Positions 1 to 64,000 of a DNA stretch of 64,000 nt are shown here, piece after piece. Below the pieces are notes generated by a model. That model searched no databases. It had not been told where the DNA came from and saw only the letters and a list, made by a program, of their open reading frames with translations. Position numbers and translations under genes: made by a program. The stretch is from an uncultured Gammaproteobacteria bacterium (GTDB taxonomy: Bacteria; Patescibacteriota; Patescibacteriia; UBA9934; CAZDDW01), in contig OZ246408.1 in the NCBI GenBank assembly GCA_965231015.1, positions 83,755 through 147,754 of the forward strand, in the 5' to 3' direction. Within the stretch, counting starts at the first letter, position 1. Each line of letters starts with the position of its first letter.

Positions 1-644
1 TGCACCAGTCCAATAAACAAATTATGATCAGCTCAGACCGCCCACCAAAAGCTATCCCTGCCCTTGAAAACCGGCTTCTGTCGCGTTTTGAGTGGGGAAT
101 GATGACAGACATTGGAAGTCCGGACTTTGAGACTCGTATCGCGATTTTAGAGGCCAAGTGCCGGGAAAAAAACTATCTACTAGATAAGGAAATCTTGCAC
201 CACATGGCCACCGTAGTTCAATCTAATGTGCGTGAGCTTGAGGGTGCACTCAATAAAATCATTGCCTTTCATCAATTTAAAAACGTTGACCCTACCATTG
301 ATTCGGTAAAGCCTATTGTTTCCAGTTTTGGGCCCATGAAATCAAAAAAGTCAGTCACACCAAAACAACTTATCCAAACCGTGGCCGCATACTTTGATCT
401 GCAAATTGATGACCTGCTTGGAAAAAGCAGAGAAAAACGCCTGGCTTTTCCGCGACAAATCATCATGTATATTATGAGAGAGGAGATGAAAAGTTCTTAC
501 CCATCAATAGGACAGGAACTGGGAGGACGAGACCACACCACCGCCATGCACGCATATGATAAAATTTCCTCAGCCCTGACCGATGATGAAAAACTGCAGC
601 ACGACCTGGAACTCATCAAACAACGACTTTATTCCATCCAATAG
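1..644 (+). CDS. dnaA: Chromosomal replication initiator DnaA, C-terminal part (gene starts upstream of window)
   Basis: The frame is open from the window start. The translation has the DnaA domain III/IV signature (…GGRDHTTAMHAYDKI… helix-turn-helix) and is followed by dnaN, the canonical order. Confidence 0.88.
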   Translation, partial: HQSNKQIMISSDRPPKAIPALENRLLSRFEWGMMTDIGSPDFETRIAILEAKCREKNYLLDKEILHHMATVVQSNVRELEGALNKIIAFHQFKNVDPTIDSVKPIVSSFGPMKSKKSVTPKQLIQTVAAYFDLQIDDLLGKSREKRLAFPRQIIMYIMREEMKSSYPSIGQELGGRDHTTAMHAYDKISSALTDDEKLQHDLELIKQRLYSIQ

Positions 645-902
645 GTTGTGCAAAACCTGCCGACAGGTGCGTGGGCAACCAAAACAAAAACATGGCACAA
701 ACAGTGCACAAATCAAACAAAAACTTTCGTTCCAAAAAAACAAAAACTTTCCCACAGGAAAACCAAAAACAAACTTACTGTTTGTGCACACTTCAAAAAT
801 CAAAATCACCCCGAAAACAAACCCTAAAACCCACTTACCAACACAGTCCACAACCCCTATTGTTAATACTTACAAATAAATTTATTTCAGTTAGTAATAG
901 TT
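645..902. promoter_or_regulatory. dnaA-dnaN intergenic region, candidate oriC (A-rich tract with degenerate DnaA-box-like 9-mers such as TTGTGCACA and AGTCCACAA)
   Basis: The position between dnaA and dnaN, the strong A/C skew and the absence of credible coding (only low-complexity ORFs) support this. The boxes are imperfect. Confidence 0.35.
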
Positions 903-2045
903 ATGAAATTGTCGTGTACCAAAGATAACCTGCACCAAGGGCTGGCCATCACCGCTCACGTGACCGGAAAAAACGTTAACCTGCCGATTCTTGGAAATGT
1001 TTTGATGAAAACCGAGGGAGGATCACTGCGTTTAACCACCACTAACCTGGAAATGGCCACCACCTGCGTGGTGCGAGGAAAAATGGAGGAAGAAGGAGAT
1101 TTTACCGTACCAAGCAAATTGTTTTTTGACTACGTTGCCCTGCTTCCAAACGAAAATGTAGAGCTTGAGGTGGTGAAAGATAACCTTTCGGTTAGGTGTG
1201 GTCAGCACACCACCAAGATCAGGGGGTTGTCTTCAAGTGAGTTTCCATTGATTCCGCCGGTCAGTGGAGGAGACAAATATTTGCTTGATCCGGAACCGTT
1301 TCGTGATTCACTTTCTCAGGTTTTGTTCGCGGTGGCCGGGAACGAGTCTAGACCAGAACTGGCCGGTGTCTCTATGAAATTTCATGATGCTACAGCCGGT
1401 AAAAACAAACTAACCATGGCCGCCACAGACAGCTATCGTCTGGCTGAGCGCACCGCAAGCTTGTCCAGCGGATCATCAGACAAGGCTCAAGATGTGATTG
1501 TGCCGGCTCGCGCTCTTGGAGAGGTGCTTAGAATATTATCCCTATTTAAAGACTCTGTTGATACTCCGGAAAACATCTCGATTGAGTTAGCCGACAACCA
1601 GATTGTGTTTCGGTTTGGGCCGGTTGAGTTAACGTCTCGAATCATCGAAGGAACCTATCCGGATTACCAGCAAATTATTCCAAAGAGTTTTCAAACCGAA
1701 GCGGTGCTTAAACGAGAAGAACTGATTAAGGTCGTAAAAACAGCCAGCCTTTTTTCACGAACCGGCCTGTTCGATGTCACTCTCAAGGTGTTGCCGGATG
1801 AGAAGCGGTTTCAGGTATCGGCCACCGATGTAACTCGAGGTGAGAACACGGCCGTGTGTGAGGCCGACGCCACCGGAAGTGAAAACCAGATTACAGTAAA
1901 CTTTCGTTATTTGCTCGATGGGCTAAACGCCATGAACACGGACGAGGTGTTGTTTCAGGCTATAGACGGGGCCAACCCGTGTTTAATCAAACCAAAAACT
2001 GAGACTGACGAATACTTGTACATCGTCATGCCAATAAAACAATAA
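903..2045 (+). CDS. dnaN: DNA polymerase III beta sliding clamp
   Basis: It is 380 aa with a three-domain clamp-like sequence (…LEMATT…, …MAATDSYRLAER…, C-terminal …LIKPKTE…). The position after dnaA fits. Confidence 0.92.
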   Translation: MKLSCTKDNLHQGLAITAHVTGKNVNLPILGNVLMKTEGGSLRLTTTNLEMATTCVVRGKMEEEGDFTVPSKLFFDYVALLPNENVELEVVKDNLSVRCGQHTTKIRGLSSSEFPLIPPVSGGDKYLLDPEPFRDSLSQVLFAVAGNESRPELAGVSMKFHDATAGKNKLTMAATDSYRLAERTASLSSGSSDKAQDVIVPARALGEVLRILSLFKDSVDTPENISIELADNQIVFRFGPVELTSRIIEGTYPDYQQIIPKSFQTEAVLKREELIKVVKTASLFSRTGLFDVTLKVLPDEKRFQVSATDVTRGENTAVCEADATGSENQITVNFRYLLDGLNAMNTDEVLFQAIDGANPCLIKPKTETDEYLYIVMPIKQ

Positions 2046-2049
2046 AGAA

Positions 2050-2268
2050 ATGGGGTTAAGTAAACAAGATGTTACTGGAATTATCACTGTGAGCGGCGTG
2101 ATCATTGCCGTGTTGGTGTACGTGGCTATACAAACCGTGGCCATAAACAACGCTGAACCCGCACAGGAGAATCCTCAACACATGTACATTGATCTTGATA
2201 CGGGAGAGCAGTGGGTGGAAGGAGAACAGCCAGGTGGTGTGATGTTGCAACCAGCTGAAGAAAAATAA
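2050..2268 (+). CDS. Small hypothetical membrane protein (one TM helix)
   Basis: It is a 72-aa ORF with a hydrophobic segment, tightly following dnaN. Confidence 0.35.
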   Translation: MGLSKQDVTGIITVSGVIIAVLVYVAIQTVAINNAEPAQENPQHMYIDLDTGEQWVEGEQPGGVMLQPAEEK

Positions 2269-2280
2269 ACAGCCAAAAAC

Positions 2281-2351
2281 AAAACCACCCTCGAGACGGA
2301 TTCGGAGGTGGTTTTTGGCTTGGTCCTTATTTGGTCCACGTGGACCAAATA
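2281..2351. terminator. Bidirectional terminator region between convergent genes (hairpin AACCACC…GGTGGTT plus a perfect 20-nt palindrome TTTGGTCCACGTGGACCAAA)
   Basis: Stem-loops flanked by A/T runs are seen directly in the sequence. Confidence 0.5.
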
Positions 2352-2366
2352 GCGTTCTTTTTGAAC

Positions 2367-5324
2367 TTATTGATTGAACGGATTTAATTCATCTGGATCG
2401 TAAGGCTCTTCCTCTTCTTCCTCGACCGGCTCGCAGTCTTCCCCTTCGCATTCTTCAACCGGCTCCTTGGTCTCGATGATGTTGCTTGTGACGTGAACTA
2501 AGATACCGGCGGTGTCCAGGTTGCCCCCGTCACCACGAGCGCGAGCGCTCAAGAAGTAATCCCCGGCTTCAGGTAGGGCCCAGTCGATCGTAATGAATGG
2601 TGAGGTTGGATTTTCAACCGTGGCCACCACCTCGCGCAAGCTTTCACCATACGGCAGTAAGTACAAACTTATTGAGTTATATGAGCTAGGGTTTTCGAGC
2701 TCCAGCACGACTGAATAGGTCTCGCCCATTGGATCAATGCTTTCATTGTTGGTTGGGTTGTGAATGACAAAGGTGTCATCAGCCGGATCGCTCGTGATTT
2801 TTACACTAATCTCATGAATCGCTGAGTTGTCGATGTCGTCGTAGGCCACTGCGCGCAGGGTATAAGTCCCTCTGTCAATTGTGTTGGGAATGGTGGCAAA
2901 AGTAGTGTTGGTTCCGGTACCAGAGGTTAAGTAGTAGCCGTCGAGATAGTATTCAACCCGCTTTATACCTCGCGGAGCATCTCCGTCGACCTCAATCTCT
3001 AAATTTCTGTTTGCCAAACTTTCCCCCGAGCTTGGGCTTGTGATTTGAATGTTTGGGAAGTTGGCCGGTACGTGCAGGTCATCATACTCGGTTGGTGGCT
3101 CTCCCTCAGTGATGGTGACTCCGGTCTCTTCTTCCTGACGATCCAGCCAGCTTTGTACTGCGGTTTCCCAAGGTTCATACATAGAGTCAGACGATTCTGC
3201 GCCCGGTACATCACCAAGCGGATCATACCGGTCTACATAATGTAGAACGTTGTGATACTCAGCAAAGGTGGTTTCTTCTGTGTAAGAGGCCGGGGTGTAT
3301 TCAGTGGCCAGCTTGCCTGAGGCCTTATCGATTTTTACTGTGGTGGCCGGCAGGTTGCCGTCGAGCATGGCTTTTCCGGTGGTTGGAATATTAGGAGCGG
3401 TAAAATATTCGTAATCAGTTCCTTCAAGCGCCGCGCGCATGAAAGCGTTCCAAATTGGCGCGGCCACGGTGGATCCACCGGCGCCGTAAGCCATTTCGCT
3501 GTTGTCGTTGTTACCACCCCAGACCCCGGCCACAAGCGATGGAGTGTAGCCAATGGTCCAACCATCGCGGTAATCATTGGTGGTACCAGTTTTAGCCGCC
3601 ACCGGTCGTCCGCTAAGTTGTAGTTTGCTTCCGGTGCCAAACACATAAGCACGAGCGTTGTTGTCAGACAAGACGTTTGTAATCATGCGGGCAAAATTTG
3701 GTTCCAGGGCCTTGCTGCCCGAGCTTTCTTTCCATTCTTCTAAAATGTTTCCGTCCGGTTCTTCCACCCGCAAAATTGCGGATGTTTCATGGTATACTCC
3801 TTCATTAGCTAACGTGGCATAAGCGTTAACATGTTCTAAAAGCTCAACCTCGGCTCCACCAAGCACCATGGACAGTCCAAAGCGTGAACGATCCTCAAGT
3901 GTGGTGTAGCCAAGCGACTCAGCAAAACTGGCGGCCTGTTCAACACCAACAAGATACAGCATCTTCACAGCAGGGATATTTAGTGAGCCCTGTAGAGCCG
4001 TGCGCACAGTAACCGGCCCGCGCTCGCCAAGATCGTAGTTATTTGGCGAGTAAGTGCCGGTCACGGTTGGGAAGTCGGTTTTTACGTCCCAAAGAACCGT
4101 GCTGGGGGTGTAGCCTTTGGCAAACCCGGCCGTGTAAACAATTGGTTTGAAGCTCGAACCGGGTTGGCGAGGGCGCAGTGTCACATTCACCTGACCGTCA
4201 ATCTCGTCATCAAAATAATCTTTGCTTCCGACCATGGCCAGAATTTGTCCGTTAGTTGGGTCAATGGCCACAAGGGAGGCGTTGGAGAAACCGTATTGTT
4301 CTCCAGTGGCTTCAACGTGTTCAGATACCGCGGTTTCAGCCGCCTGTTGTTTATCCCAATCAAGCGTAGTAATAACTTTTAGTCCCCCCTGTTCCACTAA
4401 ACGCTCACCATACTTTTCTTCAAGCTGTTCTTTAACCCACAACACAAAGTGAGGTGCATCAATATTTGAAATTTGGTCTTTAATCACCACCACCTCGGCC
4501 ATGGCCAAATCTGCAGTCTCTTGATCCAAGTAACCCTCGTTTACCATCATGGCAAGAATTAGGTCTCGTCTCTCATCAAGTAAATCCGGATTATTTAAGT
4601 ATCGACTCGGAGCCTTGGGCAGTGCGGCAAGCGTTGCCGATTCAGCAAGGGTTATTTCACCAACCGTCTTTCCAAAGTAGGCCTGAGCTGCCGACTCCAC
4701 ACCGTAGTTGGTAGAACCGTACGGGATTTCATTAAAGTACATCTGCAGGATTTCATCTTTGTCAAATCGGCGCTCAATTTCAATCGAGAGAATAAGTTCT
4801 TTTATCTTTCGGCTGATTTTACGTTCGTCAGACAGGATGGCATTTTTAACAAGTTGTTGAGTTATGGTTGACCCTCCGGCCGCGCGGCCTTTTACAATCT
4901 GTCCATACACCACACTCCATACAATTCGGAACGGATTAAAACCCTTGTGTTTATAAAATTGCTGGTCTTCCACTGTGATGGTGGCATTGATAAGATTCTG
5001 AGGAATATTCTCAAGCTGAACCAAGGTTCGATTTTCGTTGCCGTGAATTTCGTATAGAAGGTGTTCTCCGGTGCGGTCATAGATTTTGGTAGCCTGTTCA
5101 ATGTTGCGCTCGAGGAGCTCGCCCGGTTCTGGCAAGTCACGTGTAGCCCAAGCAAAAATACCGAGCACAAATATAGACCCCAGCACTGCTAAACCAGCCG
5201 TGGCAAGAATAATATTTTTGGCTAACGTTTTTTTGTCCCATTTACGCCAGAATTTTTTAGTTCGACGCCGGCGGACATTGTGGCTTTTCCAACCACCCCC
5301 AATATTGTTGTTTTTTGCACTCAT
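2367..5324 (-). CDS. Class A penicillin-binding protein (glycosyltransferase GT51 plus transpeptidase) with a long C-terminal extension
   Basis: It has an N-terminal TM helix and GT51 motifs (…EDQQFYKHKGFN…, …GGSTITQQLVKN…). The transpeptidase domain follows. The C-terminal ~300 aa has Ig-like character and an acidic tail (EEEEEEPYDPDE). Confidence 0.9.
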   Translation of the reverse strand: MSAKNNNIGGGWKSHNVRRRRTKKFWRKWDKKTLAKNIILATAGLAVLGSIFVLGIFAWATRDLPEPGELLERNIEQATKIYDRTGEHLLYEIHGNENRTLVQLENIPQNLINATITVEDQQFYKHKGFNPFRIVWSVVYGQIVKGRAAGGSTITQQLVKNAILSDERKISRKIKELILSIEIERRFDKDEILQMYFNEIPYGSTNYGVESAAQAYFGKTVGEITLAESATLAALPKAPSRYLNNPDLLDERRDLILAMMVNEGYLDQETADLAMAEVVVIKDQISNIDAPHFVLWVKEQLEEKYGERLVEQGGLKVITTLDWDKQQAAETAVSEHVEATGEQYGFSNASLVAIDPTNGQILAMVGSKDYFDDEIDGQVNVTLRPRQPGSSFKPIVYTAGFAKGYTPSTVLWDVKTDFPTVTGTYSPNNYDLGERGPVTVRTALQGSLNIPAVKMLYLVGVEQAASFAESLGYTTLEDRSRFGLSMVLGGAEVELLEHVNAYATLANEGVYHETSAILRVEEPDGNILEEWKESSGSKALEPNFARMITNVLSDNNARAYVFGTGSKLQLSGRPVAAKTGTTNDYRDGWTIGYTPSLVAGVWGGNNDNSEMAYGAGGSTVAAPIWNAFMRAALEGTDYEYFTAPNIPTTGKAMLDGNLPATTVKIDKASGKLATEYTPASYTEETTFAEYHNVLHYVDRYDPLGDVPGAESSDSMYEPWETAVQSWLDRQEEETGVTITEGEPPTEYDDLHVPANFPNIQITSPSSGESLANRNLEIEVDGDAPRGIKRVEYYLDGYYLTSGTGTNTTFATIPNTIDRGTYTLRAVAYDDIDNSAIHEISVKITSDPADDTFVIHNPTNNESIDPMGETYSVVLELENPSSYNSISLYLLPYGESLREVVATVENPTSPFITIDWALPEAGDYFLSARARGDGGNLDTAGILVHVTSNIIETKEPVEECEGEDCEPVEEEEEEPYDPDELNPFNQ

Positions 5325-5407
5325 AGTGCTTCTAGACTACCTCAATTTTGGGCTAAAGACAAGGCAAACTTCCCCAATTTGTGTTAGGTCTGATTGACAT
5401 ATGGGGA

Positions 5408-5436
5408 TTGACTTTTTGGTCAAAATATGCTATAGT
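5408..5436 (+). promoter_or_regulatory. Promoter module TTGACT-17-TATAGT with the conserved spacer …GGTCAAAATATGC
   Basis: It is a consensus-like sigma70 promoter about 45 nt upstream of the 3D-domain gene and shares the recurrent spacer motif (see findings). Confidence 0.5.
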
Positions 5437-5479
5437 GCACCTCGTTCCGCAGTAAAGCGGAATTTTATTTTATCAATAT

Positions 5480-6037
5480 ATGCCTAAACGCAAGAAACAA
5501 CTTAAAAAGGTATCTAAGTGGAAGAAGTTCGCTAAATTTAGCAAGAAAAATGCTTTCAATTTGGCTCTAATCGGTTTTACTTCGCTTGGTTTAGCCTATT
5601 TTTCACTTCCAAATACCGCCAAGGCTTACTTTGGTGTTTCACCAGAGTTTGATAGCACCTGGGCTGAGGAAATGCGTCTTGAGTTTGAGGTGCTTGAAAA
5701 CCAGTCTAAATCTTACGGCGAGCTTCCGCTTGCCGGAGACGCCAAGCCGCGTTACGAGACCACTGTGCCAACCACTGCTTATACTTCAACCGTGTGGCAG
5801 TGTGATGACACCCCGTTTATTACAGCTTCGGGAACCCATGTTCGTCACGGTGTGGTAGCGGCTAACTTCCTACCGATTGGTACCAAGCTTAAGATTCCTG
5901 AGCTTTACGGTGATCAAGTCTTTATTGTAGAGGACCGAATGAATGCCCGCTATTACAAAAAGATGGACATTTGGATGGAGGACTATGACGAAGCTATCGC
6001 CTTTGGAGTACAAAACTTAACCATTCAGGTTTTCTAA
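5480..6037 (+). CDS. 3D-domain (MltA/YocH-like) cell-wall-binding protein with an N-terminal signal/TM
   Basis: The C-terminus (…TASGTHVRHGVVAAN…PIGTKLKIP…IVEDRMNARYYKKMDIWMEDYDEAIAFG) fits the 3D domain pattern. Confidence 0.6.
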   Translation: MPKRKKQLKKVSKWKKFAKFSKKNAFNLALIGFTSLGLAYFSLPNTAKAYFGVSPEFDSTWAEEMRLEFEVLENQSKSYGELPLAGDAKPRYETTVPTTAYTSTVWQCDDTPFITASGTHVRHGVVAANFLPIGTKLKIPELYGDQVFIVEDRMNARYYKKMDIWMEDYDEAIAFGVQNLTIQVF

Positions 6038-6153
6038 AGATTTGAATGATGTAAAAACGAAAAACTCGTCAGGTATGGCGGGTTTTTCTGTTCTGGTTGT
6101 GGCTTGATCGGATCTGATTTTTATGATAATGTCCCCTCACAAGAATTGTTTTT

Positions 6154-6228
6154 GGCTGCGTGGCGAAGTGGTAACGCAGGGGTCTGCAAAACCTCGATGC
6201 ATCGGTTCGAATCCGATCGCAGCCTCCA
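6154..6228 (+). tRNA. tRNA-Cys (GCA)
   Basis: A cloverleaf was folded by hand: acceptor GGCTGCG/CGCAGCC, anticodon loop CTGCAAA, T-arm ATCGGTTCGAATCCGAT, encoded CCA. Confidence 0.85.
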
Positions 6229-6378
6229 TCCTTCGCTTCATCATATTTTGTTGGTGAAGCGGAGGATGCCCCTCGAGGCTCCGGAGGAGCGAAGTGGGGG
6301 CTTTGATCAGAATAATGAAGCTACGGATGATAAACCAGCATGACAGGGCTGTTTTTTGTTGCTACAATATATAACAAT

Positions 6379-6948
6379 ATGGGAGGAACTAAGAAAAAGA
6401 TTATCGGCCCCGTAATTCGCATCCGCGAGATAGTTTTTGGTTTAGAGGACGGTCTGGTCTCCACGGTTGGAGCTGTGACCGGCATTGCTGCCGGAAGCGG
6501 TAGTACATATGTCGTAGTTTTATCAGGGTTGGTCTTAATTATAGTCGAGGCTCTCTCAATGGGAGCCGGGAGTTACTTGTCAGAGAAGAGTAATCGCGAG
6601 GCTATGTACGCGCGCTACGCGAATGATTCACACATGAAAAAGCATTTGCCGGAACTGTTTCCGGAAACTGACATTAAGGCAGGGTTTGTGATGTGGGCTT
6701 CGTACATGATTGGTGGAATTATTCCTTTGGCTCCATATTTCTTTTTTTCCATCAACAATTCTTATGCACCATCAATTATCGGAACCGCTTTTGCTCTATT
6801 TGGGGTTGGGGTTTGGAAGGCTCGGCACACCAAACGTGATTGGATTAAAAGTGCTCTTGAAATGGTAGTGGTATCGCTTGGGGCAGTAGTGCTGGGGTTT
6901 GTGATTGGGCGCTTGGTGTCAGGCTCTTTTGGAATAAACGTCTACTAA
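6379..6948 (+). CDS. VIT1/CCC1-family (DUF125) putative iron/manganese transporter
   Basis: …EIVFGLEDGLVSTVGAVTGIA… plus C-terminal TM helices are typical of the VIT family. The start was chosen at an internal ATG; the upstream ATG at 6340 is also possible. Confidence 0.65.
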   Translation: MGGTKKKIIGPVIRIREIVFGLEDGLVSTVGAVTGIAAGSGSTYVVVLSGLVLIIVEALSMGAGSYLSEKSNREAMYARYANDSHMKKHLPELFPETDIKAGFVMWASYMIGGIIPLAPYFFFSINNSYAPSIIGTAFALFGVGVWKARHTKRDWIKSALEMVVVSLGAVVLGFVIGRLVSGSFGINVY

Positions 6949-7004
6949 GTCAGTCCGGTTACAGCCTTGAAAAAGAGGCTGTTTTTTGTTAGGATCACTC
7001 TACT

Positions 7005-8201
7005 ATGAAACATGTTTATTTAGATCACGCCGCTACAACCCCGCTTGATCCACGGGTCAAAGAGGCAATGGAGCCGTACATGACGGACCGATTTGGTAAT
7101 CCGTCTAGTTTTCATACTCCGGGCAAACAGGCTAAAGATGACCTGGATGCGGCTCGGGAGCGTATTGCCCGCCAGCTTGGAGTGCGCACAGAAGAGATTA
7201 TTTTTACTTCCGGTGGAACCGAATCTGATAATTTGGCTCTGCTTGGGTTTGCTCGAAAGAATTCTGAACACGGGAAACATATTATTACAACCAAAATCGA
7301 GCATCATGCGGTTCTACACTCTGCCGAGCAGCTGGAGCGGGAAGGTTTTGAGGTGACGTATCTTGAAGTCGATAAGGATGGGCTCGTCAGTGTTGATCAG
7401 GTAATAAAAGCGATTCGTCTGGATACGATCCTCGTAAGCATAATGTACGCCAACAACGAGATTGGAACCGTGGAACCTATTTCAGAAATTGGAAATGCAA
7501 TTGAAAAATATCGGCGCGACAACAAAACCGAGTGGCCAGTTTTTCACACGGATGCCTGTCAGGCCGCGGGCGCACTCGAACTTAACGTTCCAAAACTGCA
7601 TGTCGACATGTTGACGTGCAACGGATCTAAAATTTATGGACCAAAAGGAATCGGGTTATTGTTTAAGAGACGCGAGCTCAAGCTCGAGCCACTTACGTTT
7701 GGTGGTGGACAAGAAATGGGTTTGCGGCCAGGCACCGAGAATGTGGCAGGAGTTATCGGATTAGCCGAAGCTCTCAAGATTGCGGAAGAGGAACGCAAGA
7801 AAGAGTCAGCTCGATTAATTGCCTTGCGAGAAAAATTGATCGCGGGAATTCGTGATAAGATTGAAGGAGTGCGTTTGAACGGTTCAGCAATAGACCGGCT
7901 CCCGAACAATGTAAATATATCGTTTAAAGATATCGAAGGCGAGGCCTTGCTTTTATACCTCGATGCCAAGGGAATATATTGTTCGACCGGGTCGGCGTGC
8001 ACCAGTGCATCGCTTGATCCGTCACACGTGATTATGGCCCTTGGTTTGCCGGCTGAGGTAGCACATTCGGCCATGCGGTTTAGTCTGGGACGGAAAACAA
8101 CTGAAGATGACATTGATTATTTGCTCTCTGAGTTGCCACCACTCGTTGAAAAGATTCGAAAGATTTCCGCCGTTAAGATCGATAAAAAATATTTTGAATA
8201 A
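7005..8201 (+). CDS. iscS: Cysteine desulfurase (NifS/IscS family, PLP-dependent)
   Basis: …LDHAATTP…, …SGGTESDN…, HTDACQAAG and SxHK-type motifs; 398 aa. Confidence 0.9.
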   Translation: MKHVYLDHAATTPLDPRVKEAMEPYMTDRFGNPSSFHTPGKQAKDDLDAARERIARQLGVRTEEIIFTSGGTESDNLALLGFARKNSEHGKHIITTKIEHHAVLHSAEQLEREGFEVTYLEVDKDGLVSVDQVIKAIRLDTILVSIMYANNEIGTVEPISEIGNAIEKYRRDNKTEWPVFHTDACQAAGALELNVPKLHVDMLTCNGSKIYGPKGIGLLFKRRELKLEPLTFGGGQEMGLRPGTENVAGVIGLAEALKIAEEERKKESARLIALREKLIAGIRDKIEGVRLNGSAIDRLPNNVNISFKDIEGEALLLYLDAKGIYCSTGSACTSASLDPSHVIMALGLPAEVAHSAMRFSLGRKTTEDDIDYLLSELPPLVEKIRKISAVKIDKKYFE

Positions 8202-8202
8202 T

Positions 8203-8613
8203 ATGGCTGACGTTCAGTCTCACGATGGAGAAGAAAATTGGTTCTATTCCGCAACCGTGCAGGACCACTTTTTCAATCCGCGGAATCTTGCGACCGAGGG
8301 TCCAACTGATTATGATGCCATGGGTGAGGTTGGTTCGCCGGCTTGTGGGGACAAGATGAAAGTATGGATAAAAGTTGATCCAAAAACGAACAAGATTACT
8401 GACTTTAAATGGCGAACTTTCGGGTGCGCTTCAGCTATTGCTTCGACTTCTGTGGCTTCAGAAATGATGATTGGAAAAACCCTTGAAGAGGCTCAAAAAA
8501 TCACTCCAAGGAAAATTGTGGAAGAGCTTGGCGGTTTGCCTCCGCGAAAGATCCATTGTTCGGTGTTAGCAGATCAAGCCCTTCGAGCCGCAATTAAAAA
8601 CTATCAAAAATAA
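8203..8613 (+). CDS. iscU: Fe-S cluster assembly scaffold (IscU/NifU N-terminal domain type)
   Basis: …GSPACGDKMKVWIKV…, …FGCASAIASTS…, and a C-terminal …IHCSVLADQAL…; the ATG is 2 nt after the iscS stop. Confidence 0.85.
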   Translation: MADVQSHDGEENWFYSATVQDHFFNPRNLATEGPTDYDAMGEVGSPACGDKMKVWIKVDPKTNKITDFKWRTFGCASAIASTSVASEMMIGKTLEEAQKITPRKIVEELGGLPPRKIHCSVLADQALRAAIKNYQK

Positions 8614-8622
8614 GCCTAAAAT

Positions 8623-8883
8623 ATGAAAATAACCATTAAAGTAGATCCAGACCTTTGTATTGGAGCCGCAGCCTGCGTGGCAGTTGCCCCGGATTTTTAT
8701 CGTCTTAACGAAGACAATAAAGCAGTTGTGCTCGACCATGGAAAAGATGGGAATGAATACGAACGCACTATTGAGATCGAAGATGGTGAGCTCGATAATA
8801 TTCTGTTAAGTGCGGAATCTTGTCCGACCCTAGCAGTGTATATTTTTGACGAAGCGGGCAAACAATTGTTTCCCAAAAATTAA
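8623..8883 (+). CDS. Small [4Fe-4S]/[3Fe-4S] ferredoxin
   Basis: CIGAAAC…SCP cysteine pattern, 86 aa, within the Fe-S operon. Confidence 0.7.
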   Translation: MKITIKVDPDLCIGAAACVAVAPDFYRLNEDNKAVVLDHGKDGNEYERTIEIEDGELDNILLSAESCPTLAVYIFDEAGKQLFPKN

Positions 8884-8886
8884 ACT

Positions 8887-10026
8887 ATGAAATATTTGAT
8901 TATCGGTGGTGGCGTCGCTGGAACAACTTGCGCTGAAGAATTGCGCAAGCAGGATGCCAAGGCCGAGATCACAATTGTCAGCGAAGAAAACCACCCACTT
9001 TATTCCCGGGTGCTGCTTCCTCATTACGCCATGGGTAAGGTGTCGCGTGAAAAGTGTTTTTTGAAATCTTTTGAGTGGTACAGAAAACAAAAAATTGAAC
9101 TCATTGAAGGACAACGGGCAGTAAAACTCGACACAGAAAATAAGTTTGTCGAATTAGACGATGCGCGTGAGCTGCCGTATGATAAACTCGTAATCGCTAT
9201 CGGAACTGAGCCACGTCTTGAAACCGGTGAGCCGCGTGGAGTGGGTTACTTTTGGACCATCGACGACACGGACCACTTAGTTAAGTTGCTCGGCGAACCA
9301 GGACACAAACATGCCGTGATTCATGGTGGTGGATTTATTGCGTGTGAATTTTTGAATCTGTTTGCGCATCACGAACTAGCAACCACAGTAGTGTTGCGCG
9401 GTGAACATTTTTGGAATCGGATTCTTGAACCAAAAGTGGCAGATTATTTTATGAATTACCTGAAGGAGCAAGGGGTTGAAATTGTAACTGGGGCAAAAGA
9501 GTTAGAGGTGATGGGCAAGGAGGAGGTCAAAGCTGTTAGAACAAATGGAATTGAGACCAAGTGTTCGGTACTCGGGGTTGCAATCGGAAACGAGATCGAT
9601 TTAACCTGGCTTAAGGAGACAGGGGTTGAGATTGGGGATGGGATTCAAACAAATGAGTATCTTGAAACTAAAGTTTCCAATGTTTATGCTATTGGTGACG
9701 TGGCCGAGAGTTATGACTCGGTGGTGGACAGACAGTATTTGGCCGGAAACTGGGGTCGAGCGTTGACAATGGGCCGCACTTTGGCAAAAACCATGACCGG
9801 TGAGCGGACCGAGTTTCAGCACGTGAGTTCTTACGCGATCAATGTTTTGGGATTAGATGTGACTTTTATTGGTGACACGGACAAGGATGCATCGGAGCGA
9901 GTCGAAATCGAGGAAAAAGAGCAGGGAATTGCCCAAAAACACTATCGGAATGGAATAATGGTTGGAGTAGCCATTTTTGGTAGGGGATTTGATCGAAATA
10001 AGCTTACCCAGGAAGTAGGCAATTAA
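8887..10026 (+). CDS. FAD/NAD(P)-dependent pyridine nucleotide-disulfide oxidoreductase (ferredoxin/rubredoxin reductase-like)
   Basis: N-terminal GGGVAG Rossmann motif and a second GGGFIACE dinucleotide motif; last gene of the Fe-S operon. Confidence 0.8.
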   Translation: MKYLIIGGGVAGTTCAEELRKQDAKAEITIVSEENHPLYSRVLLPHYAMGKVSREKCFLKSFEWYRKQKIELIEGQRAVKLDTENKFVELDDARELPYDKLVIAIGTEPRLETGEPRGVGYFWTIDDTDHLVKLLGEPGHKHAVIHGGGFIACEFLNLFAHHELATTVVLRGEHFWNRILEPKVADYFMNYLKEQGVEIVTGAKELEVMGKEEVKAVRTNGIETKCSVLGVAIGNEIDLTWLKETGVEIGDGIQTNEYLETKVSNVYAIGDVAESYDSVVDRQYLAGNWGRALTMGRTLAKTMTGERTEFQHVSSYAINVLGLDVTFIGDTDKDASERVEIEEKEQGIAQKHYRNGIMVGVAIFGRGFDRNKLTQEVGN

Positions 10027-10067
10027 TTGAAAATTAGCTAAAATAAGATAAAAAGTAGATTTTTGGT

Positions 10068-10105
10068 CCTTATTATTCCTACGTACGAATAATAAGGTCT
10101 TTTTC
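10068..10105 (+). terminator. Rho-independent terminator of the Fe-S operon (CCTTATTATT…AATAATAAGG stem plus T-run)
   Basis: A 10-bp perfect stem followed by TTTTT. Confidence 0.65.
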
Positions 10106-10119
10106 TTTGTGTCTAGACA

Positions 10120-10148
10120 TTGACAAAAAGCCTAAAATATGCTATATT
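10120..10148 (+). promoter_or_regulatory. Promoter copy 1 of the island: TTGACA-17(…GCCTAAAATATGC)-TATATT
   Basis: A consensus -35/-10 at 17-nt spacing. Positions 10120-10155 are nearly identical to 12750-12785. Confidence 0.6.
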
Positions 10149-10290
10149 TGTATGTTCTCCGTGTTAGGCTTTTGGTCGTATTTTAGAAAATGCCGAGCGG
10201 AGGAAAAGATTTCCTCGCTCTTTACAATAAGGCAAAACCACAAAAAAAAATGTGCGGCGGCAAAAGCCGATCGCACGGAGGGAAACAAAA

Positions 10291-12675
10291 ATGGCCAAGT
10301 CTGCTACCGCAACCACTTTGATAAGCTTAGTGGCGAACATCGCCAACTGGACGAACGACAACCTGGGCGGTCGTATCGCGCGACCGTTCATCGAGAAGGC
10401 CATCCACGCGCTGTCCGCGCAGGGGGCCAAGTTGTCGGCCTCGGCCGTCATCAAAGAGCTCGTGAAGCTCGGCTTCAACCCGGAAGCCGTGCAGGGCTCG
10501 GCGCTCTTCAAGTACGCCGCTCCCACCCTGCTGACCGCAGGTGCGGGCGCGCTGAACGTGAAGGTGCCGGAATCGGTCTTCGGCGGTGATATCCGCCAGG
10601 CCAAGGAGCTCGAGAGCTTCTTGAACAACGTGATCGATCGAGCCGGCGAGGGAGCCTCGTCCGGCATCACCACAAGTGGGGTCGATGATCAGACCATGCC
10701 CGGGGTCACTCCCGGAACCATGGTCTACGGCAAGGCTCACAACATGCCGGGCCTCGCCGGGTACCGGCACCTGGCCATTCAGGGTCAGGGGGACCAGGTC
10801 TCCACGGTTTGTTCGGCCGTGGATCGGTTCTACGAGAACAACGCCTTGCGCGAGCTCATCATGAAGATGGGACTCCGGCGCCTCGACCGTGACACGGACG
10901 TCACGGAGATCGAGCCCCACATGACCTACCACCTCCCCCAGGAGGTCGACCACCTCCCGGACTGCCCCCACTGCCTCGGGCGTCTGATGGGCCTCGAGAG
11001 CGATGAGCTCTCGGGTCCGGACAGTCTGGAGCAGCTGCTCGACACTGAGCAGAAGCGAAAGTGGGCGGCTCTCGTCCGCCATGTGGCAGCTCACGAGCAC
11101 CGCGTGGCTATGATGATCCTGAAGAAGGGTCGCGTTGCGATCCTGAAGCAGGAGGGTCTCGTGGACGTGCTCAAGCTCGCCCTCGATGACATCGAGATCG
11201 GACCGGAGACGTTCGAGAAGGACGCCAGGCGGAAGGTGTTGCCCCACGGCATCACCGGAGCCGAGCATGACCGGACGGGCAACCAGATCGCCCCGTCGGC
11301 TCAGGGCGTCGTGGACGTCTTGTACCTCATGGACGAGGTTCAGGTCGATGGCGTCACCGAGTGGCGTCAGCTGCTCGACGAGTCCGTGGACGGGAACTGG
11401 TGGCAGGCCAAGAAGCGTCAGGCCGCCAAGTTCGTGGCCAACAACGGCGCGTTCGGCGTGGCAGTCCTGGCCTTCCTCGGGGTGCTCATGGGCATCCTGG
11501 TCCTCGGACTGGAGCTCATGTTCCTCGGGGCGGCGGCTCTTGGCGAGACGCTCTACGTCATGAGCTGGATGGGTGGTCCGGACTGGATGTTCGGCAACCC
11601 GATCGTTCCGGGCATCTTGAGCCTGTTCCTGGTCGCGATCGGCGTGGCCATCATGGCCGCTCCGTTTCACCTCCTTGAAAAGATGGTCTTTGGCCTTAAG
11701 AGCCACTGGCCGAGCTTTGACGAGGCAGTGGAGCGACTACCGGCATGGTTGCACTGGCTAAAGAGCGAGCGCGCCGAGGCCGGCACCACGGTGTACCGTC
11801 GCTCCGGGGTGGTCAAGTCACTGGCGCTGACCGTGATCACGGCTCACTTACTGTACGCCGTGCCGGTGCTGATCATCAACCTCGAGGCGTTTTTTTTCTT
11901 CCCGAACGTGCTGGAGGCAACCGAAGTGGTCAGCCGACTGATCGCCTTCCTGTCGCTGGCTATGCTCGGCTTCTGGATGCTGTCCGCCACGCGCGGGTCG
12001 TACCAGGAGGACAAGAATCGCGAAGAGGTTCTGTTGAATCGCCGGGGCGCGAACCGGTTCGTGGCTTTCCTATCGGATTCCGCGTACTCTGCGGTGAGGA
12101 GCTTCAACTGGGGCAGCGCGTTCACCTACGTGCTGTCCATCTGCGTGATCCCGGTCGTTTGGGGGGTCACGAAGATGTCTGGCTGGGCGTCCCCGTCGGT
12201 CACCAACCCCTCGATCATCGCGGGAGCCAACACGGGCTTCTTCACGAAGCTCACCGGTGTGCCCGGAAGCGTGCACCTCGGGGTGTTCGTGGGCATCTTG
12301 TTGGTCGCACTGCTTATATTGGTGGTGGCCGTGAACGTGCGCAACCGCGCCGGCGAGGTGGTGCTCTGGTCCATGATGGGCCTGTGCATCTTTCTGCTCG
12401 TCGGATACTTCGGCATCGGTGTTCCTGGTTTGACCGTGGCCAAGCTCGCCACGGACGTCGGACACGGAGACGGCTTCTTCGAAGCCCCGACGTACGACGG
12501 GATGTATCCCGACAAGAAGGACGAGCGACGCGCCCGGCGCAGTGCTCCGGTCTCGGGATATACCACAACCCCGACGACCGCCAACCCCCCTGTGGTTTCT
12601 AACCCCCAGCCCGGTTCGGATCGATCCGACGAGATCAAGAAGGCTCGTCAGGAATTGGCCGAATATGGCTGGTAG
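10291..12675 (+). CDS. GC-rich island protein A: 794 aa, a ~400-aa soluble N-domain (contains DCPHC) fused to a ~8-10 TM membrane domain and a Pro/Thr-rich tail; function unknown
   Basis: A GGAGGG RBS lies 9 nt upstream of the ATG. There is strong GC3 bias in this frame only. Long antisense ORFs are GC artefacts. No recognisable family motif. Confidence 0.72.
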   Translation: MAKSATATTLISLVANIANWTNDNLGGRIARPFIEKAIHALSAQGAKLSASAVIKELVKLGFNPEAVQGSALFKYAAPTLLTAGAGALNVKVPESVFGGDIRQAKELESFLNNVIDRAGEGASSGITTSGVDDQTMPGVTPGTMVYGKAHNMPGLAGYRHLAIQGQGDQVSTVCSAVDRFYENNALRELIMKMGLRRLDRDTDVTEIEPHMTYHLPQEVDHLPDCPHCLGRLMGLESDELSGPDSLEQLLDTEQKRKWAALVRHVAAHEHRVAMMILKKGRVAILKQEGLVDVLKLALDDIEIGPETFEKDARRKVLPHGITGAEHDRTGNQIAPSAQGVVDVLYLMDEVQVDGVTEWRQLLDESVDGNWWQAKKRQAAKFVANNGAFGVAVLAFLGVLMGILVLGLELMFLGAAALGETLYVMSWMGGPDWMFGNPIVPGILSLFLVAIGVAIMAAPFHLLEKMVFGLKSHWPSFDEAVERLPAWLHWLKSERAEAGTTVYRRSGVVKSLALTVITAHLLYAVPVLIINLEAFFFFPNVLEATEVVSRLIAFLSLAMLGFWMLSATRGSYQEDKNREEVLLNRRGANRFVAFLSDSAYSAVRSFNWGSAFTYVLSICVIPVVWGVTKMSGWASPSVTNPSIIAGANTGFFTKLTGVPGSVHLGVFVGILLVALLILVVAVNVRNRAGEVVLWSMMGLCIFLLVGYFGIGVPGLTVAKLATDVGHGDGFFEAPTYDGMYPDKKDERRARRSAPVSGYTTTPTTANPPVVSNPQPGSDRSDEIKKARQELAEYGW

Positions 12676-12683
12676 GACTTCCT

Positions 12684-12733
12684 GGCCCGGTCGGGACGCG
12701 CAGTAAAATGCGTTGTCTCGGCCGGGTCTTTTC
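12684..12733 (+). terminator. Imperfect hairpin terminator after protein A (GGCCCGGTCGGGAC…GTCTCGGCCGGGTC plus TTTT)
   Basis: A stem with 2 mismatches followed by a T-run. Confidence 0.4.
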
Positions 12734-12749
12734 CGTTTATGCTTATATC

Positions 12750-12778
12750 TTGACAAAATTGCTAAAATATGCTATATT
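12750..12778 (+). promoter_or_regulatory. Promoter copy 2 of the island: TTGACA-17(…TGCTAAAATATGC)-TATATT
   Basis: A near-duplicate of 10120-10148. Confidence 0.6.
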
Positions 12779-12980
12779 TATATGTTCACAATTCATACTC
12801 GAGGGGAAGAGTAAGGCGCTGATTCTTTGTTTAACTGGGTTTTCCGGTTAAATATCCCCTCAAGAATTAGCGCTTTATTCGTCCCATTGAGGACACCAAC
12901 CAGAACCTTTCAATAATAGAACGACGACGGGGGAGGACCCCCAACAATAAAGGGGTTCCACCCCGAAAGGAGATACGGGT
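12779..12980 (+). promoter_or_regulatory. Roughly 200-nt structured 5' leader of the lipoprotein gene (several G/C hairpins; AGGAGA RBS at its end)
   Basis: Hairpins CTCGAGGGGA…TCCCCTCAAG, GGGGGAGGACCCCC and AAAGGGGTTCCACCCC are seen directly. Confidence 0.4.
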
Positions 12981-13751
12981 ATGAGGTACATCCTCATGAT
13001 GCTCGCAACCCTGACCCTGGTCGGCACCTCCGGGTGCAGCACCTACAACACGGCCACTCGCGGTGGCCAGTTCTTCGGCACCGGTGCGGTGGCCGTGCGC
13101 GGCATGGACGTCGCACAGGACATGTGCACCACCAAGGACGGCGAGAGATTGCCGTGCAACCTGTCGGCCGTGAGCACCCCGCACGGGGCCGTGGTCGGCG
13201 CGAGCAACGGCGCCTACTACGGCTACCCGTACAGCGCGGTGCCGTACGCGCCGGGCATGATGCTCGGCGGATCGACCGGCAACCCGCAGCTAGACTCGGT
13301 CAAGTTGTACCGCGCCACCCATCCGGGGGTGCCGTACAACCAGACCGCGGCAGACCTGTCCGCGGCCGGGACGTACCAGGCGGTGCGTCAGGGTCAGATG
13401 ACCCGGGCCGCGGTGGCCGGCAACACCGCCGCGATCTACGATGTCGCGGCCGACCAAGCCGCCACGGACGAGTCCGTGCGCGGCCTTGAGGCGAACCAGG
13501 CCGCCACTGCGGCCGAGGTTGAGGACGTGAATCTGCGTTTGCATCAGAACGCGCAGACGCAACAACGGATGGCCCAGGACATTGCCGGGGCCATCAAGGA
13601 GAACGAGGACCGAGCCAATGCGGCCGGTCAGGCGGCCAGCCTGGCTCTCGAGGTTCTCGACGAGGGTGGGTCGAATGGTTCGGCACTGACCGTGGATCAC
13701 CAGATCGAGATCGCGGTTCCGGCCGGGACTGCGGAGGAGGACGACCGATGA
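12981..13751 (+). CDS. GC-rich island protein B: lipoprotein (lipobox LVGTSGC) with an Ala/Gln-rich coiled-coil C-terminus
   Basis: Signal peptide plus lipobox, AGGAGA RBS, and GC3 bias in this frame. Confidence 0.68.
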   Translation: MRYILMMLATLTLVGTSGCSTYNTATRGGQFFGTGAVAVRGMDVAQDMCTTKDGERLPCNLSAVSTPHGAVVGASNGAYYGYPYSAVPYAPGMMLGGSTGNPQLDSVKLYRATHPGVPYNQTAADLSAAGTYQAVRQGQMTRAAVAGNTAAIYDVAADQAATDESVRGLEANQAATAAEVEDVNLRLHQNAQTQQRMAQDIAGAIKENEDRANAAGQAASLALEVLDEGGSNGSALTVDHQIEIAVPAGTAEEDDR

Positions 13752-14566
13752 AGAAGCTAAACCTGATCGCGGTGGCCTTCGTGGTCGCCACCTGCTGTGT
13801 GCTCCCGGCCTACGGGCAGGGAGGCAACCAGCCTTTCGTGATCTCGGAGTCCACCTGGCAGATGTGCCGGGAGGAGGGGATCACGGTGTACGAGGAGTGC
13901 GTGCTCGCCAAGGCTGCCGTGTCCTACACGGCGGTCAAGGGAGAGCGTGACGAGCTTCAAACCCAGAACGCGCACCTGCGCGGTCAGGTCGCGAATCTCG
14001 AGGACGAGAACGCGCACCTGCGCGGTCGCGTCATCTCGCTTGAAGACGCCCAGAGCAGGCTCGAGGCCAAGCTCGACGACCTGCTCGCCGCATCCGCGAC
14101 CGGACCAGCGCCGAGCCTGACCACTCCGGCCATGCCCGCCGCCGCACCAGTGGCCGACCCGCTTTCGGTCGCCTGGAGCAGCGAGCCGCGCAACCACGAG
14201 TTCGCGGCCCTCACCGGTTTGACCTGGGAGTCGTGCGAAGACATGGGTCTTTGCACGGCGTTCGTGAACCAGTCCGCCTACTCGATCACGATCGACGTGG
14301 GCGGGGTGCGTACGGTCATCGGCCGGTCGCACGGGGTCGCGAGCCTCACTCCGGCGCCAACCACTCATGGCGCCGAGACTCTGGTCGGACCGGGTCAGCG
14401 GGTGTACTTGTACGTCGGAGAATCGAGCTTCGACGCCACGTACACCGCGTACGTGCCGATCCGAGGTACGTTCGTGCCGAGCTTCACAAAGACGGTCACG
14501 AACGTGAAGACCAAGGGGGCCAATCCTTTCAAGGGGATTGGCCGAGGTGGCTGGAGCTCCCTCTAG
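13748..14566 (+). CDS. GC-rich island protein C: secreted protein with tandem leucine-zipper-like repeats (NAHLRGQVANLEDENAHLRGRVISLED) and a C-terminal globular domain
   Basis: The ATGA start/stop overlap with protein B implies translational coupling. A signal peptide is present. The repeat is visible at the DNA level (13963-14040). Confidence 0.68.
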   Translation: MKKLNLIAVAFVVATCCVLPAYGQGGNQPFVISESTWQMCREEGITVYEECVLAKAAVSYTAVKGERDELQTQNAHLRGQVANLEDENAHLRGRVISLEDAQSRLEAKLDDLLAASATGPAPSLTTPAMPAAAPVADPLSVAWSSEPRNHEFAALTGLTWESCEDMGLCTAFVNQSAYSITIDVGGVRTVIGRSHGVASLTPAPTTHGAETLVGPGQRVYLYVGESSFDATYTAYVPIRGTFVPSFTKTVTNVKTKGANPFKGIGRGGWSSL

Positions 14567-14595
14567 CCCTGGTCTTCTTCTCTCCAAAAAAAAAA

Positions 14596-14634
14596 CACCC
14601 CGCAGGGTTCTCTTGCGGGGTGTCTCACTTTTTA
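14596..14634 (+). terminator. Strong rho-independent terminator ending the GC-rich cassette (CACCCCGCAGGG…CTTGCGGGGTG plus TTTTT)
   Basis: A 10-bp GC stem plus a T-run, immediately after protein C. Confidence 0.75.
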
Positions 14635-14644
14635 TAGAATTGTC

Positions 14645-15037
14645 TTAACCTTGGGCAGCTGTGACAATCGCGGAGATAACGTAGGAAGAAATGGCGTACG
14701 CAGCCACGGTAATGATCAGACCAATAATGGCATTGATCATAATTCCCTTGGCTTTCTTCACGGTGTCGGAATTACCACCGGCGGTCATCCAAAGAAATCC
14801 TGAATAAACAATCAGGACCACAAAGACAAGACCGAGCAACCCGAGCACCACGTTGATAATACCGGCAATTATGGTGGTCAAATCTCCTGAACCAAATCCA
14901 CCTTCTGTGCCAACGTCAGTCAGTGACTGTGAGGCTCCGTCTAAACCAGTAAAGGCATCATCTTGAGCATGAGCTACACTGGCACTAAGGTAAGTCAGTG
15001 GAGAAAGGGCCGCTAGGGTTTTGATAACCTTATGCAT
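14645..15037 (-). CDS. TrbC/VirB2-like pilin-family small membrane protein (paralog 5 of 5)
   Basis: Signal peptide, then hydrophobic helix, GGxxWMTxGGN loop, and a second hydrophobic helix (…YSGFLWMTAGGNSDTVKKAKG…). Confidence 0.5.
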   Translation of the reverse strand: MHKVIKTLAALSPLTYLSASVAHAQDDAFTGLDGASQSLTDVGTEGGFGSGDLTTIIAGIINVVLGLLGLVFVVLIVYSGFLWMTAGGNSDTVKKAKGIMINAIIGLIITVAAYAISSYVISAIVTAAQG

Positions 15038-15069
15038 AAGTTTGTTATTTATTAGTTTTCTAAAATTAA

Positions 15070-15456
15070 TTATCCGGCAGTACCTGATCCGCTCACGGCC
15101 TGAACAAGAGCCGGTACCACATAACTGGCAATGGCATAGGCCGCGGCCACAATCACAAGTCCAATCAGGGAATTAACAATGGTGGCTCGAGCCTTTTTGA
15201 CCGTTTCAGTGTTTCCCATCGCGGTCATCCAGGTAATACCACCATAAATTAAAAGCACTACAAAAACAAGACCAACAATACCAAGCACTGCATTAATGAT
15301 GCCAGCAACCACTCCGGCCAGGGACGGGGCCGTGGAACCAAATCCGGCCGCACCGGCAGTGTCCTGGAGACCGGTATCTTCCGGACTGATAGCCTGAACC
15401 AGGCTTGGTGGACCAAGCATCAGCAGACTCAAAATAACGTAGTAGACTTTTCGCAT
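15070..15456 (-). CDS. TrbC/VirB2-like pilin-family small membrane protein (paralog 4)
   Basis: Same architecture (…YGGITWMTAMGNTETVKKARA…). Confidence 0.5.
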   Translation of the reverse strand: MRKVYYVILSLLMLGPPSLVQAISPEDTGLQDTAGAAGFGSTAPSLAGVVAGIINAVLGIVGLVFVVLLIYGGITWMTAMGNTETVKKARATIVNSLIGLVIVAAAYAIASYVVPALVQAVSGSGTAG

Positions 15457-15530
15457 ATGACGCGAGAGGACGAAATATTCATCCGCTCACGCCAGGCCCC
15501 TTCTAAAATGAATCAGAAGGGGCTTTGGTT

Positions 15531-15956
15531 TTAAGCAACCGCTTCCACCAGAGCATTGATAACAAAGCTGGCGATAGCGTAGGCGGCAAGTACAATAGCC
15601 AGACCAATGATACCCATGATGATCAGCTTGCGTGCGTTACGCACCTTTTCATCTTGACCACCAGAGGTCATCCACAGGAAGCCACCCCAGAGAATGATCA
15701 CAACTGCTACTACTCCGAGGAATCCAAGGATGGCTCGGATAATGGTAGCGATCACAGTGGCCAGATCTGCCTGACCAAGACCAGCTACGTCCCCAATCGT
15801 TTCACCTTCCCCGCCTTCAACCCGTAAAAGATCATTAGCGGAAATTGGAGCGTAGGAGTCGTCATCATCGTCCTGCGCCAAGGCTGGAACAGCCACCATG
15901 CTCATGCATAGAGCCATACCAAGACCAAGGGCAATCAGCTTCTTTGTCATAGACAA
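15531..15956 (-). CDS. TrbC/VirB2-like pilin-family small membrane protein (paralog 3)
   Basis: Same architecture (…WGGFLWMTSGGQDEKVRNARK…) with an acidic DDDDD segment after the signal peptide. Confidence 0.5.
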   Translation of the reverse strand: MSMTKKLIALGLGMALCMSMVAVPALAQDDDDDSYAPISANDLLRVEGGEGETIGDVAGLGQADLATVIATIIRAILGFLGVVAVVIILWGGFLWMTSGGQDEKVRNARKLIIMGIIGLAIVLAAYAIASFVINALVEAVA

Positions 15957-16064
15957 ATGTGTTAATTAACTAGTTAATTACTTAAATAATTATAGCACAA
16001 TAAGCAGGAAACCGTATACACAAACAACTTAAATCAGAGTTTTTATTATTTGAAGCATAGCTTC

Positions 16065-16412
16065 TTAATTTCCACTGATTTCTCCACTCGTCAGAGCGCG
16101 AATGACTTGATCTACAGCTAAATACGAAGTGAAAATAATAGCCAGACCAATCACGGCCCAAATAAGAGTCTTTTTTCCTTTTTCTATTGCCTCGCTTTTA
16201 CCGCCCGAAGTTAACCAAAGAAAACCACCGTAGATGAACATTAAAAGAGCTACTGATCCGGAAATACCAAGAGCCACTCGAATGACGCGACCGATTAAAA
16301 CCGGAATAGAAGCTCCACCGAGTGGATCAGTTAATTCTTGAGCCAGGGCCGGGTTAATAATTACAACTAGGGCAACAAGGGTGAGAAAAGAAATTAAGTA
16401 AAACTTTTTCAT
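16065..16412 (-). CDS. TrbC/VirB2-like pilin-family small membrane protein (paralog 2)
   Basis: Same architecture (…YGGFLWLTSGGKSEAIEKGKK…). Confidence 0.5.
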   Translation of the reverse strand: MKKFYLISFLTLVALVVIINPALAQELTDPLGGASIPVLIGRVIRVALGISGSVALLMFIYGGFLWLTSGGKSEAIEKGKKTLIWAVIGLAIIFTSYLAVDQVIRALTSGEISGN

Positions 16413-16426
16413 ATAAATGTTTTTGA

Positions 16427-17071
16427 TTAAAATTCTTCAGGAGCCTCTCCAATATCAACTTCAGTACAACACACTTCCTCAGCTCCCAAAGGGCACAGTC
16501 CGGTTCCTGAACTACAGTTAGGGGCTAGGCCGTGGGTACTTTCCGAATAACACACGCCGCCTTCTTGATAATTACAAAGTGTGGTACAGATTCCGTTTTC
16601 ACAAACCGCGTTGACATCGCAGGCGGTTCCATCCTCAGTATCAAAGGTACATGGAGCATATTCAGCACTACTGCCGGCAATGGTTCCTCGGGTGATGGTT
16701 GATTCAACAGTTTGTATTCCGATGTAAGCCACGAATACAATAATGATTCCCACAATAGCCCCGGTTATATAGGCCTTGCCTTTTTGAACTCGACCGGATT
16801 CACCCTGGGAAGCCAGTAAATAAAAGCCACCAACTACAAACAGGAGCAGAGCCAAAGAGCCAACTATGCCCAAGATGTAATCTGAAATATTAACAAAGAC
16901 CTGTAAAAAGTCGTTTAAAGAACAGTCCCCGGTTTCCCAGCAGAGAGTGGTTACTCCCGAGAGTATTCCGGCCTCAGAAGCACTCACCGTACTTTCACTT
17001 TCCTGAGCCAGGGCTGGCAGGGCAGTGGCCGATAAGGTCAGGGCTATCAATAATCCTGTCAACCTTTTCAT
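16427..17071 (-). CDS. TrbC/VirB2-like pilin-family protein with an extra C-terminal Cys-rich domain (paralog 1)
   Basis: Core …GGFYLLASQGESGRVQKGKA…, plus a ~70-aa C-terminus with 14 Cys. The start overlaps the stop of the upstream SBP gene by 4 nt. Confidence 0.5.
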   Translation of the reverse strand: MKRLTGLLIALTLSATALPALAQESESTVSASEAGILSGVTTLCWETGDCSLNDFLQVFVNISDYILGIVGSLALLLFVVGGFYLLASQGESGRVQKGKAYITGAIVGIIIVFVAYIGIQTVESTITRGTIAGSSAEYAPCTFDTEDGTACDVNAVCENGICTTLCNYQEGGVCYSESTHGLAPNCSSGTGLCPLGAEEVCCTEVDIGEAPEEF

Positions 17072-18462
17072 AAAGTTTGATTTACTTGCGATTGAGCTTT
17101 GCGTAATTCTTTTTCCAGGTCTTCCGCACCGGTTAAGACATCTTCGACAAAGTTTAACAGGGCTTCTTCAGCGGCTTCAGCATCTTCTCCGTCATACCAA
17201 TCATCAGCTGTTAACACTTGGCTGGCGAAAACAGACAGGTCAAGATCATCAAGTTGGGTGTTAATCAGTGAGCGCAAAGCGGTTGGTTTATCTGCGCTTT
17301 CTAAAAACTTGATTACGTTTTCAGCCTCGGCAGTATATTGGATAAAGTCCCAGGCTTCATTTAAGTGCTCGGTGTCTTTGGCCACAACCTCGATCCAATA
17401 GTTAGCAAAATTGACTGTACGGCTGTTTTCAATTTGTGGCACCGGAGCAATTTCAAAGTTGAGTTTTGGATTGCGAGCTCGCAGCTGTGGAATGTGATAG
17501 GCATAGCCAAAGAAGAAGGCGGTAGTGCCATTGGCAAAAGCATCAAACGAATCTTCCATATCTTCGTTCCAAGTATAAACTTCTTTGATTGGATTGGCAA
17601 AATCAGTGTAGAAACGCACGGCATCAATGGCCGGAGGAGTGCGACTGGTAGACCCAGTCGGAACCTCGGCAAAGTAAGCACGGTTCCCACTCATCATCTG
17701 AGTTCCATTTTGCATCATTAAAATTGATACAATATCGACCGCCCGTTCCACATTTTCTGTGGTTCCAATTGCTGCTCCAGACTGAACAATTCCACCATCT
17801 AGGTCAACCAAGGTGAGTTCTTTAACTTGAGATTGAAAATCTGACCATGTAGCCGGTGGTTCCGGAATTCCGGCCGCGTTCAAAAGATCCTTGTTGTAAA
17901 AAAGGGCCAGGGTATCGACTGAATAGGGTAGGCCCCAAATGCGGTTCTCTGAAGCTGATTGACTTGAGGCCTGATAACGGCGCACCACGTCATCAGCCAC
18001 CACATCGACATAGTCATTTTTTAGCTTATTAATGGTCAGGCTTTTTTCTTCCCGAATGACAGCCACAGTTTCTTTTTGAAGAGTGCCCTGAACTTCAAGA
18101 TAGACCAGGTTAAGACTTTCCGGTAGCGGAGTAATCAGAGGCTCATATTTTTCCATCCATGTGTTGTGAATACTAAACATGTCCGGCCCTCGGTCTTCTG
18201 CAAAAGCTTGCACCAGCTCGTCCTCATATTCTTCGTATCTCTTTTTTACGATGTTGATGTTGATGTTGGGGTGGATTTCACGGTAAGCACTGATAATTTC
18301 ATCAAAATCATTCTCTCCCTCGAAAACTCGCCAGTAGGTCAAGTTGATTTTTTCATTGGCGGCTTGTTGGGCTGCCTGGTTTCCACCTTTAAAACAGCTC
18401 TGTCCAGTGGTTACTAGAAAAATCAAGACCAAGGCCAATAAACTGATTCTTTTTATTTTCAT
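17068..18462 (-). CDS. ABC transporter extracellular solute-binding lipoprotein (family 1, sugar-type)
   Basis: Lipobox (TTGQSC), length and composition typical of SBP_bac_1. Confidence 0.75.
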   Translation of the reverse strand: MKIKRISLLALVLIFLVTTGQSCFKGGNQAAQQAANEKINLTYWRVFEGENDFDEIISAYREIHPNININIVKKRYEEYEDELVQAFAEDRGPDMFSIHNTWMEKYEPLITPLPESLNLVYLEVQGTLQKETVAVIREEKSLTINKLKNDYVDVVADDVVRRYQASSQSASENRIWGLPYSVDTLALFYNKDLLNAAGIPEPPATWSDFQSQVKELTLVDLDGGIVQSGAAIGTTENVERAVDIVSILMMQNGTQMMSGNRAYFAEVPTGSTSRTPPAIDAVRFYTDFANPIKEVYTWNEDMEDSFDAFANGTTAFFFGYAYHIPQLRARNPKLNFEIAPVPQIENSRTVNFANYWIEVVAKDTEHLNEAWDFIQYTAEAENVIKFLESADKPTALRSLINTQLDDLDLSVFASQVLTADDWYDGEDAEAAEEALLNFVEDVLTGAEDLEKELRKAQSQVNQTL

Positions 18463-18465
18463 ATT

Positions 18466-19338
18466 TTATAAATCCTTACAGATTTTTTTGAGTTCTTTTT
18501 TAAAGTTGGCTCCGTACTTTTTATCGGCCAAAGCCATTTCTACGTTGGTTTTGAGCCAGGCCTCAATAGTTCCAATATCACGGTAAACACCCTCAACTTT
18601 TTTGGCGTAAATTGGTCGTTTTTTTGCCAGAGCAAAAATGGCGTCCACCAGCCAAAGCTCGTTGTCTTTACCAAGCTTGGTTTTTTCCAAGATGTCGAAG
18701 ATGTCCGGGGTCAAGATGTAACCACCGATAGCGGCTAATTTTGACGGTGCTTTGTCAGGACCTGGTTTTTCCACGATCCCGTTAACTTGAACTACACCAG
18801 GTTCAACTTCGGCAGCAGGATCAATGATTCCAAAACGACTTTGCCCCTTTTTGTCGGTTGGGATAGCGGTTAGAACCGGGTCAGTGTATTTGTTGTAAAC
18901 TTCAATCAGTTGCTTGACCCTAGGCTTCTTGCTTGAGAGAAATTCATCACCCCAAACCACTACAAATGGTTCGTCTCCGACCACGTGTCGAGCGTTCAAA
19001 ACCGGTGTCCCATTTCCATATGGGCCTTTTTGTCGAATATAAACGAAGTTGGCCATGTCAGCAATGTGTTTGACCTCTTCGCGCAAAGCATCCTTGCCCT
19101 GCTTTTTAAGCATGGTCTGAAGTTCGAAGTTGTAATCAAAGTGGTCCTCAACTGCACGTTTACTCATTCCGGTCACCAGAACTATGTTCTCGATTCCGCT
19201 CGCGACACATTCCTCAACCACATATTGAATCACCGGCTTGCCTACAACCGGCATCATTTCTTTAGGCATTGCCTTAGTGGCGGGCAAAAATCTGGTTCCA
19301 AATCCCGCAACAGGGATAACAGCGGTTTTGATGGCCAT
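18466..19338 (-). CDS. galU: UTP--glucose-1-phosphate uridylyltransferase
   Basis: …AVIPVAGFGTRFLPATKAMPKEM… N-terminal motif; 290 aa. Confidence 0.88.
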   Translation of the reverse strand: MAIKTAVIPVAGFGTRFLPATKAMPKEMMPVVGKPVIQYVVEECVASGIENIVLVTGMSKRAVEDHFDYNFELQTMLKKQGKDALREEVKHIADMANFVYIRQKGPYGNGTPVLNARHVVGDEPFVVVWGDEFLSSKKPRVKQLIEVYNKYTDPVLTAIPTDKKGQSRFGIIDPAAEVEPGVVQVNGIVEKPGPDKAPSKLAAIGGYILTPDIFDILEKTKLGKDNELWLVDAIFALAKKRPIYAKKVEGVYRDIGTIEAWLKTNVEMALADKKYGANFKKELKKICKDL

Positions 19339-19639
19339 ATTCGGTTAAAAATAGGATTAATTTCGCTTTATAGTATACCTTTTTTGCCTATTTTAGTAAA
19401 ACAAAAATATCCCGAGCAACAAACTTGGAATACTTATCATCTTTGCTATCCAGTGTTTTAATATTTCAGCTAACATTTCGGCATATCTGATGTTTGCCGT
19501 AGCGTAGCAGAGGCAAATATAGGTGAAGGCTCTACAAGAGCCGTAACCAGATATACGCTGTTATATGATGTACATGTTTTCCTTTAATTTCTGAAAGAAA
19601 TTGCTCTTACAAAAGAAAGATCCGATTTTGTTTTTCCGT

Positions 19640-19757
19640 TTTGGGCGAAGGGCAGAGGGGATTAAGGGGTGAATGCCCGAGCCCAAAACACCACTTTCTG
19701 TTTGAGGGAGGGGCAAGAGGGGAATTAAAGGGGTGAATTGCCCCGACCGAAAACATA
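19640..19757. repeat. Two tandem copies of a ~55-nt unit (GGGCARAGGGGAATTAAAGGGGTGAATKGCCCSRRCCSAAAACA) at the left edge of the AT-rich island. On the minus strand each unit reads as a GGGG-loop-CCCC hairpin plus a T-run (tandem terminators)
   Basis: Direct repeat seen in the sequence. Confidence 0.55.
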
Positions 19758-20630
19758 CTATTTCTTGAAATATTTCTTGATAATAGCAATTACATCTTTT
19801 TTATCACTGACTTTCATTAAATCTTGTGTGCTTTCTTTTGCGAAACGATTCAGTTTCGGTAAATTCAGATGACAAGCTCGAATAATTTTATGTTTTGCAA
19901 ATTTAATTAGGCTGGGATCGTTTTTGTTGAAAATACCAAGACGAACAAAAAGTGTTTCGTATGCCATTATTATTGCGAAAAAATAAACAAATGGAATAAA
20001 CGAGAATGTTAATAATGGAGGCAAAATAAAAGTCTTCAAATTTTGTGAAGTCATAATATTCTGAAAATCACCAAAAACTTTTCCAAGTGCAAAAACAATG
20101 AAAAAAACACCAATCAAAGACAGAATAAAATCAAATAACTTTTTTACAGGCAGATACTCTTTTTTTAATTCAGAAACAGCACTCATTGCTACGATAAAAA
20201 CCAAAACGGGAACTAAAATTATTTCCGCTACTAAATTAAATGTGTAGAGCGTTAGAATAAACTCAAGGGCTAAAATGATTTTGAGGTTATCTTTCAAGAT
20301 TTTAATGAAAAATCCTTTTTCCTGATTTGCCTTGTTAGTATTCATGAGTAATACAAACGCAACGGCTAAAAACCAGTAAATCGTATCTTTTAGAAGTGAA
20401 AAATCCCAGATTCCAATTTTAACTAATACTAAAACTGTAAATCCGGTATATACAATCGCAGCAATAATGACAGATAGTATTTTTATTTGGAAAAGAGATT
20501 TTAAAACACCAGAAAAGGATTGTCTGATTTTCTCTTGAGAAAGTATCCAAATTGTCAAAACAAGAAGCCAGAGAATTATTGCTATTTCTCTTGTGTTGAA
20601 TTGTTGAAAAAAGGTCATGAATTTATCCAT
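19758..20630 (-). CDS. Polytopic membrane protein of unknown function (8 predicted TM helices), AT-rich island
   Basis: The 290-aa hydrophobic ORF overlaps the stop of the upstream 517-aa gene by 8 nt. Confidence 0.5.
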   Translation of the reverse strand: MDKFMTFFQQFNTREIAIILWLLVLTIWILSQEKIRQSFSGVLKSLFQIKILSVIIAAIVYTGFTVLVLVKIGIWDFSLLKDTIYWFLAVAFVLLMNTNKANQEKGFFIKILKDNLKIILALEFILTLYTFNLVAEIILVPVLVFIVAMSAVSELKKEYLPVKKLFDFILSLIGVFFIVFALGKVFGDFQNIMTSQNLKTFILPPLLTFSFIPFVYFFAIIMAYETLFVRLGIFNKNDPSLIKFAKHKIIRACHLNLPKLNRFAKESTQDLMKVSDKKDVIAIIKKYFKK

Positions 20631-22176
20631 TCTTTATGTCGTCAAAGAATTTGTGGTAAATTCTATCCAATAAATCAATTTGATAAATCTCATTTCTTCC
20701 AGCGATAATATCTTCCAGTGAATCAAACAAATTCTGTTGTTTGTTTTTTGCTTGCTGGCAAACTAGCTCAAATTCCCAACAGCCAAAAATATAAAAATTG
20801 TCTGACTGTTCTTTCATTTTCTCTTTTATTTTTTCTCGTGCATATTTGTTTACTCCAAACATCTCATCTAAAAACACAACAATGTTGATGATTTTTTGGT
20901 TTTTATATTTTACTTGGCTAACATTATCGGCTTTTATGTGTGTTTCTTTTTTAGCTATTTTATCAACTTCTTTAGCCAAATCTTCGATCAGTTTATTGAT
21001 ACCATTACCATCTTCGTTTTGTATACCAGCTCTTGAATAATTATCTATCTTTCGTTTTTTGCACTCGATCTGAAAAATAAAATCGTCTGAGACTAAAAGC
21101 CAATCGGTTGTTTTCCATTCATTTTTCCCTACTTTGTAAGTTGCTTCTTTGATTACTTCTGCCCTTGTTAGAGCGTCTATATTGTATTGTTTAAAAAATT
21201 CTCCGATATAATCTTCAAAAATACTGCCGATTTCCTGAAGTAATGTTGTTTTGTCACTATTTTCTAATCTTTCGAGAAGCACGTAATATAAGCCTTCAAA
21301 TGTGCCATATAAAAAGTCTGAAATAGACGGAATTACAAATTTTTCGTTTTCCTTTGCGGAATTGGTTTTTATTACAGGGTATCTTTTTAATACGTTAAAT
21401 TCGTATTTTTTAAGTAGCGAATCAGTTATTTCATGTTTTTTATTTTCTTCTACGAATTTATCTGATGATACAGAAAAAATATCGAAAAACTTATTTATGT
21501 TTTCTTCGCTAAGCAGTGGTCTAAGCGGAATAATTGAGGTATTTGTGTAGCTACTCATTAAAAATGAAGTAGCAAATTGTCCGTCCTCTCTTGGGCAATA
21601 ATTGGCGAAAATACAAGTGCCAATTTTCATTGCTTTGAATATTTCTATTCCAAGTGCTGAATCTAATTTCTTCCCAAGCGATGGATTCCGTTCAAAAATT
21701 TTTGAAAAAATCCAATAGTATCTTGCAATAATACTTGAATGAAAACGTAAATAAAACCACTGATGATTTGTGTTGCGAATAACCCATAACCATCCCTTGT
21801 CTGTTCTGTCCTCTTCAGTTTTAATGTGGTTTAATTCTGTCTCCATATTTCCGTACATATAAACCAAATTCGTTAAATCCACATCGTTATATTGTACCTC
21901 TTGCTCTTTGCAATTCAGTAAAATCTGTTTAGAGAGAAAGGAAACAAAATCTCTAGTGAGAGTACCTGCTTTTAATTTAACTTTTGGTGATGCATAAAAT
22001 TCAAATTCAACATTTACATTTACATACACTTGGTTCCCCATTAGGGCACCTAATTTTTGAATCGACATTAAAGAACCGACAAAATCAAAATTTTTGACGA
22101 CATTATTAAAATCATCAACAGTAAAGTGTCTTGAAAATGGAATATCTGACGAAGTTTGAATTTTTATATCGCTCAT
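20623..22176 (-). CDS. Uncharacterised 517-aa protein (candidate defence/restriction component), AT-rich island
   Basis: A long ORF with very low-GC codon usage. The start was placed at the ATG 29 nt downstream of the stop of the DUF262-HNH gene (the upstream in-frame ATG at 22314 would overlap that gene by 110 nt). No recognisable motif. Confidence 0.5.
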   Translation of the reverse strand: MSDIKIQTSSDIPFSRHFTVDDFNNVVKNFDFVGSLMSIQKLGALMGNQVYVNVNVEFEFYASPKVKLKAGTLTRDFVSFLSKQILLNCKEQEVQYNDVDLTNLVYMYGNMETELNHIKTEEDRTDKGWLWVIRNTNHQWFYLRFHSSIIARYYWIFSKIFERNPSLGKKLDSALGIEIFKAMKIGTCIFANYCPREDGQFATSFLMSSYTNTSIIPLRPLLSEENINKFFDIFSVSSDKFVEENKKHEITDSLLKKYEFNVLKRYPVIKTNSAKENEKFVIPSISDFLYGTFEGLYYVLLERLENSDKTTLLQEIGSIFEDYIGEFFKQYNIDALTRAEVIKEATYKVGKNEWKTTDWLLVSDDFIFQIECKKRKIDNYSRAGIQNEDGNGINKLIEDLAKEVDKIAKKETHIKADNVSQVKYKNQKIINIVVFLDEMFGVNKYAREKIKEKMKEQSDNFYIFGCWEFELVCQQAKNKQQNLFDSLEDIIAGRNEIYQIDLLDRIYHKFFDDIKNG

Positions 22177-22204
22177 AACTCTATTTCTGCAATCATGAAA
22201 TTTA

Positions 22205-23374
22205 CTATCTGTTACCCTTTGCCCGATTATGTGTTTTACACAACATCTCACAATTTTTAATGTCACTTTTGCCGCCCTTACTCCAAGCCGAAACATGGTC
22301 GGCGTCCATTTCACTTAAACTCCAAATTTTTGTTTTGTTTACGTCGTGACCGATAGCACAATGCGGACAATTTGATTTACCCTTTTTCTCCGCTTCAGCG
22401 GTTTGTGTTTTATAAACTGCTTTTTTGGTTGCTTCATCAAAAACTCGAACTTCAAGTAATTTTGTATCAACTGAACCTCCGAGAATATATTCAAAAATGC
22501 CTTTGCGCTTTTTAACATACGGATCGGCATAGAGTGTTTGCACCTCAACTGACACTTTCTTGGGATCATATGCTTTCTTATGGTACTGCTCATACAGTCG
22601 GCCCCACTCAAGTCCGCGCATTTCACTTTCAACATCAATAAATACACTGGAAACCCAATCGATGACGCTGTTGAAATAGGTTTTTAGCTCTTTGATATTC
22701 TCGTCGTAGCGATGATGACTCATATAATCACCAATATTCCCCTTACTTACCCAATCAAGGGCGCACTCTAAAAAATCTTGCCGATTTGCGCTGCCTTTTA
22801 CATATGCACTCCATTTTTGGATATTGGCATTTTGACTATTGCTGAATTCAGCTTTTCCAAGAGTAACAAATGGGCCAGAGTAAACTGCGTTGAGTAGTTC
22901 CTGATTGTTAAGTGGTACTCCAACAATATTGATTGTTTTGAACCATTCTTTTATCTCACTTTCGGTTCCTTCGCACTCATAAATAGTTAGTTTTGTTTCC
23001 AAAATCTTGGTTTGTTTGTCTTTTGCCATGCCACCAAAATATTGCTCCATGCCGTTTTCATCTTTGATAGCAAATTTGTCAGTAACAAATCGCCCAAGAC
23101 TGGTAATGCGCTGTTGACCGTCTAAAACTTCGAGATTGTTGTCGCTTACCTTATTAAAATAAATCAATCCTATTGGGTAACCTTTTAGGACTGAATCAAT
23201 AACAGCTATTTCTTTTTTGCCGCCGTCAGAAGCGTAAATATAGTTTCGCTGATATTCAGGCTGAATAGTCAGTTTGCCGGATAAACCGAATAAGCCCTTA
23301 CCTTCTAGCTCGTTATATACAAAGCCATCGCAGATTTCTTTGACAGTAATGGTGATTTGTAAACTTGTTTTCAT
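22205..23374 (-). CDS. DUF262 (ParB/GmrS-like, DGQQR motif) plus HNH endonuclease fusion protein
   Basis: N-terminal …IQPEYQRNY…DGQQR… and C-terminal …CPHCAIGH…[32 protein letters not shown] (HNH). Confidence 0.78.
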
Positions 23375-23375
23375 A

Positions 23376-24566
23376 TTATTGTTTGTTATGTTTGATAAGC
23401 ACCCTTTGATAAACTTTTACTAATAGCCCGTCACGGTTAACAACGCCGCTTGCATTTAAGTCATAAGTTCCTTTTTTTCCGAATTTATCTAAATACGCTT
23501 GTTTACATTCTTCAGTCGTGTACACCCTTGTTTTTAATTTGTACAAATCTTCATTTTCACACATCCCAACAATTTTAAACTGTTCGGGGCTATATTTATC
23601 AAGAATGCTTATCGGCACGCCCATAATGCCATCGAAATCACTCGGAATGTTTTTTACTAACGATACTTCTATCGCGTCATAATTTTCGTACTTTTCAAAA
23701 GGTTTTTTTGTTACGAATTTGATTACCTCTGCTTGTGTCATGAGTGGTAGAGGTTGATGACGGCGACCATGATCAAGGTTAGTGAACCAACGAACACCTT
23801 GCACTCGTGTAACATAAACTTTTTTGCCACTTGCATTTGTTTTGATTTCACGGACTTGCTCCAAATTCGCAATAGCTTCTGGTATCTCAAAAAACATTGC
23901 GCCGGCATTAATTTTGTAATTATTGCCCAACCAAACTTTATTTTCTTTAAGTAATGGGAATATTTCTTTGTATGTTATCGCGTTCAGGTTGCCGATGATC
24001 AAAAACTTTTTATCATAATCAACAAGTTGTTTTATGTATTCTCGAAATAGACTGAATGGTGGATTTGTTACCACAATGTCAGCTTGTTTAAGTAGAGCAA
24101 TAGATTCTTCGCTACGAAAATCACCATCGCCATCTAGCGGAGTCCACTCATTGTCTTTATTTTGCTTAAGCTGTAGAGCAATGTCCTCTAAGTCAAAATC
24201 GCCGTCGCCATCTATGTCGCCTACTTTATTAATAATGAATTTATTTGCAGTTACCTTTCGGCGGCCTTTTGGTTTTGTGAGAGTTTTATCATCGCCAAAC
24301 AATGCTAGTTGCGTATTGGCTACGGGTGATGGTTTATAACTGGTAGTAATAAGCTGTTTTAGTCCGAGCCTGTCAAAGTTGAGTACAAAATATCGAAAGA
24401 AATTGCTTTCAAACGGATCGTCGCAGTTGCAATACACTACCTTGCCTCGGAATACATTGGGGTCGTATTCCAAATAGGCCTCTATTTCTTTTTGAATATC
24501 GGAATATTGAGTATAAAACTCATCATTCTTTGTTCTTTTTGCGTTGGTGAGATTTTTATTCGCCAT
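23376..24566 (-). CDS. N6-adenine DNA methyltransferase (gamma-class-like, NPPF motif)
   Basis: …DEFYTQ… near the N-terminus and …[13 protein letters not shown]… catalytic motif. The stop abuts the start of the DUF262-HNH gene. Confidence 0.78.
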
Positions 24567-24596
24567 AATTTCTAAAGTTTACGTTTTGTATTATAT

Positions 24597-24725
24597 TCAT
24601 TTTCCCCTAATAAATAAACCGTTTCCGGAGCGAAGCGGAGGAAACACCGCTTTATTCCCCTTATCAAATAAATGTTTTCGTAGCGGAGCGAAGAAAACTC
24701 CATATTTCCCCTCTATAATAAAAGA
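24597..24725. repeat. Degenerate tandem repeats (TTYCCCT-WATMAAATAAA…GGAGCGAAG units) between the MTase gene and tRNA-Ser
   Basis: Three related units are seen directly. Confidence 0.4.
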
Positions 24726-24784
24726 AAAACAAAATTGGATTCTTTTTAAGAGCTGGGGCGATAGCCCCAAAAGGAAAACATGTA

Positions 24785-24955
24785 TTTCATATAACGGCCG
24801 GCGGCTATGCGACGTGGTCCGGAGACGAGCTTGCTCGTCGACGGGCCATGTCCGCATAGCTGACTGTTGTGCGATGTCGCGTAGCGACGAGCGCAACAAA
24901 AGGCGTAGCCGCCGGCCGTTGTGGCGAAGGAGCGAAGCGATTTCGCCACAACTCG
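24785..24955. other. GC-rich, highly structured ~170-nt element in AT-rich DNA (a 16-bp long-range stem ACGGCCGGCGGCTATGCG/CGTAGCCGCCGGCCGT enclosing internal hairpins, then an 11-bp hairpin GTTGTGGCGAA…TTCGCCACAAC); candidate ncRNA or recombination site
   Basis: Inverted repeats are seen directly. The strand is unknown. Confidence 0.35.
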
Positions 24956-25011
24956 TTTATATGTGAAGTAAAGTTCGGATAAGGTGTAAAAAATGGAGAA
25001 TATGTGAAATT

Positions 25012-25103
25012 TGGCGGAGGGAGGGAGATTCGAACTCCCGGTACCCTATAAGGATACACCGCATTTCGAGTGCGGCGCCTTCAACCACTCGAGCCATCCC
25101 TCC
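25012..25103 (-). tRNA. tRNA-Ser (CGA)
   Basis: A 92-nt cloverleaf with a long variable arm; anticodon stem CCGCA/TGCGG, loop CTCGAAA; encoded CCA. Confidence 0.85.
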
Positions 25104-25116
25104 GTGGGCTCTAAAT

Positions 25117-25731
25117 TTAGTTCAATTTTACCTCAGTGTCAACCGATAGTTCATCTTCTGTTTCTTCTTCCGGATAAAGACCAAAAGAGCTGATCATGGC
25201 CTTAAGGTCTGGTTCGTAATCATATAGACCGCGTTCAAAGGTGAACTCAAAAGTGTAGACATTGTTGTCAGACGCCACAATGGAGCCAATGGTTCGGATT
25301 TCCTCACTATCGCGGGTTTTGTCTTCAAAAACCTCTGCAAGATATAGACCAATCCCGTCTTGAAGCAGGGTTAAAGTTCGCTCCGCTCGAGCAATTGGCA
25401 CCTCGGCGTTAATATAGAGGTTGAGTTTAGGGTGTTGGGGGCTGGCCCAGTCCTCAAGGGTTAGGATCAGAACGTGTGGGCGCTGTTCGCGTTCCTGACT
25501 AAGGTCTTCAAATTTTTCGCAACTGATTTGATAACGAGTCGGATAGCGAAAACCAAAACCGATGAGCGGATTTGTGTAAACGCCGTTTAGTTCTTCAGTT
25601 TCATACTCAATACCCACTCCATTTGTTTCTTCCTCTGGCCGGTCTTCAATAATAAAAAAATACACCAGACCAGCTACCATAAGGAGCAGTATTAAAATGA
25701 CAAAACTAGCTATTTTTTCTTGTAATTTCAT
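25117..25731 (-). CDS. Hypothetical membrane-anchored/secreted protein
   Basis: N-terminal TM helix, 204 aa, no motif recognised. Confidence 0.45.
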   Translation of the reverse strand: MKLQEKIASFVILILLLMVAGLVYFFIIEDRPEEETNGVGIEYETEELNGVYTNPLIGFGFRYPTRYQISCEKFEDLSQEREQRPHVLILTLEDWASPQHPKLNLYINAEVPIARAERTLTLLQDGIGLYLAEVFEDKTRDSEEIRTIGSIVASDNNVYTFEFTFERGLYDYEPDLKAMISSFGLYPEEETEDELSVDTEVKLN

Positions 25732-26956
25732 AAGAGGTGCTCAAAGAGAATAAAGCAAGGATTACCCAGGTCAGCACTGCCAAGTCATTTTTAAAGTACG
25801 GTACATCAACCAAGCCGTGAATAAACATGACTAAAAGTGCCCCGGCTGTACCATAAAAAAGCCAGTTGATTCGATGATCCGGATCACGTCCGCGGTATAA
25901 AACACGCAAACAAGCCAGAGTCAAAACAAGTAAAGCCAATAGACCCAGGGCTCCGAGTTCAACCCAGGTGTTGAGAAAAATGTTGTGTGGGTACTGAAAG
26001 ATTTCAATGTGTTCCTGGCTGTGGTACGGCACAATCAAGACCGGGTAACCGTTCAAACCGGCTCCAAATATAGGTTGATCCCCCAAAAATTCAACTGTTT
26101 CCGCCCATTGTACGCGACGAATGCTGCCGGAGTAATCTTGCAGGGTTAGTTTTTCAAAAACTGGTCCGCGAATAGCCGGTACCAACAGGATTACAGCGGT
26201 GGTTATAATGGTAAGGGGCAGGGCCCACCAGCGAGTCCATTTTGAAATGAGCGCCATGAGGCCAAGGGTGGCAGTCAAAGCCACCCAGGCGGCTTCGGTC
26301 TTGGAGAGGATAATGGCAGTCAAGGATAAGGCCAGAGTGAGCATCCAGAAGTATGCGGTGTAGATCTCGGTTCGGTGAAAAGCTTTACCAAGCGCAGTAA
26401 ATCCAAGGACGATGATTGGAGCCAGATACAGGCCAACGGCATTCGGATAAGGGAAGACACTGGTAATTCGCCGCTCCAAGTCCCAGGCTTCTGGAATGGC
26501 CAGTCCGGTAAATTTTTGTAAAATAGCAAATAAAGCCACGAGAAGAGCCCCGACTCCAAGAGCCATTACAGCCTGATTTGCTTCGCCCTCGTTTTTTATT
26601 TGTGATCGCAAGACAAAGTAGAAAAGAATCGGCTCAATAAAGTATGATTTCCAAATACCAAGGGCGGTTAGTTTGTCCGGGGCAACAAAAATCGCTATGG
26701 TTGAAGCGATGATGAATAAGGCGACGGGCCAGCGAAAGTCACGGGTTAGTTTTTTCCAATCACGAAAACGAATCAACCAAATCACAATGACAATAAGCAG
26801 CATGATTTCAAGCAGGGTCATGGGAAGCGAACCAAATTCAAAGCGAACTAGGTAAGCGGGCAGGGTGGCCAGAATGAGCAACGAAGCTGTCCGTGGGTTA
26901 GTCCAGGCAAGCACAGCAAAGCCGAGTATGATAATGGCTAAAATAAATTCGAACAT
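25706..26956 (-). CDS. O-antigen ligase/polymerase-like (Wzy_C-type) polytopic membrane protein
   Basis: A 416-aa multi-TM protein adjacent to a flippase. The assignment is by architecture only. Confidence 0.5.
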   Translation of the reverse strand: MFEFILAIIILGFAVLAWTNPRTASLLILATLPAYLVRFEFGSLPMTLLEIMLLIVIVIWLIRFRDWKKLTRDFRWPVALFIIASTIAIFVAPDKLTALGIWKSYFIEPILFYFVLRSQIKNEGEANQAVMALGVGALLVALFAILQKFTGLAIPEAWDLERRITSVFPYPNAVGLYLAPIIVLGFTALGKAFHRTEIYTAYFWMLTLALSLTAIILSKTEAAWVALTATLGLMALISKWTRWWALPLTIITTAVILLVPAIRGPVFEKLTLQDYSGSIRRVQWAETVEFLGDQPIFGAGLNGYPVLIVPYHSQEHIEIFQYPHNIFLNTWVELGALGLLALLVLTLACLRVLYRGRDPDHRINWLFYGTAGALLVMFIHGLVDVPYFKNDLAVLTWVILALFSLSTSYEITRKNS

Positions 26957-26957
26957 G

Positions 26958-28376
26958 CTAATCGCGTTTTAACATTTCTTGAATAGTTTTGAAGCTTACT
27001 CCGCCGGTACCAAATAAAACCGTAGCATAGACCACTGCACCAATAATAACCTGCCACAGGACGTGCGTGTCTGGCATCACCGTTAAAACGGCATACATAA
27101 CCGCTCCGGCTCCGATGGCTTTAGCAGTAACAACAAGATTTGGTTTAAACTTACTGACTCGAGCCACTACGAAAAATGTGATTCCGGCAATCAAGGCTTC
27201 AGAGGCTACGGTCGTCCAAGCCGCTCCCCACATTCCAAAACGAGGAATGACCACAAAATAGCTAATCAGAGCCACTACGGCTGTAGTGGCGTAACCCCAA
27301 GTCATTACTTTCTGAAGCTTAAGAGCCACAATGGCGTGACCGGTTAAAGCTCCATAGAAAACAAAAACCGCCGCAATCATTAACACCTTTAGGATTTCAC
27401 CTGATTCTCGGAAGGCTTCACCAGAGACAAAAACCAACAAGGGTACCCCAACGACCAGAGCTCCGGCCAAGATTGGTGCGGCCACGATGGAAAAAAAGTC
27501 AAATGATTTTTGGACCAGGTTTTGGAAGTCTTTTTTGGCTTCTAAGCTCCAGTAGTGAACGAGCGCTGGCAGAGCAATACCCATGTACATGACCGGGATT
27601 GCCGTGATAACGTCCAAAATTTTATATGCGGCACCATAAATTCCTACGTCAGCCTGAGGCCGGAAGATACCAAGAATCAAAATGTCACTTTTTAGATAAA
27701 TCAGGTTGAATAGAATTGACAATCCAATTGGCCAGCCTCGAATAACAGCCTCCTTCCATATTTTTATGTCCAAACTCGGCCAGATTTTGACGAAAGGCCG
27801 AGCAAAATAAATGGTGGTTACAAATTGGAGGAAGTTGCCGATCACAAACGCAACCATCATGGCCACCACACCAAGTTCCAGGTAAGCAAATAATATTACT
27901 ACTCCCATGGTGGTAGAGCGATTGATAAGCTCGGATAGAGCTACGCGCCACATGGCTAAATGTTTTTGAAAAATTCCGACCAACATACCGGACGAAGTCA
28001 TAAAAAGGTATGACAGAGTTCCAACCGCAATGGTCATTTTAATAATGGGCGAATAGGGTAAATATGCTCCAATAAAAGCCGCTAACCCAAAAAAGATAAT
28101 TCCAGAAAGCAGTCTGAGTCCCAAGATTCCTCCGGTGATACGTCGTTCATTCGCCCCGTGTTCGGAAATCATTTGTACGAGCGTAAGGGTCAAGCCAAAA
28201 TCGACCATGACACCAAATATTTGTAGAAAGGTCATGGCTGTTGTCAGTTCTCCATAACTGGTGTCGCCCAGGTGCCGAGTCAAAATAGCAATTGTGACAA
28301 CACCAAAAAGTGTGCCGAGTAATCGGCCAAAAAAATGAACTGAATAATTTCGTGCAAGTTCTCTGGTTCGTCCCAT
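26958..28376 (-). CDS. Polysaccharide biosynthesis protein / oligosaccharide flippase (MOP superfamily, Wzx-like)
   Basis: A 472-aa protein with ~14 TM helices and a typical N-terminal region. Confidence 0.7.
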   Translation of the reverse strand: MGRTRELARNYSVHFFGRLLGTLFGVVTIAILTRHLGDTSYGELTTAMTFLQIFGVMVDFGLTLTLVQMISEHGANERRITGGILGLRLLSGIIFFGLAAFIGAYLPYSPIIKMTIAVGTLSYLFMTSSGMLVGIFQKHLAMWRVALSELINRSTTMGVVILFAYLELGVVAMMVAFVIGNFLQFVTTIYFARPFVKIWPSLDIKIWKEAVIRGWPIGLSILFNLIYLKSDILILGIFRPQADVGIYGAAYKILDVITAIPVMYMGIALPALVHYWSLEAKKDFQNLVQKSFDFFSIVAAPILAGALVVGVPLLVFVSGEAFRESGEILKVLMIAAVFVFYGALTGHAIVALKLQKVMTWGYATTAVVALISYFVVIPRFGMWGAAWTTVASEALIAGITFFVVARVSKFKPNLVVTAKAIGAGAVMYAVLTVMPDTHVLWQVIIGAVVYATVLFGTGGVSFKTIQEMLKRD

Positions 28377-28428
28377 AACAAATGTTAGTATACCCCATTG
28401 TGGCGATCGTTGAAAGGTAATGATTTGA

Positions 28429-28457
28429 TTGACAATAAGGCCAAAATATGCTAAAAT
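28429..28457 (+). promoter_or_regulatory. Promoter module TTGACA-17(…GGCCAAAATATGC)-TAAAAT
   Basis: Same spacer motif as the other copies. It lies inside the annotated 5' end of the 28429 ORF, so the true CDS start is downstream. Confidence 0.5.
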
Positions 28458-28542
28458 AAGCAGGGAAGATAAAAATAAAAATGTGTTAAATTTTGCAAAA
28501 AATTGTGTTCAATTATTCCAAGGCGTCACACGAGCCGTAGCG

Positions 28543-30351
28543 ATGGCTTTTTTAGTTTTTACTGTTTTGTTGATTGGTTTTGGAGTCAATGAGGCCGAAG
28601 CTGCTCCGTTGCACGGTTACGAAACGTTGCAGGTTAGTTCTACCGGGACCGGACAGATTAAAATGCAACCAAGGGAGCGTCGTCAATTTGCGATCGAGTT
28701 TCTAAATAACGGAACCAAGAATTGGGTCAATGATGGACCGGAGTATGTTTCGGTTTATACATATGGCCCCAAGTATCGTCGGAGTGATTTCGATCCGGGA
28801 AATTGGGAGTGGTCTGATCATGTCACCAGGATCCAGCAACCGAGAGTTCCGATTGGTGGTACGGCAACCATTACTTTTGAGTTGCACGCACCCGTGGCTG
28901 AAGGTACTTATCAGGAAACTTTCCATTTGGCTGCTGAAGATACAGCTTGGATTCCGGGTGGAGAATTTACATTGAATATTTTGGTGTCTGAGGAAGCGGA
29001 AACTGTGACTCAGGTCACTGATGAAGAAAACGAACAGGAAGTAGTGGTGGTTGATGGTTATGGAGCCTTGGTTGATCACATCAATGCTGATGAAGTAGAG
29101 GCTACGGCCGGTGAGGTGATCACGGTTTCGGTTGATTTTTCCAATGTGGGAAGCAAAACCTGGGTTAAACGACGTTTGCAGTTGCCGGACCTGGTTATCT
29201 CCAGCACGCAAGGTGATTGGTTCCATTCCAGTTGGTTAACCAGGTTTATTCCGATTGCAAGAACTGGTTCTGTAGCACCTGGAGAAAAAGATACCTATAC
29301 ATTTAAATTTGCCGCGCCGGTTGACCCGGGTAACTATACCGCTCAGTTTAGATTGATTGCTGACGAAGTGGATATCCCGGGCGGAGAGATCAATATTCCG
29401 GTCACGGTAACAAGTGGATCTCCGGACGCTGTAAACTCACCTTTGCGTGACGATGTAGATGTGGTAAACCGACTGGATGAAATGCCAGTAATGAGGATCG
29501 GAGTTTTGATAGTTGATGAAGAAACCGATTGGGGAGTAGAAATTCTCTGTGAAGAATCTGATATGGAGCTGCGAAACGAGCGCGGAGAGTTGTTGGCTAA
29601 CGTTGATGCGGGTGACGAAGTGCTGGCTTACTTTGATAATGATCGATATTACTATGATGTGGGGCGGGGTCTTGAAAAAACCAGTTATCCCATTCGGTTT
29701 GAACCGGAAGAAGAAAACGCTGTGCTAGAGGTGACCAACTTTGACCGTCGGGCTACCCGAAGTGCTGCGCATGCGGACAACACTTTCCGCAATGTGCTCG
29801 AACTTCGTTACAACGACGAGTATGATCGAACCTGGCTTATCAATGAACTCGAAATTGAAATGTATTTGCGCGGTTTGGCTGAAACCTCTAATTATTCACC
29901 GGACGCTTTTCAACAAACTCTGATTACAGCTGCTAGAACCTACGCCTTTTACCATTGGGAGCGCGCCACCAAGCACGCGGACGAGGGTTACCATATAGAT
30001 GCTTATTGGGACCAGGTGTACAAAGGTTACGGTTACGAGGAGCGAACGCCAAACATTACTCGTGCGGTTGGACAAACTGAAGGAGTTATTGTGACTTATG
30101 ATGGTGAGACTGCAATTACGCCGTACTTTTCGCGTTCAGACGGCCGAACTCGAGACTGGTCAGAGGTGTGGTACGGAGAAGTCGAGTGGTGTCAATCAGT
30201 AGAGGTTCCCTGTGATCGGGGGGAAACTCTTTGGGGTCACGGAGTTGGCATGTCTGCTTCCGGAGCGCTTTGTATGGCCGAAGACGGTGAAGATTATGAT
30301 GATATTTTGCACTATTTTTATCAGGGAATTGAATTAATGGAACGTTGGTAG
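28543..30351 (+). CDS. SpoIID/LytB-domain protein with N-terminal Ig-like repeats (secreted)
   Basis: Signal peptide from the internal ATG. The C-terminal domain (…YLRGLAE…AARTYA…ITPYFSRSDGRTRDWSEVW…) matches SpoIID/LytB. Confidence 0.72.
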   Translation: MAFLVFTVLLIGFGVNEAEAAPLHGYETLQVSSTGTGQIKMQPRERRQFAIEFLNNGTKNWVNDGPEYVSVYTYGPKYRRSDFDPGNWEWSDHVTRIQQPRVPIGGTATITFELHAPVAEGTYQETFHLAAEDTAWIPGGEFTLNILVSEEAETVTQVTDEENEQEVVVVDGYGALVDHINADEVEATAGEVITVSVDFSNVGSKTWVKRRLQLPDLVISSTQGDWFHSSWLTRFIPIARTGSVAPGEKDTYTFKFAAPVDPGNYTAQFRLIADEVDIPGGEINIPVTVTSGSPDAVNSPLRDDVDVVNRLDEMPVMRIGVLIVDEETDWGVEILCEESDMELRNERGELLANVDAGDEVLAYFDNDRYYYDVGRGLEKTSYPIRFEPEEENAVLEVTNFDRRATRSAAHADNTFRNVLELRYNDEYDRTWLINELEIEMYLRGLAETSNYSPDAFQQTLITAARTYAFYHWERATKHADEGYHIDAYWDQVYKGYGYEERTPNITRAVGQTEGVIVTYDGETAITPYFSRSDGRTRDWSEVWYGEVEWCQSVEVPCDRGETLWGHGVGMSASGALCMAEDGEDYDDILHYFYQGIELMERW

Positions 30352-30364
30352 GGAAAACAAATTT

Positions 30365-31453
30365 TTGATTTCAAAATTTATGAATTTCAAGATTTTAGGA
30401 TTGTTTGGGATCGCGGTGGTCCTTGGTATGGGGCTCGGTTTTGCACCGAGCGCTTTTGCCTTTGATCAAGATGCTGTGCGAGCGATTTATGAGGTACGCC
30501 CTGACCTACAAGCGGCGTTTGATGAAAATGGAGTAGCCATTCCAGGAACCGCGGCCGGTTTTTTGATTGATATTTATGATTGGGCTCGGCAATACGGATG
30601 GCGCGAACATGAGGAGTTGATTGAATATGCTCCGGAGAGTGAGTTTGTACCTGTACACAATGAAATTAATGTTCCGGAAGTCACGGCAGACAATTATATT
30701 GTCATAGATAAATCCAGTGGTCAGATTTTGGCGGCTCAAAATGCCAATGTGGTGTGGCCGGTCGCTTCGCTGACTAAGCTTGTGACTGCTGACGTGGTGT
30801 TAGAGCGTGCCATGGAGCCGGATTCAATTTTTGCCGTTGCAGATAAAGATGATGTGGGTGGGGCCAAGCTTTACGTAGAAGACGGGGCAACCTTTACACT
30901 CGATGATTTGTTTTTTAGCGCGCTGGTTGGTTCAGCCAACAATGCGGCTAATGCGCTGTCGCGAACCTGTGGTTTAACAGAAGGGGAATTTGTATTTGAA
31001 ATGAACACTCGACCATTCGAGTTAGGGCTTGGTTATACCGAGTTTGTAGAGCCTACCGGAATTGAGCTTGGCAATGTTTCCACAGCTCGAGAAATGGCCC
31101 GTTTAGCTGGAAATATTTTTGAATCGCCTGACGTACGGCGTTACACCACCACAGCCACTCGTTATGTGGACGTGTTAAGTGATGGCACCACCAAATATTT
31201 AAAAAATACTAATTGGATGCTGTATTACCCTGAGTATCACGACGTGTATGTAACCGCAGGTAAAACCGGATACTTGCATGAGTCAAAATGGAATCTAGCC
31301 ATTCAATTGCGGCCAAGTGCAGAAGAAACAAAAAAAGAGCTCCTAATTATTGTTTTTGGAGCTGAGTCTAGACCGGATAGTTTTAATGACACAGAGGCCT
31401 TGGCCAATTGGGCTTGGCAAAACCATGACTGGATTTCTAATAAGGCCATTTAA
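30365..31453 (+). CDS. D-alanyl-D-alanine carboxypeptidase (S11 family)
   Basis: SxxK (ASLTKL), SxN (SANN) and KTG (AGKTGY) motifs. Confidence 0.8.
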   Translation: MISKFMNFKILGLFGIAVVLGMGLGFAPSAFAFDQDAVRAIYEVRPDLQAAFDENGVAIPGTAAGFLIDIYDWARQYGWREHEELIEYAPESEFVPVHNEINVPEVTADNYIVIDKSSGQILAAQNANVVWPVASLTKLVTADVVLERAMEPDSIFAVADKDDVGGAKLYVEDGATFTLDDLFFSALVGSANNAANALSRTCGLTEGEFVFEMNTRPFELGLGYTEFVEPTGIELGNVSTAREMARLAGNIFESPDVRRYTTTATRYVDVLSDGTTKYLKNTNWMLYYPEYHDVYVTAGKTGYLHESKWNLAIQLRPSAEETKKELLIIVFGAESRPDSFNDTEALANWAWQNHDWISNKAI

Positions 31454-31474
31454 AAACCGACTCTTTTAGTCGGT

Positions 31475-32050
31475 TTAAAGCTTGGTTGTTTTTACTTCGG
31501 CGGGAGCCGGAGTTTTGTTTTGTTCACTTCGAGCCACGTCAACGAGGTGTACAATTTGTCTTTTGATAAGTTCCGGCTTTTCCACTTGCTTGAATACAAA
31601 TCGGGTTGTTTCTGCCGCAGTTTGAACATGAACCGTACCAAAGTCTAGAAAAGTTTGGACTATACCACGTACATCAGAGGTGACATCTTGAATGTCGGTC
31701 AGGTTCAACTCCGAGGCTACACGGGCAAATAATCCCAACTGTTCAATATTAATGATCTTTTCATTGGTCACAATCCAAATATCCAGATAATAATCAATAT
31801 ATTCTGAAAAACTGTAAACCCAGACCGCAAAATAATATACGCTGGCCAAAAGGGCCAGCAATGGAGTGATAACGCTATGGCTTAAAAGCCACGGTAGTTC
31901 CGCTCGAATAAGAAAGTAGGCAGCAATTGGGACCAAAAGTAATAAAAACAGCATTCCTAATATACGCAATGGCACCAGCCAATGTCGACGCAAAAATAAG
32001 ATAGTGCGTTCGCCGGGTTTTGTGTTTGGTAGGTTGTCTAATCGCATCAT
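31475..32050 (-). CDS. Membrane protein with a bacterial PH-like (YdbS/bPH_2-type) domain
   Basis: Two N-terminal TM helices then a soluble domain; weak family call. Confidence 0.45.
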   Translation of the reverse strand: MMRLDNLPNTKPGERTILFLRRHWLVPLRILGMLFLLLLVPIAAYFLIRAELPWLLSHSVITPLLALLASVYYFAVWVYSFSEYIDYYLDIWIVTNEKIINIEQLGLFARVASELNLTDIQDVTSDVRGIVQTFLDFGTVHVQTAAETTRFVFKQVEKPELIKRQIVHLVDVARSEQNKTPAPAEVKTTKL

Positions 32051-32325
32051 AATTGTGGAGGTAGTTCATTTTGAAAAAATTCCGGATTAGGAGCCAGGTA
32101 CGAACTTAGGGTAAGGGGAACGCTCCAGTCAAAATCATTTAGAACAATGTAGCTGGCTCCTAAAACAAAAATAGTTCCACCTACATAGATCACACTTAAT
32201 ATATATAGATTAAAATTATAAATACCGTATCGCATCAGATGGTAAACATTAAAAAAACTGAAAAAAATAAAAACCATCATGATTAATAGGTATGGATATA
32301 TGAAGTAGCTGATGGGAAAGCTCAT
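32047..32325 (-). CDS. Small hypothetical membrane protein
   Basis: A 92-aa ORF with two hydrophobic helices, overlapping neighbours by 4 nt. Confidence 0.35.
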   Translation of the reverse strand: MSFPISYFIYPYLLIMMVFIFFSFFNVYHLMRYGIYNFNLYILSVIYVGGTIFVLGASYIVLNDFDWSVPLTLSSYLAPNPEFFQNELPPQL

Positions 32326-32328
32326 AGA

Positions 32329-33366
32329 TTAAAAATCAATTCCGCTTTGAGGTAATTGACGATTCAGATGTTTGTAAGCTTCACGGGTGACCATGCGGCC
32401 GCGTGGGGTTCGGTTGAGAAAACCAATCTGCATTAAAAAAGGTTCGTACACTTCTTCCAAGGTGGCAATTTCTTCCTGAATAGACGCGGCTAATGTGCCA
32501 AGACCGACTGGACCACCGCCAAATTTATCAATAATGGTAGAGAGGATTCGGCGGTCAACTGCGTCCAGACCATGCTCGTCAATTTCAAGCAGGTTTAAGG
32601 CTTCAGTAGTCACCACATCATCTATTTTACCGTCAAACTTAACTTCTGCAAAATCACGTACTCGCCGAAGAAGACGGTTGGCGATTCTTGGAGTGCTTCT
32701 AGAACGCTTGGCAAGTTCAATTGTGGCCGGTTCGTTTATGTTGACGTCTAGTAATCCTGCACTGCGTTTGATGATCTGGCCGATATCTTGGTCTTCGTAG
32801 AAGTTAAGTCGATATGTGACTCCAAATCGGTCACGTAAAGGGCTTGAAAGCAGGGAAATTCTGGTGGTGGCGCCAATGATAGTAAAACGATCCAGGCTCA
32901 AGCGAAGGGTGCGGGCGGTGGGTCCCTTCCCAACTACAAGGTCTAGGGCAAAGTCTTCCATGGCCGGGTAGAGAACCTCCTCAATCGATTTGTTCATACG
33001 ATGAATTTCATCAATAAACAAAATGTCGCCTTCTTTCATGTTAGAAAGAATGGCAGCCAGGTCTCCAAGTTTTTCCAGAGCCGGACCGCTTGTGACTTTG
33101 ATTTTCGAATCGGTCTCGTTGGCAATAACGTGAGCTAGAGTGGTTTTACCAAGTCCCGGATTACCATAAAGCAAGACATGTTCCATGGGTTCACCCCGCT
33201 TTTTAGCAGCGGTTAGAAAAATTTCAAGGTTCTGTTTGATTTCTGGCTGACCCACGAATTCCTCTAAGTTCTGCGGTCGAAGTCCAACCTCAAAATTCTG
33301 CTCGTCTTCTTGAGCGTCATCGTTGACAACACGTTCCTCTTTAAGCTCATCTGGGCGTTCAATCAT
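32329..33366 (-). CDS. ruvB: Holliday junction branch migration helicase RuvB
   Basis: Walker A GNPGLGKTT, …ILFIDEIHRM…, and a C-terminal winged helix. Confidence 0.92.
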   Translation of the reverse strand: MIERPDELKEERVVNDDAQEDEQNFEVGLRPQNLEEFVGQPEIKQNLEIFLTAAKKRGEPMEHVLLYGNPGLGKTTLAHVIANETDSKIKVTSGPALEKLGDLAAILSNMKEGDILFIDEIHRMNKSIEEVLYPAMEDFALDLVVGKGPTARTLRLSLDRFTIIGATTRISLLSSPLRDRFGVTYRLNFYEDQDIGQIIKRSAGLLDVNINEPATIELAKRSRSTPRIANRLLRRVRDFAEVKFDGKIDDVVTTEALNLLEIDEHGLDAVDRRILSTIIDKFGGGPVGLGTLAASIQEEIATLEEVYEPFLMQIGFLNRTPRGRMVTREAYKHLNRQLPQSGIDF

Positions 33367-33548
33367 ATCCGGCAGGACAACATTGGACTTTTGGTCGTCA
33401 GTTAATCCTATTAAACGTTGTTTAGAATAAAAAACTGTTGATGGTTTTTAGCTATATTTCTTTATTGTTCCCGGCTACTTAAATCCAATGTTGTACTGCC
33501 GAGCATACGTTCCCATTATGGCGGAGATCGCGTTTCTCGTCAAAAGAA

Positions 33549-33575
33549 AAAACAGGTCGGATTGACCTATTCTTT
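33549..33575 (-). terminator. Terminator downstream of the minus-strand tRNA cluster (AGGTCAATCCGACCT plus T-run on the minus strand)
   Basis: Hairpin plus TTTTTTCTTTT on the minus strand. Confidence 0.5.
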
Positions 33576-33577
33576 CT

Positions 33578-33640
33578 GGTACCGCGGGTGGGACTCGAAC
33601 CCACACGGTATTGCTACCAGAGGATTTTAAGCTTGCCCGC
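33578..33640 (-). pseudogene. tRNA-Leu(TAA)-like 3' fragment (anticodon loop CTTAAAA through variable arm, T-arm, acceptor 3' strand and CCA) lacking a matching 5' half
   Basis: The 3' 55-60 nt folds like a class II tRNA, but no complementary 5' acceptor or anticodon strand exists upstream. It is diverged from the intact tRNA-Leu 170 nt away. Confidence 0.35.
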
Positions 33641-33810
33641 CGGAGGCGAGTCCTCAAGCATGATTAAGATTTGCTAAAAAATGAACCACTTTTGTTTTTC
33701 AGTATCTACTTCGATAAAACCTACCCCTTTATACCGCCTTCGGGTAATATCTCGGATCGGATTAAGACAAGATCATGTCGTTTGAATTTATTATGTGTCA
33801 TATAAACATG

Positions 33811-33896
33811 TGGTAGGCGAGGCGGGAGTCGAACCCGCACGGCATCGCTGCCAAGGGATTTTAAGTCCCTAGTGTCTACCATTCCACCACTCGCCC
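33811..33896 (-). tRNA. tRNA-Leu (TAA)
   Basis: An 86-nt cloverleaf with a long variable arm, anticodon loop CTTAAAA and encoded CCA. Confidence 0.85.
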
Positions 33897-34133
33897 TTAT
33901 ATTATCGAATCGATATAATCTCGACCCGATCCTGTTTTAAGATACTTTTCATGTTTCCTGGCTTCTACTGAGTCAGGGAAAGTCCGCTGATAAATAATTT
34001 TATATGGTCGATGGTTTTTTGTTGATCGATTATAGCCTGAATTATGTTCATGAAAACGATGTTCAAGGTTTTTGGTCATGCCAGTATACCTGAACTTTTC
34101 TTTTCCTTCGATTACATAAACATGATATTCCAT
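33897..34133 (-). CDS. Stand-alone GIY-YIG nuclease-family protein
   Basis: …YVYVIEGKEKFRYTGMTKNLEHRFHEHNSG… is the classic small GIY-YIG pattern. The stop abuts the tRNA-Leu 5' end. Confidence 0.72.
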   Translation of the reverse strand: MEYHVYVIEGKEKFRYTGMTKNLEHRFHEHNSGYNRSTKNHRPYKIIYQRTFPDSVEARKHEKYLKTGSGRDYIDSII

Positions 34134-34252
34134 AGTCTACCACCCGCCCCAGGCGGGTAAATTCCGCCACCGCGGCACAAGTCCTTGTCAGATAGGGCAC
34201 GAGGCAAAATATATCGGAAAATAAGCAAAATGTCAATCCGGAGGCTTGACAG

Positions 34253-34645
34253 ATGCGTCGTAAAATTATAGCATGCACTCTGTTCTATCAGGGAGGCAGG
34301 ATCTTGAAAGTTAAACCCAGTCAAAGATTGGCCGGCAACGCGTACACTTTTCGTTTCGTGGGTCAGGCGGACATTATTCAGGTGTTGCGCCAGCTGGGGC
34401 TTCGCGTCGGCCCGTTTCAGTATCATGTGGTTACCCGTTGGCGTTTTCACAACGAGTTTACTGAGAAACAGCAACGAGCCAAAGAGGTGGTGGCTTACAT
34501 CGAGAAAGGTCGGTTGGTGGTTTCTCCTCGGGCTATGGATCTTTATCTGGCCCTCCTTGGTCACTCGGATTTTATTCTGGTTCGGGACGTAATGGGCCCA
34601 CTGGAACAGAAATTCGGCATCCATCGTCATGGCGGGTACCCCTAG
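34253..34645 (+). CDS. Hypothetical protein (uncertain; the ATG lies inside a promoter-like TTGACA element)
   Basis: The ORF is in a slightly GC-richer patch and an overlapping antisense ORF also exists, so it may be non-coding. Confidence 0.2.
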   Translation: MRRKIIACTLFYQGGRILKVKPSQRLAGNAYTFRFVGQADIIQVLRQLGLRVGPFQYHVVTRWRFHNEFTEKQQRAKEVVAYIEKGRLVVSPRAMDLYLALLGHSDFILVRDVMGPLEQKFGIHRHGGYP

Positions 34646-34741
34646 GGGTGCCCTTTTTTTCTTCGTCTACTCTTGAAATCGAATCGTTCGTATGCTAATA
34701 TTTTTCCACAAAAAGATTTTTGCGGGAATAGCTCAGTGGTA

Positions 34742-34816
34742 GAGCGTCTCCTTGCCAAGGAGAAGGCCGCGGGTTCGATCCCCGTTTCCCGCTCCAAAAA
34801 ATTCTCTGACTTTTAT
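34742..34816 (+). tRNA. tRNA-Gly (GCC)
   Basis: A 75-nt cloverleaf with anticodon loop TTGCCAA, T-arm GCGGGTTCGATCCCCGT and encoded CCA. Confidence 0.88.
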
Positions 34817-34957
34817 CAGGGGATTTTTTGATGTTTGAACAGGATCGAACCGGAGGGGGTTTGGGGGAACACGTTGTTCCCCCACCTCCTGCCGGGGGAT
34901 GGCATGGGAAGGGGTGGAAACCCCTTTCCAGGAGCGAGCTTTAGCGAGCGACGTGAG

Positions 34958-34977
34958 ATTCCCCGTTTCCCGCTCCA
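34958..34977 (+). repeat. Direct repeat of the last ~19 nt of tRNA-Gly (TCCCCGTTTCCCGCTCCA), 140 nt downstream of the gene
   Basis: Exact repeat of 34799-34816; an att-like remnant. Confidence 0.6.
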
Positions 34978-34981
34978 TTAC

Positions 34982-35010
34982 AAAACCAGCCTCATCGGCT
35001 GGTTTTGTGT
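34982..35010 (+). terminator. Terminator (CCAGCC-TCAT-CGGCTGG plus TTTTG)
   Basis: Hairpin plus T-run. Confidence 0.55.
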
Positions 35011-35030
35011 TTCTAGATTCCGCAGTGGTT

Positions 35031-35339
35031 TTATAGTCTGGTTAATCGAGTGCAGTGAGCAGCGTTTTCAAGATCAAGTTTTCTTTCAATCCGGGCACAA
35101 GTATCGCCAACACGAGCTTGTTCAAGTTTCATGGAAATGTGTTCTTGGTCATTTTGATTGAGTCGCTCAAAGGTTTCATCAAAACTCATTTTCATAAAGG
35201 CAAAACCAGATTCCATGTCGTCATGTAGTTCATCAAATCGACCTTCCAGGTTGTCGAACCTGCCTTCCAGATTGTCGAATCGTGCATCGAGTTTGTCGAA
35301 TCGTTCGGCTAATTGGTTGTTGGTTATTTCTTTGGCCAT
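35031..35339 (-). CDS. Hypothetical coiled-coil protein with RFDNLEG tandem repeats
   Basis: A 102-aa ORF; the repeats are visible at the DNA level. Confidence 0.4.
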   Translation of the reverse strand: MAKEITNNQLAERFDKLDARFDNLEGRFDNLEGRFDELHDDMESGFAFMKMSFDETFERLNQNDQEHISMKLEQARVGDTCARIERKLDLENAAHCTRLTRL

Positions 35340-35403
35340 AGGAATTACATTATAGCATATCAGCTGGGGCGGGACAGAATTAACCTATCCCGCCGGCTTT
35401 AAT

Positions 35404-35613
35404 TCAACTCTTGGCCGCGAAGTACGCTTTTCCTTCGTCACTCAGAGCAAAACGAATTCCAGATTTATTCCCAGATTTATACTGGCTCTTGGCTACCTCG
35501 ATCACAAAATTGCGTATTTCAGCTAAGGCTGGGCCTTCGATTCCCAGATTAGTAGCCAGGTTGTTTAGTTTGGTGGTCATTTCGATGTACCATTTTGGGG
35601 CTTGTTTTTCCAT
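35404..35613 (-). CDS. Small hypothetical protein (69 aa)
   Basis: The ORF lies immediately downstream of the LTD protein gene on the minus strand. Confidence 0.35.
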   Translation of the reverse strand: MEKQAPKWYIEMTTKLNNLATNLGIEGPALAEIRNFVIEVAKSQYKSGNKSGIRFALSDEGKAYFAAKS

Positions 35614-35617
35614 AGGT

Positions 35618-38146
35618 TTAACTAGTTAAATTATAATTTATGTTTTGAGGTTTGTTATTGGTTGACTGAAGACGAGCTCGGTATTTAATGATCAGAACCA
35701 GTAGAATTATGCCAACCGTGGTTGCCAAGGAAACAGCATAAAGTCCACGGCGACCCTGGGCCTGTTCCTTAGTGGACAGACCAGCCAGTCCGGTCGGTTT
35801 TGGTTCTGTTTGTTTCAGATCCTCGGCATCTCTTGGTAATAAACGGTATTCATCAATATATTGGGTCACAATACCCGTTATTTCAACTTGATCACCAATG
35901 TTGTATTTTGCAAGATCAATTTCAGTCTCTTCTTTGATAATCACTTTTAGAGTCGAATTACCGTCTTCTAAGATGAACCGATCATTTTCAATTGATTGAA
36001 TCATGCCGGTTACACTCACTAGCCAGCCCTCAGTTTCTTCGCTGATTTTTGCCAGGCTCATTTTGTGAGCAACCGGTCCTTTTGTGTGGCCAATAATTGA
36101 TAGGTCATCAGCACTTGAGAGTTTTATTCTTGTTTCGTTGTAGCTTTCCACTAGTTCCCCCGTGACGGTCACGGTGTCTCCACGATTGAGCTCTGGCCAA
36201 TCAGCTCGATAGAAATAGATTTGAATTCCTGATCCAGCTAAATACATGACTTGTTTGCCCAAGACTCCTGGCTCTACCGAAACCGTTCCTGTAACTCGAA
36301 CTTCAGTTCCTCGAGCCATGGCCCGAACTTCGTCTAAACTCGACTCGAAGATTGAACTCGAGCTTTTGGTAGCTGTGGGTTCTATTTCTTCGACTGGATT
36401 TGGAGCCAGAGCCATGTTTATGGGTTCAGTCGGTAAATTGGTTGATGTTTCATCTGTCGAAGTAGTTTCTGATTCATTTCCCAGAGCTGTGTTCTGCCAC
36501 GCCCATCCGCCAGTGCCGAGAATAAGTTCGAAGCCTTTTTTGGTTTTTTCATAGGTGAGTTGGTCAGTGATTACTCCATTGGGAGCAATGATGGAGACGG
36601 TTTCGCCGCCGCTGTTGTTAAGGGCCAGGTTAGTATCAGTTCTATAGAAGGTTAAGGATTCATCAGGGTCAATCGAGATGTTAGGCAGGTCGTAACCCTT
36701 GCTCGCGTCGGCTAGCTGCCAACCGTCAAGCTCGATTGGTTCAGTTCCAGTGTTGGTAATCGAGATGAATTCACTGGTGGCGTCTCCTTGGCTTGTGTTT
36801 GGGTATAGGGCAAGAAGCCGGAGGTCGTAAGAGCCTTCCCAACCTTCTTGGTCTTCTAAGCCTTCCAGCTCTTCTTTTGGGGAGGAGGCGGTAGACGAGT
36901 TCAAGGGCTCGTCGCTCGTCGCTTGTGGCACGTCGATCTCAGGCTCTGGATCAGGTTCCGGATCAATCGTAGTCGTAATTTCGTTAACCCAGCCCGGTGT
37001 TGGAGTTTCTGTTTCAGACCAAGTTCCGTCATCAGCTCGAGCTGCTGAATTTGGATCATCTGCAGCCGGAATTGAATCGGTTCCGTACATAATCTCGTCA
37101 ATAACAGCATCGGTGGGGTCGAATAAAGTGATGGTGTCTCCATTGTTATTTAGTTTGCCTTTCGGAGCGGTTACCAGAACAAACTGGTGCAGGCCAAGAA
37201 GTTGGTCCGGCAAGTTTGTCTTGGCTCCAGAACCATCTTGAACAGTCCAGCCAGCTAGATTGATGACATTGTTATATGGGTTCCAGATTTCAATCCATTC
37301 TTCTCCACCCTCGCTCGGGTCACAAACGAATTCGTTGATGATTAACGTGCCAGTTGGGTGAGTAATGGGAAGAATTTCGTTTGTTTCATCTTCGGAAGAG
37401 TCGGTTGAATCGGTTCCGGAAGGGTCATCTCCATCTTCAGATTCAGACTCCTCGCTCTCTTCTGAAGGATCTGTTGGATCGGGGTCATAGGGTTTTTGAT
37501 CATTTGAATTATCGTCTGTAGGGGCGAACGGTTGTTCGCCCAGGTTGCTAGTGCCTGGCGTGCCCAGCTCGATTGCTTCAGGATCAAAGCCATTCGACTC
37601 GGTTGCGTCGGACCACGAACTCGCCAGTGTTCCATCATCAGTCGAAATTCGGGTCATGGATTTGTATTGCCCCGAGCTTCCCGCTGCCGGAGGGCCGCCA
37701 TCTCCAGCAGAATCAACAATTGTCCCAAACTCATCCGAGAGAGTAATTCCGAGCGAGGAATTAGATAAGCTGATCGACGTGCTGACGAAGTTGGGGGTGA
37801 CGCCGAGCACGCTTTTTTTGTTTTCTTGGTCATAGTTACTTATAAGATAGGTAGAGTTGGGTTCAATGACGGCTTCGTTCGGAAGTGTCAGGTTAGAACC
37901 GTTGCTTCCCGATCCAATTAAGATCCAACCCGAGATATCGACCGATTCTGTTTCTAAATTAACAAGTTCTATCCATTCATCAGCGTTCGACAAGCTAGAG
38001 CCTGCCCAGGCGATCTCGGATATATAGATGGAAGGTGGGTTTAAGGTTTCTTCAGTTAGAGTCTCGTTCGCTCTAACGTTTATCGGAGCCAACAAGACCG
38101 CACTGAACCAACCGAGAGCAATTAGCAATCGTAAAGGTTTTTGCAT
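35618..38146 (-). CDS. Large surface protein with lamin-tail-domain (LTD) repeats, an acidic linker and a C-terminal TM anchor
   Basis: Signal peptide and LTD-type segments (…EWIELVNLETESVDISGWIL…, …EWIEIWNPYNNVINLAGWTV…, …EFISITNTGTEPIELDGWQL…); 842 aa. Confidence 0.7.
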   Translation of the reverse strand: MQKPLRLLIALGWFSAVLLAPINVRANETLTEETLNPPSIYISEIAWAGSSLSNADEWIELVNLETESVDISGWILIGSGSNGSNLTLPNEAVIEPNSTYLISNYDQENKKSVLGVTPNFVSTSISLSNSSLGITLSDEFGTIVDSAGDGGPPAAGSSGQYKSMTRISTDDGTLASSWSDATESNGFDPEAIELGTPGTSNLGEQPFAPTDDNSNDQKPYDPDPTDPSEESEESESEDGDDPSGTDSTDSSEDETNEILPITHPTGTLIINEFVCDPSEGGEEWIEIWNPYNNVINLAGWTVQDGSGAKTNLPDQLLGLHQFVLVTAPKGKLNNNGDTITLFDPTDAVIDEIMYGTDSIPAADDPNSAARADDGTWSETETPTPGWVNEITTTIDPEPDPEPEIDVPQATSDEPLNSSTASSPKEELEGLEDQEGWEGSYDLRLLALYPNTSQGDATSEFISITNTGTEPIELDGWQLADASKGYDLPNISIDPDESLTFYRTDTNLALNNSGGETVSIIAPNGVITDQLTYEKTKKGFELILGTGGWAWQNTALGNESETTSTDETSTNLPTEPINMALAPNPVEEIEPTATKSSSSIFESSLDEVRAMARGTEVRVTGTVSVEPGVLGKQVMYLAGSGIQIYFYRADWPELNRGDTVTVTGELVESYNETRIKLSSADDLSIIGHTKGPVAHKMSLAKISEETEGWLVSVTGMIQSIENDRFILEDGNSTLKVIIKEETEIDLAKYNIGDQVEITGIVTQYIDEYRLLPRDAEDLKQTEPKPTGLAGLSTKEQAQGRRGLYAVSLATTVGIILLVLIIKYRARLQSTNNKPQNINYNLTS

Positions 38147-38193
38147 ATATTGTGCTTAGCACGTCGCACGTCGCGAATCGCACGTCGTACTGG

Positions 38194-38544
38194 TTATTTA
38201 ATTACTTGTTTAAAACGCCGCGTTTTTCTTATTATTTTTTCAGCTTTTTCGTATAGTTCATTTTTTGTTTCTGAATCAATGTAGTCAAGTTTATGAGCGA
38301 GAGTGATCAAACTAACTGTTTCTGCGGTAGATCCAATACTGTAGCCGAGAAATCGAATGAAATCTTTTGTAGTGTTTGTTCCAGAGCCCTCCGCAATATT
38401 TGTTGGTATTGAGATCGCAGCACGTCTTAGTTGATCAGATAGAGAGAATCGTTCGAGTTTTGGAAAATGATCAATTGTTTTATATAAATCTAAACAAAAC
38501 TCAAGGGATAAGTTCCAAATATCTAATTCTTCGAATCGAAACAT
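38194..38544 (-). CDS. Four-helix-bundle protein of the 23S rRNA-intervening-sequence protein family
   Basis: 116 aa with …LSDQLRRAAISIPTNIAEG…GYSIGSTAE… typical of this family. It is flanked by imperfect inverted repeats. Confidence 0.75.
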   Translation of the reverse strand: MFRFEELDIWNLSLEFCLDLYKTIDHFPKLERFSLSDQLRRAAISIPTNIAEGSGTNTTKDFIRFLGYSIGSTAETVSLITLAHKLDYIDSETKNELYEKAEKIIRKTRRFKQVIK

Positions 38545-38708
38545 GTGTTATCGAACGACGTGCGACGGGCCACGTGCGCTTTGCATAAATAAAAACCCCG
38601 CCCAAAGTTGGGGGGAGTCTTTATTTGTAATTTCTTCTTACCATTATTTAACCCTCATGTCAACCCTTGATTTTGGGGACAAACTGGGTTAATATCACGA
38701 ATGTTGAT

Positions 38709-38794
38709 GCCGGGGTGGCGAAATGGTAGACGCGCCAGGTTTAGGACCTGGTGGGAGTAATCCCGTGGAGGTTCGAGCCCTCTCCCCGGTACCA
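38709..38794 (+). tRNA. tRNA-Leu (TAG)
   Basis: An 86-nt cloverleaf with anticodon loop TTTAGGA, a long variable arm and encoded CCA. Confidence 0.85.
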
Positions 38795-38804
38795 GACAAT
38801 TTTT

Positions 38805-39389
38805 ATGCGTATCATATTAATCCATGGCTTTAATGCCAGTCCAGAAATGAATTTCCATCCTTGGTTGCGCGACAAACTGCACCAAGCTGGTTTTGAGGTA
38901 CTCGCACCAGAGCTGCCGTTTTCAGGTGAGCCAGATTTAGCAGCCTGGATCAAAGCGATGGAAGATCAGGTAGGAAGACTGGAGTCAGACGACATTATCC
39001 TCGGGCATAGTCTCGGTGGAGTGATGGCGTTACGATATTTAGAGGCAGCTGAGATGACGGGGACACCAAAGGCGGTTGTGTTAGTTGCTGCTCCGTGGAA
39101 TTTGAAAGGAAATGCTCTGCAATCGTTTTTTACACATGAACTTGATGCCGATGTGTTAATGTGGAAAGCTAACGAATTTGTGGTTGTACATTCTAAAGAT
39201 GATGACAAAGTTCCGTTTGATCATGCAGAAAAATATAAAAAGATGCTGAAAGGTAAGTTGTTAGTGCGTGAAGGCGAGGATCATTACATGGGAGAAAAAT
39301 ATCCTGTGTTACTCGAGCTTATAAAAAAGCTCGCGGAAAGGGAATACGAAATCAATCCGGGTGAAGGTTTGGGTGATGATTTTGAATAA
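38805..39389 (+). CDS. Alpha/beta-hydrolase (YdeN/RBBP9-like serine esterase)
   Basis: …ILIHGF… then nucleophile elbow GHSLGG; start at the ATG after the tRNA. Confidence 0.65.
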   Translation: MRIILIHGFNASPEMNFHPWLRDKLHQAGFEVLAPELPFSGEPDLAAWIKAMEDQVGRLESDDIILGHSLGGVMALRYLEAAEMTGTPKAVVLVAAPWNLKGNALQSFFTHELDADVLMWKANEFVVVHSKDDDKVPFDHAEKYKKMLKGKLLVREGEDHYMGEKYPVLLELIKKLAEREYEINPGEGLGDDFE

Positions 39390-39452
39390 AATCTATTTTG
39401 AAAGAAACAAACCGGCCCAGTGAAGGGTCGGTTTTTTGGTTGGGAGCGTGGC

Positions 39453-40568
39453 CTAGTCCCAGATGAACTCGTGGTTTTTCCGGTAGAGGATCAGGAAGAG
39501 TAGGGTCACGCGGGCCCACATACCGTTGCGGATCTGGCGCCAATAGAGTATACGCGGGTCATTGTCGAATTCGTCGGTCAGCTCCGGACCACGTGGCCCT
39601 GGATGTAAGACGGCCAGCTTGTGCTTACCCATCATGTACTGAGCTTTGAAGTAGAACGGATTGTAATCGGCCTCGATCGAATCTTTGTCGTCATCGTTCT
39701 GTGCACGAACCATATAGATCGCGTCAGCCCCACGACAGGCCTCGGCCATATCCGTGGTTACCACGAACTTTATGTTGTGTGTTTCCATGTATTCGAGCAT
39801 TTCGACCGGTAGACGCATCTCCGGCGGAGAGACGAGCCGAAGCTCAACCCCCGAATAATTGCGGAGCAGATGAATGTCTGAATGCACAGTTCGGCTACGC
39901 AACAGATCACCGCAGTACACAAGCACCTTGTTGTCGATCCGCCCGTGCTTGCGGAACGTGCGATCCAGTGTGTAGATGTCCAGAAGTCCCTGGGTGGGGT
40001 GGTGCATGGTGCCACCACCTGCGTTGATCACCGGAAGCGAACGATTGCTATGCGTATCCAGGTACTCGGCAGCTCGTGCTGCCAAGCCGGAAATAGGCGA
40101 GCGCATGATGATGATATCGTAGTAGCTCGAGAAAGTTCTGATGGTTTCGAGTTCCTTCTCGTCCTTGACGGCCGATGTAACCTGCTTGTCTTGGACGATC
40201 GTCGGTTCGATGCCAAGCATCTTGCAGGCGACTTCGAACGACTGCACTGTACGTGAGCTCGGTTGTGTGAAGTACAGCATAGCCCTTCTGCCCCGCAACC
40301 AGGAGCGCATGGCGTCCCGCCCCGGCTTGATTTGGCCCCAGTCCCGCATACGGGAGGTCAGGTCGCAGAAGAGGTTCAGGAACGGCCGACTGAACTCCGG
40401 TTGCGTAGTAGCCAGCACATGTCGCAGATGCCGACGGTAATCCGGCGGCTTACCGGTCTCGGCCTGCGTCTCGAACAGCTCGGTCAGCAGGGCGACCTGC
40501 TCGGAATTGAACTCGGTAGCAAGCTTAGCTTGGACGGCTTCGATCTTGGGTCCACTCTTTCCGTTCAT
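39453..40568 (-). CDS. Aspartate/ornithine carbamoyltransferase-family protein with an N-terminal extension
   Basis: SSRT (STRT-like), HHPTQ and LHPGP motifs. An AGGGGGAAAA RBS lies before the internal ATG at 40568. The patch is GC-richer. Confidence 0.55.
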   Translation of the reverse strand: MNGKSGPKIEAVQAKLATEFNSEQVALLTELFETQAETGKPPDYRRHLRHVLATTQPEFSRPFLNLFCDLTSRMRDWGQIKPGRDAMRSWLRGRRAMLYFTQPSSRTVQSFEVACKMLGIEPTIVQDKQVTSAVKDEKELETIRTFSSYYDIIIMRSPISGLAARAAEYLDTHSNRSLPVINAGGGTMHHPTQGLLDIYTLDRTFRKHGRIDNKVLVYCGDLLRSRTVHSDIHLLRNYSGVELRLVSPPEMRLPVEMLEYMETHNIKFVVTTDMAEACRGADAIYMVRAQNDDDKDSIEADYNPFYFKAQYMMGKHKLAVLHPGPRGPELTDEFDNDPRILYWRQIRNGMWARVTLLFLILYRKNHEFIWD

Positions 40569-40661
40569 GGGATTTTTCCCCCTAGAAAAAAGCACCGGCG
40601 TTCGTGCCGGGCGTAGTTTGGTAATGTACCGCAAAGATTGTAACATTTTCCTTGTTCCGGG

Positions 40662-41138
40662 TCAATAATGGTAGGTTTTATTTTTGAGAATCGTGATTGC
40701 GCGGTAGATCTGTTCGAGCAAGAAGACCCTGGCTTCGTCGTGCGGCATGGTGAATTTGGAAAGCGCGAGTGTGACATCGGTGTCATCCGAGCAAACATTC
40801 TTGTGTAACCCGAGTGGGCCGCCGATAATAAAGGCGAGTTCGGTTTGGCCCTGGTTCGACCATTCGTCGAGCCGGGCGGCAAAACTTTGTGAGCTCATGT
40901 GTTGCCCACGTTCATCCATACAAATTTTAAACGCTCGAGCCGGAATTGCTTTGGCTAACTTCTTAGCTTCATCCTTTTGTACTCGCTCTCGCTCGGATTC
41001 ATTCTTAAACTTGGTTTCGGCAACTTCAACGACTTCAACTTTAGCGTACGGCTTAAGCCGCTTTAAATACTCGTCCGCCAGCTCCTTCCAAGCTCCGGAT
41101 TTTAGTTCAGAAATGGCAATTATTTTGATCTTTAACAT
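40662..41138 (-). CDS. rlmH: 23S rRNA (pseudouridine1915-N3)-methyltransferase RlmH (SPOUT)
   Basis: 158 aa with a C-terminal …FIIGGPLGLH… motif. Confidence 0.82.
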   Translation of the reverse strand: MLKIKIIAISELKSGAWKELADEYLKRLKPYAKVEVVEVAETKFKNESERERVQKDEAKKLAKAIPARAFKICMDERGQHMSSQSFAARLDEWSNQGQTELAFIIGGPLGLHKNVCSDDTDVTLALSKFTMPHDEARVFLLEQIYRAITILKNKTYHY

Positions 41139-41204
41139 ACTCTTCCAGCATAGAACAATTTTTTGAAAGAAGAAACCCCACCATGAAGTTGGTGGGGTGT
41201 TGGG

Positions 41205-41816
41205 TTACACAATCCAGCGACCCTGCGAGCGATCCCAGTACGTCTTGCGACCCTTGTACGAGGCACTCTGTTCCGGGTCCGGAATGCGACCGCGCAGAAT
41301 CACGCGCTCGTCAGGGAGCTCGCGCGTCATGCCGTCGATCACCTTGGTTGAGGTCACCCGCTGGCGACCTACCTCAGAGAACCCGTAGTGTTTCTGGTAT
41401 ACCCCGATGACAATCGGCTGCACAATCGAGGTGCGCACGACCGCGTCGTAGTAGCAGAGGAAGGCGGCCTGACGAAAACGTTCGTGAATGAGCTGACGGG
41501 CAATACCCTCGCCACGCCTGTCAGCGTCAACGAAGAGCTCAGCCAGGTAGAAATCCTGGTGTGCGTCTTTGTGCACGACAGGCAGGTCGGTCTTGAACCG
41601 GAGCGGGAAACCGATCGCGGAGCCAACGAGTTCTCCCTCGTCCTCGGCCACTAAGAAGACCCGGTGTTCCATACTCCAGATCTCTTCGAACATGCTTCGG
41701 ACCCCCTCGAGTTCGAACTGTTCGAACCATGGTGGCTCGGCAAAGCAGCTCTTGTAGAGCTTGGCCAGGGTGTACATGTCGGTTTCGGGGTTGAAAGAGC
41801 GGACGTCGATCATGTT
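41205..41816 (-). CDS. GNAT-family N-acetyltransferase
   Basis: …RRGEGIARQLI… acetyl-CoA binding motif. Confidence 0.65.
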   Translation of the reverse strand, partial: NMIDVRSFNPETDMYTLAKLYKSCFAEPPWFEQFELEGVRSMFEEIWSMEHRVFLVAEDEGELVGSAIGFPLRFKTDLPVVHKDAHQDFYLAELFVDADRRGEGIARQLIHERFRQAAFLCYYDAVVRTSIVQPIVIGVYQKHYGFSEVGRQRVTSTKVIDGMTRELPDERVILRGRIPDPEQSASYKGRKTYWDRSQGRWIV

Positions 41817-42104
41817 GTCTCTCCTCGAGACAGAAGTTGGTTCAATCGAGAAAAATAAAAACACCCTCCTCGACTGAGAAGGGGGCTGGGTAATAATTTA
41901 TTTAGGAAACACTAACCAGAGCTCTTCTCAATCGAGGAAGGCCCGGTATGATGTACAAAATTAGCAATATATTTATTTTCCATGTCTCTATTTAATCATG
42001 AATATTGTTTGATGTAAAATTAAGCTTATTTTTGGCATAAAAAGAGCCCGCCAAGACAAGGGTCCTGGCGGGGACGGGAAAGGACTGGGTGGGAGGAGGG
42101 ATTC

Positions 42105-42824
42105 CTAGAAGCAACGCTCCATGGCCGCGATGGCGTAGGACAGCACGTGCTGCTCGGTGGTATCCATTTCCTCTGTACCAAACCTGCAGTCGAGCACGAG
42201 ATCGGCTTGTGCCTGGACTACACCAGTCTGGTTGTAGGTCAGGGTGATTGAATCGCGTTCGTGACGGCGGCCACCTGTGGGAGAAGCTGTGATCTCGATT
42301 TGACCATTCGATAAACGGAAGAACAGCAGGTCATCACAGCGGAAACGTTCGTAACGATAAGACGTTTCGGATGTGCTGGGATATTGTCCCATTAGGTCGT
42401 AGGCCTTCCTGCCCAAACGGACTATCTCAGCATCATCTCGATCACTTTTTCGACAACCAAGCGGGTCGTCCGACCAGTACAGATCCGTGGTCTCAGCTTT
42501 CGGAGAGACACTGATGCTCGGTCGTATCCCCTGTGTCCTGCTGTTGGAGTCATTGCCTGAATCCGTAGTCGTCTTTTTTCCTGGCAGATGGGCCGGAGGA
42601 GGAGTCGACTTATTGGACGGAGGCGGTGCCGGGGTAGGATCGCGCTCCTCACCCGCAGGAAGTGGATCAACCTCGGCTTCTCCGTCTTCGTCATCCTCGA
42701 TCGGATCGGGTTCGGCAGGTTCACGATCAGTCTTGAAGCCGAATCTCTGAAACAGGAAGAGGGCTGCACAGAGACCAGCCAGCCAAAGTACAATATTTCT
42801 TCGGGACAGCATGGGCTTTTCCAT
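42105..42824 (-). CDS. Secreted/anchored protein with an N-terminal TM helix, Pro/acidic-rich linker and C-terminal globular domain (TonB-like architecture only)
   Basis: The architecture and its position after the ExbB/ExbD-like pair support this. No TonB C-terminal motif was recognised. Confidence 0.35.
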   Translation of the reverse strand: MEKPMLSRRNIVLWLAGLCAALFLFQRFGFKTDREPAEPDPIEDDEDGEAEVDPLPAGEERDPTPAPPPSNKSTPPPAHLPGKKTTTDSGNDSNSRTQGIRPSISVSPKAETTDLYWSDDPLGCRKSDRDDAEIVRLGRKAYDLMGQYPSTSETSYRYERFRCDDLLFFRLSNGQIEITASPTGGRRHERDSITLTYNQTGVVQAQADLVLDCRFGTEEMDTTEQHVLSYAIAAMERCF

Positions 42825-42833
42825 CGCTTTTTC

Positions 42834-43322
42834 CTAGGGCCGGGCTTCCGAGGGAAGGATAGTTAAAGAGTACTCCTCGATACCTGCCCGGATTGACAGG
42901 TCTCTTAGCCTAGTGTACTCATCGTTGGCTCCGTTTTCGATCACGAATACCACATCGGGACCGTTTTTAGTAGCGACTTTGGCGAACCAGATCTGAATGG
43001 CCTCGTCGCTCAAGGCCTCGGCCGTGGGGTCATAGTAAATACCTTCTCGCAGTGCGTAGAGAGTGAGGTCCGGGACGCGCTGTTTGCGCTCCTGCCAAAC
43101 AAATTTCTGCGTCACGACCTCCCATTGACTCTGTCGTAGCTGATCGAGACGGATCTCGGCGTCGTTGATCTTCTGCTCCATCTCTTTAACATCCTGCTCT
43201 ACCTGCTCTCGCTTTGCTTCAAGTTTTTCTTTTTCTACGACGAGCATCAAGAACAGTACGCCGATGAAACAGGCCATCAGATCAGCCGCCGACATGAGCG
43301 CGATTTTGCGCAGCCGTATCAT
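42834..43322 (-). CDS. ExbD/TolR/MotB-like single-TM partner protein
   Basis: N-terminal TM (…LMACFIGVLFLMLVV…) then a periplasmic domain; the start is 3 nt after the stop of the MotA-like gene. Confidence 0.45.
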   Translation of the reverse strand: MIRLRKIALMSAADLMACFIGVLFLMLVVEKEKLEAKREQVEQDVKEMEQKINDAEIRLDQLRQSQWEVVTQKFVWQERKQRVPDLTLYALREGIYYDPTAEALSDEAIQIWFAKVATKNGPDVVFVIENGANDEYTRLRDLSIRAGIEEYSLTILPSEARP

Positions 43323-43729
43323 TGCCAGCCCCGTTGTCCGGCTTTCTTGGCCAGTGAGACAAACATGAGCACAGCGTTCAAAGCCAAGGCTTGACCGGTG
43401 GTTAAAAACGCCAGCTGTAGACCAGTGAGGTCTGGTTGGGTCCCTTCCGTTCCCCATTCGATCAAGAACATGGTGAAGCCGAGGGCCGTGCCGAGAAACC
43501 CGAGCGTGGGCAGAATCTCCATGCAAGTACTAGCCCTCTCGTCGTCTTCACGAAGAAGAAAGACGATGGCCGTCACGAAGACCGCTGACTCCAGGTAAAC
43601 AATCCATCCCTGATCCAGGAGGCCCTGGAAGTACCGTAAACCATCCAGAAGGTTGGTAATTATGATGCTTCCAACGATCACCGCTACCAGTTCGATAATG
43701 ATGCGCCAATGGCGCTTGAAAAAGTCCAT
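43319..43729 (-). CDS. MotA/TolQ/ExbB-family proton-channel protein
   Basis: Three TM helices with …LPTLGFLGTALGF… channel motif. Confidence 0.55.
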   Translation of the reverse strand: MDFFKRHWRIIIELVAVIVGSIIITNLLDGLRYFQGLLDQGWIVYLESAVFVTAIVFLLREDDERASTCMEILPTLGFLGTALGFTMFLIEWGTEGTQPDLTGLQLAFLTTGQALALNAVLMFVSLAKKAGQRGWQ

Positions 43730-43865
43730 GAACCCTCCTGATTTGGTTGCGGTAAATTCCACCGCTAGGAGTCGAGAATCGACATGAATTAATACCATGT
43801 TCAAAGGTCGTTGTCAACTTATCTGACCCTTATCTTTCTGTGGACGGTAAAGGGATATCTGGGAC

Positions 43866-43894
43866 TTGACAGGAAATACCCTATAAGCTAAAAT
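43866..43894 (+). promoter_or_regulatory. rRNA promoter P1 (TTGACA-17-TAAAAT)
   Basis: A perfect -35 with good -10 at 17-nt spacing, ~440 nt upstream of the 23S. Confidence 0.55.
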
Positions 43895-43981
43895 TCCGTC
43901 AGTTCTGTGGATAGGACACTACTTAAAACTTAAGGTCTTTACATCTTTGTCCCAAGAAATAAGCGGAAATGCTGCCAAAAT

Positions 43982-44010
43982 TTGACTTTTTGGCTAAAAT
44001 AAGGTATTAT
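43982..44010 (+). promoter_or_regulatory. rRNA promoter P2 (TTGACT-17(…GGCTAAAATAAGG)-TATTAT)
   Basis: A second tandem promoter that shares the conserved spacer motif. Confidence 0.5.
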
Positions 44011-44948
44011 TGCAGGGATGGAGAGATGTAAAAGGCTATGGAGACACAAAATATGACAAATTTAACCCAATTGCTTATAGACTAGGCGGTATCCTAAGAC
44101 CGTAAACATTATAATCGTTTACGCAGGATCGCTCACTAGGCGGTTTTTTGGTTGTAAAACAAAGCCTCTGCTCGAGTGCGAACTCGAACAGGGACCAGGA
44201 TCGCAACCGATCCCATGAACTTTCACAATTGAATTCCATAACAACAAACAATACGACAAACTTAAGATCTGATTGTTGGAGAATCGTTCAGCAATCGAAA
44301 CAGATTCATTAAGTGGTTGTAGAGCATCATAAGAGCATATGGTGGATGCCTCGACAGAAGACGCCGATGAAGGACGTAGCAGCCTGCGATAAGCCTCGGG
44401 AAGGTGGCAAGCAACCTTTGATCCGGGGATTTCCGAATGGGGAAACCTAGCATGGAGAATGCCATGTTGTCTTGCACTGAATATATAGGTGTAGGATGGG
44501 AACCTGGTGAAGTGAAACATCTCAGTAACCAGAGGAAAAGAGATCAAGACTTGCTAATGTAGTAATTGCATAATGCTTTATGCGATGGCTACATTCTGCA
44601 AGTTCATTCCCTTAGTAGCGGCGAGCGAAAGGGGATGAGCCCAAACCTTTAATGTGAAGTTTTATTGAACTATCTCTTCGGAGTTAGGGATTTATAACGA
44701 AAGCTATTAGGCGTTGCATTTAAGGGGTTGTAAGATAGTTGTGTTCTCTTGCTAATACAAGAGAGGTAAGGTCAAAAATTATGACTTCCCTAATAGAAGC
44801 CGTTGGAAAGCGGCACCAAAGAGGGTGATAGTCCTGTACATAAAAGGGGTTATATCCTTACGACAATTATTCTTGAGTACCACGAGACTCGTGAAATCTT
44901 GTGGGAACCTGCCGCGACTATGCGGTAAGGCTAAATACGTCTTCTGAT

Positions 44949-44985
<37 letters not shown>

Positions 44986-45552
44986 CACCCCGGGAGGGGA
45001 ATGAAATAGTATCTGAAACCGTATGCTTACAAGGAGTCGGAGTCCCGTCTAACGGGATGACGGCGTTCCTATTGAAGAATGAGCCAACGAGTGTGCTGTG
45101 CGTCGCTTGGTTAAGTCCTTTGGGACGAAGCCTCAGTGAAAGCGAGCGTTAACCCGCGAATTTTGTGGCGCGCACACGACCCGAAACCGAGCGACCTAAC
45201 CATGGGCAGGGTGAAGCGAATGTAACAATTCGTGGAGGCCCGAACCCACTGGCCGTGCAAAACCAGGGGATGACCTGTGGTTAGCGGAGAAATTCCAATC
45301 GAGCTCGGTAATAGCTGGTTCTCGCCGAGATAGCTTTAGGGCTAGCGTCAGTTAATAGCGTATTGGGGGTAGAGCACTGAATGGAGCTGGGGCCGCAAGG
45401 TACCCTCTCTAACCAAACTCCGAATACCAATACGTGTTCCTGGCAGTCAGACTATGGGGGCGAAGCTCCATTAGTCGAAAGGGGAACAGCCCAGATCTCA
45501 AACTAAGGTCCCTAAATCGTGATTAAGTGTGAAAGGTAGTGAAAAGGCAAAT

Positions 45553-45587
<35 letters not shown>

Positions 45588-45679
45588 TAAAGATAGCGTA
45601 ACAGCTCACTGGTCAAGCTTTTTTGCGCCGAAAATGTAACGGGGCTAAATCACGTACCGAAGTTGAGGGTGTTTGTGTC

Positions 45680-45833
45680 TCACTAGCGTTCGACATGAAA
45701 ATGATCAATTTACGAATGATCAATGATCAATGAATGTTCAATTTGAAAATTTACAAATTGTAACTTCAATGAAAATTGAAAACTAAAAATTGAAAATTCC
45801 TGTGGCGAGCGGTAGCGAGACACAGACGCGGTA
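45680..45833 (+). other. IVS-1 in the 23S helix-45 region: stem-flanked AT-rich ~100-nt core
   Basis: It replaces the helix-45 tip (the E. coli ~1170 region) and is flanked by GTGTCTCACTAGCG/CGCTACCGCTCGCCACAG-type complementarity. Confidence 0.7.
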
Positions 45834-46492
45834 GGCGAGCGTTCGCATTGCGTTGAAGCAGTATCGTAAGGTCCTGTGGAGCGATGTGAAGTGAGAATGT
45901 TGGCATGAGTAGCAAAAAGACGGGTGAGAACCCCGTCCACCGAAAACCCAAGGTTTCCTGGGCAACGTAAATCGTCCCAGGGTTAGTCGGGTCCTAAGGC
46001 GAGGCCGAAAGGCGTAGTCGATGGACAGCAGGTTAATATTCCTGCACCACGTATTGTGTCCGATGGAGGGACACTTGTTCGAGCTTCCCGCGTCCTATGG
46101 CTATGACGTTGGGCGCTTGGGGATGGATAGTAGGCAAATCCGCTATCCGTAAGTCTCTGAGTGAGCGCGATTCCACCGCAAGGTGGGAAAGGGGAAGGTA
46201 GAATGAGTCTAGAAAAGCTTCTAAGGATTCCACAATATGTGCCCGTACCGCAAACCAACACAGGTGGGTAGGTATAAGAGTACCAAGGTGTACGAGAGAA
46301 ACATTGTTTAGGAACTCGGCAAAACAGCGGCCGTAACTTCGGGATAAGGCCTGGTTTCCCTCGGGAGAGGGAGACCCGCAGCGAAAGATAGCGAGCGACT
46401 GTTTATCAAAAACACAGGTCCCTGCTAAACCGTAAGGTGATGTATAGGGGCTGATGCCTGGCCAGTGTCCGAACGTTAAGGGAGGGGGTTAG

Positions 46493-46644
46493 CCGTGCCA
46501 TGTGAGCACTTAGCACGGAATGATCAATTTATAAATGATCAATGATCAATGAATGTTCAATTTGAAAATTAACAAATTGGAAATTCAATGAAAATTGAAA
46601 ACTGAAAATTGAAAATTCCATGCCGAGGATTCACATGGCATGGT
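46493..46644 (+). other. IVS-2 in 23S domain IV (the hairpin equivalent to E. coli ~1860), with the same AT-rich core flanked by two hairpins
   Basis: It replaces a GCAAG-type tetraloop between …GGGGTTAGC and TGAAGCTC…. The core is ~92% identical to IVS-1. Confidence 0.7.
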
Positions 46645-46691
46645 GAAGCTCCTGACCGAAGCGCGGATGAACGCCGGCGATAACTATAATC

Positions 46692-46754
<63 letters not shown>

Positions 46755-47242
46755 GCTAACTGTCTCAACAATGTACTCGGCGAAATTGCGAGGAGAGTGA
46801 AGATGCTCTCTAACCGTGGCCGGACGAAAAGACCCCATGAAGCTTTACTACAGCTTGCTATTGGGTTTATGTTTCGCATGTTCAGTATAGGTGGGAGCCT
46901 TCGGGCGCCAGTGAGATACCACCCTTGCGTTGTGTAAATCCTAACTGGATACCGTGAAACCGGTATCTGGGACAGTAGCTGGTGGGTAGTTTACCTGGGG
47001 CGGGTGCCTCCCAAAAAGTAACGGAGGCGTTCACAAAGGTTGGCTTAGCGCGGATGGAAATCGCGCTGGACGTGCAAGCGCACAAGCCAGCTTTACTGCA
47101 AGGCCGACCAGCCGCGCAGTTGCGAAAGCAGGAGCTAGTGATCCGACCGTACGATATAGGACGGCGGAAGCTCATCGGATAAAAGCTACTCTGGGGATAA
47201 CAGGCTAGTCTCCCCCAAGCGTCCACAGCGACGGGGAGGTTC

Positions 47243-47273
<31 letters not shown>

Positions 47274-47287
47274 AGCTGGAGAAGGTT

Positions 47288-47361
<74 letters not shown>

Positions 47362-47708
47362 CTATCCGCCACGGTCGTAGAAAGTTGAGGGAACCCATTC
47401 CTAGTACGAGAGGACCGGAATGGACGAACCTCTGGTGTACCGGTTGTCCTGCCAAGGGCATCGCCGGGTAGCTACGTTCGGGTCGGATAAGCGCTGAAAG
47501 CATATAAGCGCGAAGTCGATCCCAAGATTAACTTTCATTATGAGACCCCTCGGAGATGACGAGGTTGATAGGCTCTAGGTGTAAGCGTGGTAACACGTTC
47601 AGCCGAGGAGTACTAATAGGTCCAGCTCTACAATCACTTAACGAGTTTATTTCAAAATCGCCAAAATTATTTTGACGATTTGAATTCGTTGTTTATAAAA
47701 CCTTCAAA

Positions 47709-47819
47709 GTTCTGGTGGTTCTTCCAGAAGGGCCACACCCGTTCCCATCTCGAACACGGCAGTTAAGTCTTCTAGGGCCGATGGTAGTCAATTGGCGAGA
47801 GTAGGTAGCCGCCAGAACT
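47709..47819 (+). rRNA. rrf: 5S rRNA
   Basis: …CCCGTTCCCATCTCGAACACGG…GCCGATGGTAGT…GAGAGTAGG… with terminal helix TCTGGTGG/CCGCCAGA. Confidence 0.85.
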
Positions 47820-48022
47820 TTGGAGGTTTTTTGATTGGCGCTCGGAATATATTTTGGCCAGCGCTCGGCCTCGGTTTGAAATAAATTGATTGATAGGTAA
47901 AAGGCCTCGCTCATACGTCGACCGGAACATAACTGGTTGTTTTTATTTGATTGGATTGTTTTCAGTCCGGTCTCCGAATGTGTCTAAAATATATTCCTCG
48001 CTTGGGTGGGTGGGGGATAGAC

Positions 48023-48052
48023 TTGACAATTTAGCTAAATTATGGCCATAAT
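48023..48052 (+). promoter_or_regulatory. Promoter-like module TTGACA-18(…TTAGCTAAATTATGG)-CATAAT
   Basis: A variant of the recurrent module upstream of the 48106 gene. Confidence 0.35.
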
Positions 48053-48105
48053 CAGACAGTACTTTATACATCAACCTCCCGGGTAGAGCCGGGGAAGGAG
48101 GAGAG

Positions 48106-49623
48106 ATGTACCGCTTTGGAGTGGTTCTTGGTTTCTGGTTGATTTTCGTGGCCGGCTGTAGCCCGAATGATGATGATTTCATTACGTCGAATCCAATCGA
48201 TGACAACGATGATGATGACGACGACGTGATCGACTACGGTGACGTTACCATCGAGCCGACCGGTCACCTGACCGCGTGGGTGCGCTGGGAAACGGATGTC
48301 CCGTCTGACTCGATCGTTGAGTTCGGCATCGGGGAGCTGGAGTATCGGCAGATCTATACTGAGCTCGTGACTGATCATGAGGTGTTGCTCGCCGGGACGA
48401 GGACCGACGAGACATACCAGATTCGGGTCACTAGCTCCACGACGGACGCTCTCGTTTTCGAGAACGCTGACATAGAGTTCACAAATGACCCGTTGCCTGA
48501 CTGGCTCCCGCTTGAAGCGGAGTTCAACTGGGACGTGTACGACGCAGAAGCGGTCGATCCTGGGTGGACGGTGATGAACATTGCCGTTCTTCAGGAGGAC
48601 GCCTCCATGGTTACCAGTCCGGTCACGGTGATCGTTCTCGATCACGAGGGACAGCCCATCTTCCACTATCGTCAGGAAGCAGAGATTCCGGCCACAGCCG
48701 ACATCGAAGCCACCTGGGACGAAGGTGAAATTCTGGTCGGTGGAGGACTGGCCGAGGGTAAGAGCCCATTCAAGTTGAATCTGGCCGGCCAAATCACCTG
48801 GGAAGACAGCTTTGTCCAACCGTTTCCAATGTCCGAGGAGTACATGCATCACGTGTACTACAAGGACGACTCCGGTAACCTTATTTCCATGCTTGTTTCA
48901 TATGCCGACGGCCTCTCTGATGAGATCGTGGCATATGATGCATCCATGGCCGAGGTGTGGAGTTGGAATTCGGTCAAGCTCAAAGAAGAAGGGTACTCGG
49001 AGTATCCAGACCTCTCGAACGTGGCGATCGTAGAGCCGGAGAACGGCGTGGCTTACTACGGGTTGCGCGACGACTCAATGCTCTATAAGATCGACATGGC
49101 CACCGGAGATGTGGTCTGGGAGTTCGGACAGAATCACTCAAGTGGTGATCTTGGTGACTTCGCCGGCGAATACGGACACCCTCGTGCCTGGCCGATGCTC
49201 CCGCACGGTATGGAACACGACGGTGACCGGTGGCTCTTCTATGACAACCGCTCGGATTTCACTGGCTCCCGTGTGGTCGAGTATGAGGTTGATGAGGCGA
49301 CCATGGAAGCGTCTATCGTCTGGGAGTATCCAGGCGAATACGCGGACGATCCCTGGTACGGCTATGTCTGGGGTGACGCCGATTGGCTTTTGAACAGCAA
49401 TGTTCTCGTGACCACCGGTCAGTCCTGGGCAGTGGATCCGTCCTCTACTCCGCATGAGCTCAACGATGCTTGGGCCGAGGCTGGTCACGCCCGTCTGTTC
49501 GAACTCGCTCCGGTCGGTGGCGAGTCGGACCAGATGCGGATCGTCTGGGAGGTCGCTCTCGAAGGAGATATCACGGGTAGCTACGCTGCCGACCGTTTCT
49601 CTGCGCTGGTCGAGTTCCTGTAA
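48106..49623 (+). CDS. Secreted lipoprotein (lipobox FVAGCS) with poly-Asp linker and beta-propeller-like body; function unknown (possibly arylsulfotransferase-like)
   Basis: GGAGGAGAG RBS, signal plus lipobox, 505 aa. The gene is moderately GC-rich. Confidence 0.55.
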   Translation: MYRFGVVLGFWLIFVAGCSPNDDDFITSNPIDDNDDDDDDVIDYGDVTIEPTGHLTAWVRWETDVPSDSIVEFGIGELEYRQIYTELVTDHEVLLAGTRTDETYQIRVTSSTTDALVFENADIEFTNDPLPDWLPLEAEFNWDVYDAEAVDPGWTVMNIAVLQEDASMVTSPVTVIVLDHEGQPIFHYRQEAEIPATADIEATWDEGEILVGGGLAEGKSPFKLNLAGQITWEDSFVQPFPMSEEYMHHVYYKDDSGNLISMLVSYADGLSDEIVAYDASMAEVWSWNSVKLKEEGYSEYPDLSNVAIVEPENGVAYYGLRDDSMLYKIDMATGDVVWEFGQNHSSGDLGDFAGEYGHPRAWPMLPHGMEHDGDRWLFYDNRSDFTGSRVVEYEVDEATMEASIVWEYPGEYADDPWYGYVWGDADWLLNSNVLVTTGQSWAVDPSSTPHELNDAWAEAGHARLFELAPVGGESDQMRIVWEVALEGDITGSYAADRFSALVEFL

Positions 49624-49716
49624 AGCCCACCCAATCAAAACACGCCCTACCGGGTTCTCCGGCGGGGCGTTCAACTTTTTGAATCGGATGGCGTGTCGGA
49701 TTGCCGCAGGTAATTT

Positions 49717-50433
49717 CTACTTTAACACTTCGACTTCAGGTAAATGTCGCAAGCTTGGCCAGTAGATGTCAATGTCGTTTAGTTTAATGTAATCGTTTTG
49801 ATTGGCTCCACGCTTCAGGGAAAGCGACAACAACATTCGTTTACTCTCAGCCCATAAAAATAGAGAATCATCTTTTCGCCAGGCGGCAATATTTTGTACT
49901 TTTCGAGTTTTTGGCTTAGTCTTTTCGGTGACTTTATACTTTCCAGTTTCAAGTCGTTTGATCAAACGGTTAATGACCCAAGACACAGTTTCCTTTTCCG
50001 GCTCGGACAAGTTAGCGGCTCGACTGACTTCATCTGGGGAAAGCAGAGTTTCGATTATTTCCTCTTGCTTGGTGGCTTTTGGATCAAACAACTTGCGTAC
50101 ACTTTCTGGTAATGTTGTCTTTCCAGGTTGACTTGCTCCCTCACCCAAGAAAACAGAAAGAAACCGCGTTTCCACGGTCCCGCTTTGTAAAGTGTGATTA
50201 ATTCCGGCACTAATAATAATGGCTTCACCTGAGGCAACAACCTTGGTCGATTGCGGAGTGATAATTATAAGCTCGCCATCAGCCACACTGATGAACTGGT
50301 CATAATAGGGATGGACGTGCATTGGTGTACGCACTCCTGGCAAATAACAAGCAGTAGTCACGCGAATATTTGGTTGCGTGATTACAACGTGCGTTGCAAA
50401 TCCACCGTGCTCGACAGCAGGCCAGATTGACAT
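49717..50433 (-). CDS. Cupin-domain protein with a C-terminal extension
   Basis: N-terminal cupin beta-barrel motif (…PMHVHPYYDQFISVADGEL…). Confidence 0.55.
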   Translation of the reverse strand: MSIWPAVEHGGFATHVVITQPNIRVTTACYLPGVRTPMHVHPYYDQFISVADGELIIITPQSTKVVASGEAIIISAGINHTLQSGTVETRFLSVFLGEGASQPGKTTLPESVRKLFDPKATKQEEIIETLLSPDEVSRAANLSEPEKETVSWVINRLIKRLETGKYKVTEKTKPKTRKVQNIAAWRKDDSLFLWAESKRMLLSLSLKRGANQNDYIKLNDIDIYWPSLRHLPEVEVLK

Positions 50434-50451
50434 AGAGTGTTTGAAATATTT

Positions 50452-50676
50452 CTATACCTCCAAGTCAAGAATCAGGGAGTCGAGAGCGGTTTGCATTTGG
50501 CTGATGGCCTGGCTGCGCTCGTCCTTGTCCGCGTTGGAATTCAGCAACACTTCAATAACGCGGCGTCCTTCGAGCATCGGGTCAAACCCGGCCAGACCGC
50601 TCGCCAGCCCCACTTGTCGGCGAACATTTTTTGGCCACATAAAAATGCTTTTAATACTCTCTATATTCATTGTCAC
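50452..50676 (-). CDS. Small hypothetical protein (74 aa)
   Basis: ORF only. Confidence 0.25.
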   Translation of the reverse strand: MTMNIESIKSIFMWPKNVRRQVGLASGLAGFDPMLEGRRVIEVLLNSNADKDERSQAISQMQTALDSLILDLEV

Positions 50677-50783
50677 CAGAGAAAGGCTTATTTGTCAATA
50701 AATTTAGGGGCAGTTATTGACATGTTTTGCCCAATTGGGTCATATTCGGTACAATGGAACCGCTAAATTAAGCTTAAATATAT

Positions 50784-51554
50784 ATGGATAATCCAAAGGT
50801 TAGGGTAGTCATTTTAGCTGCCGGTAAAGGAAAACGAATGGGCTCTGATAAACAGAAGGCTTTGATGGAAATTTGTGAGAAACCCATGATCGGGCATTTG
50901 CTTGATTCGGTAGAACAGGCAGAAACCGTGAATATGAAACCGATTGTGGTGTATGGACACGGGGGAGATGAACTGGTTGAGTATGTAAAAGATAGAGCCG
51001 AGGTTGTGCTTCAAGAAGAACAAAAGGGAACCGGACATGCTGTGGCAGTTACTCGCAAAGCAGTAGCAGATGCAGATCTGGTGATGGTGTTATATGGTGA
51101 TACATCACTCGTTTCATCGGCCACGATTGACAAATTAGTCAACTATCATACTAAGCGACCCGCTCCAATTGTTATGGCTGTCGGAACTGTTGGTGATTTT
51201 ACAGGCTGGCAAGAGGCTTTTAAGGGTTTTGGAAGGATTGTCCGTGGGAGTGATGAAATGATTACAGCAATTCGTGAGGCTAAGGATGCAACCGATGAAG
51301 AGCTCATGATTAAAGAAGTGAATCCCGCTTACTTTGTGTTCGAAGCCGATTGGTTGTGGGATCACATTGATAAGATTGGTTCAGAAAATGCACAAGGTGA
51401 AATTTATCTAACAGACTTGATTGAAATGGCTTTTGCCGAAGGTGAACCGATCCGCACCGTACCGATTCCGATTGAAGAATGTGTGGGGTGCAATACTCGT
51501 GAAGAGTTGAGTGTGGCTGAAAAATTGATGAAAGACAGGGGATTATGCGAATAA
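50784..51554 (+). CDS. Sugar-1-phosphate nucleotidyltransferase resembling the GlmU N-terminal uridylyltransferase domain (no LbH acetyltransferase domain)
   Basis: …VVILAAGKGKRMGS… and …VLQEEQKGTGHAVA… match the GlmU NTase signature. Confidence 0.65.
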   Translation: MDNPKVRVVILAAGKGKRMGSDKQKALMEICEKPMIGHLLDSVEQAETVNMKPIVVYGHGGDELVEYVKDRAEVVLQEEQKGTGHAVAVTRKAVADADLVMVLYGDTSLVSSATIDKLVNYHTKRPAPIVMAVGTVGDFTGWQEAFKGFGRIVRGSDEMITAIREAKDATDEELMIKEVNPAYFVFEADWLWDHIDKIGSENAQGEIYLTDLIEMAFAEGEPIRTVPIPIEECVGCNTREELSVAEKLMKDRGLCE

Positions 51555-52816
51555 TTGCCGATTGGCATATTCATTCTGGATTTTCACGGGCATGCTCCAA
51601 AGATTTAACGCTACCGAAAATTGCAAAAGCGTGTGAACGTAAAGGAATCAATGTTGTGGCTGCGCCGGATTGGACTCATCCGGCGGTTTTTAGTTCTATT
51701 GAAGATTTGTTGAAAGAAGATCGACCGGGCATGTATCGACTCAAAGATGGATCAAGCCCAACTTGGTTCATGCTTTCAACTGAGGTTTCACAAATTTATA
51801 AAAACGGTGGGAAGTGTCGGCGCATTCATAATAATATTTTGTCGCCGAGTATCGAGACGAGTCAGAAAGTTAATATCGAGCTCGAGAATCGTGGTTTTAA
51901 TCTCAAGTCTGATGGCCGACCGATTCTTGGAATCGATTCCGAGGAACTATATAAGATGCTCAAAGAAATCGATGAACGAATTATTGTGATTCCAGCCCAC
52001 GCCTGGACACCGTGGTATTCGATCTTCGGCTCAAAATCTGGTTTCGATTCAATCGAAGAGTGTTTTGGGTCCATGACCAAGTACATTTATGCGATTGAAA
52101 CTGGTCTCTCGAGCGACCCGACCATGAACTGGCATCTTTCCGGGCTCGACAAAGTCGTGCTTGTCTCTAATTCGGACGCTCATTCATTACCGAAGCTTGG
52201 ACGGGAAGCCAATGTGTTTGAACTCGAAGAACCAAGCTTTGATGAGTTTGTACGAATTTTCAAAGAGCAAGATAAGAGTAAGTTTTTATACACGATCGAG
52301 CTCTATCCGGAAGAAGGGATGTATCACGCGGACGGCTGCCGCAAGTGCGGCTTTTGGTGCGAGCCAGTGGAAACGAAAAAGCTTGGCGGGATTTGCCCGA
52401 AGTGTAAAAAGCCGATGGTGATCGGAGTTTGGAATCGGGTGGCGCAATTGGCAGATCGTTCAACCGTAGGGGCGAACGGCCGTTCGCCCCTACCGACCAA
52501 TCGCATTCCCTTCAAGTCCATCGTACCGCTCGATGTTATTCTTGCCGAGGTGAACAATGTCAAATCAACGAATTCAAAAAAAGTGCGCGAACAATACGAT
52601 CGAATTATCAATGAGCTCGGTCCCGAGTTTACCGTCCTAATCGACACACCGATATTCGAAATAAAAAAATTCGATGAACGAGTGGCTGATGCAATCGAGC
52701 GCATGCGCACCGGCAACATCCACATCCGCCCGGGTTATGACGGAGTGTATGGCGAAGTCAGTATTTGGTCGGAGGAAGAACGCCCCAAAAGCCCAACGCA
52801 AAAAACACTAATCTAA
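51545..52816 (+). CDS. Endonuclease Q (EndoQ)-like PHP-domain endonuclease with a Zn-ribbon
   Basis: …IADWHIHSGFSRACS…, …VSNSDAHS…LGREANVFE…, …CPKCKK…, …IRPGYDGVYGEV… are collinear with the archaeal EndoQ. The gene overlaps the preceding gene by 10 nt. Confidence 0.75.
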   Translation: MRIIADWHIHSGFSRACSKDLTLPKIAKACERKGINVVAAPDWTHPAVFSSIEDLLKEDRPGMYRLKDGSSPTWFMLSTEVSQIYKNGGKCRRIHNNILSPSIETSQKVNIELENRGFNLKSDGRPILGIDSEELYKMLKEIDERIIVIPAHAWTPWYSIFGSKSGFDSIEECFGSMTKYIYAIETGLSSDPTMNWHLSGLDKVVLVSNSDAHSLPKLGREANVFELEEPSFDEFVRIFKEQDKSKFLYTIELYPEEGMYHADGCRKCGFWCEPVETKKLGGICPKCKKPMVIGVWNRVAQLADRSTVGANGRSPLPTNRIPFKSIVPLDVILAEVNNVKSTNSKKVREQYDRIINELGPEFTVLIDTPIFEIKKFDERVADAIERMRTGNIHIRPGYDGVYGEVSIWSEEERPKSPTQKTLI

Positions 52817-52875
52817 ATCAAAAATCCCCCACGAATTCGTCTGGGGAACCCAGGCACGCTAGGGGATTTTTGTAA

Positions 52876-53253
52876 CTATTTGCGCTTCTTAGTAGTCTTA
52901 CGACGCTTAGGAGCGGCTTTTCGTTTCTTTGGAGCTGCTTTACGCTTAGCAGGCTTACGAGTGACTTTGCGCTTTGTAGTCTTTCGTTTAGCAGGCTTGC
53001 GCTTAGCAACCTTGCGCTTCTTAGCTACTTTTTTCTTAGCAACTTTTCGCTTCGCTGGCTTGCGCTTAGCAGGTTTCTTCTTAGAGACTTTCTTTCGCTT
53101 AGGAGCAGCTTTGCGTTTTGCAGGCTTTCGCTTTGCAACCTTACGCTTCGCTGGCTTCTTAGTTACCTTCTTGCGTTTTGGTGCAGCCTTCTTAGCAGGC
53201 TTTCGCTTTTTAGCGACCTTACGCTTAGCAGGTTTCTTTTTCTTTGCTGGCAT
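52876..53253 (-). CDS. Histone H1-like, Lys/Ala/Pro-rich (KPAKRK-repeat) DNA-binding protein
   Basis: 125 aa made almost entirely of PAKRK/VAKKRK repeats; the DNA is a degenerate 15-18 nt tandem repeat. Confidence 0.65.
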   Translation of the reverse strand: MPAKKKKPAKRKVAKKRKPAKKAAPKRKKVTKKPAKRKVAKRKPAKRKAAPKRKKVSKKKPAKRKPAKRKVAKKKVAKKRKVAKRKPAKRKTTKRKVTRKPAKRKAAPKKRKAAPKRRKTTKKRK

Positions 53254-53448
53254 GTTATTTCACCCCCCTTCTTTTTTAAGATAAATATTTTTTAAAAATC
53301 CTCCAATAGCTTTGTGAATTTTTAAATTCGACCGTATAGTAATTATAAAACTTTTTTTGTTTTGCAACAATACAAAATAGTAAAAAGTCAAAAGTAAAAA
53401 GTAGAAAGATTTTAGATTCTTTCTACTTTCTAGATTCAACTTTCTATT

Positions 53449-54816
53449 TTAGTCCACGACGTCAACCGGAATACCTACTTCAGCCCAGTGAAAAATCCAT
53501 TCTGCGTTTTCTGTTGAGGCATTTACGCAGCCATGACTCATGCGGTTGCCAAAGTTGTTGTGCCAAGGGGCAGAGTGAATATAAAAGTGTGGCTGGAACA
53601 TTAAATTCCACGGCGTTAGACCCAAGCTGTAATTGTTAGGATTGCCTTCCCCATAACTCCAGGTGTAATCGACCCACTCTTTTTTGGCTAAAACATCGAA
53701 ATTTCCTTGAGGTGATGGAGAAGAATAAAGCCCTGAAGAGATGTAGAACGAGTTATCTAAGATGCCATTCTTATAGGCAAATAATCGTTGTTCAGAGACG
53801 TCAATAATGATGTGTCGTTCACTTGATGGTCCAGCCAGAGCCCCGTTAGGAACCATGACTATTTCATCTTCACCGTCTTGGTCTAAATCGATTAGTTCAA
53901 CATCTTGCACCCAGTCTCTTTTTATCTCAATAACTTCGCCATTATTTTTTTCAATTCGAACGTTGTTATTGTTATAACTGGTTGGTGCAACAACTAAATT
54001 GTTATCCACAGTTTGTGAAAAATTAATTCCACTTTGTATATTTTTTTGTACGGAAGAAATAAAAATTGGTGCACTGTGAACAGAATAAGATATTATTTCA
54101 GAATTATTTCCGGTCATGTGTGAAACTAAAAGTTGTTTGTCACCGTTTGCAGTCTTAACGATTTCAATATTTGTTCCGTCACTGTCTGCAGCATCGAACG
54201 CAAAAAATTCTTCTTCAATCTGCCAATCTTTTCCATTCCATTCCCACATGCGTACGTGTGGTCCTCCGGTTGGCCCAGGCGCGGTCACAATCTCGACTTC
54301 ACCGTCTCCATCTAGATCATCACAGGCTACGTTGACTCCACCGCGGAAGTCTTCCGCGTAGGCAAAGAATCCGTTACTAAATTTTACATTTCCATTGGTA
54401 TCAAAAACCCGCACTTGGGGACCGCCACCGTATTGAGTTCCAGTTACAATCTCGGCTGGACCATCACCATCAAGGTCACAAACTGCCACGTTAATTCCGC
54501 GACCAAAGTTGGCAGCGTAGGCTAAGAAACTGGTGATCTCTGATCCGTCCTGGCGAAAAATTCGTACTCGTGGATCATTGCCAAAACCTTGACCGAGAAT
54601 GATTTCTGGCACTCCATCGATCCCAAGATCAGCTACAGCCAAGCTGGCTCCACCGGAGTTGTTATGAATCGAAATCTCAAAGCTTGATTCTAGCTCACCG
54701 TTTAGATTATAAATTTCAACCGGTAGGGTTCGATACACTGCCGCATTAGCGTTTAAGGCAAATACAAAACTCGCTATAAAAAGCGAAGTAATTGAAAGTG
54801 GGGCTAATTTTTTCAT
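53449..54816 (-). CDS. FG-GAP/VCBS-repeat protein fused to a C-terminal L,D-transpeptidase (YkuD) domain
   Basis: Repeated …DLDGDG..EIV.G… motifs and a C-terminal …SHGCVNAS… catalytic motif. Confidence 0.72.
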   Translation of the reverse strand: MKKLAPLSITSLFIASFVFALNANAAVYRTLPVEIYNLNGELESSFEISIHNNSGGASLAVADLGIDGVPEIILGQGFGNDPRVRIFRQDGSEITSFLAYAANFGRGINVAVCDLDGDGPAEIVTGTQYGGGPQVRVFDTNGNVKFSNGFFAYAEDFRGGVNVACDDLDGDGEVEIVTAPGPTGGPHVRMWEWNGKDWQIEEEFFAFDAADSDGTNIEIVKTANGDKQLLVSHMTGNNSEIISYSVHSAPIFISSVQKNIQSGINFSQTVDNNLVVAPTSYNNNNVRIEKNNGEVIEIKRDWVQDVELIDLDQDGEDEIVMVPNGALAGPSSERHIIIDVSEQRLFAYKNGILDNSFYISSGLYSSPSPQGNFDVLAKKEWVDYTWSYGEGNPNNYSLGLTPWNLMFQPHFYIHSAPWHNNFGNRMSHGCVNASTENAEWIFHWAEVGIPVDVVD

Positions 54817-54862
54817 ATCAATCCAAGATTACCAAAAATAGGCCTTTACGTCCATGAAACTG

Positions 54863-54891
54863 TTGACAAAAATAGCCAAGCATAGTACTAT
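54863..54891 (+). promoter_or_regulatory. Promoter TTGACA-17(…AATAGCCAAGCATAG)-TACTAT upstream of tRNA-Ala
   Basis: Consensus-like elements related to the recurrent module. Confidence 0.4.
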
Positions 54892-54986
54892 ATCCGCACT
54901 TTAGGATAACCGATCCGTTTTATCATCTGAACGTGCACCGTTGTTTTCGAACGTGTTAGGGCCCGCCCCGCCGTTCGCGAACGGCG

Positions 54987-55062
54987 GGGCCCGTAGCTCA
55001 GCTGGTAGAGCACCTGCTTTGCAAGCAGGGGGTCAGGAGTTCGAGCCTCCTCGGGTCCACCA
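54987..55062 (+). tRNA. tRNA-Ala (TGC)
   Basis: A 76-nt cloverleaf with anticodon loop TTTGCAA and encoded CCA. The 5' acceptor strand is also part of an upstream palindrome. Confidence 0.88.
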
Positions 55063-55220
55063 TCCTTCGCTCCAGCAAGTTATTTATTGATGGAGCGTAG
55101 GATGTCCTCCGAAGCTTTGGCGAAGGAGGACCACTGAAAAAGAATTGTGCTGGAGCTACGGATGGCAGGCCAGCAAATCAAAACGATCGAGCTAAGCTCG
55201 ACCGCTTTTTGTTTATGGTT

Positions 55221-55952
55221 TTATTTTTCACAATCAGCTTCCCGGGCTTCTGCTTCGGCTATCTGTTCATTGCTCGGGGCGTATTCACTAAACCCTGCAT
55301 ATGGATCATTGATATCCATACTAAGAAGGTTTCGGCTTTCACCTCGGTCATCTCCGATTCCGGTTAGGAGAGCCTCTTCACAGGTGTCGAGCTCGTCAGC
55401 ATAGTCCATCATTAAAAGAATCAATTTTCCGTCTTCATATCCTACAGTTAACATTTTGGGTACCATTGCCTCATCCAGTAGTGAAGTTGCCCCACGACGG
55501 TATCGAGTTCGAAATAGTCTTTCAAAGTTATCATTACTCTCGTTATAGCGATAGATACTAATCAGGTTTTCATCAATGTCACTATTGTAAGCTGAGGTAG
55601 AAAAATAAACCAGGTCTACATCATTTGGGTCAACCACAATTGATTCGTGTATTACCTGTCCCACCCCCAGGGTCTGAATGTTAGTCATGGCTGTTTCATA
55701 ATTAGGCCAGTCATTAGGTGTACCGCCCTCATATGAGCTACCACTGATTTGTTCACTGGTCTCATTTACCTGCTCTGAAACTTCATTATCCGTGACCGTG
55801 TCTTCACTTGGAGCTTGGGCGGTCTGAAACCATACTATAAGCAGAATGACGATAATAGCTGCCAAGATGCCAATTGCTAAATTACTTGTTTTTGGCTTTG
55901 GGGTTTGGTGACCGTTTGTGTTTCCTCCATTTGTTTGCATTTCATCTTGCAT
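55221..55952 (-). CDS. Hypothetical secreted/membrane-anchored protein
   Basis: N-terminal TM helix, 243 aa, acidic. Confidence 0.4.
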   Translation of the reverse strand: MQDEMQTNGGNTNGHQTPKPKTSNLAIGILAAIIVILLIVWFQTAQAPSEDTVTDNEVSEQVNETSEQISGSSYEGGTPNDWPNYETAMTNIQTLGVGQVIHESIVVDPNDVDLVYFSTSAYNSDIDENLISIYRYNESNDNFERLFRTRYRRGATSLLDEAMVPKMLTVGYEDGKLILLMMDYADELDTCEEALLTGIGDDRGESRNLLSMDINDPYAGFSEYAPSNEQIAEAEAREADCEK

Positions 55953-55957
55953 AATTC

Positions 55958-56956
55958 TTACTTAACTTTATTAGGGATTTTTTTGTTGTCAACAAAAGCT
56001 AGAATATTTGTGGCAGCCGTTCGACTCATAGCCTGTCTAGCTTCAATGGTTGCCGAAGCAGTGTGCGGAGTCAGAATTACGTTATCAAGCTTTTTGAGCT
56101 CGTGCTTATCGGTTGGATCACAATCAATGGCCGGCTCACATTCGTAAACGTCCAGACCGGCTCCCCCGATTTCACCACGCTCGAGTGCCTTTGTCAAAGC
56201 CAACTCATCAATTACTGGACCACGAGCGGTGTTGATCAAAAAGGCAGTTTTTTTCATGGCCTTAAGTTCTTTGGTCGAAACAAGGTGTCGCGTGGCTGGT
56301 AAAAGAGGGACGTGAAGCGAAACAAAGTCAGCTTTTTTTAGAAGTTGCATCTTGGTAGAGAATTTGGCTCCGTATTTTTTCTCGAGTACCGGATTGCGAC
56401 GAATGTCGTTGTACAAAATATTGAGTCCAAAACCGTCATGCAGACGTTGAATCAAATGGGTCCCAATAGCCCCGGTTCCAATGACCCCAAGAGTTTTGCC
56501 GTGTACATCGGTTCCAAGAAACATCTTTGGTCCCCAACCTTTGTATTTTTCGCCGCGAGTAAACTTATCGACTTCAACGATCCGGTGGGCTAAAGCAAAG
56601 ATCATACCCACAGCATGTTCAGCAACCGTCTCCGAAACTTCAGGGGCGGGGGTATTCGAAACAATGATTTTACGTTCTTTAGCTGCTTTTAGGTCAATGT
56701 TGTCAAAACCAACGGCATAATTAGCAATCATTTTTAAATTTGGTCCGGCTGCGTCCATGATCTTAGCGTCAATTCGTTCCGTTAAGAGTGATAAAATAAT
56801 ATCCACGCCCTTAACCTGCTTGAGTAACTCGCGGCGCGGAATTTTTTTGTCTTGATTGTAAATTTTGACCTGAAGATTTTTTCTCTTTTTTAGCATCTTG
56901 ATGCCTTCATCCGGAATGTCTCGCGTTACAAAGACCTTCATATTTGATTTAGCCAT
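55958..56956 (-). CDS. NAD-dependent D-isomer-specific 2-hydroxyacid dehydrogenase (glycerate/hydroxypyruvate reductase-like)
   Basis: GxGxxG (GVIGTGAIG), catalytic R/E/H arrangement, 332 aa. Confidence 0.82.
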   Translation of the reverse strand: MAKSNMKVFVTRDIPDEGIKMLKKRKNLQVKIYNQDKKIPRRELLKQVKGVDIILSLLTERIDAKIMDAAGPNLKMIANYAVGFDNIDLKAAKERKIIVSNTPAPEVSETVAEHAVGMIFALAHRIVEVDKFTRGEKYKGWGPKMFLGTDVHGKTLGVIGTGAIGTHLIQRLHDGFGLNILYNDIRRNPVLEKKYGAKFSTKMQLLKKADFVSLHVPLLPATRHLVSTKELKAMKKTAFLINTARGPVIDELALTKALERGEIGGAGLDVYECEPAIDCDPTDKHELKKLDNVILTPHTASATIEARQAMSRTAATNILAFVDNKKIPNKVK

Positions 56957-56957
56957 A

Positions 56958-57959
56958 CTATATTTTTTTTACTTTGATCTTGTTTAAATTTTTACTTGAA
57001 GGAAATTTTTTTAAAATTCCTCGCTTGGCTCCGATTGAACCAATGACAGACTCTGCGTTCAAGGTCCCGGTCTGGAGAGCTCGGGGCAGGTCATCATACT
57101 TTAAAAGCGAAGACAGGAAACCCGAGCCAAAAGCGTCACCTGCACCGGTTCTGGACACGACTTTAGATTTTGTTGGCTTAGCAAACCACACTTCATCACC
57201 AAGGCAAGCATAACTTCCGGCTTCGCCATCAGTAATAATCAAAATCGAGTTATGCTTTGTCAGGTCCTTCATGATCCCCATCAAGTTTTTAATTGGTCGT
57301 CCGGTTAAAGCCGCGGCCTCTTCACGGTTGACCATAAGAACTGAAAGCATGGGCAGTAATGAAGAGAAAGCTTTACGCCCTTTTTTGATTTCACTCATTC
57401 CCGGGTTATATGCAACCTGAATATTTTTTTCATGAGCTGTCTGGACGATCCTTTTTACAAGAGACAAGTTGCCGCCCAGGGAAGTTATGTATAACCATTT
57501 GCTTTTCAGTTTTGACCAGGGGATGTCAGATGGGCTTAGTTTGGCAGAAACACCTCGGTGTACTAAAACGGTACGTTCACCGGTTGGAGTGGTTAAAAGA
57601 CATGAATAGGCCGTTTGACCAACCACCCGTTTTATCATGCTGGTATTAATTTTTTGCTGTTTTAGTTCATCGATCAAGCCACGCCCGGTAGAGTCATTAC
57701 CAATTTTTCCCACGCAGGCCACACGGTAGCCGAGCGAAGCGAAAGTTGCCGCGGCATTAGTTGCACCACCACCGGTGGTTAGAACCATTTTATCGATTTC
57801 GATTTTTGATCCCAGGGTAACACACTCGTAGGCTCCGGTAGCAGATTTAGGTGATTTTAAAATCTTGAAGTCATCAGAGACTAAAAATACATCACGTGTA
57901 GCAGATCCAATGGTAATTACATCAAACATACTATTTTTTGTTTTCCTCCCAGAGGTCAA
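56958..57959 (-). CDS. PfkB-family carbohydrate kinase
   Basis: N-terminal GG motif (…TTGGGATNAAA…) and C-terminal …GAGDAFGSGFL… anion hole. Confidence 0.75.
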   Translation of the reverse strand: MTSGRKTKNSMFDVITIGSATRDVFLVSDDFKILKSPKSATGAYECVTLGSKIEIDKMVLTTGGGATNAAATFASLGYRVACVGKIGNDSTGRGLIDELKQQKINTSMIKRVVGQTAYSCLLTTPTGERTVLVHRGVSAKLSPSDIPWSKLKSKWLYITSLGGNLSLVKRIVQTAHEKNIQVAYNPGMSEIKKGRKAFSSLLPMLSVLMVNREEAAALTGRPIKNLMGIMKDLTKHNSILIITDGEAGSYACLGDEVWFAKPTKSKVVSRTGAGDAFGSGFLSSLLKYDDLPRALQTGTLNAESVIGSIGAKRGILKKFPSSKNLNKIKVKKI

Positions 57960-58839
57960 TTAAGCCCATAAAGTTTTGGGAGATTTTTTGCACCGCTTCA
58001 TCACGTTTGATTTTTTTGTCACGGTATTCTTCCAAAGCTTCCATGAAAACAGTCCGGCCGACAGCAAAACCATTCACCAGTCCGGTTGAGGCGGCAGTTT
58101 TTATCCATTTATTAACTTGCGATGCATCTGCACCTCGCCCAAGCACAATGATGCCGACATTTCTGGTCATCCGAGAGCCGCGAACCACCTCACTTAGTTT
58201 TTTCCATTCCTGCTTGTTTTCCATAGCCTCGATTTTCCAAACATCAGGAACGATTTTATTATCATATAACTCTTTGATCATCTGGCGAGCCATTTCCGGG
58301 CGCATTTTTTTGTCATAGGTTCGAACATTGCCTTTGCATTTTTTCAGCTGAGCCTTAGTGGCCGGAACCAGAGGTTCAATCATTAGTTTTATCTCTGCTT
58401 GATCACAGAAATCTACCAATTGTTTTAGACGCTTTCTTTGTTCTGCATTAGCCTTTTTATTGGCCGGATTGTACCGGATCAGGGCCTTAGCAAAAGTTGG
58501 TTTATATTTTAATAGATGGTCCTTAAACTTGGTTCCGTATTCAAATTTGAATATGTCCTGTCCACTTTTTTCCACGGGCATGAAAAAATTTAAACCGTTC
58601 TTTTTGGCCTGTTTGATAATGGGAAGACCGAATTCTTCGTCAACTAGAATTGCTAAGCACTGGGCACAGTAGGAGTGCTTTTGAGATTCTTGAAAACCGT
58701 CAAAAACAATTTTTTTATAGAGGGTCACTTTTTTCTTATCGGATTCTTTGACCGGGTAACCAAGATCAAGCAGCCCTTTGGCAAATGTGGAGCGATGATC
58801 AAATGGTAAAACGTATAGTGGTGCCGCGTAACCTTTCAT
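57931..58839 (-). CDS. Putative aldolase of the DUF2090-like family (as fused to IolC kinases elsewhere)
   Basis: N-terminal …LYVLPFDHRSTF… motif; the family call is weak. Confidence 0.4.
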   Translation of the reverse strand: MKGYAAPLYVLPFDHRSTFAKGLLDLGYPVKESDKKKVTLYKKIVFDGFQESQKHSYCAQCLAILVDEEFGLPIIKQAKKNGLNFFMPVEKSGQDIFKFEYGTKFKDHLLKYKPTFAKALIRYNPANKKANAEQRKRLKQLVDFCDQAEIKLMIEPLVPATKAQLKKCKGNVRTYDKKMRPEMARQMIKELYDNKIVPDVWKIEAMENKQEWKKLSEVVRGSRMTRNVGIIVLGRGADASQVNKWIKTAASTGLVNGFAVGRTVFMEALEEYRDKKIKRDEAVQKISQNFMGLIDLWEENKK

Positions 58840-58840
58840 A

Positions 58841-59812
58841 TTAAAGTTCTTTTACTTTAATATTTTTGTGGTTTCTGAGCCGGGACATAATTTGTGTTTT
58901 TTTAAGAAGCCCCTTTTGCGGACCAATGTATTTTATCACCGAGGCGGCATTCATGTTGCCCCAGCGAATCGCGTCAGAAATCTTTTTTTCGTAAAGAATT
59001 GCTCCCATAAACGCGGTTGTGAAGGAATCACCTGCTCCGGTGGTTTCTACCACTTTGGCTGGATAGATTGGACAGTGTAGAACACTGGTACCATTGAAAG
59101 TGTACGAGCCGTTTTTCCCATCAGTAAGAGCCACTATTTCCGGTCCCATTTTCCAGAGTTTATGAATCAAAGTCTTGGTATTTTTCTTTGAGTTACCCGG
59201 AGCCAAACGTTCGCCCTCACCTCGATTAACGAATAAAATACTGCTGACTTCTATCAGATCCAGTAAAGATTTTTTTCGCTCCGCCAGTTGTACTGCACCC
59301 GGATTAAAAGCAAGTTTTATTTTGTTCTTTTTAATATAAGGAATCAATTTTCGGTACATGTCTTCATATTTATCACCCAGCTCCCCTACATAAATCCATT
59401 TGGTCTTTTCCAGCTTTGGTAAGCGATATTTAAACGGTTGGTGACTGGCTAGAATAGTGCGCTCACCCTTATAGTTTAAAACCGCTGAATAACTTGAGGG
59501 TAAAGAGTGATCAATTTCAATATAACGACTATCAACTCCTTCCCGCCCTAATTTTTTAAAAGCCAGATCAGTGGTTTCGTCGTCTCCCATGACTGAATAA
59601 ACCGCTGAATTAAAACCTAGTCTGGAAAGACCGACTGCAACGTTTGGAGCACTGCCGGCGATTTGTTCTTCATAATCTTTGACGGGAATTTTTCTTCCGT
59701 AGGCCAAACACAACTGGCAACCTCGTTTTCTCAGTTTACAGTTAACGGAGGCCTCAGATAGGTTGATAAAAGAGTCAAGTTTAATGTCTCCAATAGCAAT
59801 GGCATCAAACAT
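58841..59812 (-). CDS. PfkB-family carbohydrate kinase (second copy)
   Basis: …GSAPNVAVGLSRLG… and …TGAGDSFTTAFMG… motifs. Confidence 0.75.
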   Translation of the reverse strand: MFDAIAIGDIKLDSFINLSEASVNCKLRKRGCQLCLAYGRKIPVKDYEEQIAGSAPNVAVGLSRLGFNSAVYSVMGDDETTDLAFKKLGREGVDSRYIEIDHSLPSSYSAVLNYKGERTILASHQPFKYRLPKLEKTKWIYVGELGDKYEDMYRKLIPYIKKNKIKLAFNPGAVQLAERKKSLLDLIEVSSILFVNRGEGERLAPGNSKKNTKTLIHKLWKMGPEIVALTDGKNGSYTFNGTSVLHCPIYPAKVVETTGAGDSFTTAFMGAILYEKKISDAIRWGNMNAASVIKYIGPQKGLLKKTQIMSRLRNHKNIKVKEL

Positions 59813-59813
59813 A

Positions 59814-60797
59814 TTATTTTTTGTTGAATACTTTTTTAATGGCTTTGATAATGTGGGGAGCGGTAAGGCAGAAGTGTTCTAAAAGTTCATTTGGATTTCC
59901 TGATTCTCCGAAAGTGTCTTGGATTCCAACACGTTCCATTGGTACCGGACAACATTCACTAAGTAGTTCCGCTACTGCTCCTCCGAGTCCGCCGGCGGCT
60001 TGATGTTCTTCCACTGTGACCACAGCACCAGTTTTTTTGGCGGCTTTAGTAAGAGTGATTTTATCAAGAGGCTTAACGGTGTGAGAATTAATGACTTGTA
60101 CGTCAATTTCATTTTCTAGTTCGCGGGCGGCTTTCAGAGCTTCGTAAACAAGTGGTCCGCAAGCGATAACGGTCACATCCTTCCCAGTGCGTAACATCTC
60201 AGCTCGGCCAACCTGGAAAGGACTGGCTTTGGTGGTGAAGACCGGAGTGGCTGAACGGGCAAAACGGATGTAAACCGGACCCTTGAGTTTAGCCGCAGCT
60301 ATTGTTGCTTTTTTGGTTTCCGTAGTGTCAGCGGGCACAATAACGGTCAGGTTGGGGAGGACCCGCATCAGTGAAATGTCTTCGATCATTTGGTGAGTGG
60401 CTCCATCCGGACCAACCGAGATGCCAGCGTGTGCGCCGGCAATCTTGACGTTGGTTTCAGAGAGGGCAATACAGGTACGAATTTGTTCATAGTTCCGTCC
60501 CGGTGAAAAAGCGGCGTAGCTTGAAATGAAAGGAATTTTTCCGACCATGCTCATACCGGCGGCAAAAGCGGCCATCCCTTGCTCGTGTACGCCAAGCTGA
60601 ACAAAACGATCAGGATACGCTTCTTTAAATGCCTGCGATCTGGTTGATTCTGTTAAATCAGCACAAAGTACTACTACGTTGTCATCTTTTGCTCCAGCTT
60701 CAACTAAGCCTTCGCCGTATCCGTTGCGGGTTGGAACCTGTTCAATTTTAGGATCAAACAGCCTTCTCTTGAGTTTTGCATTTTTGTTCAAGGCCAT
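59814..60797 (-). CDS. Transketolase, C-terminal (pyrimidine-binding) subunit
   Basis: Split transketolase with …FIQLGVHEQGMAAFAAGM… and a C-terminal domain; 327 aa. Confidence 0.88.
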   Translation of the reverse strand: MALNKNAKLKRRLFDPKIEQVPTRNGYGEGLVEAGAKDDNVVVLCADLTESTRSQAFKEAYPDRFVQLGVHEQGMAAFAAGMSMVGKIPFISSYAAFSPGRNYEQIRTCIALSETNVKIAGAHAGISVGPDGATHQMIEDISLMRVLPNLTVIVPADTTETKKATIAAAKLKGPVYIRFARSATPVFTTKASPFQVGRAEMLRTGKDVTVIACGPLVYEALKAARELENEIDVQVINSHTVKPLDKITLTKAAKKTGAVVTVEEHQAAGGLGGAVAELLSECCPVPMERVGIQDTFGESGNPNELLEHFCLTAPHIIKAIKKVFNKK

Positions 60798-60798
60798 A

Positions 60799-61677
60799 TT
60801 ATTTGTGCTCTTTTTTGATGTTGGCCAGATTTTCTTCTAAAGACTTGATGGCTTGATTTAGTTCTGCTCCTTTTTTTGGCGGTTTTCCATGCCAGGTGTA
60901 ATCACCCTCCATAAAATCAACGCCCTTGCCGGGGGTGGTATGGGCAATAATCATGCTTGGTTTTTCTTGTACGGCTTGAGCTTCGCCAATGGCGTTTACG
61001 ATTTCTCGAATGTTGTTGCCATCGATTTCAATGACATGCCAATTAAAGGCTTCGAATTTTTCAGCCAAGGGTTCTAGCGGCATTACGTCTTCAGTGCTAC
61101 CGTCAATTTGGATATTGTTGCGGTCACAGATTGCGATTAAGTTTTTCAACTGATATTTACCTGCAAATAGAAAAGTTTCCCAATCGATTCCTGCTTCAAG
61201 CTCACCATCGCTCATAACGCAATAAGTGAACCAGCGAGCTTTGTCCATTTGTGCCGCATAGGCACATCCGGCGGCCTGAGCAATCCCATCTCCAAGTGGA
61301 CCGGATGTGTTTTCCACTCCAGCGAGTTTAGTTTTTTCCGGGTGGCCTTGCAGGGGAGAGCCAAGCTGACGAAGATTTTTTAGTTCTTTCTTGGGAAAAT
61401 ATCCCGCAAATGCCATTGTCACGTATTGGATGGGACAGACATGACCGTTAGAAAGAAAAAGTCGATCACGGTCGGACCAATCAGGTTTTTTTGGGTCATG
61501 GTTGAGAACGTGAAAATAAAGAGCGGTAAAAATGTCAGCCAAACCAAGTGGTCCGGCTGAATGACCACATTTTGCGTTGGCTAAAGTTTGCATAAGCTCC
61601 ATGCGGATTTCATAGGCCTTTACTTCAAGCTGACGCAGTTTCTTATCGTGTAATTGGAGAGGTTTTCTTCTTGGCAT
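60799..61677 (-). CDS. Transketolase, N-terminal (TPP-binding) subunit
   Basis: …GHSAGPLGLADIFTALYF…, …GDGIAQAAG… and MSDGELEAG motifs. Confidence 0.88.
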   Translation of the reverse strand: MPRRKPLQLHDKKLRQLEVKAYEIRMELMQTLANAKCGHSAGPLGLADIFTALYFHVLNHDPKKPDWSDRDRLFLSNGHVCPIQYVTMAFAGYFPKKELKNLRQLGSPLQGHPEKTKLAGVENTSGPLGDGIAQAAGCAYAAQMDKARWFTYCVMSDGELEAGIDWETFLFAGKYQLKNLIAICDRNNIQIDGSTEDVMPLEPLAEKFEAFNWHVIEIDGNNIREIVNAIGEAQAVQEKPSMIIAHTTPGKGVDFMEGDYTWHGKPPKKGAELNQAIKSLEENLANIKKEHK

Positions 61678-61756
61678 AGTGGTATCATTTTATCACACTT
61701 TCTGATTCTACTCGAATAACCAAAAACAGGGCCCGTAGGCCCTGTTTTATGGTATT

Positions 61757-62560
61757 TTACTCTACAATGATAACTCCGGTCATGTCTGGATGATAGCTAC
61801 AGAAGAAGTAGTAGTTACCGGCTTCCTCAAACTTCTTAATATAGTTGACTCCAGGTGCCATGGTACCGCTTCCCCAGGTCAGATCATCCGCGGTTACAGT
61901 ATGGTTTTCGTCTCCGTCGTTGGTGAATCGAACAGCGGTTCCAGCGTCAATTGTGACTGCGTCCGGTGAATAATCAAAGTCAATAATTGACATTTCAGCC
62001 GGGGCTTCTAATCCTTTGTCAGTATTAATGTCAGCAGAATCTGCCATGACGTCATCTTTATCGTAATCACTGGCATCGTTAATAGGGTCGCTGTAGTAGT
62101 AGTTCCCAAAAAAGCTATCTGGCACATCGTCAATCATTTGGTTCCAATCAGACCCATAAAGATCAGTAGCTACTGACTCACTGGTGACATGACGTAACTC
62201 TCCGTTCATGCCTACGGCATAGGTTTTAGGATCACTGTTGATCTTGACCATGCGTGTGCCAGGGCGGTAGGTGACATTGCCACCGATTTGGATCTTGGTC
62301 AGGTCTTCATCACTAATCCATTTTACGTCATCAAAATTTTCGTACCATGTGAAGTAGGTTTTGTCGTTTGGAAAAACGTAACGGAATCCATCCATGCCAT
62401 AATAGTAAACTGCCGGGAAGGTTTCTCCGCGAATCATGTCGCCGGAAGAAAGGTCTTCCAGGGCAACCAAACTGTTAGCCTTAGCTGAATTCAGGTTAGA
62501 TAGACCAAACCCGAGAGCTACGCCAAGTGCGATTAGGGCAATAAATATTTTCTTAGTCAT
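61757..62560 (-). CDS. Secreted protein with a C-terminal cupredoxin (plastocyanin-like) domain
   Basis: Signal peptide; C-terminal …HTV…FFCSYHPDMTGVIIVE (Cys-His-Met copper ligands). Confidence 0.55.
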   Translation of the reverse strand: MTKKIFIALIALGVALGFGLSNLNSAKANSLVALEDLSSGDMIRGETFPAVYYYGMDGFRYVFPNDKTYFTWYENFDDVKWISDEDLTKIQIGGNVTYRPGTRMVKINSDPKTYAVGMNGELRHVTSESVATDLYGSDWNQMIDDVPDSFFGNYYYSDPINDASDYDKDDVMADSADINTDKGLEAPAEMSIIDFDYSPDAVTIDAGTAVRFTNDGDENHTVTADDLTWGSGTMAPGVNYIKKFEEAGNYYFFCSYHPDMTGVIIVE

Positions 62561-62637
62561 AAGAGACTGGCTTTAAATTTTTTTTATGCATTAATGTTAA
62601 ATTCGTACTTGAGTATAGCACACTGAGGGCGAAATAT

Positions 62638-63324
62638 CTAGGCTTGTTTTTCAGCTATTTTTTGCATTTTCCCGAGAGCATCCACAGGGTCATCAGTGTT
62701 GAAGATGGCACTGGCTGCACTTAGGCGCGTAGCTCCAGCCGTGATCATCTGCCCGGCTCGTTCCTCATTTACCCCACCATCTACTCCAAGCGGCAGGTTG
62801 GGATAGCGGTTGTGAATACGGGCGATTTTTTTCATAATGGCTTGACCACTGATACCATGAGCTTCATCGCCAAAAGATTGGCCGCTGGCCCCTGGGTAAA
62901 CCCCCATTATCAGTACTTCATCAACGTGTGACATTACGTGATGAATTTCATCGACAGGTGTTGCAGGATTAAGAGCCACGCCGGCCTCTATTTTATGAAC
63001 TTGTTTAATAGTATCAATCAGGGTTCCGAGTGGTCGATCAAGTTCGGCGTGGATGATGGCTCGCACGGTGTTTGGAACATGCACGGCAAACTGCTCAATA
63101 ACCAGCAAGGGATTTTCAATCATGAGGTGCAATTCAAAATTGACCGGGCTTTTCATGGCCGCAATTGTTTTAGCATCAAACCAGCTGGTGGCATCAAACA
63201 TTGAGCCATCCAGAATGTCTATTTGGACAGTGTTGCAATCGTGCTCAACTAAACGTAACCGATGTTCAAACTCTTCAACGTTATCAACGAGTAATGACGG
63301 AATGATTTCAGGCACATTCATCAT
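62638..63324 (-). CDS. rpe: Ribulose-phosphate 3-epimerase
   Basis: …HLMIENP…, …MGVYPGASGQSF…, …GVDGGVN… motifs. Confidence 0.85.
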   Translation of the reverse strand: MMNVPEIIPSLLVDNVEEFEHRLRLVEHDCNTVQIDILDGSMFDATSWFDAKTIAAMKSPVNFELHLMIENPLLVIEQFAVHVPNTVRAIIHAELDRPLGTLIDTIKQVHKIEAGVALNPATPVDEIHHVMSHVDEVLIMGVYPGASGQSFGDEAHGISGQAIMKKIARIHNRYPNLPLGVDGGVNEERAGQMITAGATRLSAASAIFNTDDPVDALGKMQKIAEKQA

Positions 63325-63784
63325 ATTCTTGTTTTTCTATTTCTTTGACTTTGGCCAATCGTCGTTTGTGGCGCGGGGCTTCACTGAATTCTGTATTGAT
63401 CCATTTGTCGACAATTTTTTTAGCTTCACGTTTTGATAAAACCCGCCCCGGTAGACAAAGGATGTTTGAATCATCATCGGTGCGACTAGTCTCAGCTGCA
63501 AATTCGGAAAAGCCAACCGCCGCCCGAATTCCCTTTACTTTGTTGGTGACGATGCAGATTCCCTGCGCATTACCACAGCTGACAATACCGTAGCTTCCCG
63601 GGTCAGATACGACTCTTTTAGCTACAGCATGTCCAAAGTCCGGGTAGTCATCGTCATCGACCAAGTCACGGTTACCCATGTCTATAGTCTTAAAACCTTG
63701 TTCCTCCAAAACTTCTTTGATGTGTTCCTTGGTTTCCCAACCAGCGTGATCGGCTCCAAGGTAGATTGTTGGTTTTTCATTCAT
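63308..63784 (-). CDS. rpiB: Ribose-5-phosphate isomerase B
   Basis: …IYLGADHAGWETK…, …GIVSCGNAQGI…, …RAAVG… motifs; overlaps rpe by 17 nt. Confidence 0.85.
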   Translation of the reverse strand: MNEKPTIYLGADHAGWETKEHIKEVLEEQGFKTIDMGNRDLVDDDDYPDFGHAVAKRVVSDPGSYGIVSCGNAQGICIVTNKVKGIRAAVGFSEFAAETSRTDDDSNILCLPGRVLSKREAKKIVDKWINTEFSEAPRHKRRLAKVKEIEKQEYDECA

Positions 63785-63903
63785 ACCCGCCTATTATATC
63801 AAATAAGCTTGTCACTGTCGCTCGCGAGCGACGTAACTTGATAAATCATGCTAAAATTGGTAGGATTTGAGCGTTATTTAGCTAAGAAACTGCTGAAAAA
63901 TTT

Positions 63904-64000
63904 ATGTCAAAAGGTGGCTCCAATTTTCCTCAAAAAGAAGAAAAAATCCTCGAATTTTGGGAGAAAGAGCGGATTTTCGAAAAATCGATCGAACGAGAGG
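63904..64000 (+). CDS. N-terminus of a class I aminoacyl-tRNA synthetase (Ile/Val/Leu type), continuing beyond the window
   Basis: MSKGGSNFPQKEEKILEFWEKERIFEKSIE is a typical IleRS-like start. Confidence 0.45.
   Translation, partial: MSKGGSNFPQKEEKILEFWEKERIFEKSIERE

Follow-up and report, generated by a model that had tools for sequence, protein, structure and literature searches.

A probable integron-type mobile gene cassette carrying defence genes downstream of tRNA-Ser in a CPR bacterium

Integron cassettes encoding defence systems have been described (bioRxiv 10.1101/2024.07.02.601686 and 10.1101/2024.07.02.601719). No earlier report of integron-like recombination sites was found for CPR, the group of tiny bacteria to which the present genome belongs. 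The locus considered here lies in a 64-kb stretch of DNA (the window) from an Uhrbacteria-like member of this group, in which an AT-rich block separates tRNA-Ser from galU. This block is probably an integron-type mobile gene cassette of ~5.3 kb, preceded by a 157-nt cassette devoid of any ORF, both having been integrated downstream of tRNA-Ser. The two attC-like sites that delimit them, named J and H, are listed with the other features in the table.

Table 1. Features of the block and its immediate surroundings (coordinates in the window)
Feature	Coordinates	Strand	Basis
galU-side flank	19339..19473	-	Sequence comparison, promoter scan
J, attC-like site	19468..19566	-	nhmmer and covariance model matches, 11-copy alignment
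Probable defence cassette, 5.3 kb	19474..24794	-	TTATAT (after G|TT of H) to G of the GTT of J
3' end module	19557..19757	-	Repeat search, L175/L021 comparison
Multi-pass membrane protein, 290 aa, last cassette gene	19758..20630	-	
Predicted stand-alone PD-(D/E)xK nuclease, 517 aa from ATG	20623..22176	-	
DUF262 (GmrSD_N, DGQQR) with C-terminal HNH nuclease, 389 aa	22205..23374	-	Pfam, PADLOC
N6-adenine DNA methyltransferase (MTase), EcoRI family, 396 aa, DEFYT and NPPF	23376..24566	-	Pfam, PADLOC
5' end module	24567..24794	-	Repeat search, L175/L021 comparison
H, ORF-less cassette, 157 nt	24795..24951	-	Inverted repeat, DNA fold
Spacer, tRNA to first cassette	24952..25011	-	Sequence reading
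tRNA-Ser(CGA)	25012..25103	-	ARAGORN; Rfam tRNA, 47.8 bits

Insertion between tRNA-Ser and galU

The block is an insertion of foreign DNA. In the closest relative, a Ca. Uhrbacteria MAG (L095) whose GalU is 87% identical to that of the window, tRNA-Ser(cga) and galU are just 92 bp apart, within an intact gene order (PST-Wzy-p204-tRNA-Ser(cga)-galU-SBP-pilin), versus 5,673 bp in the window. The same distance is about 110-150 bp in L098 and L099, and about 1 kb in L102; the block is absent from this interval in the closest relatives. Its GC content (0.295-0.373 over 20-24 kb) is much lower than that of the backbone (about 0.45, with roughly 0.42-0.49 across most other parts of the window). An earlier note on this DNA had proposed a horizontally acquired restriction-modification (R-M) or anti-phage module of atypical composition, and the empty interval in relatives, the GC content, and the presence of an R-M-type pair with a defence-related nuclease bear this out.

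The tRNA-Ser(CGA) gene belongs to the host and not to the element; it delimits the insertion site upstream, and 446 bp separate it from the start codon of the MTase. The attC-like boundaries lie 59 nt from this tRNA and about 135 nt from galU. The tRNA proximity could suggest a genomic island of the classical tRNA-associated kind, or a prophage remnant, brought into tRNA-Ser by a phage-type integrase that has since been lost. This would account for the tRNA neighbour, the atypical GC, and the defence cargo, but it is very unlikely and disfavoured: neither an integrase, nor a phage gene, nor any PHROG match except generic MTase/HNH families was found, the tRNA 3' end has no direct copy at the far boundary, and the insertion starts 59 nt past the tRNA. 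Moreover, a second copy of the block, at locus L175, does not adjoin a tRNA gene, and the end pattern was not found in IMG/VR. The boundaries are attC-like sites.

In operon orientation, the spacer following the tRNA terminates in the half-site ...CACATATAAACGAG|TT, which, judged by eye, may resemble the attI-like junction of locus L025 (GCGGATAGAGACGAG|TT) and the 5' junction of L175 (CGTATATACTGAAG|TT). The 14 nt that immediately follow the crossover towards galU (TTAGCTGAAATATT) are identical to a cassette start in L015, which suggests that this junction is not a simple cassette-to-host joint; 19395-19473 may be either host DNA or what is left of a cassette. The ~55 nt closest to galU contain a promoter region common to the window and L095, and a TTTACT-17-TATACT promoter match is found at 19400-19372. 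The assembly graph agrees with the predicted cassette boundaries: Logan contig L001 (19479-24794) matches the 5.3-kb cassette to within 5 nt, a contig coming from the tRNA side stops at 24953, and these three ends all fall 0-5 nt from a boundary.

Gene content of the large cassette

The four co-directional minus-strand genes are all present where they had been placed earlier; in operon order, 1 nt lies between the first and the second and 28 nt between the second and the third, while the third and the fourth overlap by 8 nt. The MTase matches Pfam PF13651 (EcoRI_methylase) over its full length (3.2e-124), and the next protein matches GmrSD_N (8.9e-21) and HNH (7e-7). In the comparison with PADLOC models, which the earlier note had recommended, the pair matched MTase_II (1.7e-104) and the Type II REase profile REase_II (9.1e-86, residues 9-388), respectively. 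The DUF262-HNH protein has more than 8000 homologues, the best 120 of which are 85-100% identical. In Moraxella and Enterococcus plasmids, its gene is found directly 3' of an EcoRI-family MTase gene; annotations of Arthrobacter, Rhodococcus, Pseudarthrobacter, and Microbacterium plasmids fit the same pairing, and another CPR-type genome is consistent with it. Judged from these sequences, the two genes constitute an R-M-type pair kept across phyla, in which the MTase probably has the DUF262-HNH protein as its cognate restriction nuclease. The former interpretation of the latter as a type IV-like enzyme is not supported, given the full-length match to the Type II REase profile and the recurrent position downstream of an EcoRI-family MTase. 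The m6A MTase would mark host DNA, while the DUF262 (ParB-like NTPase)-HNH nuclease would cut unmarked incoming DNA, its sensitivity to methylation being presumed.

The 517-aa protein, whose ORF could possibly be extended to 22314, has a PD-(D/E)xK nuclease fold. It is predicted to be a stand-alone nuclease, distantly related to GapS1 and Upx, and scores far under the GapS1 family cutoff. By analogy with the properties of GAPS1 (bioRxiv 10.1101/2023.03.28.534373), such a member of the wider GapS1/Upx-like superfamily might act as a sensor-effector, halting growth upon detection of a phage component.

The last gene encodes a multi-pass membrane protein, as previously proposed, with about 6-8 hydrophobic segments from hydropathy rather than a firm count of eight. 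Neither family matches in profile searches nor a fold match to its AF2 model (pLDDT 70) were obtained, and its 105 homologues are, without exception, annotated as hypothetical. Its gene lies directly 3' of an N6-MTase-type R-M gene in 19 of the 33 informative loci, and this orphan thus often closes R-M operons. The 517-aa and membrane proteins, each of which is found alone in many other contexts, are not a pair, nor are they the REase, as had been suggested. Overall, the cassette appears to be a stack of defence functions, combined with a membrane protein recurring at R-M operon 3' ends.

attC-like sites, end modules, and copies in other genomes

Read in operon orientation, J has ATATAAC followed by a stem of 12-13 bp, whose two strands are separated by two variable hairpins, and then GAAAT and GTT|AGCT. 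With nhmmer and a covariance model, 11 full copies were retrieved, each co-oriented with genes, and control loci of CPR and other genomes, totalling 1.16 Mb, yielded none. Arrays occur at L015 (three sites), L025 (three), and L021 (two). In the 11-copy alignment, the boxes AAC and G(TT) vary little or not at all (for example, GCCTAAC...GTTAGGC in copy L025c), with an inverse core-to-core distance of 89-127 nt. Some core boxes deviate from RYYYAAC/GTTRRRY (e.g., ATATAAC, GTTGTGC), and GCG replaces GTT in the L175 site. Pairing in the inner stem reaches 94.7%, and both sides have changed in 6 of its 12 pairs among the 11 copies; its covariation score was reached by none of 500 shuffles, slid controls remaining far lower. 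In the fold of copy L025c, R'' and R' pair into a stem, which is followed by an asymmetric internal loop, another stem, and a variable tip; folding is slightly more favourable for the bottom strand (-20.9 vs -17.0 kcal/mol).

The small cassette, H, begins with TTGTGG, bears the inverse-core-like box CCACAAC, and finishes at the G of GTTATAT. It forms a 128-nt GC-rich imperfect palindrome (AAC-GGCCGGCGGCTA...TAGCCGCCGGCC-GTT), whose hairpin arms, each of 18 nt, lie at 24793-24810 and 24903-24920, with a DNA fold of -49.9 kcal/mol (z -6.25). Its boxes GTTGTGG and CCACAAC are complementary, and it weakly matches the J covariance model (E 0.0035). Two H homologues are present in L021, one following a J site and the other ahead of the 5' module. 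The ATATAAC of J is the exact complement of the GTTATAT that opens the large cassette. More generally, of the 36 variable positions that follow G|TT in nine cassettes, 34 are complementary to the inverse core of the site that comes next; the tally takes in the two cassettes of the window as well as the attI-like junction of L025. In addition, the sequences of five loci part ways right after the G(TT) of J. The flanking repeats J and H are attC-like sites.

Inside these sites, the 5' module comprises a ~75-nt inverted-repeat core (24724-24794/8, hairpin TGGGGCTATCGCCCCA), two inner units bearing (A/G)AGGGGAA motifs, and a TATAAT leader before the MTase ATG. It appears to be the cassette's own leader or promoter; the promoter scan gave no enrichment. 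The 3' module comprises two hairpin units (19640-19757), whose loops on the + strand contain GAGGGGAAT(T)AAAGGGGTG, then a ~80-nt inverted-repeat core (19557-19636, hairpin AATTTCTGAAAGAAATT). The left tandem hairpin repeats reported earlier are indeed two units (64-nt spacing, 76% identity), and the degenerate repeats and GC-rich structured element on the right were recovered too. These repeats are now reinterpreted as the end modules of a mobile cassette and its sites of recombination. The two ends of the block (19557-19636 and 24724-24798) repeat each other in inverted orientation, which had been missed; no inverted repeat in the entire window is longer. Also overlooked was the attC-like nature of the outermost repeat on either side.

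At L175, where the flanking genes differ from those of the window, matching end modules enclose an MTase, a DUF262-HNH protein, a 207-aa ORF, a membrane protein that is 83% identical, and an ORF of 180 aa. The exchange between the two copies is confined to the middle-slot ORF; the 517-aa nuclease gene occupies this variable slot of the cassette. Homology between them extends from 24795 to 19539 by blastn, and to about 19472 when J is aligned. The 5' module is 95.7% identical to L175 6862-7068 across 208 nt, and the 3' module 91% identical to L175 11457-11653 across 201 nt (91-97% when L021 1527-1724 is included). In L021, the 5' module stands ahead of an ABC ATPase gene, and fragments of the 3' module directly follow a 518-aa gene in L015-L018.

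Such ends could also belong to a non-autonomous transposon, of which the ~80-200-nt terminal inverted repeats would be recognized by a transposase, of DDE type or otherwise, whose gene lies elsewhere, with the R-M and defence genes as passengers. The window's longest inverted repeat flanks the block exactly and encloses the L175 copy at another locus, subterminal 19-nt repeat motifs, found at the ends only and inverted, are reminiscent of multiple transposase-binding sites, and the element contains no recombinase. Nevertheless, this explanation is unlikely: no target-site duplication is seen beside the cores (GATATAC vs CGGCGGC), conservation between loci runs through J to about 90 nt past the core at the 3' end but not at the 5' end, and J sites exist without cores in co-oriented arrays (L015b, L015c, L025a-c, L021b). 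Complementarity across G|TT would not be expected either, and no transposase with matching ends was found among the fetched loci.

Candidate recombinase and comparison with integrons

For the integron-type cassette, the proposed mechanism relies on a tyrosine recombinase supplied in trans, which would cut G|TT of the folded attC-like sites, namely J, which closes the large cassette on its 3' side, and H, which precedes that cassette. Such cutting would allow whole cassettes to be excised, inserted, and shuffled; we infer both this enzyme and the direction of recombination. A jackhmmer search of the 64-kb window from two seeds revealed no tyrosine recombinase, so the element is at best a small attC-like cluster without integrase. 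An adjacent recombinase is found in a single related array, at L025, where a 273-aa tyrosine recombinase, the ORF of which is intact solely when read with genetic code 25, is encoded upstream of the J array in divergent orientation, with a GTTGTAC junction about 95 nt from its start codon.

Alternatively, the flanking repeats could be regulatory or RNA elements (leader, 3'-UTR, processing structure, or small RNA), the module and its gene swaps resulting from homologous or illegitimate recombination in a defence island. The stem covariation would fit an RNA equally well, one pair being G-U on the sense strand in all 11 J copies, the 5' module occupies a promoter or leader position ahead of unrelated genes, and the single middle-ORF swap resembles recombination between conserved flanking genes. 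This reading is, however, quite improbable, as it leaves unaccounted for the complementarity of post-G|TT bases to the next inverse core, the exact divergence of loci after G(TT), the block-wise movement of the ORF-less H, and the divergent recombinase beside the L025 array; neither an Rfam family match nor a terminator-like signal was obtained.

Several observations weigh against the integron-type reading. From its sequence, the L025 protein resembles a divergent Xer/IntI-like recombinase: it scores 198 bits against the integron integrase (curated cutoff 265), in two stretches, and 216 bits against XerA (curated cutoff 220), and it may lack the IntI-specific insertion. Compared with ordinary integron cassettes, the block is unusually large and multi-genic, and it carries terminal inverted repeats of ~200 nt, which such cassettes lack.

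The AT-rich block between tRNA-Ser and galU

The earlier note had described four minus-strand open reading frames (ORFs) in a block of low GC content, a tRNA-Ser(cga), tandem hairpin units on the left, and degenerate repeats with a GC-rich hairpin on the right. All four ORFs were recovered in place, as were each of the repeated elements and the tRNA, which lies on the same strand as the ORFs. The GC content is 0.30-0.37 across 20-24 kb, compared with about 0.42-0.49 in most of the window, and, in operon order, the successive genes lie 1 nt apart, then 28 nt apart, and finally overlap by 8 nt. An Rfam search of 18-27 kb returned the tRNA as its sole match, and a promoter/terminator scan gave no enrichment.

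Features of the AT-rich block and its borders (window coordinates)
Feature	Position	Strand	Description
J, attC-like site	19468-19566	-	3' end of the 5.3-kb cassette
5.3-kb cassette	19474-24794	-	
3' end module	19557-19757		
Left core	19557-19636		inverted-repeat copy
Hydrophobic 290-aa ORF	19758-20630	-	membrane protein
517-aa ORF	20623-22176	-	stand-alone PD-(D/E)xK protein
DUF262-HNH	22205-23374	-	389 aa
MTase	23376-24566	-	396 aa
5' end module	24567-24794		
Right core	24724-24798		reverse complement of the left core
H	24795-24951	-	ORF-less cassette, 157 nt
tRNA-Ser(CGA)	25012-25103	-	

Protein look-ups matched the genes of the window exactly on a 1,002,985-bp NCBI contig and in the Logan assemblies (public assemblies of sequencing runs) SRR7048221, SRR7048224, and SRR7048225. 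Relatives were found by scanning species-representative genomes with GalU. The closest one, a Ca. Uhrbacteria MAG (L095; GalU 87% identity), has conserved the order PST-Wzy-p204-tRNA-Ser(cga)-galU-SBP-pilin, but its tRNA and galU are only 92 bp apart, versus 5,673 bp in the window. This distance is about 110-150 bp in L098 and L099, and about 1 kb in L102. The earlier note had proposed a horizontally acquired island, a reading that relatives carrying the same genes at this locus would contradict; the intervals of these four relatives are short, and the lack of the four genes between their tRNA-Ser and galU favors the island. The block is, very probably, a discrete mobile defence cassette acquired horizontally.

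Other parts of the window also stand out. Window positions 10100-14600 have a high GC content (0.56-0.67) in a genome of about 0.45 GC, and encode an 807-aa multi-pass membrane protein and two secreted-looking proteins (256 and 272 aa), all without Pfam matches. A 52-nt promoter-like direct repeat (81% identical) lies at the start of this region (10106-10157) and within it (12736-12787). The region looks like a second foreign island, of opposite composition. A promoter-like motif, TTGAC(N)...AAAATATGCTAT, recurs at 5408, 10131, 12750, 28429, and 43982, upstream of several genes, and is probably the strong promoter consensus of the host. Tandem coding repeats of about 27-66 nt, rich in GCTT/AGCA, occupy 52927-53235 and probably encode a Lys/Ala-rich repeat protein on the other strand, while 45700-46619 contains a 101-nt direct repeat (94% identity, 819 bp apart).

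The two ends of the AT-rich block are inverted copies of each other, which the earlier note had missed. Their cores, of about 80 nt, match in blocks (29 nt, 90%; 24 nt, 83%), and form the longest inverted repeat in the 64-kb window. Inward of each core lie two units with a 19-nt motif, GAGGGGAAT(T)AAAGGGGTG, whose matches at up to 4 errors are confined to both block ends, in opposite orientation. The core hairpin is constant in position and variable in sequence, with AATTTCTGAAAGAAATT in the left copy, TGGGGCTATCGCCCCA in the right one, and AATCCCGATTGCTATCGGGATT in a related locus. The core inverted-repeat pattern was absent from IMG/VR. Two other interpretations of these structures were dropped. 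The hairpin repeats are not intrinsic terminators, as their stems are not followed by a T-run, and the sole hint of an IS200/IS605-type or IscB-type element was a match (E 0.064) spanning the HNH motif alone.

A second copy of the cassette was found in an unrelated MAG (L175), where the flanking genes differ from those of the window. Within the same end modules (95.7% identical over 208 nt and 91% over 201 nt, with the same inverted repeats), it carries the MTase, the DUF262-HNH gene, a 207-aa ORF, the membrane protein (83% identical), and a 180-aa ORF. Relative to the window, a single exchange is seen, gene for gene: that of the ORF lying between the nuclease and membrane protein genes. The end modules also accompany other cargo.

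attC-like sites and the cassette rule

The similarity at the 3' end of the block extends, among five loci, about 90 nt past the core and stops right after a GTT. The terminal 100 nt or so constitute the site J, of which 11 full copies were found in the fetched loci, all on the coding strand, and none in control loci totalling 1.16 Mb (CPR and other genomes). Three of these loci carry arrays, with three J copies in L015, three in L025, and two in L021; the latter also holds two copies of H on the coding strand, while H and J stand alone in the window. The arrays are co-oriented, and their sites separate ORFs.

Integron attC sites have a total length of about 57-141 nt, an RYYYAAC inverse core, and a GTTRRRY core; the crossover takes place at G/TT, and a cassette opens with 6 nt complementary to the inverse core of its own attC. 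J copies measure 89-127 nt, and H about 137 nt. All 11 J copies open with an ...AAC box and all but one close with GTT..., the exception being L175, with GCG in place of GTT. The third site of the L025 array (L025c) reads GCCTAAC...GTTAGGC, an exact RYYYAAC/GTTRRRY pair, while other J copies deviate from the consensus at 1-2 positions (ATATAAC, GTACAAC, GTTGTGC), and H reads CCACAAC...GTTATAT.

Between these boxes, J consists of a 12-bp stem and two hairpins of variable length, to which indels are limited. Pairing in the stem amounts to 94.7%, and half of the pairs (6/12) have changed on both sides. The covariation score of the stem is 0.444, compared with 0.166 in shuffled alignments (0/500 reach the observed value) and at most 0.135 in slid controls, as in an imperfect palindrome whose structure is conserved over its sequence. 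The bottom strand of L025c folds slightly better than the top one (-20.9 vs. -17.0 kcal/mol). A J covariance model matches H weakly (E 0.0035). H starts with TTGTGG and contains, within AAC...GTT, a GC-rich palindrome of 128 nt. L021 has two homologues of H, one following a J and the other preceding the same 5' module.

The loci diverge right after G(TT). Over nine cassettes taken together, 34 of the 36 variable positions that follow G/TT are complementary to the inverse core of the site that comes next; these cassettes are H to J and flank to H in the window, L175, attI to a, a to b, and b to c in L025, a to b and b to c in L015, and a to b in L021. As circular cassettes opened at G/TT leave this complementarity in integrons, the rule is read here as the same signature. 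The 5.3-kb unit itself starts with TTATAT and ends in a J with the inverse core ATATAAC; its circular form would join the J end, ...GAAATG, to the cassette start, TTATATGAAATAC. Logan contigs break at 19479, 24794, and 24953, that is, 0-5 nt from the predicted unit boundaries, as expected if the units have several contexts in the community. Cassette boundaries thus appear as breaks in metagenome assembly graphs, and such breaks could reveal more cassettes.

Three other explanations have to be weighed against this rule. The inverted ends could be those of a terminal inverted repeat (TIR) transposon mobilized in trans, or the repeats could be RNA or regulatory elements spread by homologous recombination. 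Both leave the G/TT complementarity and the co-oriented arrays unaccounted for. The same holds for a decayed tRNA-integrase island, which the position beside a tRNA brings to mind. Islands of this type carry an integrase on one side and, on the opposite one, a direct repeat of the tRNA 3' end, whereas no such integrase was found in the 64-kb window, repeat searches gave no tRNA 3'-end direct repeat, and the insertion begins 59 nt past the tRNA. An integron-like gene cassette mechanism is the reading preferred here, and is considered likely. An integron-like cassette carrying stacked defence genes would have been inserted, together with one empty cassette, downstream of tRNA-Ser.

Two features of the flanking DNA were also noticed. 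Past the crossover of J in the window, the next 14 nt (19460-19473), TTAGCTGAAATATT, are identical to the start of the cassette following L015b (L015 6275-6289), and the galU-side flank may hold the remnant of another cassette. At three junctions, the DNA ahead of the cassette is less than a full attC, and the half-sites before G/TT are alike: CACATATAAACGAG, GCGGATAGAGACGAG, and CGTATATACTGAAG, at window 24952-24967, L025 about 2440-2458, and L175 6850-6862, respectively. This shared half-site could be attI-like or a preferred secondary target.

In the J-bounded array of L015 (1-13228), a 518-aa nuclease is found with an AlwI-type REase, a methyltransferase accompanies two radical-SAM/SPASM genes, and three uncharacterized ORFs follow a D12 MTase. 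Non-defence-looking cargo, thus, uses the same sites.

The defence cargo

The first gene of the operon encodes a full-length member of the EcoRI methylase family (PF13651; Pfam 3e-124), which also matches the PADLOC MTase_II model over its full length (1.7e-104). The second product combines an N-terminal GmrSD_N/DUF262 domain, with its DGQQR motif, and a C-terminal HNH domain (PF01844). It aligns end to end with PADLOC REase_II (9.1e-86), while NsnA, PD-T4-2, and HEC-05/06 cover its N-terminal domain alone. It has more than 8000 homologues, the best 120 of which are 85-100% identical and come from CPR lineages, Omnitrophota, and Bacteroidales. On Moraxella and Enterococcus (E. faecium) plasmids, nuclease copies of 60-70% identity lie directly 3' of an 'adenine-specific methyltransferase EcoRI family protein', the order seen in both the window and L175, and annotations of Arthrobacter, Rhodococcus, Pseudarthrobacter, and Microbacterium plasmids fit the same arrangement. 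The Moraxella and E. faecium copies have no comparable inverted repeats. The MTase and DUF262-HNH genes, thus, form a conserved two-gene module, found across phyla and on plasmids. No solved relative of either protein was found by PDB sequence searches, and no description of the pair was found in the literature.

In the earlier note, the DUF262-HNH protein was compared to type IV-like enzymes. GmrSD, BrxU, and SspE, a family of type IV, modification-dependent DUF262 nucleases with a DUF1524 domain, act alone (PMC12707154). The window's protein shares with them the N-terminal DUF262/GmrSD_N domain with DGQQR and a C-terminal His-Me finger nuclease, but the latter is a classical HNH (PF01844), Pfam reporting no DUF1524, and its invariable MTase partner follows a logic opposite to that of a modification-dependent enzyme. 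As the nuclease always travels with the MTase, it must tolerate the methylation produced, and the pair is read as a restriction-modification (R-M) system. Together with the full-length REase_II match, this argues against the type IV comparison and makes DUF262-HNH the putative restriction component. The pair resembles type II R-M systems with an EcoRI-family MTase by its recurrently adjacent genes (the nuclease gene starts 1 nt downstream), its family motifs, and its full-length PADLOC matches. It differs from EcoRI-type systems by its nuclease, a fusion of DUF262 (ParB-like NTPase) and HNH, EcoRI being a PD-(D/E)xK enzyme.

The 517-aa protein has 68 close homologues, all annotated as hypothetical, mostly from CPR hosts and from some Firmicutes and Thermodesulfobacteriota. 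In an alignment of 31 sequences, E321, D358, and E371-C-K373 are invariant and correspond to a PD-(D/E)xK site, and a structure model (pLDDT 91) shows a restriction-endonuclease-like fold. A PDB search with the 517-aa profile gave no match. The NCBIfam GapS1 model (NF047931) is matched over most of its length by 29 of the 31 members (best E 7e-19), but at about 50 bits. The 517-aa protein itself scores 49.4 bits, below the curated cutoff of 320. A profile search of 1.84 billion representatives gave 1,401 related clusters, mostly of about 500 aa; among ten sampled, eight match GapS1 weakly (49-97 bits) and two do not match.

GAPS1 is a single-protein defence system that requires its PD-(D/E)xK residues D313/K328 and induces dormancy when triggered by the T7 capsid protein (bioRxiv 10.1101/2023.03.28.534373). 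Like GAPS1/Upx, the 517-aa protein stands alone, in varied contexts, is about 500 aa long, has a C-terminal PD-(D/E)xK site as predicted from the alignment and the model, and has homologues in defence-island and mobile-element neighborhoods. By analogy, it is expected to be a sensor-nuclease. It nevertheless belongs to a family separate from GapS1: scores for this protein and the sampled superfamily members are only 49-97 bits, against a cutoff of 320, and, unlike GAPS1, its close homologues lie directly 3' of various R-M genes.

The closest of these homologues directly follow AlwI-type, HinP1I-type, or Dam/N6_N4-type R-M genes, and others lie beside serine recombinase, phage-type integrase, or Schlafen/Zeta genes, or occur alone. 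L005, L007, and L008, which encode 518-aa homologues (70% identical), show neither a J-type site nor matching inverted repeats. The suggestion of the earlier note that the 517-aa protein could be the cognate REase of the MTase was abandoned, given its many unrelated R-M neighbors and its occurrence alone. That it forms a two-gene system with the membrane protein was given up as well, as 0 of 74 metagenome loci with membrane-protein homologues have a 517-aa homologue.

The membrane protein has 105 homologues and belongs to no Pfam, NCBIfam, PADLOC, or PHROG family; its AF2 model (pLDDT 70) has no fold match. Among the 33 loci whose upstream sequence is long enough, 19 have it directly after an N6-MTase-type R-M gene (Eco57I/MmeI-like, HsdM, N6_N4, or D12), and some of the remaining homologues follow AbiEii or an integrase. 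In L064, L065, L066, L068, L072, and L084, proteins of 1,200-1,260 aa, apparently type IIG-like R-M fusions, are followed by the membrane protein without a gap; in L064 alone, Pfam confirmed the domains DUF7149 + DUF7814 + Eco57I MTase + TaqI_C. Such a fusion and the membrane protein may constitute an unrecognized two-gene system.

The cassette thus offers several new candidate defence genes: a very widespread EcoRI-family MTase/DUF262-HNH pair, a GapS1/Upx-like nuclease family with about 1,400 cluster representatives, and a membrane protein recurring at the ends of R-M operons.

Recombinase, implications, and comparison with integrons

A search of the 64-kb window for tyrosine recombinase ORFs was negative. 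The only recombinase linked to an array is that of L025, a divergently oriented 273-aa tyrosine recombinase located upstream of the sites, and intact only if UGA is read as glycine (genetic code 25). About 95 nt from its start, a GTTGTAC junction complements the GTACAAC of the first site. The protein scores just under the cutoff of the 'XerA/integron integrase' model (216 vs. 220 bits), and 198 bits, in two stretches, against an integron integrase model with a cutoff of 265. The region containing the recombinase and its neighbors (L025 1-2470) is open in code 25 only. The cassette ORFs (2481-7840), coding for an MFS transporter, a GNAT acetyltransferase, a 775-aa N6-MTase, and a membrane protein, are open in code 11 too, so such cassettes would be usable across genetic codes. 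A complete integron has an intI gene with its extra domain, attI, and a promoter beside the array, a set that the window locus does not present; it is at most a small integrase-less cluster.

All of these elements can be combined in one joint reading, which is to be regarded as tentative and, taken as a whole, doubtful. CPR bacteria, including UGA-as-glycine lineages, would own an integron-like system with a short Xer-like recombinase lacking the IntI-specific domain. Their cassettes would be complete self-expressed defence operons, with inverted handles of about 200 nt and an attC-like site, swapped across CPR lineages and genetic codes, and the 517-aa and membrane proteins would be new defence genes plugging into R-M operons.

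If the attC-like sites are functional, these CPR bacteria, with their reduced genomes and episymbiotic lifestyle, gain and reshuffle whole defence operons by integron-type recombination. Dense defence repertoires have been reported in CPR bacteria (PMC12259885), and cassette recombination would, on the same condition, help explain how they are assembled. It would also widen the host range of integron-like systems and their design, with a Xer-like recombinase and with large self-expressed cassettes that bear inverted handles. Literature searches returned no account of integrons or attC sites in CPR/Patescibacteria; large IntegronFinder surveys may already have flagged some.

Compared with known integrons, several differences are apparent. 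The host is a CPR bacterium, and several core boxes are non-canonical. Unlike ordinary integron cassettes, the unit measures 5.3 kb, holds four genes, has an apparent leader of its own and is apparently self-expressed, and is bordered by terminal inverted repeats of about 200 nt. No integrase was found near the block, and the sole linked recombinase, that of L025, is Xer-like, below the threshold for IntI, and dependent on code 25. There are likenesses as well. As in integron cassettes, the units are delimited by imperfect palindromes that fold, measure 89-137 nt, and have ...AAC as inverse core and GTT... as core; the apparent crossover is G/TT, and the first bases of a unit complement its own inverse core; arrays are co-oriented, with ORFs upstream of their site; and one of them (L025) stands beside a divergent tyrosine recombinase with an attI-like junction. 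The cargo, made of defence genes, is a further likeness, as integron cassettes encode, and are enriched in, defence systems, such as R-M, toxin-antitoxin, and others (10.1101/2024.07.02.601686, 10.1101/2024.07.02.601719). Overall, the cargo is partly known in kind, with an R-M pair and a GapS1/Upx-like nuclease, and its mobility resembles a known mechanism.

Follow-up and report, generated by a model that had tools for sequence, protein, structure and literature searches.

A soluble protein of 517 aa and a polytopic membrane protein of 290 aa are encoded by overlapping genes within an array of restriction-modification (R-M) genes in the window, by which we mean the whole 64,000-nt stretch of DNA that was analysed. 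It was postulated in a first-pass annotation that these two proteins form a novel effector pair. Do the two genes act together, or have they come to lie side by side by chance? Our analysis suggests that they are probably independent cargo, chance neighbours within a ~5.2-kb mobile Type II R-M cassette. The features of this region, given from the methyltransferase (MTase) side, are as follows.

24724..24798, unstranded: MTase-side terminal inverted repeat (TIR), with TIRb at 24724-24742, TIRa at 24770-24798, and a GGGGC/GCCCC hairpin between them.
23376..24566, minus strand: EcoRI-like N6-adenine DNA methyltransferase, 396 aa (Pfam EcoRI_methylase 3e-124; PADLOC MTase_II 2e-104).
22205..23374, minus strand: DUF262(GmrSD_N)-HNH endonuclease, 389 aa (PADLOC REase_II 9e-86, near full length; Pfam GmrSD_N and HNH).
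20623..22176, minus strand, ATG start: 517-aa soluble protein, a divergent GapS1-like PD-(D/E)xK nuclease (NCBIfam GapS1, invariant residues, AF2, and Foldseek).
19758..20630, minus strand, ATG start: 290-aa polytopic membrane protein of an unnamed R-M/defence-associated family (AF2, topology, contexts, and junctions).
19664..19752, unstranded: subterminal motif (AAGGGGTGAATGCCCG..CCCAAAA), present twice between the membrane gene and the TIR.
19557..19636, unstranded: membrane-gene-side TIR, with TIRa at 19557-19585, TIRb at 19613-19636, and an AATTTC/GAAATT hairpin between them.
19465..19556, unstranded: conserved stretch beyond TIRa, with covariation in an outer stem (alignment with loci L014, L019, and L020).

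Both ORFs exist as they were originally described, and their 8-nt overlap is ATGGATAA. The DUF262-HNH and MTase genes are also where they had been placed, directly upstream of the 517-aa gene and on the same strand (22205-23374 and 23376-24566). The ATG at 22176 as the start of the 517-aa gene is backed by full-length homologs of 518 aa; a longer ORF, beginning with GTG and extending to 22314, would run into the HNH gene. For the membrane gene, the first ATG is the conserved start, and the second ATG is absent in L014, L019, and L020. A 286-aa start is used in one NCBI gene call (P0070).

The four genes make up a cassette of ~5.2 kb bounded by ~80-nt inverted repeats, in the order TIR, EcoRI-like MTase, DUF262-HNH restriction endonuclease (REase), variable slot, subterminal repeats, TIR. 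Its GC content is 0.29-0.39, as against 0.44-0.46 in the flanks. The arms of the inverted repeats match over 29 nt (90%) and 24 nt (83%), where 0 matches are expected by chance, and in the hairpin on the membrane-gene side five of the six pairs differ from those of the other end by compensatory changes. L001, L014, L015, L016, and L019 all keep the subterminal motif at the same end. The conserved stretch at 19465..19556 is probably where the element truly ends on the left; Logan contigs break off at about 19479-19505. The element in L014 carries the same repeats at its ends within unrelated flanks, and so occupies a different site in another genome. With terminal inverted repeats, and with the same element at different sites, the cassette has the make-up of a TIR element. 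No transposase or recombinase was seen among its four genes (Pfam, ORF list), and no target-site duplication was recognisable at its ends. Exact-protein look-ups of the flanking genes for an empty insertion site returned only contigs broken at the element ends. The label "mobile element" is a purely comparative one, and the cassette may be a non-autonomous element. An Rfam scan of 18-26 kb found tRNA only, and a scan for promoters and terminators gave nothing above the shuffled background. Taken together, these results bear out the earlier placement of the two genes in a defence island, in that a horizontally mobile defence cassette of low GC carries both as cargo.

R-M gene units that are mobile and have inverted repeats on either side were reportedly described by Furuta, Abe and Kobayashi in 2010 (NAR). 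The cassette in the window resembles such units in having an R-M pair and cargo between ~80-nt inverted repeats, in its low GC, and in its presence at different loci in different genomes. It differs from them in having a slot where one ORF can replace another that is unrelated, and in its ends, which carry structured hairpins with compensatory changes; neither a transposase nor a target duplication was identified. The ORFs in this slot are swapped within ~12 nt of the start and stop codons, and the membrane gene is gained or lost as an ORF-precise module. Such swapping within a TIR-bounded cassette is a concrete example of the gene-by-gene re-assortment of defence islands.

The first-pass annotation could assign neither protein to a family; this no longer holds for the 517-aa protein, which belongs to the GapS1/GAPS1 superfamily as a divergent member and has a C-terminal PD-(D/E)xK core. 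In a profile search, NCBIfam GapS1 (NF047931) matches it with an E value of 3.1e-13 and 49.4 bits, a score that does not reach the curated cut-off of 320 bits, and residues 134-491 align to profile positions 92-439 of 455. The superfamily comprises 1442 clusters (about 1,400 at 50% identity), and of 60 relatives sampled from it, 58 match the same profile at E<=1e-3, the best with an E value of 5.7e-33, which is still far below the cut-off. The match is significant, covers nearly the full length, and is common to the relatives, as expected of superfamily homology. Among the 60 sequences, which are ~20% identical, D358 never varies, with E371 and K373 conserved in at least 90%. These residues belong to the PD-(D/E)xK motif DWLLVSDDFIFQIECKK. 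The AF2 model (pLDDT 91.7) has a C-terminal nuclease domain in which D358, E371, and K373 are placed on adjacent beta-strands, while the N-terminal ~330 aa are mostly helical and constitute a putative sensor. Structure prediction followed by a fold search, which had been proposed as a check, separated the two proteins: the 517-aa model matched PD-(D/E)xK nucleases and the membrane protein matched nothing. The Foldseek matches of the former were Upx, Nt.BspD6I, Can2/Card1, R2 RLE, FokI, McrC, and Shedu, and the model shows a restriction-endonuclease-like alpha/beta core with D...(D/E)xK. A weak PADLOC Aga_Nuclease match covers residues 394-459; no chain was matched in a PDB sequence-profile search with the family.

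The GapS1-like protein appears to be a single-gene system. No conserved neighbour was shared by its homologs across 12 loci, and no conserved partner gene emerged. An MTase adjoins the homolog only in L004 (and the related L002); elsewhere, the neighbours are a recombinase, APH, DUF4160, or unknown genes. No homolog was found in IMG/VR, and the clade of the 517-aa protein lies mainly in CPR/Patescibacteria MAGs. The defence repertoires of CPR/Patescibacteria are thought to be dominated by R-M systems, and the present result extends the GapS1 superfamily of single-protein nucleases (about 1,400 clusters at 50% identity) into these organisms.

GAPS1, or GMT-island antiphage system 1, is a single-protein PD-(D/E)xK nuclease (Mahata et al., bioRxiv 10.1101/2023.03.28.534373). 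It is found mainly in Klebsiella, Vibrio, and E. coli, and mutation of D313/K328 abolishes defence (bioRxiv 10.1101/2023.03.28.534373). The spacing of D358 and K373 in the 517-aa protein, 15 residues, equals that of D313/K328. Like GAPS1, the 517-aa protein is a single polypeptide of ~450-520 aa with a PD-(D/E)xK site in its C-terminal half, lacks a conserved partner gene, and occurs in mobile/defence contexts. However, it is only ~20% identical to superfamily members outside its own clade, and the hosts of that clade are mostly CPR/Patescibacteria, as against Klebsiella, Vibrio, and E. coli for GAPS1. Among PDB structures, the model is matched best by Upx (Foldseek E 4e-4, probability 1.0), a single-protein dual PD-(D/E)xK antiphage nuclease (PDB 9wuf; PMC13099982). 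Upx is likewise a single-protein defence nuclease in which a regulatory region precedes a C-terminal PD-(D/E)xK core. It differs in its length, which is more than double (a chain of 1212 residues), and in its two nuclease domains, and its TM-score to the 517-aa model is only 0.34 at 11% identity. The trigger of GAPS1 is a phage capsid protein and the outcome is dormancy, as seen in experiments with the Vibrio and E. coli GAPS1 only (bioRxiv 10.1101/2023.03.28.534373). If activity and trigger may be extrapolated over so large a distance (49 vs 320 bits), the 517-aa protein would be a self-contained sensor-nuclease, silent until activated by a phage protein, and would then arrest the infection or the growth of the host.

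Two alternatives would tie this gene more closely to its neighbours. The 517-aa protein has a PD-(D/E)xK restriction-endonuclease-like core and is encoded in the same operon-like array as the MTase, and it might therefore be the true cognate REase of the MTase, the DUF262-HNH protein being a separate Type IV enzyme. This we consider extremely improbable. The MTase and HNH genes, which are 1 nt apart, are kept as a conserved unit in L001, L014, L017, and L102 whatever gene comes next, so that it is the third gene that varies; furthermore, the HNH protein matches the PADLOC Type II REase profile end to end. In addition, most 517-aa homologs have no adjacent MTase, which is not the constant linkage that a cognate REase should display, and the best family match is GapS1 and no REase family. 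The MTase and the DUF262-HNH protein, on the other hand, match curated profiles and are conserved as a pair, as in a Type II R-M system, and the DUF262-HNH protein is, judging from its sequence, likely the cognate Type II REase of the EcoRI-like MTase. The other alternative is the original proposal, namely that a 517-aa sensor/enzyme and a dedicated membrane effector constitute a new two-gene abortive-infection system. The two genes do lie on the same strand with an 8-nt overlap, both are low in GC (0.31 and 0.29), and their arrangement is unchanged in an independent assembly (L102). However, outside this one element the co-occurrence or co-evolution expected of a two-gene system is lacking: in searches with tblastn and a profile HMM, a membrane-family gene was present in 0 of 13 other loci with a 517-aa homolog, and a GapS1-like gene in 0 of 93 other membrane-family loci. 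In L001, the closest relative of the element, the backbone carries a 517-aa gene that is 91% identical and no membrane gene, and directly after the 517-aa stop comes what lies beyond the membrane gene in the window. L014 shares the TIRs, the MTase, the HNH gene (91%), and the membrane gene (83%), but its slot is filled by a 207-aa gene of unrelated sequence. Because the identical 8-nt ATGGATAA overlap is found with this unrelated 207-aa gene in L014, L019, and L020, the overlap, earlier taken as a sign of coupling, is part of the membrane-gene module, at its 5' edge. GAPS1, moreover, works as a single protein (bioRxiv 10.1101/2023.03.28.534373). The idea of a dedicated pair is largely refuted and, in our judgement, highly improbable. 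Independent cargo remains the preferred reading. Among the points against it, the overlaps of -8 to -1 nt at several loci could mean that the membrane protein cooperates physically with the product of the gene in front of it, in this case the 517-aa protein.

The co-occurrence of homologs across loci, a check suggested at the outset, thus gave no pairing but did find both families mostly in defence or mobile contexts rather than in the metabolic operons that the first-pass annotation had named as telling against a defence role. The suggestion of an undescribed defence component consequently survives, as plausible, for the membrane protein but falls for the 517-aa protein, which is GapS1-like and belongs to a known family. 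In place of the two-gene system, which is dropped, there are two leads, a GapS1-like nuclease and an unannotated membrane family.

The 290-aa protein has ~7 TM helices by hydropathy, AF2 helices, and the positive-inside rule, rather than the eight first counted; it is oriented N-out/C-in and ends in a basic cytosolic tail of 64 aa (pI 10.3). Its AF2 model has a pLDDT of 80.9. The family numbers more than 290 clusters, with invariant columns at W75, W86, F108, F124, Y129, E136, P213, Y216, and L257. Here, the earlier failure to assign a family stands: scans of Pfam, NCBIfam, and PADLOC gave nothing significant, no PDB or BFVD match was obtained, and a PDB sequence-profile search with the family was also empty. 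By fold or sequence, the protein matched no described transporter, channel, or membrane defence effector, and no enzymatic motif was detectable in it. The CPBP/Abi intramembrane proteases are marked by conserved Glu-Glu and His motifs in TM helices. Membership of this group (PF02517) was considered for the 290-aa protein and rejected, given no Pfam match and no His among the invariant columns. Hosts of the family include CPR, Bacteroidota, Campylobacterota, Firmicutes, and Enterobacteria. Only three weak homologs were found in IMG/VR, and the 50,697 records of GenBank phages contain none, so a phage origin is unsupported.

The most consistent neighbours of this family are R-M and other defence genes, and Pfam and PADLOC annotations of its neighbourhoods are mostly of R-M and other defence domains. 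The membrane gene is often translationally coupled to the gene on its 5' side. These 5' genes belong to Type IIG/ISP, Type I, Type II, and Type III R-M systems, and others encode TIR, AbiEii, HEPN, HNH, and DUF4238 proteins. Of 40 non-redundant loci, no fewer than 22 have an R-M gene within 6 kb, in 20 cases upstream and on the same strand; these counts used queries partly drawn from the same loci and lack a formal control for background. In about half of the loci, no R-M gene could be recognised. At one locus, the upstream neighbour is a housekeeping gene, that of the CCA-adding enzyme. More examples of the Type IIG association come from a Bacteroidota isolate and metagenomes. No recurrent partner was found on either side: the small upstream neighbours, many of 180-250 aa, were all unrelated by permissive BLAST, and the C-terminal extensions and downstream genes were mutually unrelated. 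Given its associations, the membrane family is a credible and plausible undescribed defence-associated component. We infer that the 290-aa protein could be a generic membrane-acting second-line defence module, e.g., an abortive-infection or exclusion effector, that would back up the linked nuclease or R-M system and would not be dedicated to the 517-aa protein.

How closely the membrane protein works with its neighbours can be viewed in several ways. It might be a generic adaptor or effector coupled to whichever defence gene precedes it, either as a PrrC-like guard that is silenced by the nuclease or R-M complex and freed when a phage inhibits that complex, or as an anchor in the membrane that holds the nuclease at the site of DNA entry; it would then cooperate with the 517-aa protein too, though not exclusively. 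PrrC, a soluble ATPase-anticodon nuclease, is encoded within the EcoprrI Type Ic locus. The likeness lies in a non-R-M gene that is co-directional in or behind R-M genes, as is the membrane gene in L043, where it lies between the hsdM and hsdS genes of a Type I operon. The difference is that of a soluble ATPase-nuclease vs a 7-TM protein of 290 aa, for which PrrC would supply a logical model of how a second-line effector may be linked to restriction. In keeping with coupling, the membrane gene nearly always points the same way as the gene upstream of it, gaps of <=50 nt make up about half of the total, and overlaps of -8, -4, and -1 nt with the preceding gene occur. In one array, a Type IIG gene, the membrane gene, and a 321-aa gene are joined by 1-nt overlaps; one member of the family is a fusion with a KAP NTPase; and the cytosolic tail is strongly basic. 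However, the upstream partners, which fall into 44 BLAST clusters among 64 genes, are too diverse for one conserved interface, some loci have gaps of >180 nt or neighbours on the opposite strand, and L001 keeps its R-M genes and 517-aa gene without the membrane gene. On balance, such coupling seems rather unlikely. Less likely again is a protein unrelated to defence, whether a hitch-hiker, a transporter, an addiction/exclusion function of the cassette, or a neutral passenger. Such a role would fit the lack of any domain, motif, or fold tie to a known defence effector, the habit of variable islands of gathering non-defence cargo as well, and the integrase fragments that adjoin plasmid-borne copies. 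It sits poorly with a gene that turns up again and again within defence operons of CPR, Bacteroidota, Campylobacterota, and Enterobacteria, that takes positions between R-M subunit genes, and that is absent from the phage records.

A more far-reaching version of the second-line module can be offered tentatively, as a rather unlikely possibility. In this version, the family would be a widespread, portable 7-TM immunity module, and its carrier here a new transposase-less, hairpin-ended TIR cassette with an exchangeable slot. The module would plug in with ORF precision behind R-M systems of all types and other nucleases, and it would serve as an effector or guard at the membrane, e.g., by depolarising the cell or blocking the entry of DNA once the nuclease linked to it has been triggered or inhibited. 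Should the family prove functional, restriction would gain an associated layer at the level of the membrane. Its homologs include genes on Salmonella and Arcobacter plasmids, which make the family directly testable.

The 517-aa and 290-aa ORFs are the last two of four tightly packed genes bounded by inverted repeats:

Four-gene cassette and its surroundings (positions within the window)
23376-24566, minus strand, EcoRI-like MTase (gene 1)
22205-23374, minus strand, DUF262/GmrSD_N-HNH protein (gene 2)
20623-22176, minus strand, 517-aa ORF (gene 3)
19758-20630, minus strand, 290-aa ORF (gene 4)
19557-19636 and 24724-24798, imperfect inverted repeats of ~80 nt bounding the four genes
25012-25103, tRNA-Ser(cga), 214 nt outside the right end

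Full-length homologs of 518 aa back the ATG at 22176 as the start of the 517-aa ORF; for the membrane gene, the first ATG is supported by relatives that lack the second. GC content is 0.29-0.31 in these two genes, 0.37-0.39 in the MTase and HNH genes, and 0.44-0.46 in the flanks. Because the MTase and HNH genes lie 1 nt apart, are kept whichever third gene is present, and encode an HNH protein matching PADLOC REase_II (9e-86), this pair is the R-M system of the cassette. The conserved pair and the REase_II match argue against the 517-aa protein as the cognate REase.

It was postulated in the first-pass annotation that the 517-aa and 290-aa proteins might form a novel effector pair, their overlap being a sign of coupling. 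The two ORFs and the 8-nt overlap (ATGGATAA) are indeed present in the window. However, the membrane-family gene is absent, by tblastn and family HMM, from all 13 genome loci encoding 517-aa homologs. No other conserved neighbour is found at such loci either; the neighbours include a D12 MTase, a serine recombinase, APH, DUF4160, and unknown genes. Reciprocally, among the membrane-family loci (80 from metagenomes, 3 from IMG/VR, and several obtained by contig look-up), none carries a GapS1-like gene except L102, which is the same element with identical proteins.

The question of pairing is settled by two relatives of the same cassette, L001 and L014. L001 carries HNH and 517-aa genes that are each 91% identical to those of the window, and has no membrane gene: its 517-aa gene ends ...IIIGK* and is followed directly by TATGTTTTCGGTCGGGGCAAT, which in the window comes after the stop codon of the membrane gene. 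L014 shares its TIRs and MTase with the window and has an HNH gene at 91% and a membrane gene at 83% identity, plus an additional 180-aa gene after the membrane gene. Its similarity to the window ends 12 nt past the HNH stop and restarts 11 nt ahead of the membrane gene ATG, and the slot in between holds an unrelated 207-aa ORF. This ORF overlaps the membrane gene by the identical ATGGATAA, because codons 2-3 of the membrane gene contain the upstream stop codon. The overlap thus belongs to the membrane-gene module and does not count as evidence of co-evolved coupling. Taken together, these results make it very likely that the two genes do not constitute a dedicated pair.

Among these cassettes, cargo is swapped or missing at ORF-precise limits, within ~12 nt of the neighbouring stop or start codons (window 22193-20641 compared with L014 6389-6989 and L001 3228-3245). 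The slot is occupied by a 517-aa, 207-aa, or 189-aa gene, and the membrane gene and the 180-aa gene (a PADLOC PDC-S50 match) are each present or absent.

Each terminal repeat consists of two conserved blocks flanking a 6-bp hairpin, and no such inverted-repeat matches are expected by chance. The hairpin reads GGGGC at one end versus AATTTC at the other, with five of six pairs compensatory in the window and L014. In L014, which belongs to a different MAG, the same ends lie at 3862-3933 and 8580-8652 within flanks unrelated to those of the window. On the membrane-gene side, ~60-90 nt past the repeat are conserved as well and include a covarying outer stem, and a subterminal motif is present twice inside this end. 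In the same population, Logan contigs end at ~19479-19505 and at 24794, so that the element is recovered as a separate contig of 5.3 kb. The four-gene element encodes no recombinase or transposase, and no target-site duplication was seen at its ends. Between the right TIR and the tRNA-Ser(cga) lies a GC-rich branched stem-loop (24795-24960; fold z-score -9.4) with no Rfam match. Two copies, ~76% identical, occur near the element end in another locus, L019 (1837-1928 and 2794-2885). Assembly contigs end on either side of the stem-loop, which might represent either a structured element present in several copies or a site targeted for insertion.

The 517-aa protein has no Pfam match, and its single NCBIfam match is GapS1 (NF047931; E 3.1e-13), with residues 134-491 aligned to positions 92-439 of the 455-position profile. 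At 49 bits, the score is far under the curated cut-off of 320 bits. Its 67 close homologs, none annotated, come mainly from CPR/Patescibacteria MAGs. Searched with a profile, a set of 1.84 billion representatives yields 1442 clusters at E<=1e-3, most of ~500 aa and aligned end to end. GapS1 is matched by 58 of 60 sampled superfamily members (best E 5.7e-33); this sample, at ~20% identity, shows an invariant D358 together with E371 and K373 at 90% conservation or more. The motif, D-x12-E-C-K, places D and K 15 residues apart, the same spacing as D313/K328 of GAPS1, whose mutation abolishes defence (Mahata et al., 10.1101/2023.03.28.534373). A confident AF2 model (pLDDT 91.7, pTM 0.90) has as its best PDB match Upx (9wuf; E 4e-4), a single-protein antiphage PD-(D/E)xK nuclease, followed by Nt.BspD6I, Can2/Card1, R2 RLE, FokI, and McrC.

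These findings make it highly probable that the 517-aa protein is GapS1-like, and we therefore place it in the GapS1 superfamily as a divergent member outside the curated subfamily. It is a new, distant representative of a known class of single-protein nucleases. GAPS1 itself is a single-protein system that is activated by the T7 capsid protein, with dormancy as the result (10.1101/2023.03.28.534373); by analogy, the 517-aa protein might also confer capsid-triggered dormancy. In L007 (5056-6561) and L008 (8001-9506), the homolog of the 517-aa protein is unbroken by tblastn (residues 4-514) and interrupted as a table-11 ORF, pointing to a lineage with a recoded stop codon (probably UGA).

What remains of interest is the 290-aa protein, which represents a widespread R-M-associated family of membrane proteins, so far unnamed, whose genes move as modules with ORF-precise limits. 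It has ~7 TM helices, rather than the eight counted originally, an N-out/C-in topology by the positive-inside rule, and a 64-residue C-terminal tail of pI 10.3. The family comprises 297 clusters in a 5.8-billion-protein set, with more than 243 confirmed matches in a metagenome scan; it matches nothing in Pfam, NCBIfam, PADLOC, PDB, or BFVD, is absent from 50,697 phage records, and bears a single database name, "membrane protein," in a Salmonella record. W75, W86, F108, F124, Y129, E136 (inside a TM helix), P213, Y216, and L257 are invariant, and no His, Cys, or Ser is. A search for a recurrent small partner or fused domain found none.

The co-directional gene directly upstream is extremely variable (44 BLAST clusters among 64 genes), and those that can be annotated are nearly all defence genes, among them R-M fusions of Type ISP, Type IIG, and MmeI-like kinds, HsdM, HsdS, Type III Res with endonuclease, an MTase-Mrr fusion, NgoFVII-type REase, TIR, AbiEii, DUF4238, HNH, and, as weak matches, HEPN and PD-(D/E)xK. 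An R-M gene lies within 6 kb in at least 22 of 40 non-redundant loci having at least 2.5 kb of upstream sequence, 20 of these upstream on the same strand, a raw lower bound with no formal background control. In L043, the membrane gene separates hsdM from hsdS, overlapping the gene before it by 1 nt and ending 3 nt short of the next; five loci (L103-L107) have the order HTH, Type IIG, 230-aa gene, membrane gene; and in a further arrangement Type IIG, the membrane gene, and a 321-aa gene are linked via 1-nt overlaps. Other family members are found alongside PIN-TPR, Fic, and Wadjet genes in an island of a Pleomorphovibrio marinus isolate, in an island that disrupts comM and carries AbiH-like and AbiL-like genes, and on plasmids of Salmonella, Clostridium, and Arcobacter. 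Given these neighbourhoods, this is an uncharacterised R-M- and defence-associated gene family. The defence flavour originally ascribed to both genes is supported, and for the membrane family a defence-related function is rather likely. Any specific mechanism is doubtful; the best guess would be a membrane-acting second-line effector or guard.

The AbiH-like/AbiL-like island is seemingly inserted in a comM-like Mg-chelatase gene, with an intact copy upstream and two gene fragments downstream (L113 3472-4992 and 10898-11362). DUF3800 genes recur a few kb from membrane-family genes in unrelated genomes (L014 12029-12769, L017 2257-2913, L120 3105-4217). Longer proteins, too, contain the membrane domain: a 1211-aa fusion with a KAP-family P-loop NTPase (L028 6971-10606), a 427-aa "membrane protein" beside integrase fragments and a DEAD helicase (L118 7031-8314; Salmonella pS2122_1, WP_010989066.1), and a protein of 440 aa that follows a 794-aa AAA ATPase and a DUF3800 gene (L120 6914-8236; Arcobacter plasmid).

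Elsewhere in the window, GC content rises to 0.60-0.62 at 10000-14600, compared with ~0.45 for the genome; three large ORFs here (10252-14566; 807, 256, and 272 aa) have no Pfam match on record in a matching contig, L115. At 14645-17071, five consecutive small membrane proteins resembling T4SS pilins (TrbC/VirB2) are encoded beside a solute-binding protein gene, an arrangement typical of CPR genomes.

Follow-up and report, generated by a model that had tools for sequence, protein, structure and literature searches.

Two hairpin inserts, probably intervening sequences, with a near-identical inner module at helices 45 and 68 of one candidate-phyla-radiation 23S rRNA gene

The 23S rRNA gene and its two hairpin inserts

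The sequence analysed here, referred to as the window, is a 64-kb stretch of bacterial DNA in which the following features frame the two inserts described below.

44297 to 44325, forward strand: 5′ strand of a stem pairing the ends of the 23S rRNA (inverted repeat; 29 nt, 83% complementary to 47625 to 47653)
44318 to 47634, forward strand: 23S rRNA gene (Rfam RF02541, 2567.6 bits, model positions 1 to 2925)
47625 to 47653, forward strand: 3′ strand of the end-pairing stem (inverted repeat, partner 44297 to 44325)
47711 to 47817: 5S rRNA, 107 nt, 3′ of the 23S rRNA gene (Rfam)
38194 to 38544, reverse strand: stand-alone gene of the PF05635 family (23S_rRNA_IVP, 23S rRNA intervening sequence protein; Pfam E = 1.1e-34)

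The 23S rRNA gene is a complete bacterial LSU rRNA gene of 3317 nt, compared with the 2925 positions of the Rfam model, and no 16S rRNA gene was found in the 64-kb window by the Rfam search. The 29-nt stem that joins its ends is presumably of the usual type of precursor-processing stem in bacterial rRNA maturation. Judged by the homologs of its RuvB (encoded at 32329 to 33366; best named matches in ‘Candidatus Uhrbacteria’ and ‘Patescibacteria group’, 75–80% identity), the host is an Uhrbacteria-like bacterium of the candidate phyla radiation (CPR) with a small genome. In the closest relatives, RuvB (proteins P0002–P0006) is 80–89% identical. The RuvB gene lies ~11 kb from the rRNA region. Downstream of the rRNA genes is a gene encoding a protein of 505 aa with homologs of 85%, 72% and 70% identity (L058–L060), all on contigs that start at the 5S rRNA gene or within the 3′ end of the 23S rRNA gene, and the upstream 239-aa gene was an orphan in the homolog search. 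The PF05635 match confirms the assignment of the gene at 38194 to 38544 to the intervening sequence protein family, which an earlier note on this DNA had proposed; an RNase III (rnc) signature was not found in the window, which represents ~6% of the genome.

A MAFFT alignment to rrlH of E. coli MG1655 (locus L007) revealed at least four insertions in the 23S rRNA gene relative to E. coli, with boundaries that are approximate, as they derive from pairwise alignments. Two of them measure 53 nt (after E. coli 226) and ~125 nt (after E. coli 280). The other two lie at helix 45 and helix 68 and are composed as follows.

45669 to 45829, forward strand: intervening-sequence hairpin of helix 45 (alignments to the Rfam model and to E. 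coli, and fold)
45671 to 45699, forward strand: 5′ outer arm of the helix 45 insert, GC-rich, pairing with 45801 to 45827 (inverted repeat and fold)
45801 to 45827, forward strand: 3′ outer arm of the helix 45 insert, containing TGTGGCGAGCGGTAGCGAGACAC
46494 to 46642, forward strand: intervening sequence at the tip of helix 68, 149 nt in place of a 4-nt GCAA loop, after E. coli 1868
46493 to 46518, forward strand: 5′ outer arm of the helix 68 insert, GCCGTGC...GCACGG, pairing with 46620 to 46644 (inverted repeat)
46620 to 46644, forward strand: 3′ outer arm of the helix 68 insert (inverted repeat and fold)

Relative to the Rfam model, the helix 45 insertion consists of ~140 extra nt at ~45683 to 45820, in the loop of the hairpin at model positions 1206 to 1226; relative to E. 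coli it falls between positions 1167 and 1185. E. coli 1868, after which the second insertion is placed, belongs to the GCAA loop of a long irregular hairpin (1835 to 1905) that we take to be helix 68. This numbering agrees with the assignment of C1836 and of bridge B2b to H68 (PMC9040758). Both inserts lie inside the 23S rRNA gene, each replacing the terminal loop of a helix, and the two sites named in the earlier note (the helix 45 tip and a tetraloop of domain IV) are correct, the latter now being identified as the helix 68 tip.

Together with its flanks, each insert folds into one long hairpin of ~55–58 base pairs, with a minimum free energy of −59 to −64 kcal/mol for helix 45 (z = −6.5 for the value of −63.9) and of −79.3 kcal/mol for helix 68 (z = −11.2); none of 200 shuffled sequences folded as well as either insert. 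The complementary termini of the hairpins extend the native helices coaxially, bearing out the complementary arms described previously, which are GC-rich and specific for each site. The stems of the inserts use G-U pairs, and the sense strand folds 5–8 kcal/mol better than the antisense strand for both, as it folds better for 18 of the 24 inserts evaluated overall, a modest asymmetry. Neither insert contains an ORF of meaningful size, and a protein-coding insert was rejected as an explanation. A group I intron was likewise rejected, no intron family being detected in the window at the Rfam gathering threshold, as was any other Rfam family: a search with E up to 1 returned sub-threshold matches, mostly to generic miRNA precursor families with long hairpins.

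Inside their outer arms the two inserts share an inner hairpin, hereafter the core.

45700 to 45800, forward strand: core copy 1, a 101-nt AT-rich inner hairpin, GC 0.22 (direct repeat; nhmmer E = 1e-27)
46519 to 46619, forward strand: core copy 2, 101 nt, GC 0.21 (direct repeat)
45715 to 45798, forward strand: period-7 arrays of copy 1, AATGATC at 45715 to 45733 and TGAAAAT at 45770 to 45798 (Tandem Repeats Finder)
46519 to 46617, forward strand: period-7 arrays of copy 2, AATGATC at 46519 to 46552 and TTGAAAA at 46562 to 46617 (Tandem Repeats Finder)

The cores match at 95 of 101 positions without a gap (94%), or at 92% over 110 nt by blastn, so that the near-identity reported earlier stands and its value of ~92% is refined. 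Also as described earlier, the cores are AT-rich and internally repetitive, with a GC content of 0.21–0.22 versus 0.49 for the whole 23S rRNA gene and period-7 arrays in both copies: the 5′ arm of the hairpin consists of tandem AATGATC repeats and the 3′ arm of tandem TGAAAAT repeats. The GC-rich outer arms of the two inserts are unrelated, and outside the core no convincing alignment was obtained. One and the same element is found at two unrelated helices, in agreement with the earlier note. Of the six differences between the cores, four are unpaired in both folds and the remaining two fall within or beside the sub-apical stem, one being paired in both folds and one only in copy 2. With merely six differences and not a single compensatory pair among them there is no covariation support, and covariation between the two copies was rejected.

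Further copies of the core, for which the earlier note had proposed a search, were not found beyond these two in the 64 kb or in public collections. Two 36-nt core probes, allowing up to three mismatches, each matched just the two copies in the 64 kb and matched nothing in shuffled sequence, and an nhmmer profile built from both copies detected no third copy in the window or in any locus that we retrieved. An exact 24-mer of the core had no match in one genome per species, and a 20-mer had none in viral contigs and a single one in JGI metagenomes (L004). The latter sequence is AT-rich, is not rRNA and has no Rfam match, and it was rejected as a chance match.

That one copy was created by a repeat-induced misjoin during assembly is hardly credible. 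Short-read Logan contigs of the same organism (L001, L005) do break at both ends of the rRNA region, stopping ~120 nt into the 23S rRNA gene and ~150 nt before its end, and the spurious ORFs within the 23S rRNA gene of the window had no record elsewhere when looked up. However, the copies differ at six positions, and each is enclosed in its own fully complementary stem, which continues the native helix exactly at the loop. Moreover, the source contig measures ~1.0 Mb, and the same arrangement occurs in independent assemblies of other CPR genomes.

Helix 68 as an insertion site and the probable processing of the inserts

Insertions in helix 68 were searched for in one genome for each of 185,579 species, using a pattern that combined the universal anchors E. 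coli 1774–1792 and 1924–1942 with a spacing of 231–291 nt, versus a normal spacing of 131 nt. Fifty stretches matched this pattern before scaffolding gaps and misjoins were removed; after filtering, ~20 species from several phyla displayed an insert of 100–157 nt at E. coli 1865–1873, i.e. at the helix 68 tip. Carriers of a helix 68 insert include Chthonomonadaceae, several Endozoicomonas (where many rRNA operons contain the insert), three Legionella species, Cloacimonadota, Thermovirgaceae, a Bacillota genome, Marinicella, Latescibacterota and Thermodesulfovibrio, and seven CPR loci have one (L019, L025, L037, L040, L048, L050 and L053). The core of the window is absent from all ~20 species. 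Insertion at the helix 68 tip is rare, yet it recurs across phyla.

Heptameric repeats are common in these inserts. Tandem Repeats Finder was applied to 40 inserts from other genomes, comprising 28 CPR inserts and 12 helix 68 inserts from outside the CPR. Period 7 accounted for 55 of the 77 arrays detected, with nine more of period 14 or 21, and at least one period-7 array was present in 24 of the 40 inserts, including those of Cloacimonadota, Thermodesulfovibrio and Chthonomonadaceae. Insertion mapping revealed heptamer-like repeats also in helix 25 and helix 45 inserts of bacteria outside the CPR. A hairpin with heptamer repeats occurs in the window outside the rRNA as well, at 53381 to 53446, immediately 3′ of a gene. 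As a published precedent, the helix 45 insert of Coxiella contains two or three tandem GACAGAT repeats, and its 5′ cut by RNase III was mapped to the first of them (PMC4990558). We found no published description of heptamer repeats as a general property of such inserts.

Based on these data, the best explanation for the two inserts is probably that they are intervening sequences of the RNase III type with a copied inner module. Each would be an ORF-less, long imperfect hairpin that replaces the terminal loop of a helix, with a site-specific, GC-rich outer stem extending the native helix and an AT-rich hairpin with arms of 7-nt repeats seated inside. RNase III would cut the long duplexes from the precursor without subsequent religation, and the resulting 23S rRNA would consist of three pieces of ~1.36, 0.66 and 0.99 kb held together by the structure of the ribosome. 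We infer this excision from the architecture of the inserts, the literature on the class, the 29-nt stem between the 23S ends and the position of helix 68 at the subunit interface, and fragmentation into three pieces is plausible on these grounds.

The position of helix 68 bears on this point. Bridges B2b and B7a between the subunits are formed by helix 68, which also moves together with the L1 stalk (PMC9040758), and random insertion mutagenesis of E. coli 23S rRNA recovered a sole tolerated site in domain IV, located in helix 63, while insertions in helix 45 were tolerated (PMC2441807). Since helix 68 belongs to the interface and no tolerated insertion was recovered in it, removal of the 149-nt extension is indirectly favoured over its retention.

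Alternatively, the hairpins might stay in the mature 23S rRNA as surface extensions and leave the rRNA unfragmented. Both inserts are coaxial with native helices, helix 45 tolerates insertions and corresponds to the eukaryotic expansion segment ES15 (PMC2441807), and some bacteria keep large rRNA expansions in the mature ribosome. We nevertheless regard retention as unlikely. Apart from the bridges formed by helix 68 and the lack of a tolerated insertion recovered there, the inserts vary widely in sequence and presence among CPR 23S rRNA genes of ~80–85% identity to that of the window, which argues against a conserved structural role, and their architecture, including the heptameric repeats, matches that of inserts with established RNase III cleavage.

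Related inserts at different helices of other CPR 23S rRNA genes

All insertions in the seven CPR loci with a helix 68 insert were mapped against E. coli. The 23S rRNA genes compared are ~80–85% identical to that of the window and differ from it at the helix 45 and helix 68 sites, where they have other inserts or lack one; L019, for instance, has no helix 45 insert, and its helix 68 insert differs from that of the window. Related inserts at different helices of one 23S rRNA gene were found in five of these seven loci, a small set in which every locus was chosen for a helix 68 insert of similar size.

In L040, 81–83% identity over 115–128 nt links the inserts of helices 45 and 68, and the similarity begins and ends exactly at the native helices. 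For L019, blastn gives 96% identity over 68 nt between the inserts that follow E. coli 136 and E. coli 230, and MAFFT shows them to be near-identical along the whole hairpin of ~125 nt, the alignment spans differing by method; a second family is common to the L019 inserts at helix 25, at helix 63 and at E. coli 2179. L053 has inserts at helices 45, 63 and 68 that are 73–76% alike in pairwise comparison and a fourth, after E. coli 2129, that is more weakly related (63–74%), and all four have the ends GCACAG-AAATTCC...GGAATTTCC-GTGC. Finally, a TTAACAATTAAC family is common to the helix 25, 63 and 68 inserts of L048 and L025. The whole hairpin, up to the unrelated native helices, is duplicated in two of the CPR loci, namely L040 and L019.

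To compare similarity within and between genomes, 28 inserts were aligned all against all by blastn. A score of at least 60 bits was reached by 7 of 46 pairs within a genome and by 4 of 332 pairs between genomes (Mann-Whitney p = 2e-6 for within- versus between-genome similarity), figures to be read with the reservation that AT-rich repeats inflate similarity scores and that the between-genome control, which has the same composition, corrects for this in part only. The pair from the window was the strongest of all insert pairs in the blastn comparison.

Similarity also extends across genomes. The helix 45 insert of L053 is 71% identical to the helix 63 insert of L019 over 153 nt, and the helix 25 inserts of L053 and L048 are 81% identical over 94 nt. 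As regards the outer stems of the window, an L019 insert near E. coli 2220 agrees at 22 of 23 bases with TGTGGCGAGCGGTAGCGAGACAC, the sequence from the 3′ arm at helix 45, and the 5′ arm at helix 68 (GCCGTGC...GCACGGAAT) is of the same type as the helix 25 and helix 63 arms of L019. The inserts thus look modular, as if outer-stem types and inner repeat modules had been combined differently at different sites. Inserts at different helix tips of one gene are often related, apparently as a wider habit of CPR 23S rRNA genes of which the window is one case, and insert types recur between sites and between genomes.

As for the window itself, comparison of the two inserts suggests that the core was copied from one to the other. 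Because the outer stems differ and yet 95 of the 101 core positions are identical, the inner module would have been copied once the outer stems existed. The route may have been the insertion of a hairpin copy into the tip of a stem, or short-patch conversion between the inserts; since the identity does not extend into the outer stems, the window alone appears compatible with both to the same degree.

It is possible, if rather doubtful, that concerted evolution accounts for the resemblance entirely, two similar inserts having been gained independently and then homogenised inside by short-patch gene conversion. Gene conversion among rRNA sequences is well known, and the sharp end of identity at the outer stems is what would be expected of a conversion tract limited to the homologous part. 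However, this explanation requires a prior homology between the inserts that is itself unexplained. Furthermore, in L040 and L019 identity reaches the native helix on both sides of the hairpin, and there is no flanking homology at which conversion could have started. Given these whole-hairpin twins, insertion of a copy must, as judged from the alignments, have taken place at least sometimes in the CPR group.

Copying between helix tips might also be the work of a non-autonomous mobile DNA element of the miniature inverted-repeat kind, in which the 101-nt core with its GGAAT...ATTCC ends would be the mobile unit and would survive only in the tips of rRNA hairpins. The core does have inverted ends (GGAATGATCAATTT / AAATTGAAAATTCC), although this is trivially true of any hairpin, and it lies inside two unrelated outer stems; in addition, L040 and L019 have whole-hairpin duplicates at unrelated helices, and insert families cross genomes and sites, as exemplified by the helix 45 insert of L053 and the helix 63 insert of L019. 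Several observations make such an element quite improbable. Neither a third copy in the 64 kb, also by profile search, nor a match in collections of genomes, metagenomes or viral sequences was found for the core. Both junctions lack a target-site duplication: the flanks of copy 1 (...CGACATGAAA / core / TGTGGCGAG...) and of copy 2 (...TAGCACGG / core / ATGCCGAGG...) contain no direct repeat. No transposase is encoded nearby, and the G-U pairs and the better folding of the sense strand point to selection on RNA. A conventional transposable element as the origin of the inserts seems unlikely from these sequence features.

Relation to known rRNA inserts and implications

The inserts can be assigned to an established class, that of short intervening sequences without an ORF in CPR 23S rRNA. 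In a survey of 348 CPR 23S rRNA genes, 82% have insertions of at least 100 bp, about half of these insertions being group I introns; the remainder are mostly shorter than 200 bp and ORF-less, and many of them, located at classical sites, were interpreted as being of the RNase III type (PMC11270868; for insertions in CPR rRNA genes see also PMC9297842). The short insertions at sites 23IS2 and 23IS4 of this survey by Tsurumaki et al. (2024) resemble those of the window in host group, in a length below 200 bp, in lacking both an ORF and an intron core and in the helix 45-type site, and the helix 45 insert is ordinary for CPR. In the accessible text of the survey, similarity between inserts is reported for inserts at the same site, with no mention of cross-site copies in one gene, of heptamer arms or of a modularity of outer and inner parts (PMC11270868).

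RNase III-processed intervening sequences of other bacteria (Salmonella helices 25 and 45, Leptospira, Campylobacter, Yersinia, and Coxiella helix 45) likewise have a stem-loop in place of the terminal loop of a surface helix. [quoted passage not shown] The inserts of the window share with them the helix 45 site, an AT-rich composition relative to the rRNA and possibly, judging from the CPR 23S rRNA genes compared above, a sporadic presence among relatives, and share with the Coxiella insert the tandem heptameric repeats in the stem (PMC4990558). In contrast to the classical inserts, one of those in the window occupies helix 68, which is not among the commonest sites 9, 25 and 45 given in the accessible review text (PMC4990558). 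The window inserts further differ in sharing a near-identical inner module and, from those of Coxiella and Leptospira, in lacking an ORF.

Miniature inverted-repeat elements and the small hairpin repeats of bacteria are similar to the window inserts in small size, inverted ends, hairpin structure and presence in more than one copy. Unlike miniature inverted-repeat elements, the inserts lack a target-site duplication, occur in the window at the tips of rRNA helices only, not as dispersed copies, and have stems that depend on G-U pairs on the sense strand. With the group I introns of CPR, which are removed from the transcript, they have in common that they are insertions in CPR 23S rRNA genes; they are, however, far too short, lack an intron core and a homing endonuclease, and lie in helix loops rather than at the conserved intron sites (1917, 1931, 1952 and 2593–2657). 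We found no published description of the helix 68 tip as a site, of near-identical modules at two helices of one gene, or of a modular heptamer-repeat architecture that recurs in the CPR and beyond.

How intervening sequences and expansion segments enter rRNA has been an open question since they were first described, and remnants of transposition and mobile elements have been named as untested ideas on their origin (PMC4990558). Modules of 94% identity in two unrelated helices of one gene are direct evidence of the copying of hairpins between tips, to which the whole-hairpin twins of other CPR genomes add. Taken together, the shared cores and the other cases of copying between tips in the CPR suggest that rRNA inserts spread as copyable modules. 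More tentatively, the hairpin intervening sequences of the CPR, and of some other phyla, may constitute families of copy-and-paste modules that colonise helix tips and move between sites within one 23S rRNA gene as well as between genomes. The heptamer-repeat arms would then be the substrate for processing, the helix 68 tip a landing site so far unlisted, and the twin cores of the window the trace of a recent hop.

Two consequences are practical: the repeats account for the breaks that short-read assemblies show in these genes, and they need to be masked when CPR 23S rRNA is used for phylogeny or probe design. With regard to the ribosome, the position of helix 68 on the subunit interface and its intolerance of insertions predict that the inserts are removed and that a functional 23S rRNA is cut within domain IV. 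If the tentative reading of copy-and-paste modules is true, it would show concretely how rRNA insertions, and perhaps also expansion segments, can come into being.

rRNA genes and base composition of the window

No 16S rRNA gene was found within the 44 kb upstream or the 16 kb downstream of the 23S and 5S genes (44318-47817), that is, across the whole window, and the rRNA genes are thus unlinked. The 5S rRNA is only 107 nt long and represents the short form known from Parcubacteria-group CPR (PMC9297842). Two blocks depart from the average GC content of the window (0.465). Positions 20000-24000 are low in GC (0.31-0.37) and hold a weak GapS1-family antiphage match (20623-22314, minus strand; far under the curated cut-off of the family), while positions 10000-14000 are high in GC (0.60-0.62) and contain an 807-aa ORF (10252-12675) that gave no NCBIfam match.

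Inserts in the 23S rRNA of CPR genomes

Two additional inserts were located in the window 23S, neither of them akin to the AT-rich core that the helix 45 and helix 68 inserts have in common:

44547-44599, 53-nt hairpin insert after E. coli position 226 (-28.5 kcal/mol, short flanks included)
44654-44778, insert of about 125 nt after E. coli position 280

Both sites also carry inserts in four other CPR genomes (L019, L053, L048 and L040). Whole-hairpin twins within one 23S gene were found in two of these:

L019 (Patescibacteria STB_112), oriented positions 1585-1710 and 1779-1901, after E. coli positions 136 and 230
L040 (P6-19), oriented positions 4162-4276 and 4951-5093, in helix 45 and helix 68

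The L019 twins are hairpins of approximately 125 nt at adjoining helix tips, near-identical over the full hairpin length. In L040 the twin arrangement is like that of the window, and the two inserts share 81-83% identity over 115-128 nt, outer stems included; the heptamer family of L040 (GAACAGC / TCTGGTC) is unlike that of the window. In the 3' part of the 23S of one relative (GCA_054038955.1; downstream neighbour gene 72% identical), an insertion of approximately 950 nt encloses a LAGLIDADG_1 ORF (353-814 of the fetched locus). The window 23S has no such insertion at this site.

Heptamer repeats outside the window rRNA genes

Heptamer repeats were also detected elsewhere in the window:

53381-53446, hairpin of AAAAAGT x4.9 opposite CTTTCTA x4.6 (29-nt arms, 79% complementary)
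38159-38187, intergenic tandem array of GCACGTC (n = 4)

The hairpin lies immediately downstream of an ORF (53449-54816, minus strand) and looks like a terminator of the same build as the rRNA inserts. The GCACGTC array lies between two minus-strand genes set 47 nt apart, the PF05635 gene (38194-38544) and the gene (35618-38146) of an 842-aa protein carrying lamin-tail and OB-fold domains.

Inserts outside CPR

Heptamer-repeat stems are likewise present in non-CPR 23S inserts (comparison loci L039, L012, L010, L031 and L008). In Chthonomonadaceae the heptamer of the helix 45 insert is AGTAGTC, and GGGAACA is found both at helix 68 and after E. coli position 274. The Cloacimonadota inserts repeat GTTAACC in helix 25 and GCAAAGA in helix 68, and the Endozoicomonas insert in helix 45 repeats TTTCAGT.

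At the tip of helix 68, three Legionella species (L017, L035, L055) and several Endozoicomonas (L010, L020, L023, L033) carry inserts that look homologous to one another. The pattern that these inserts share, CCAGATTG...GAAGGAG..TAC...TGACTGAG...CAATGTGGTG, suggests that a single insert lineage is common to these two gammaproteobacterial genera.
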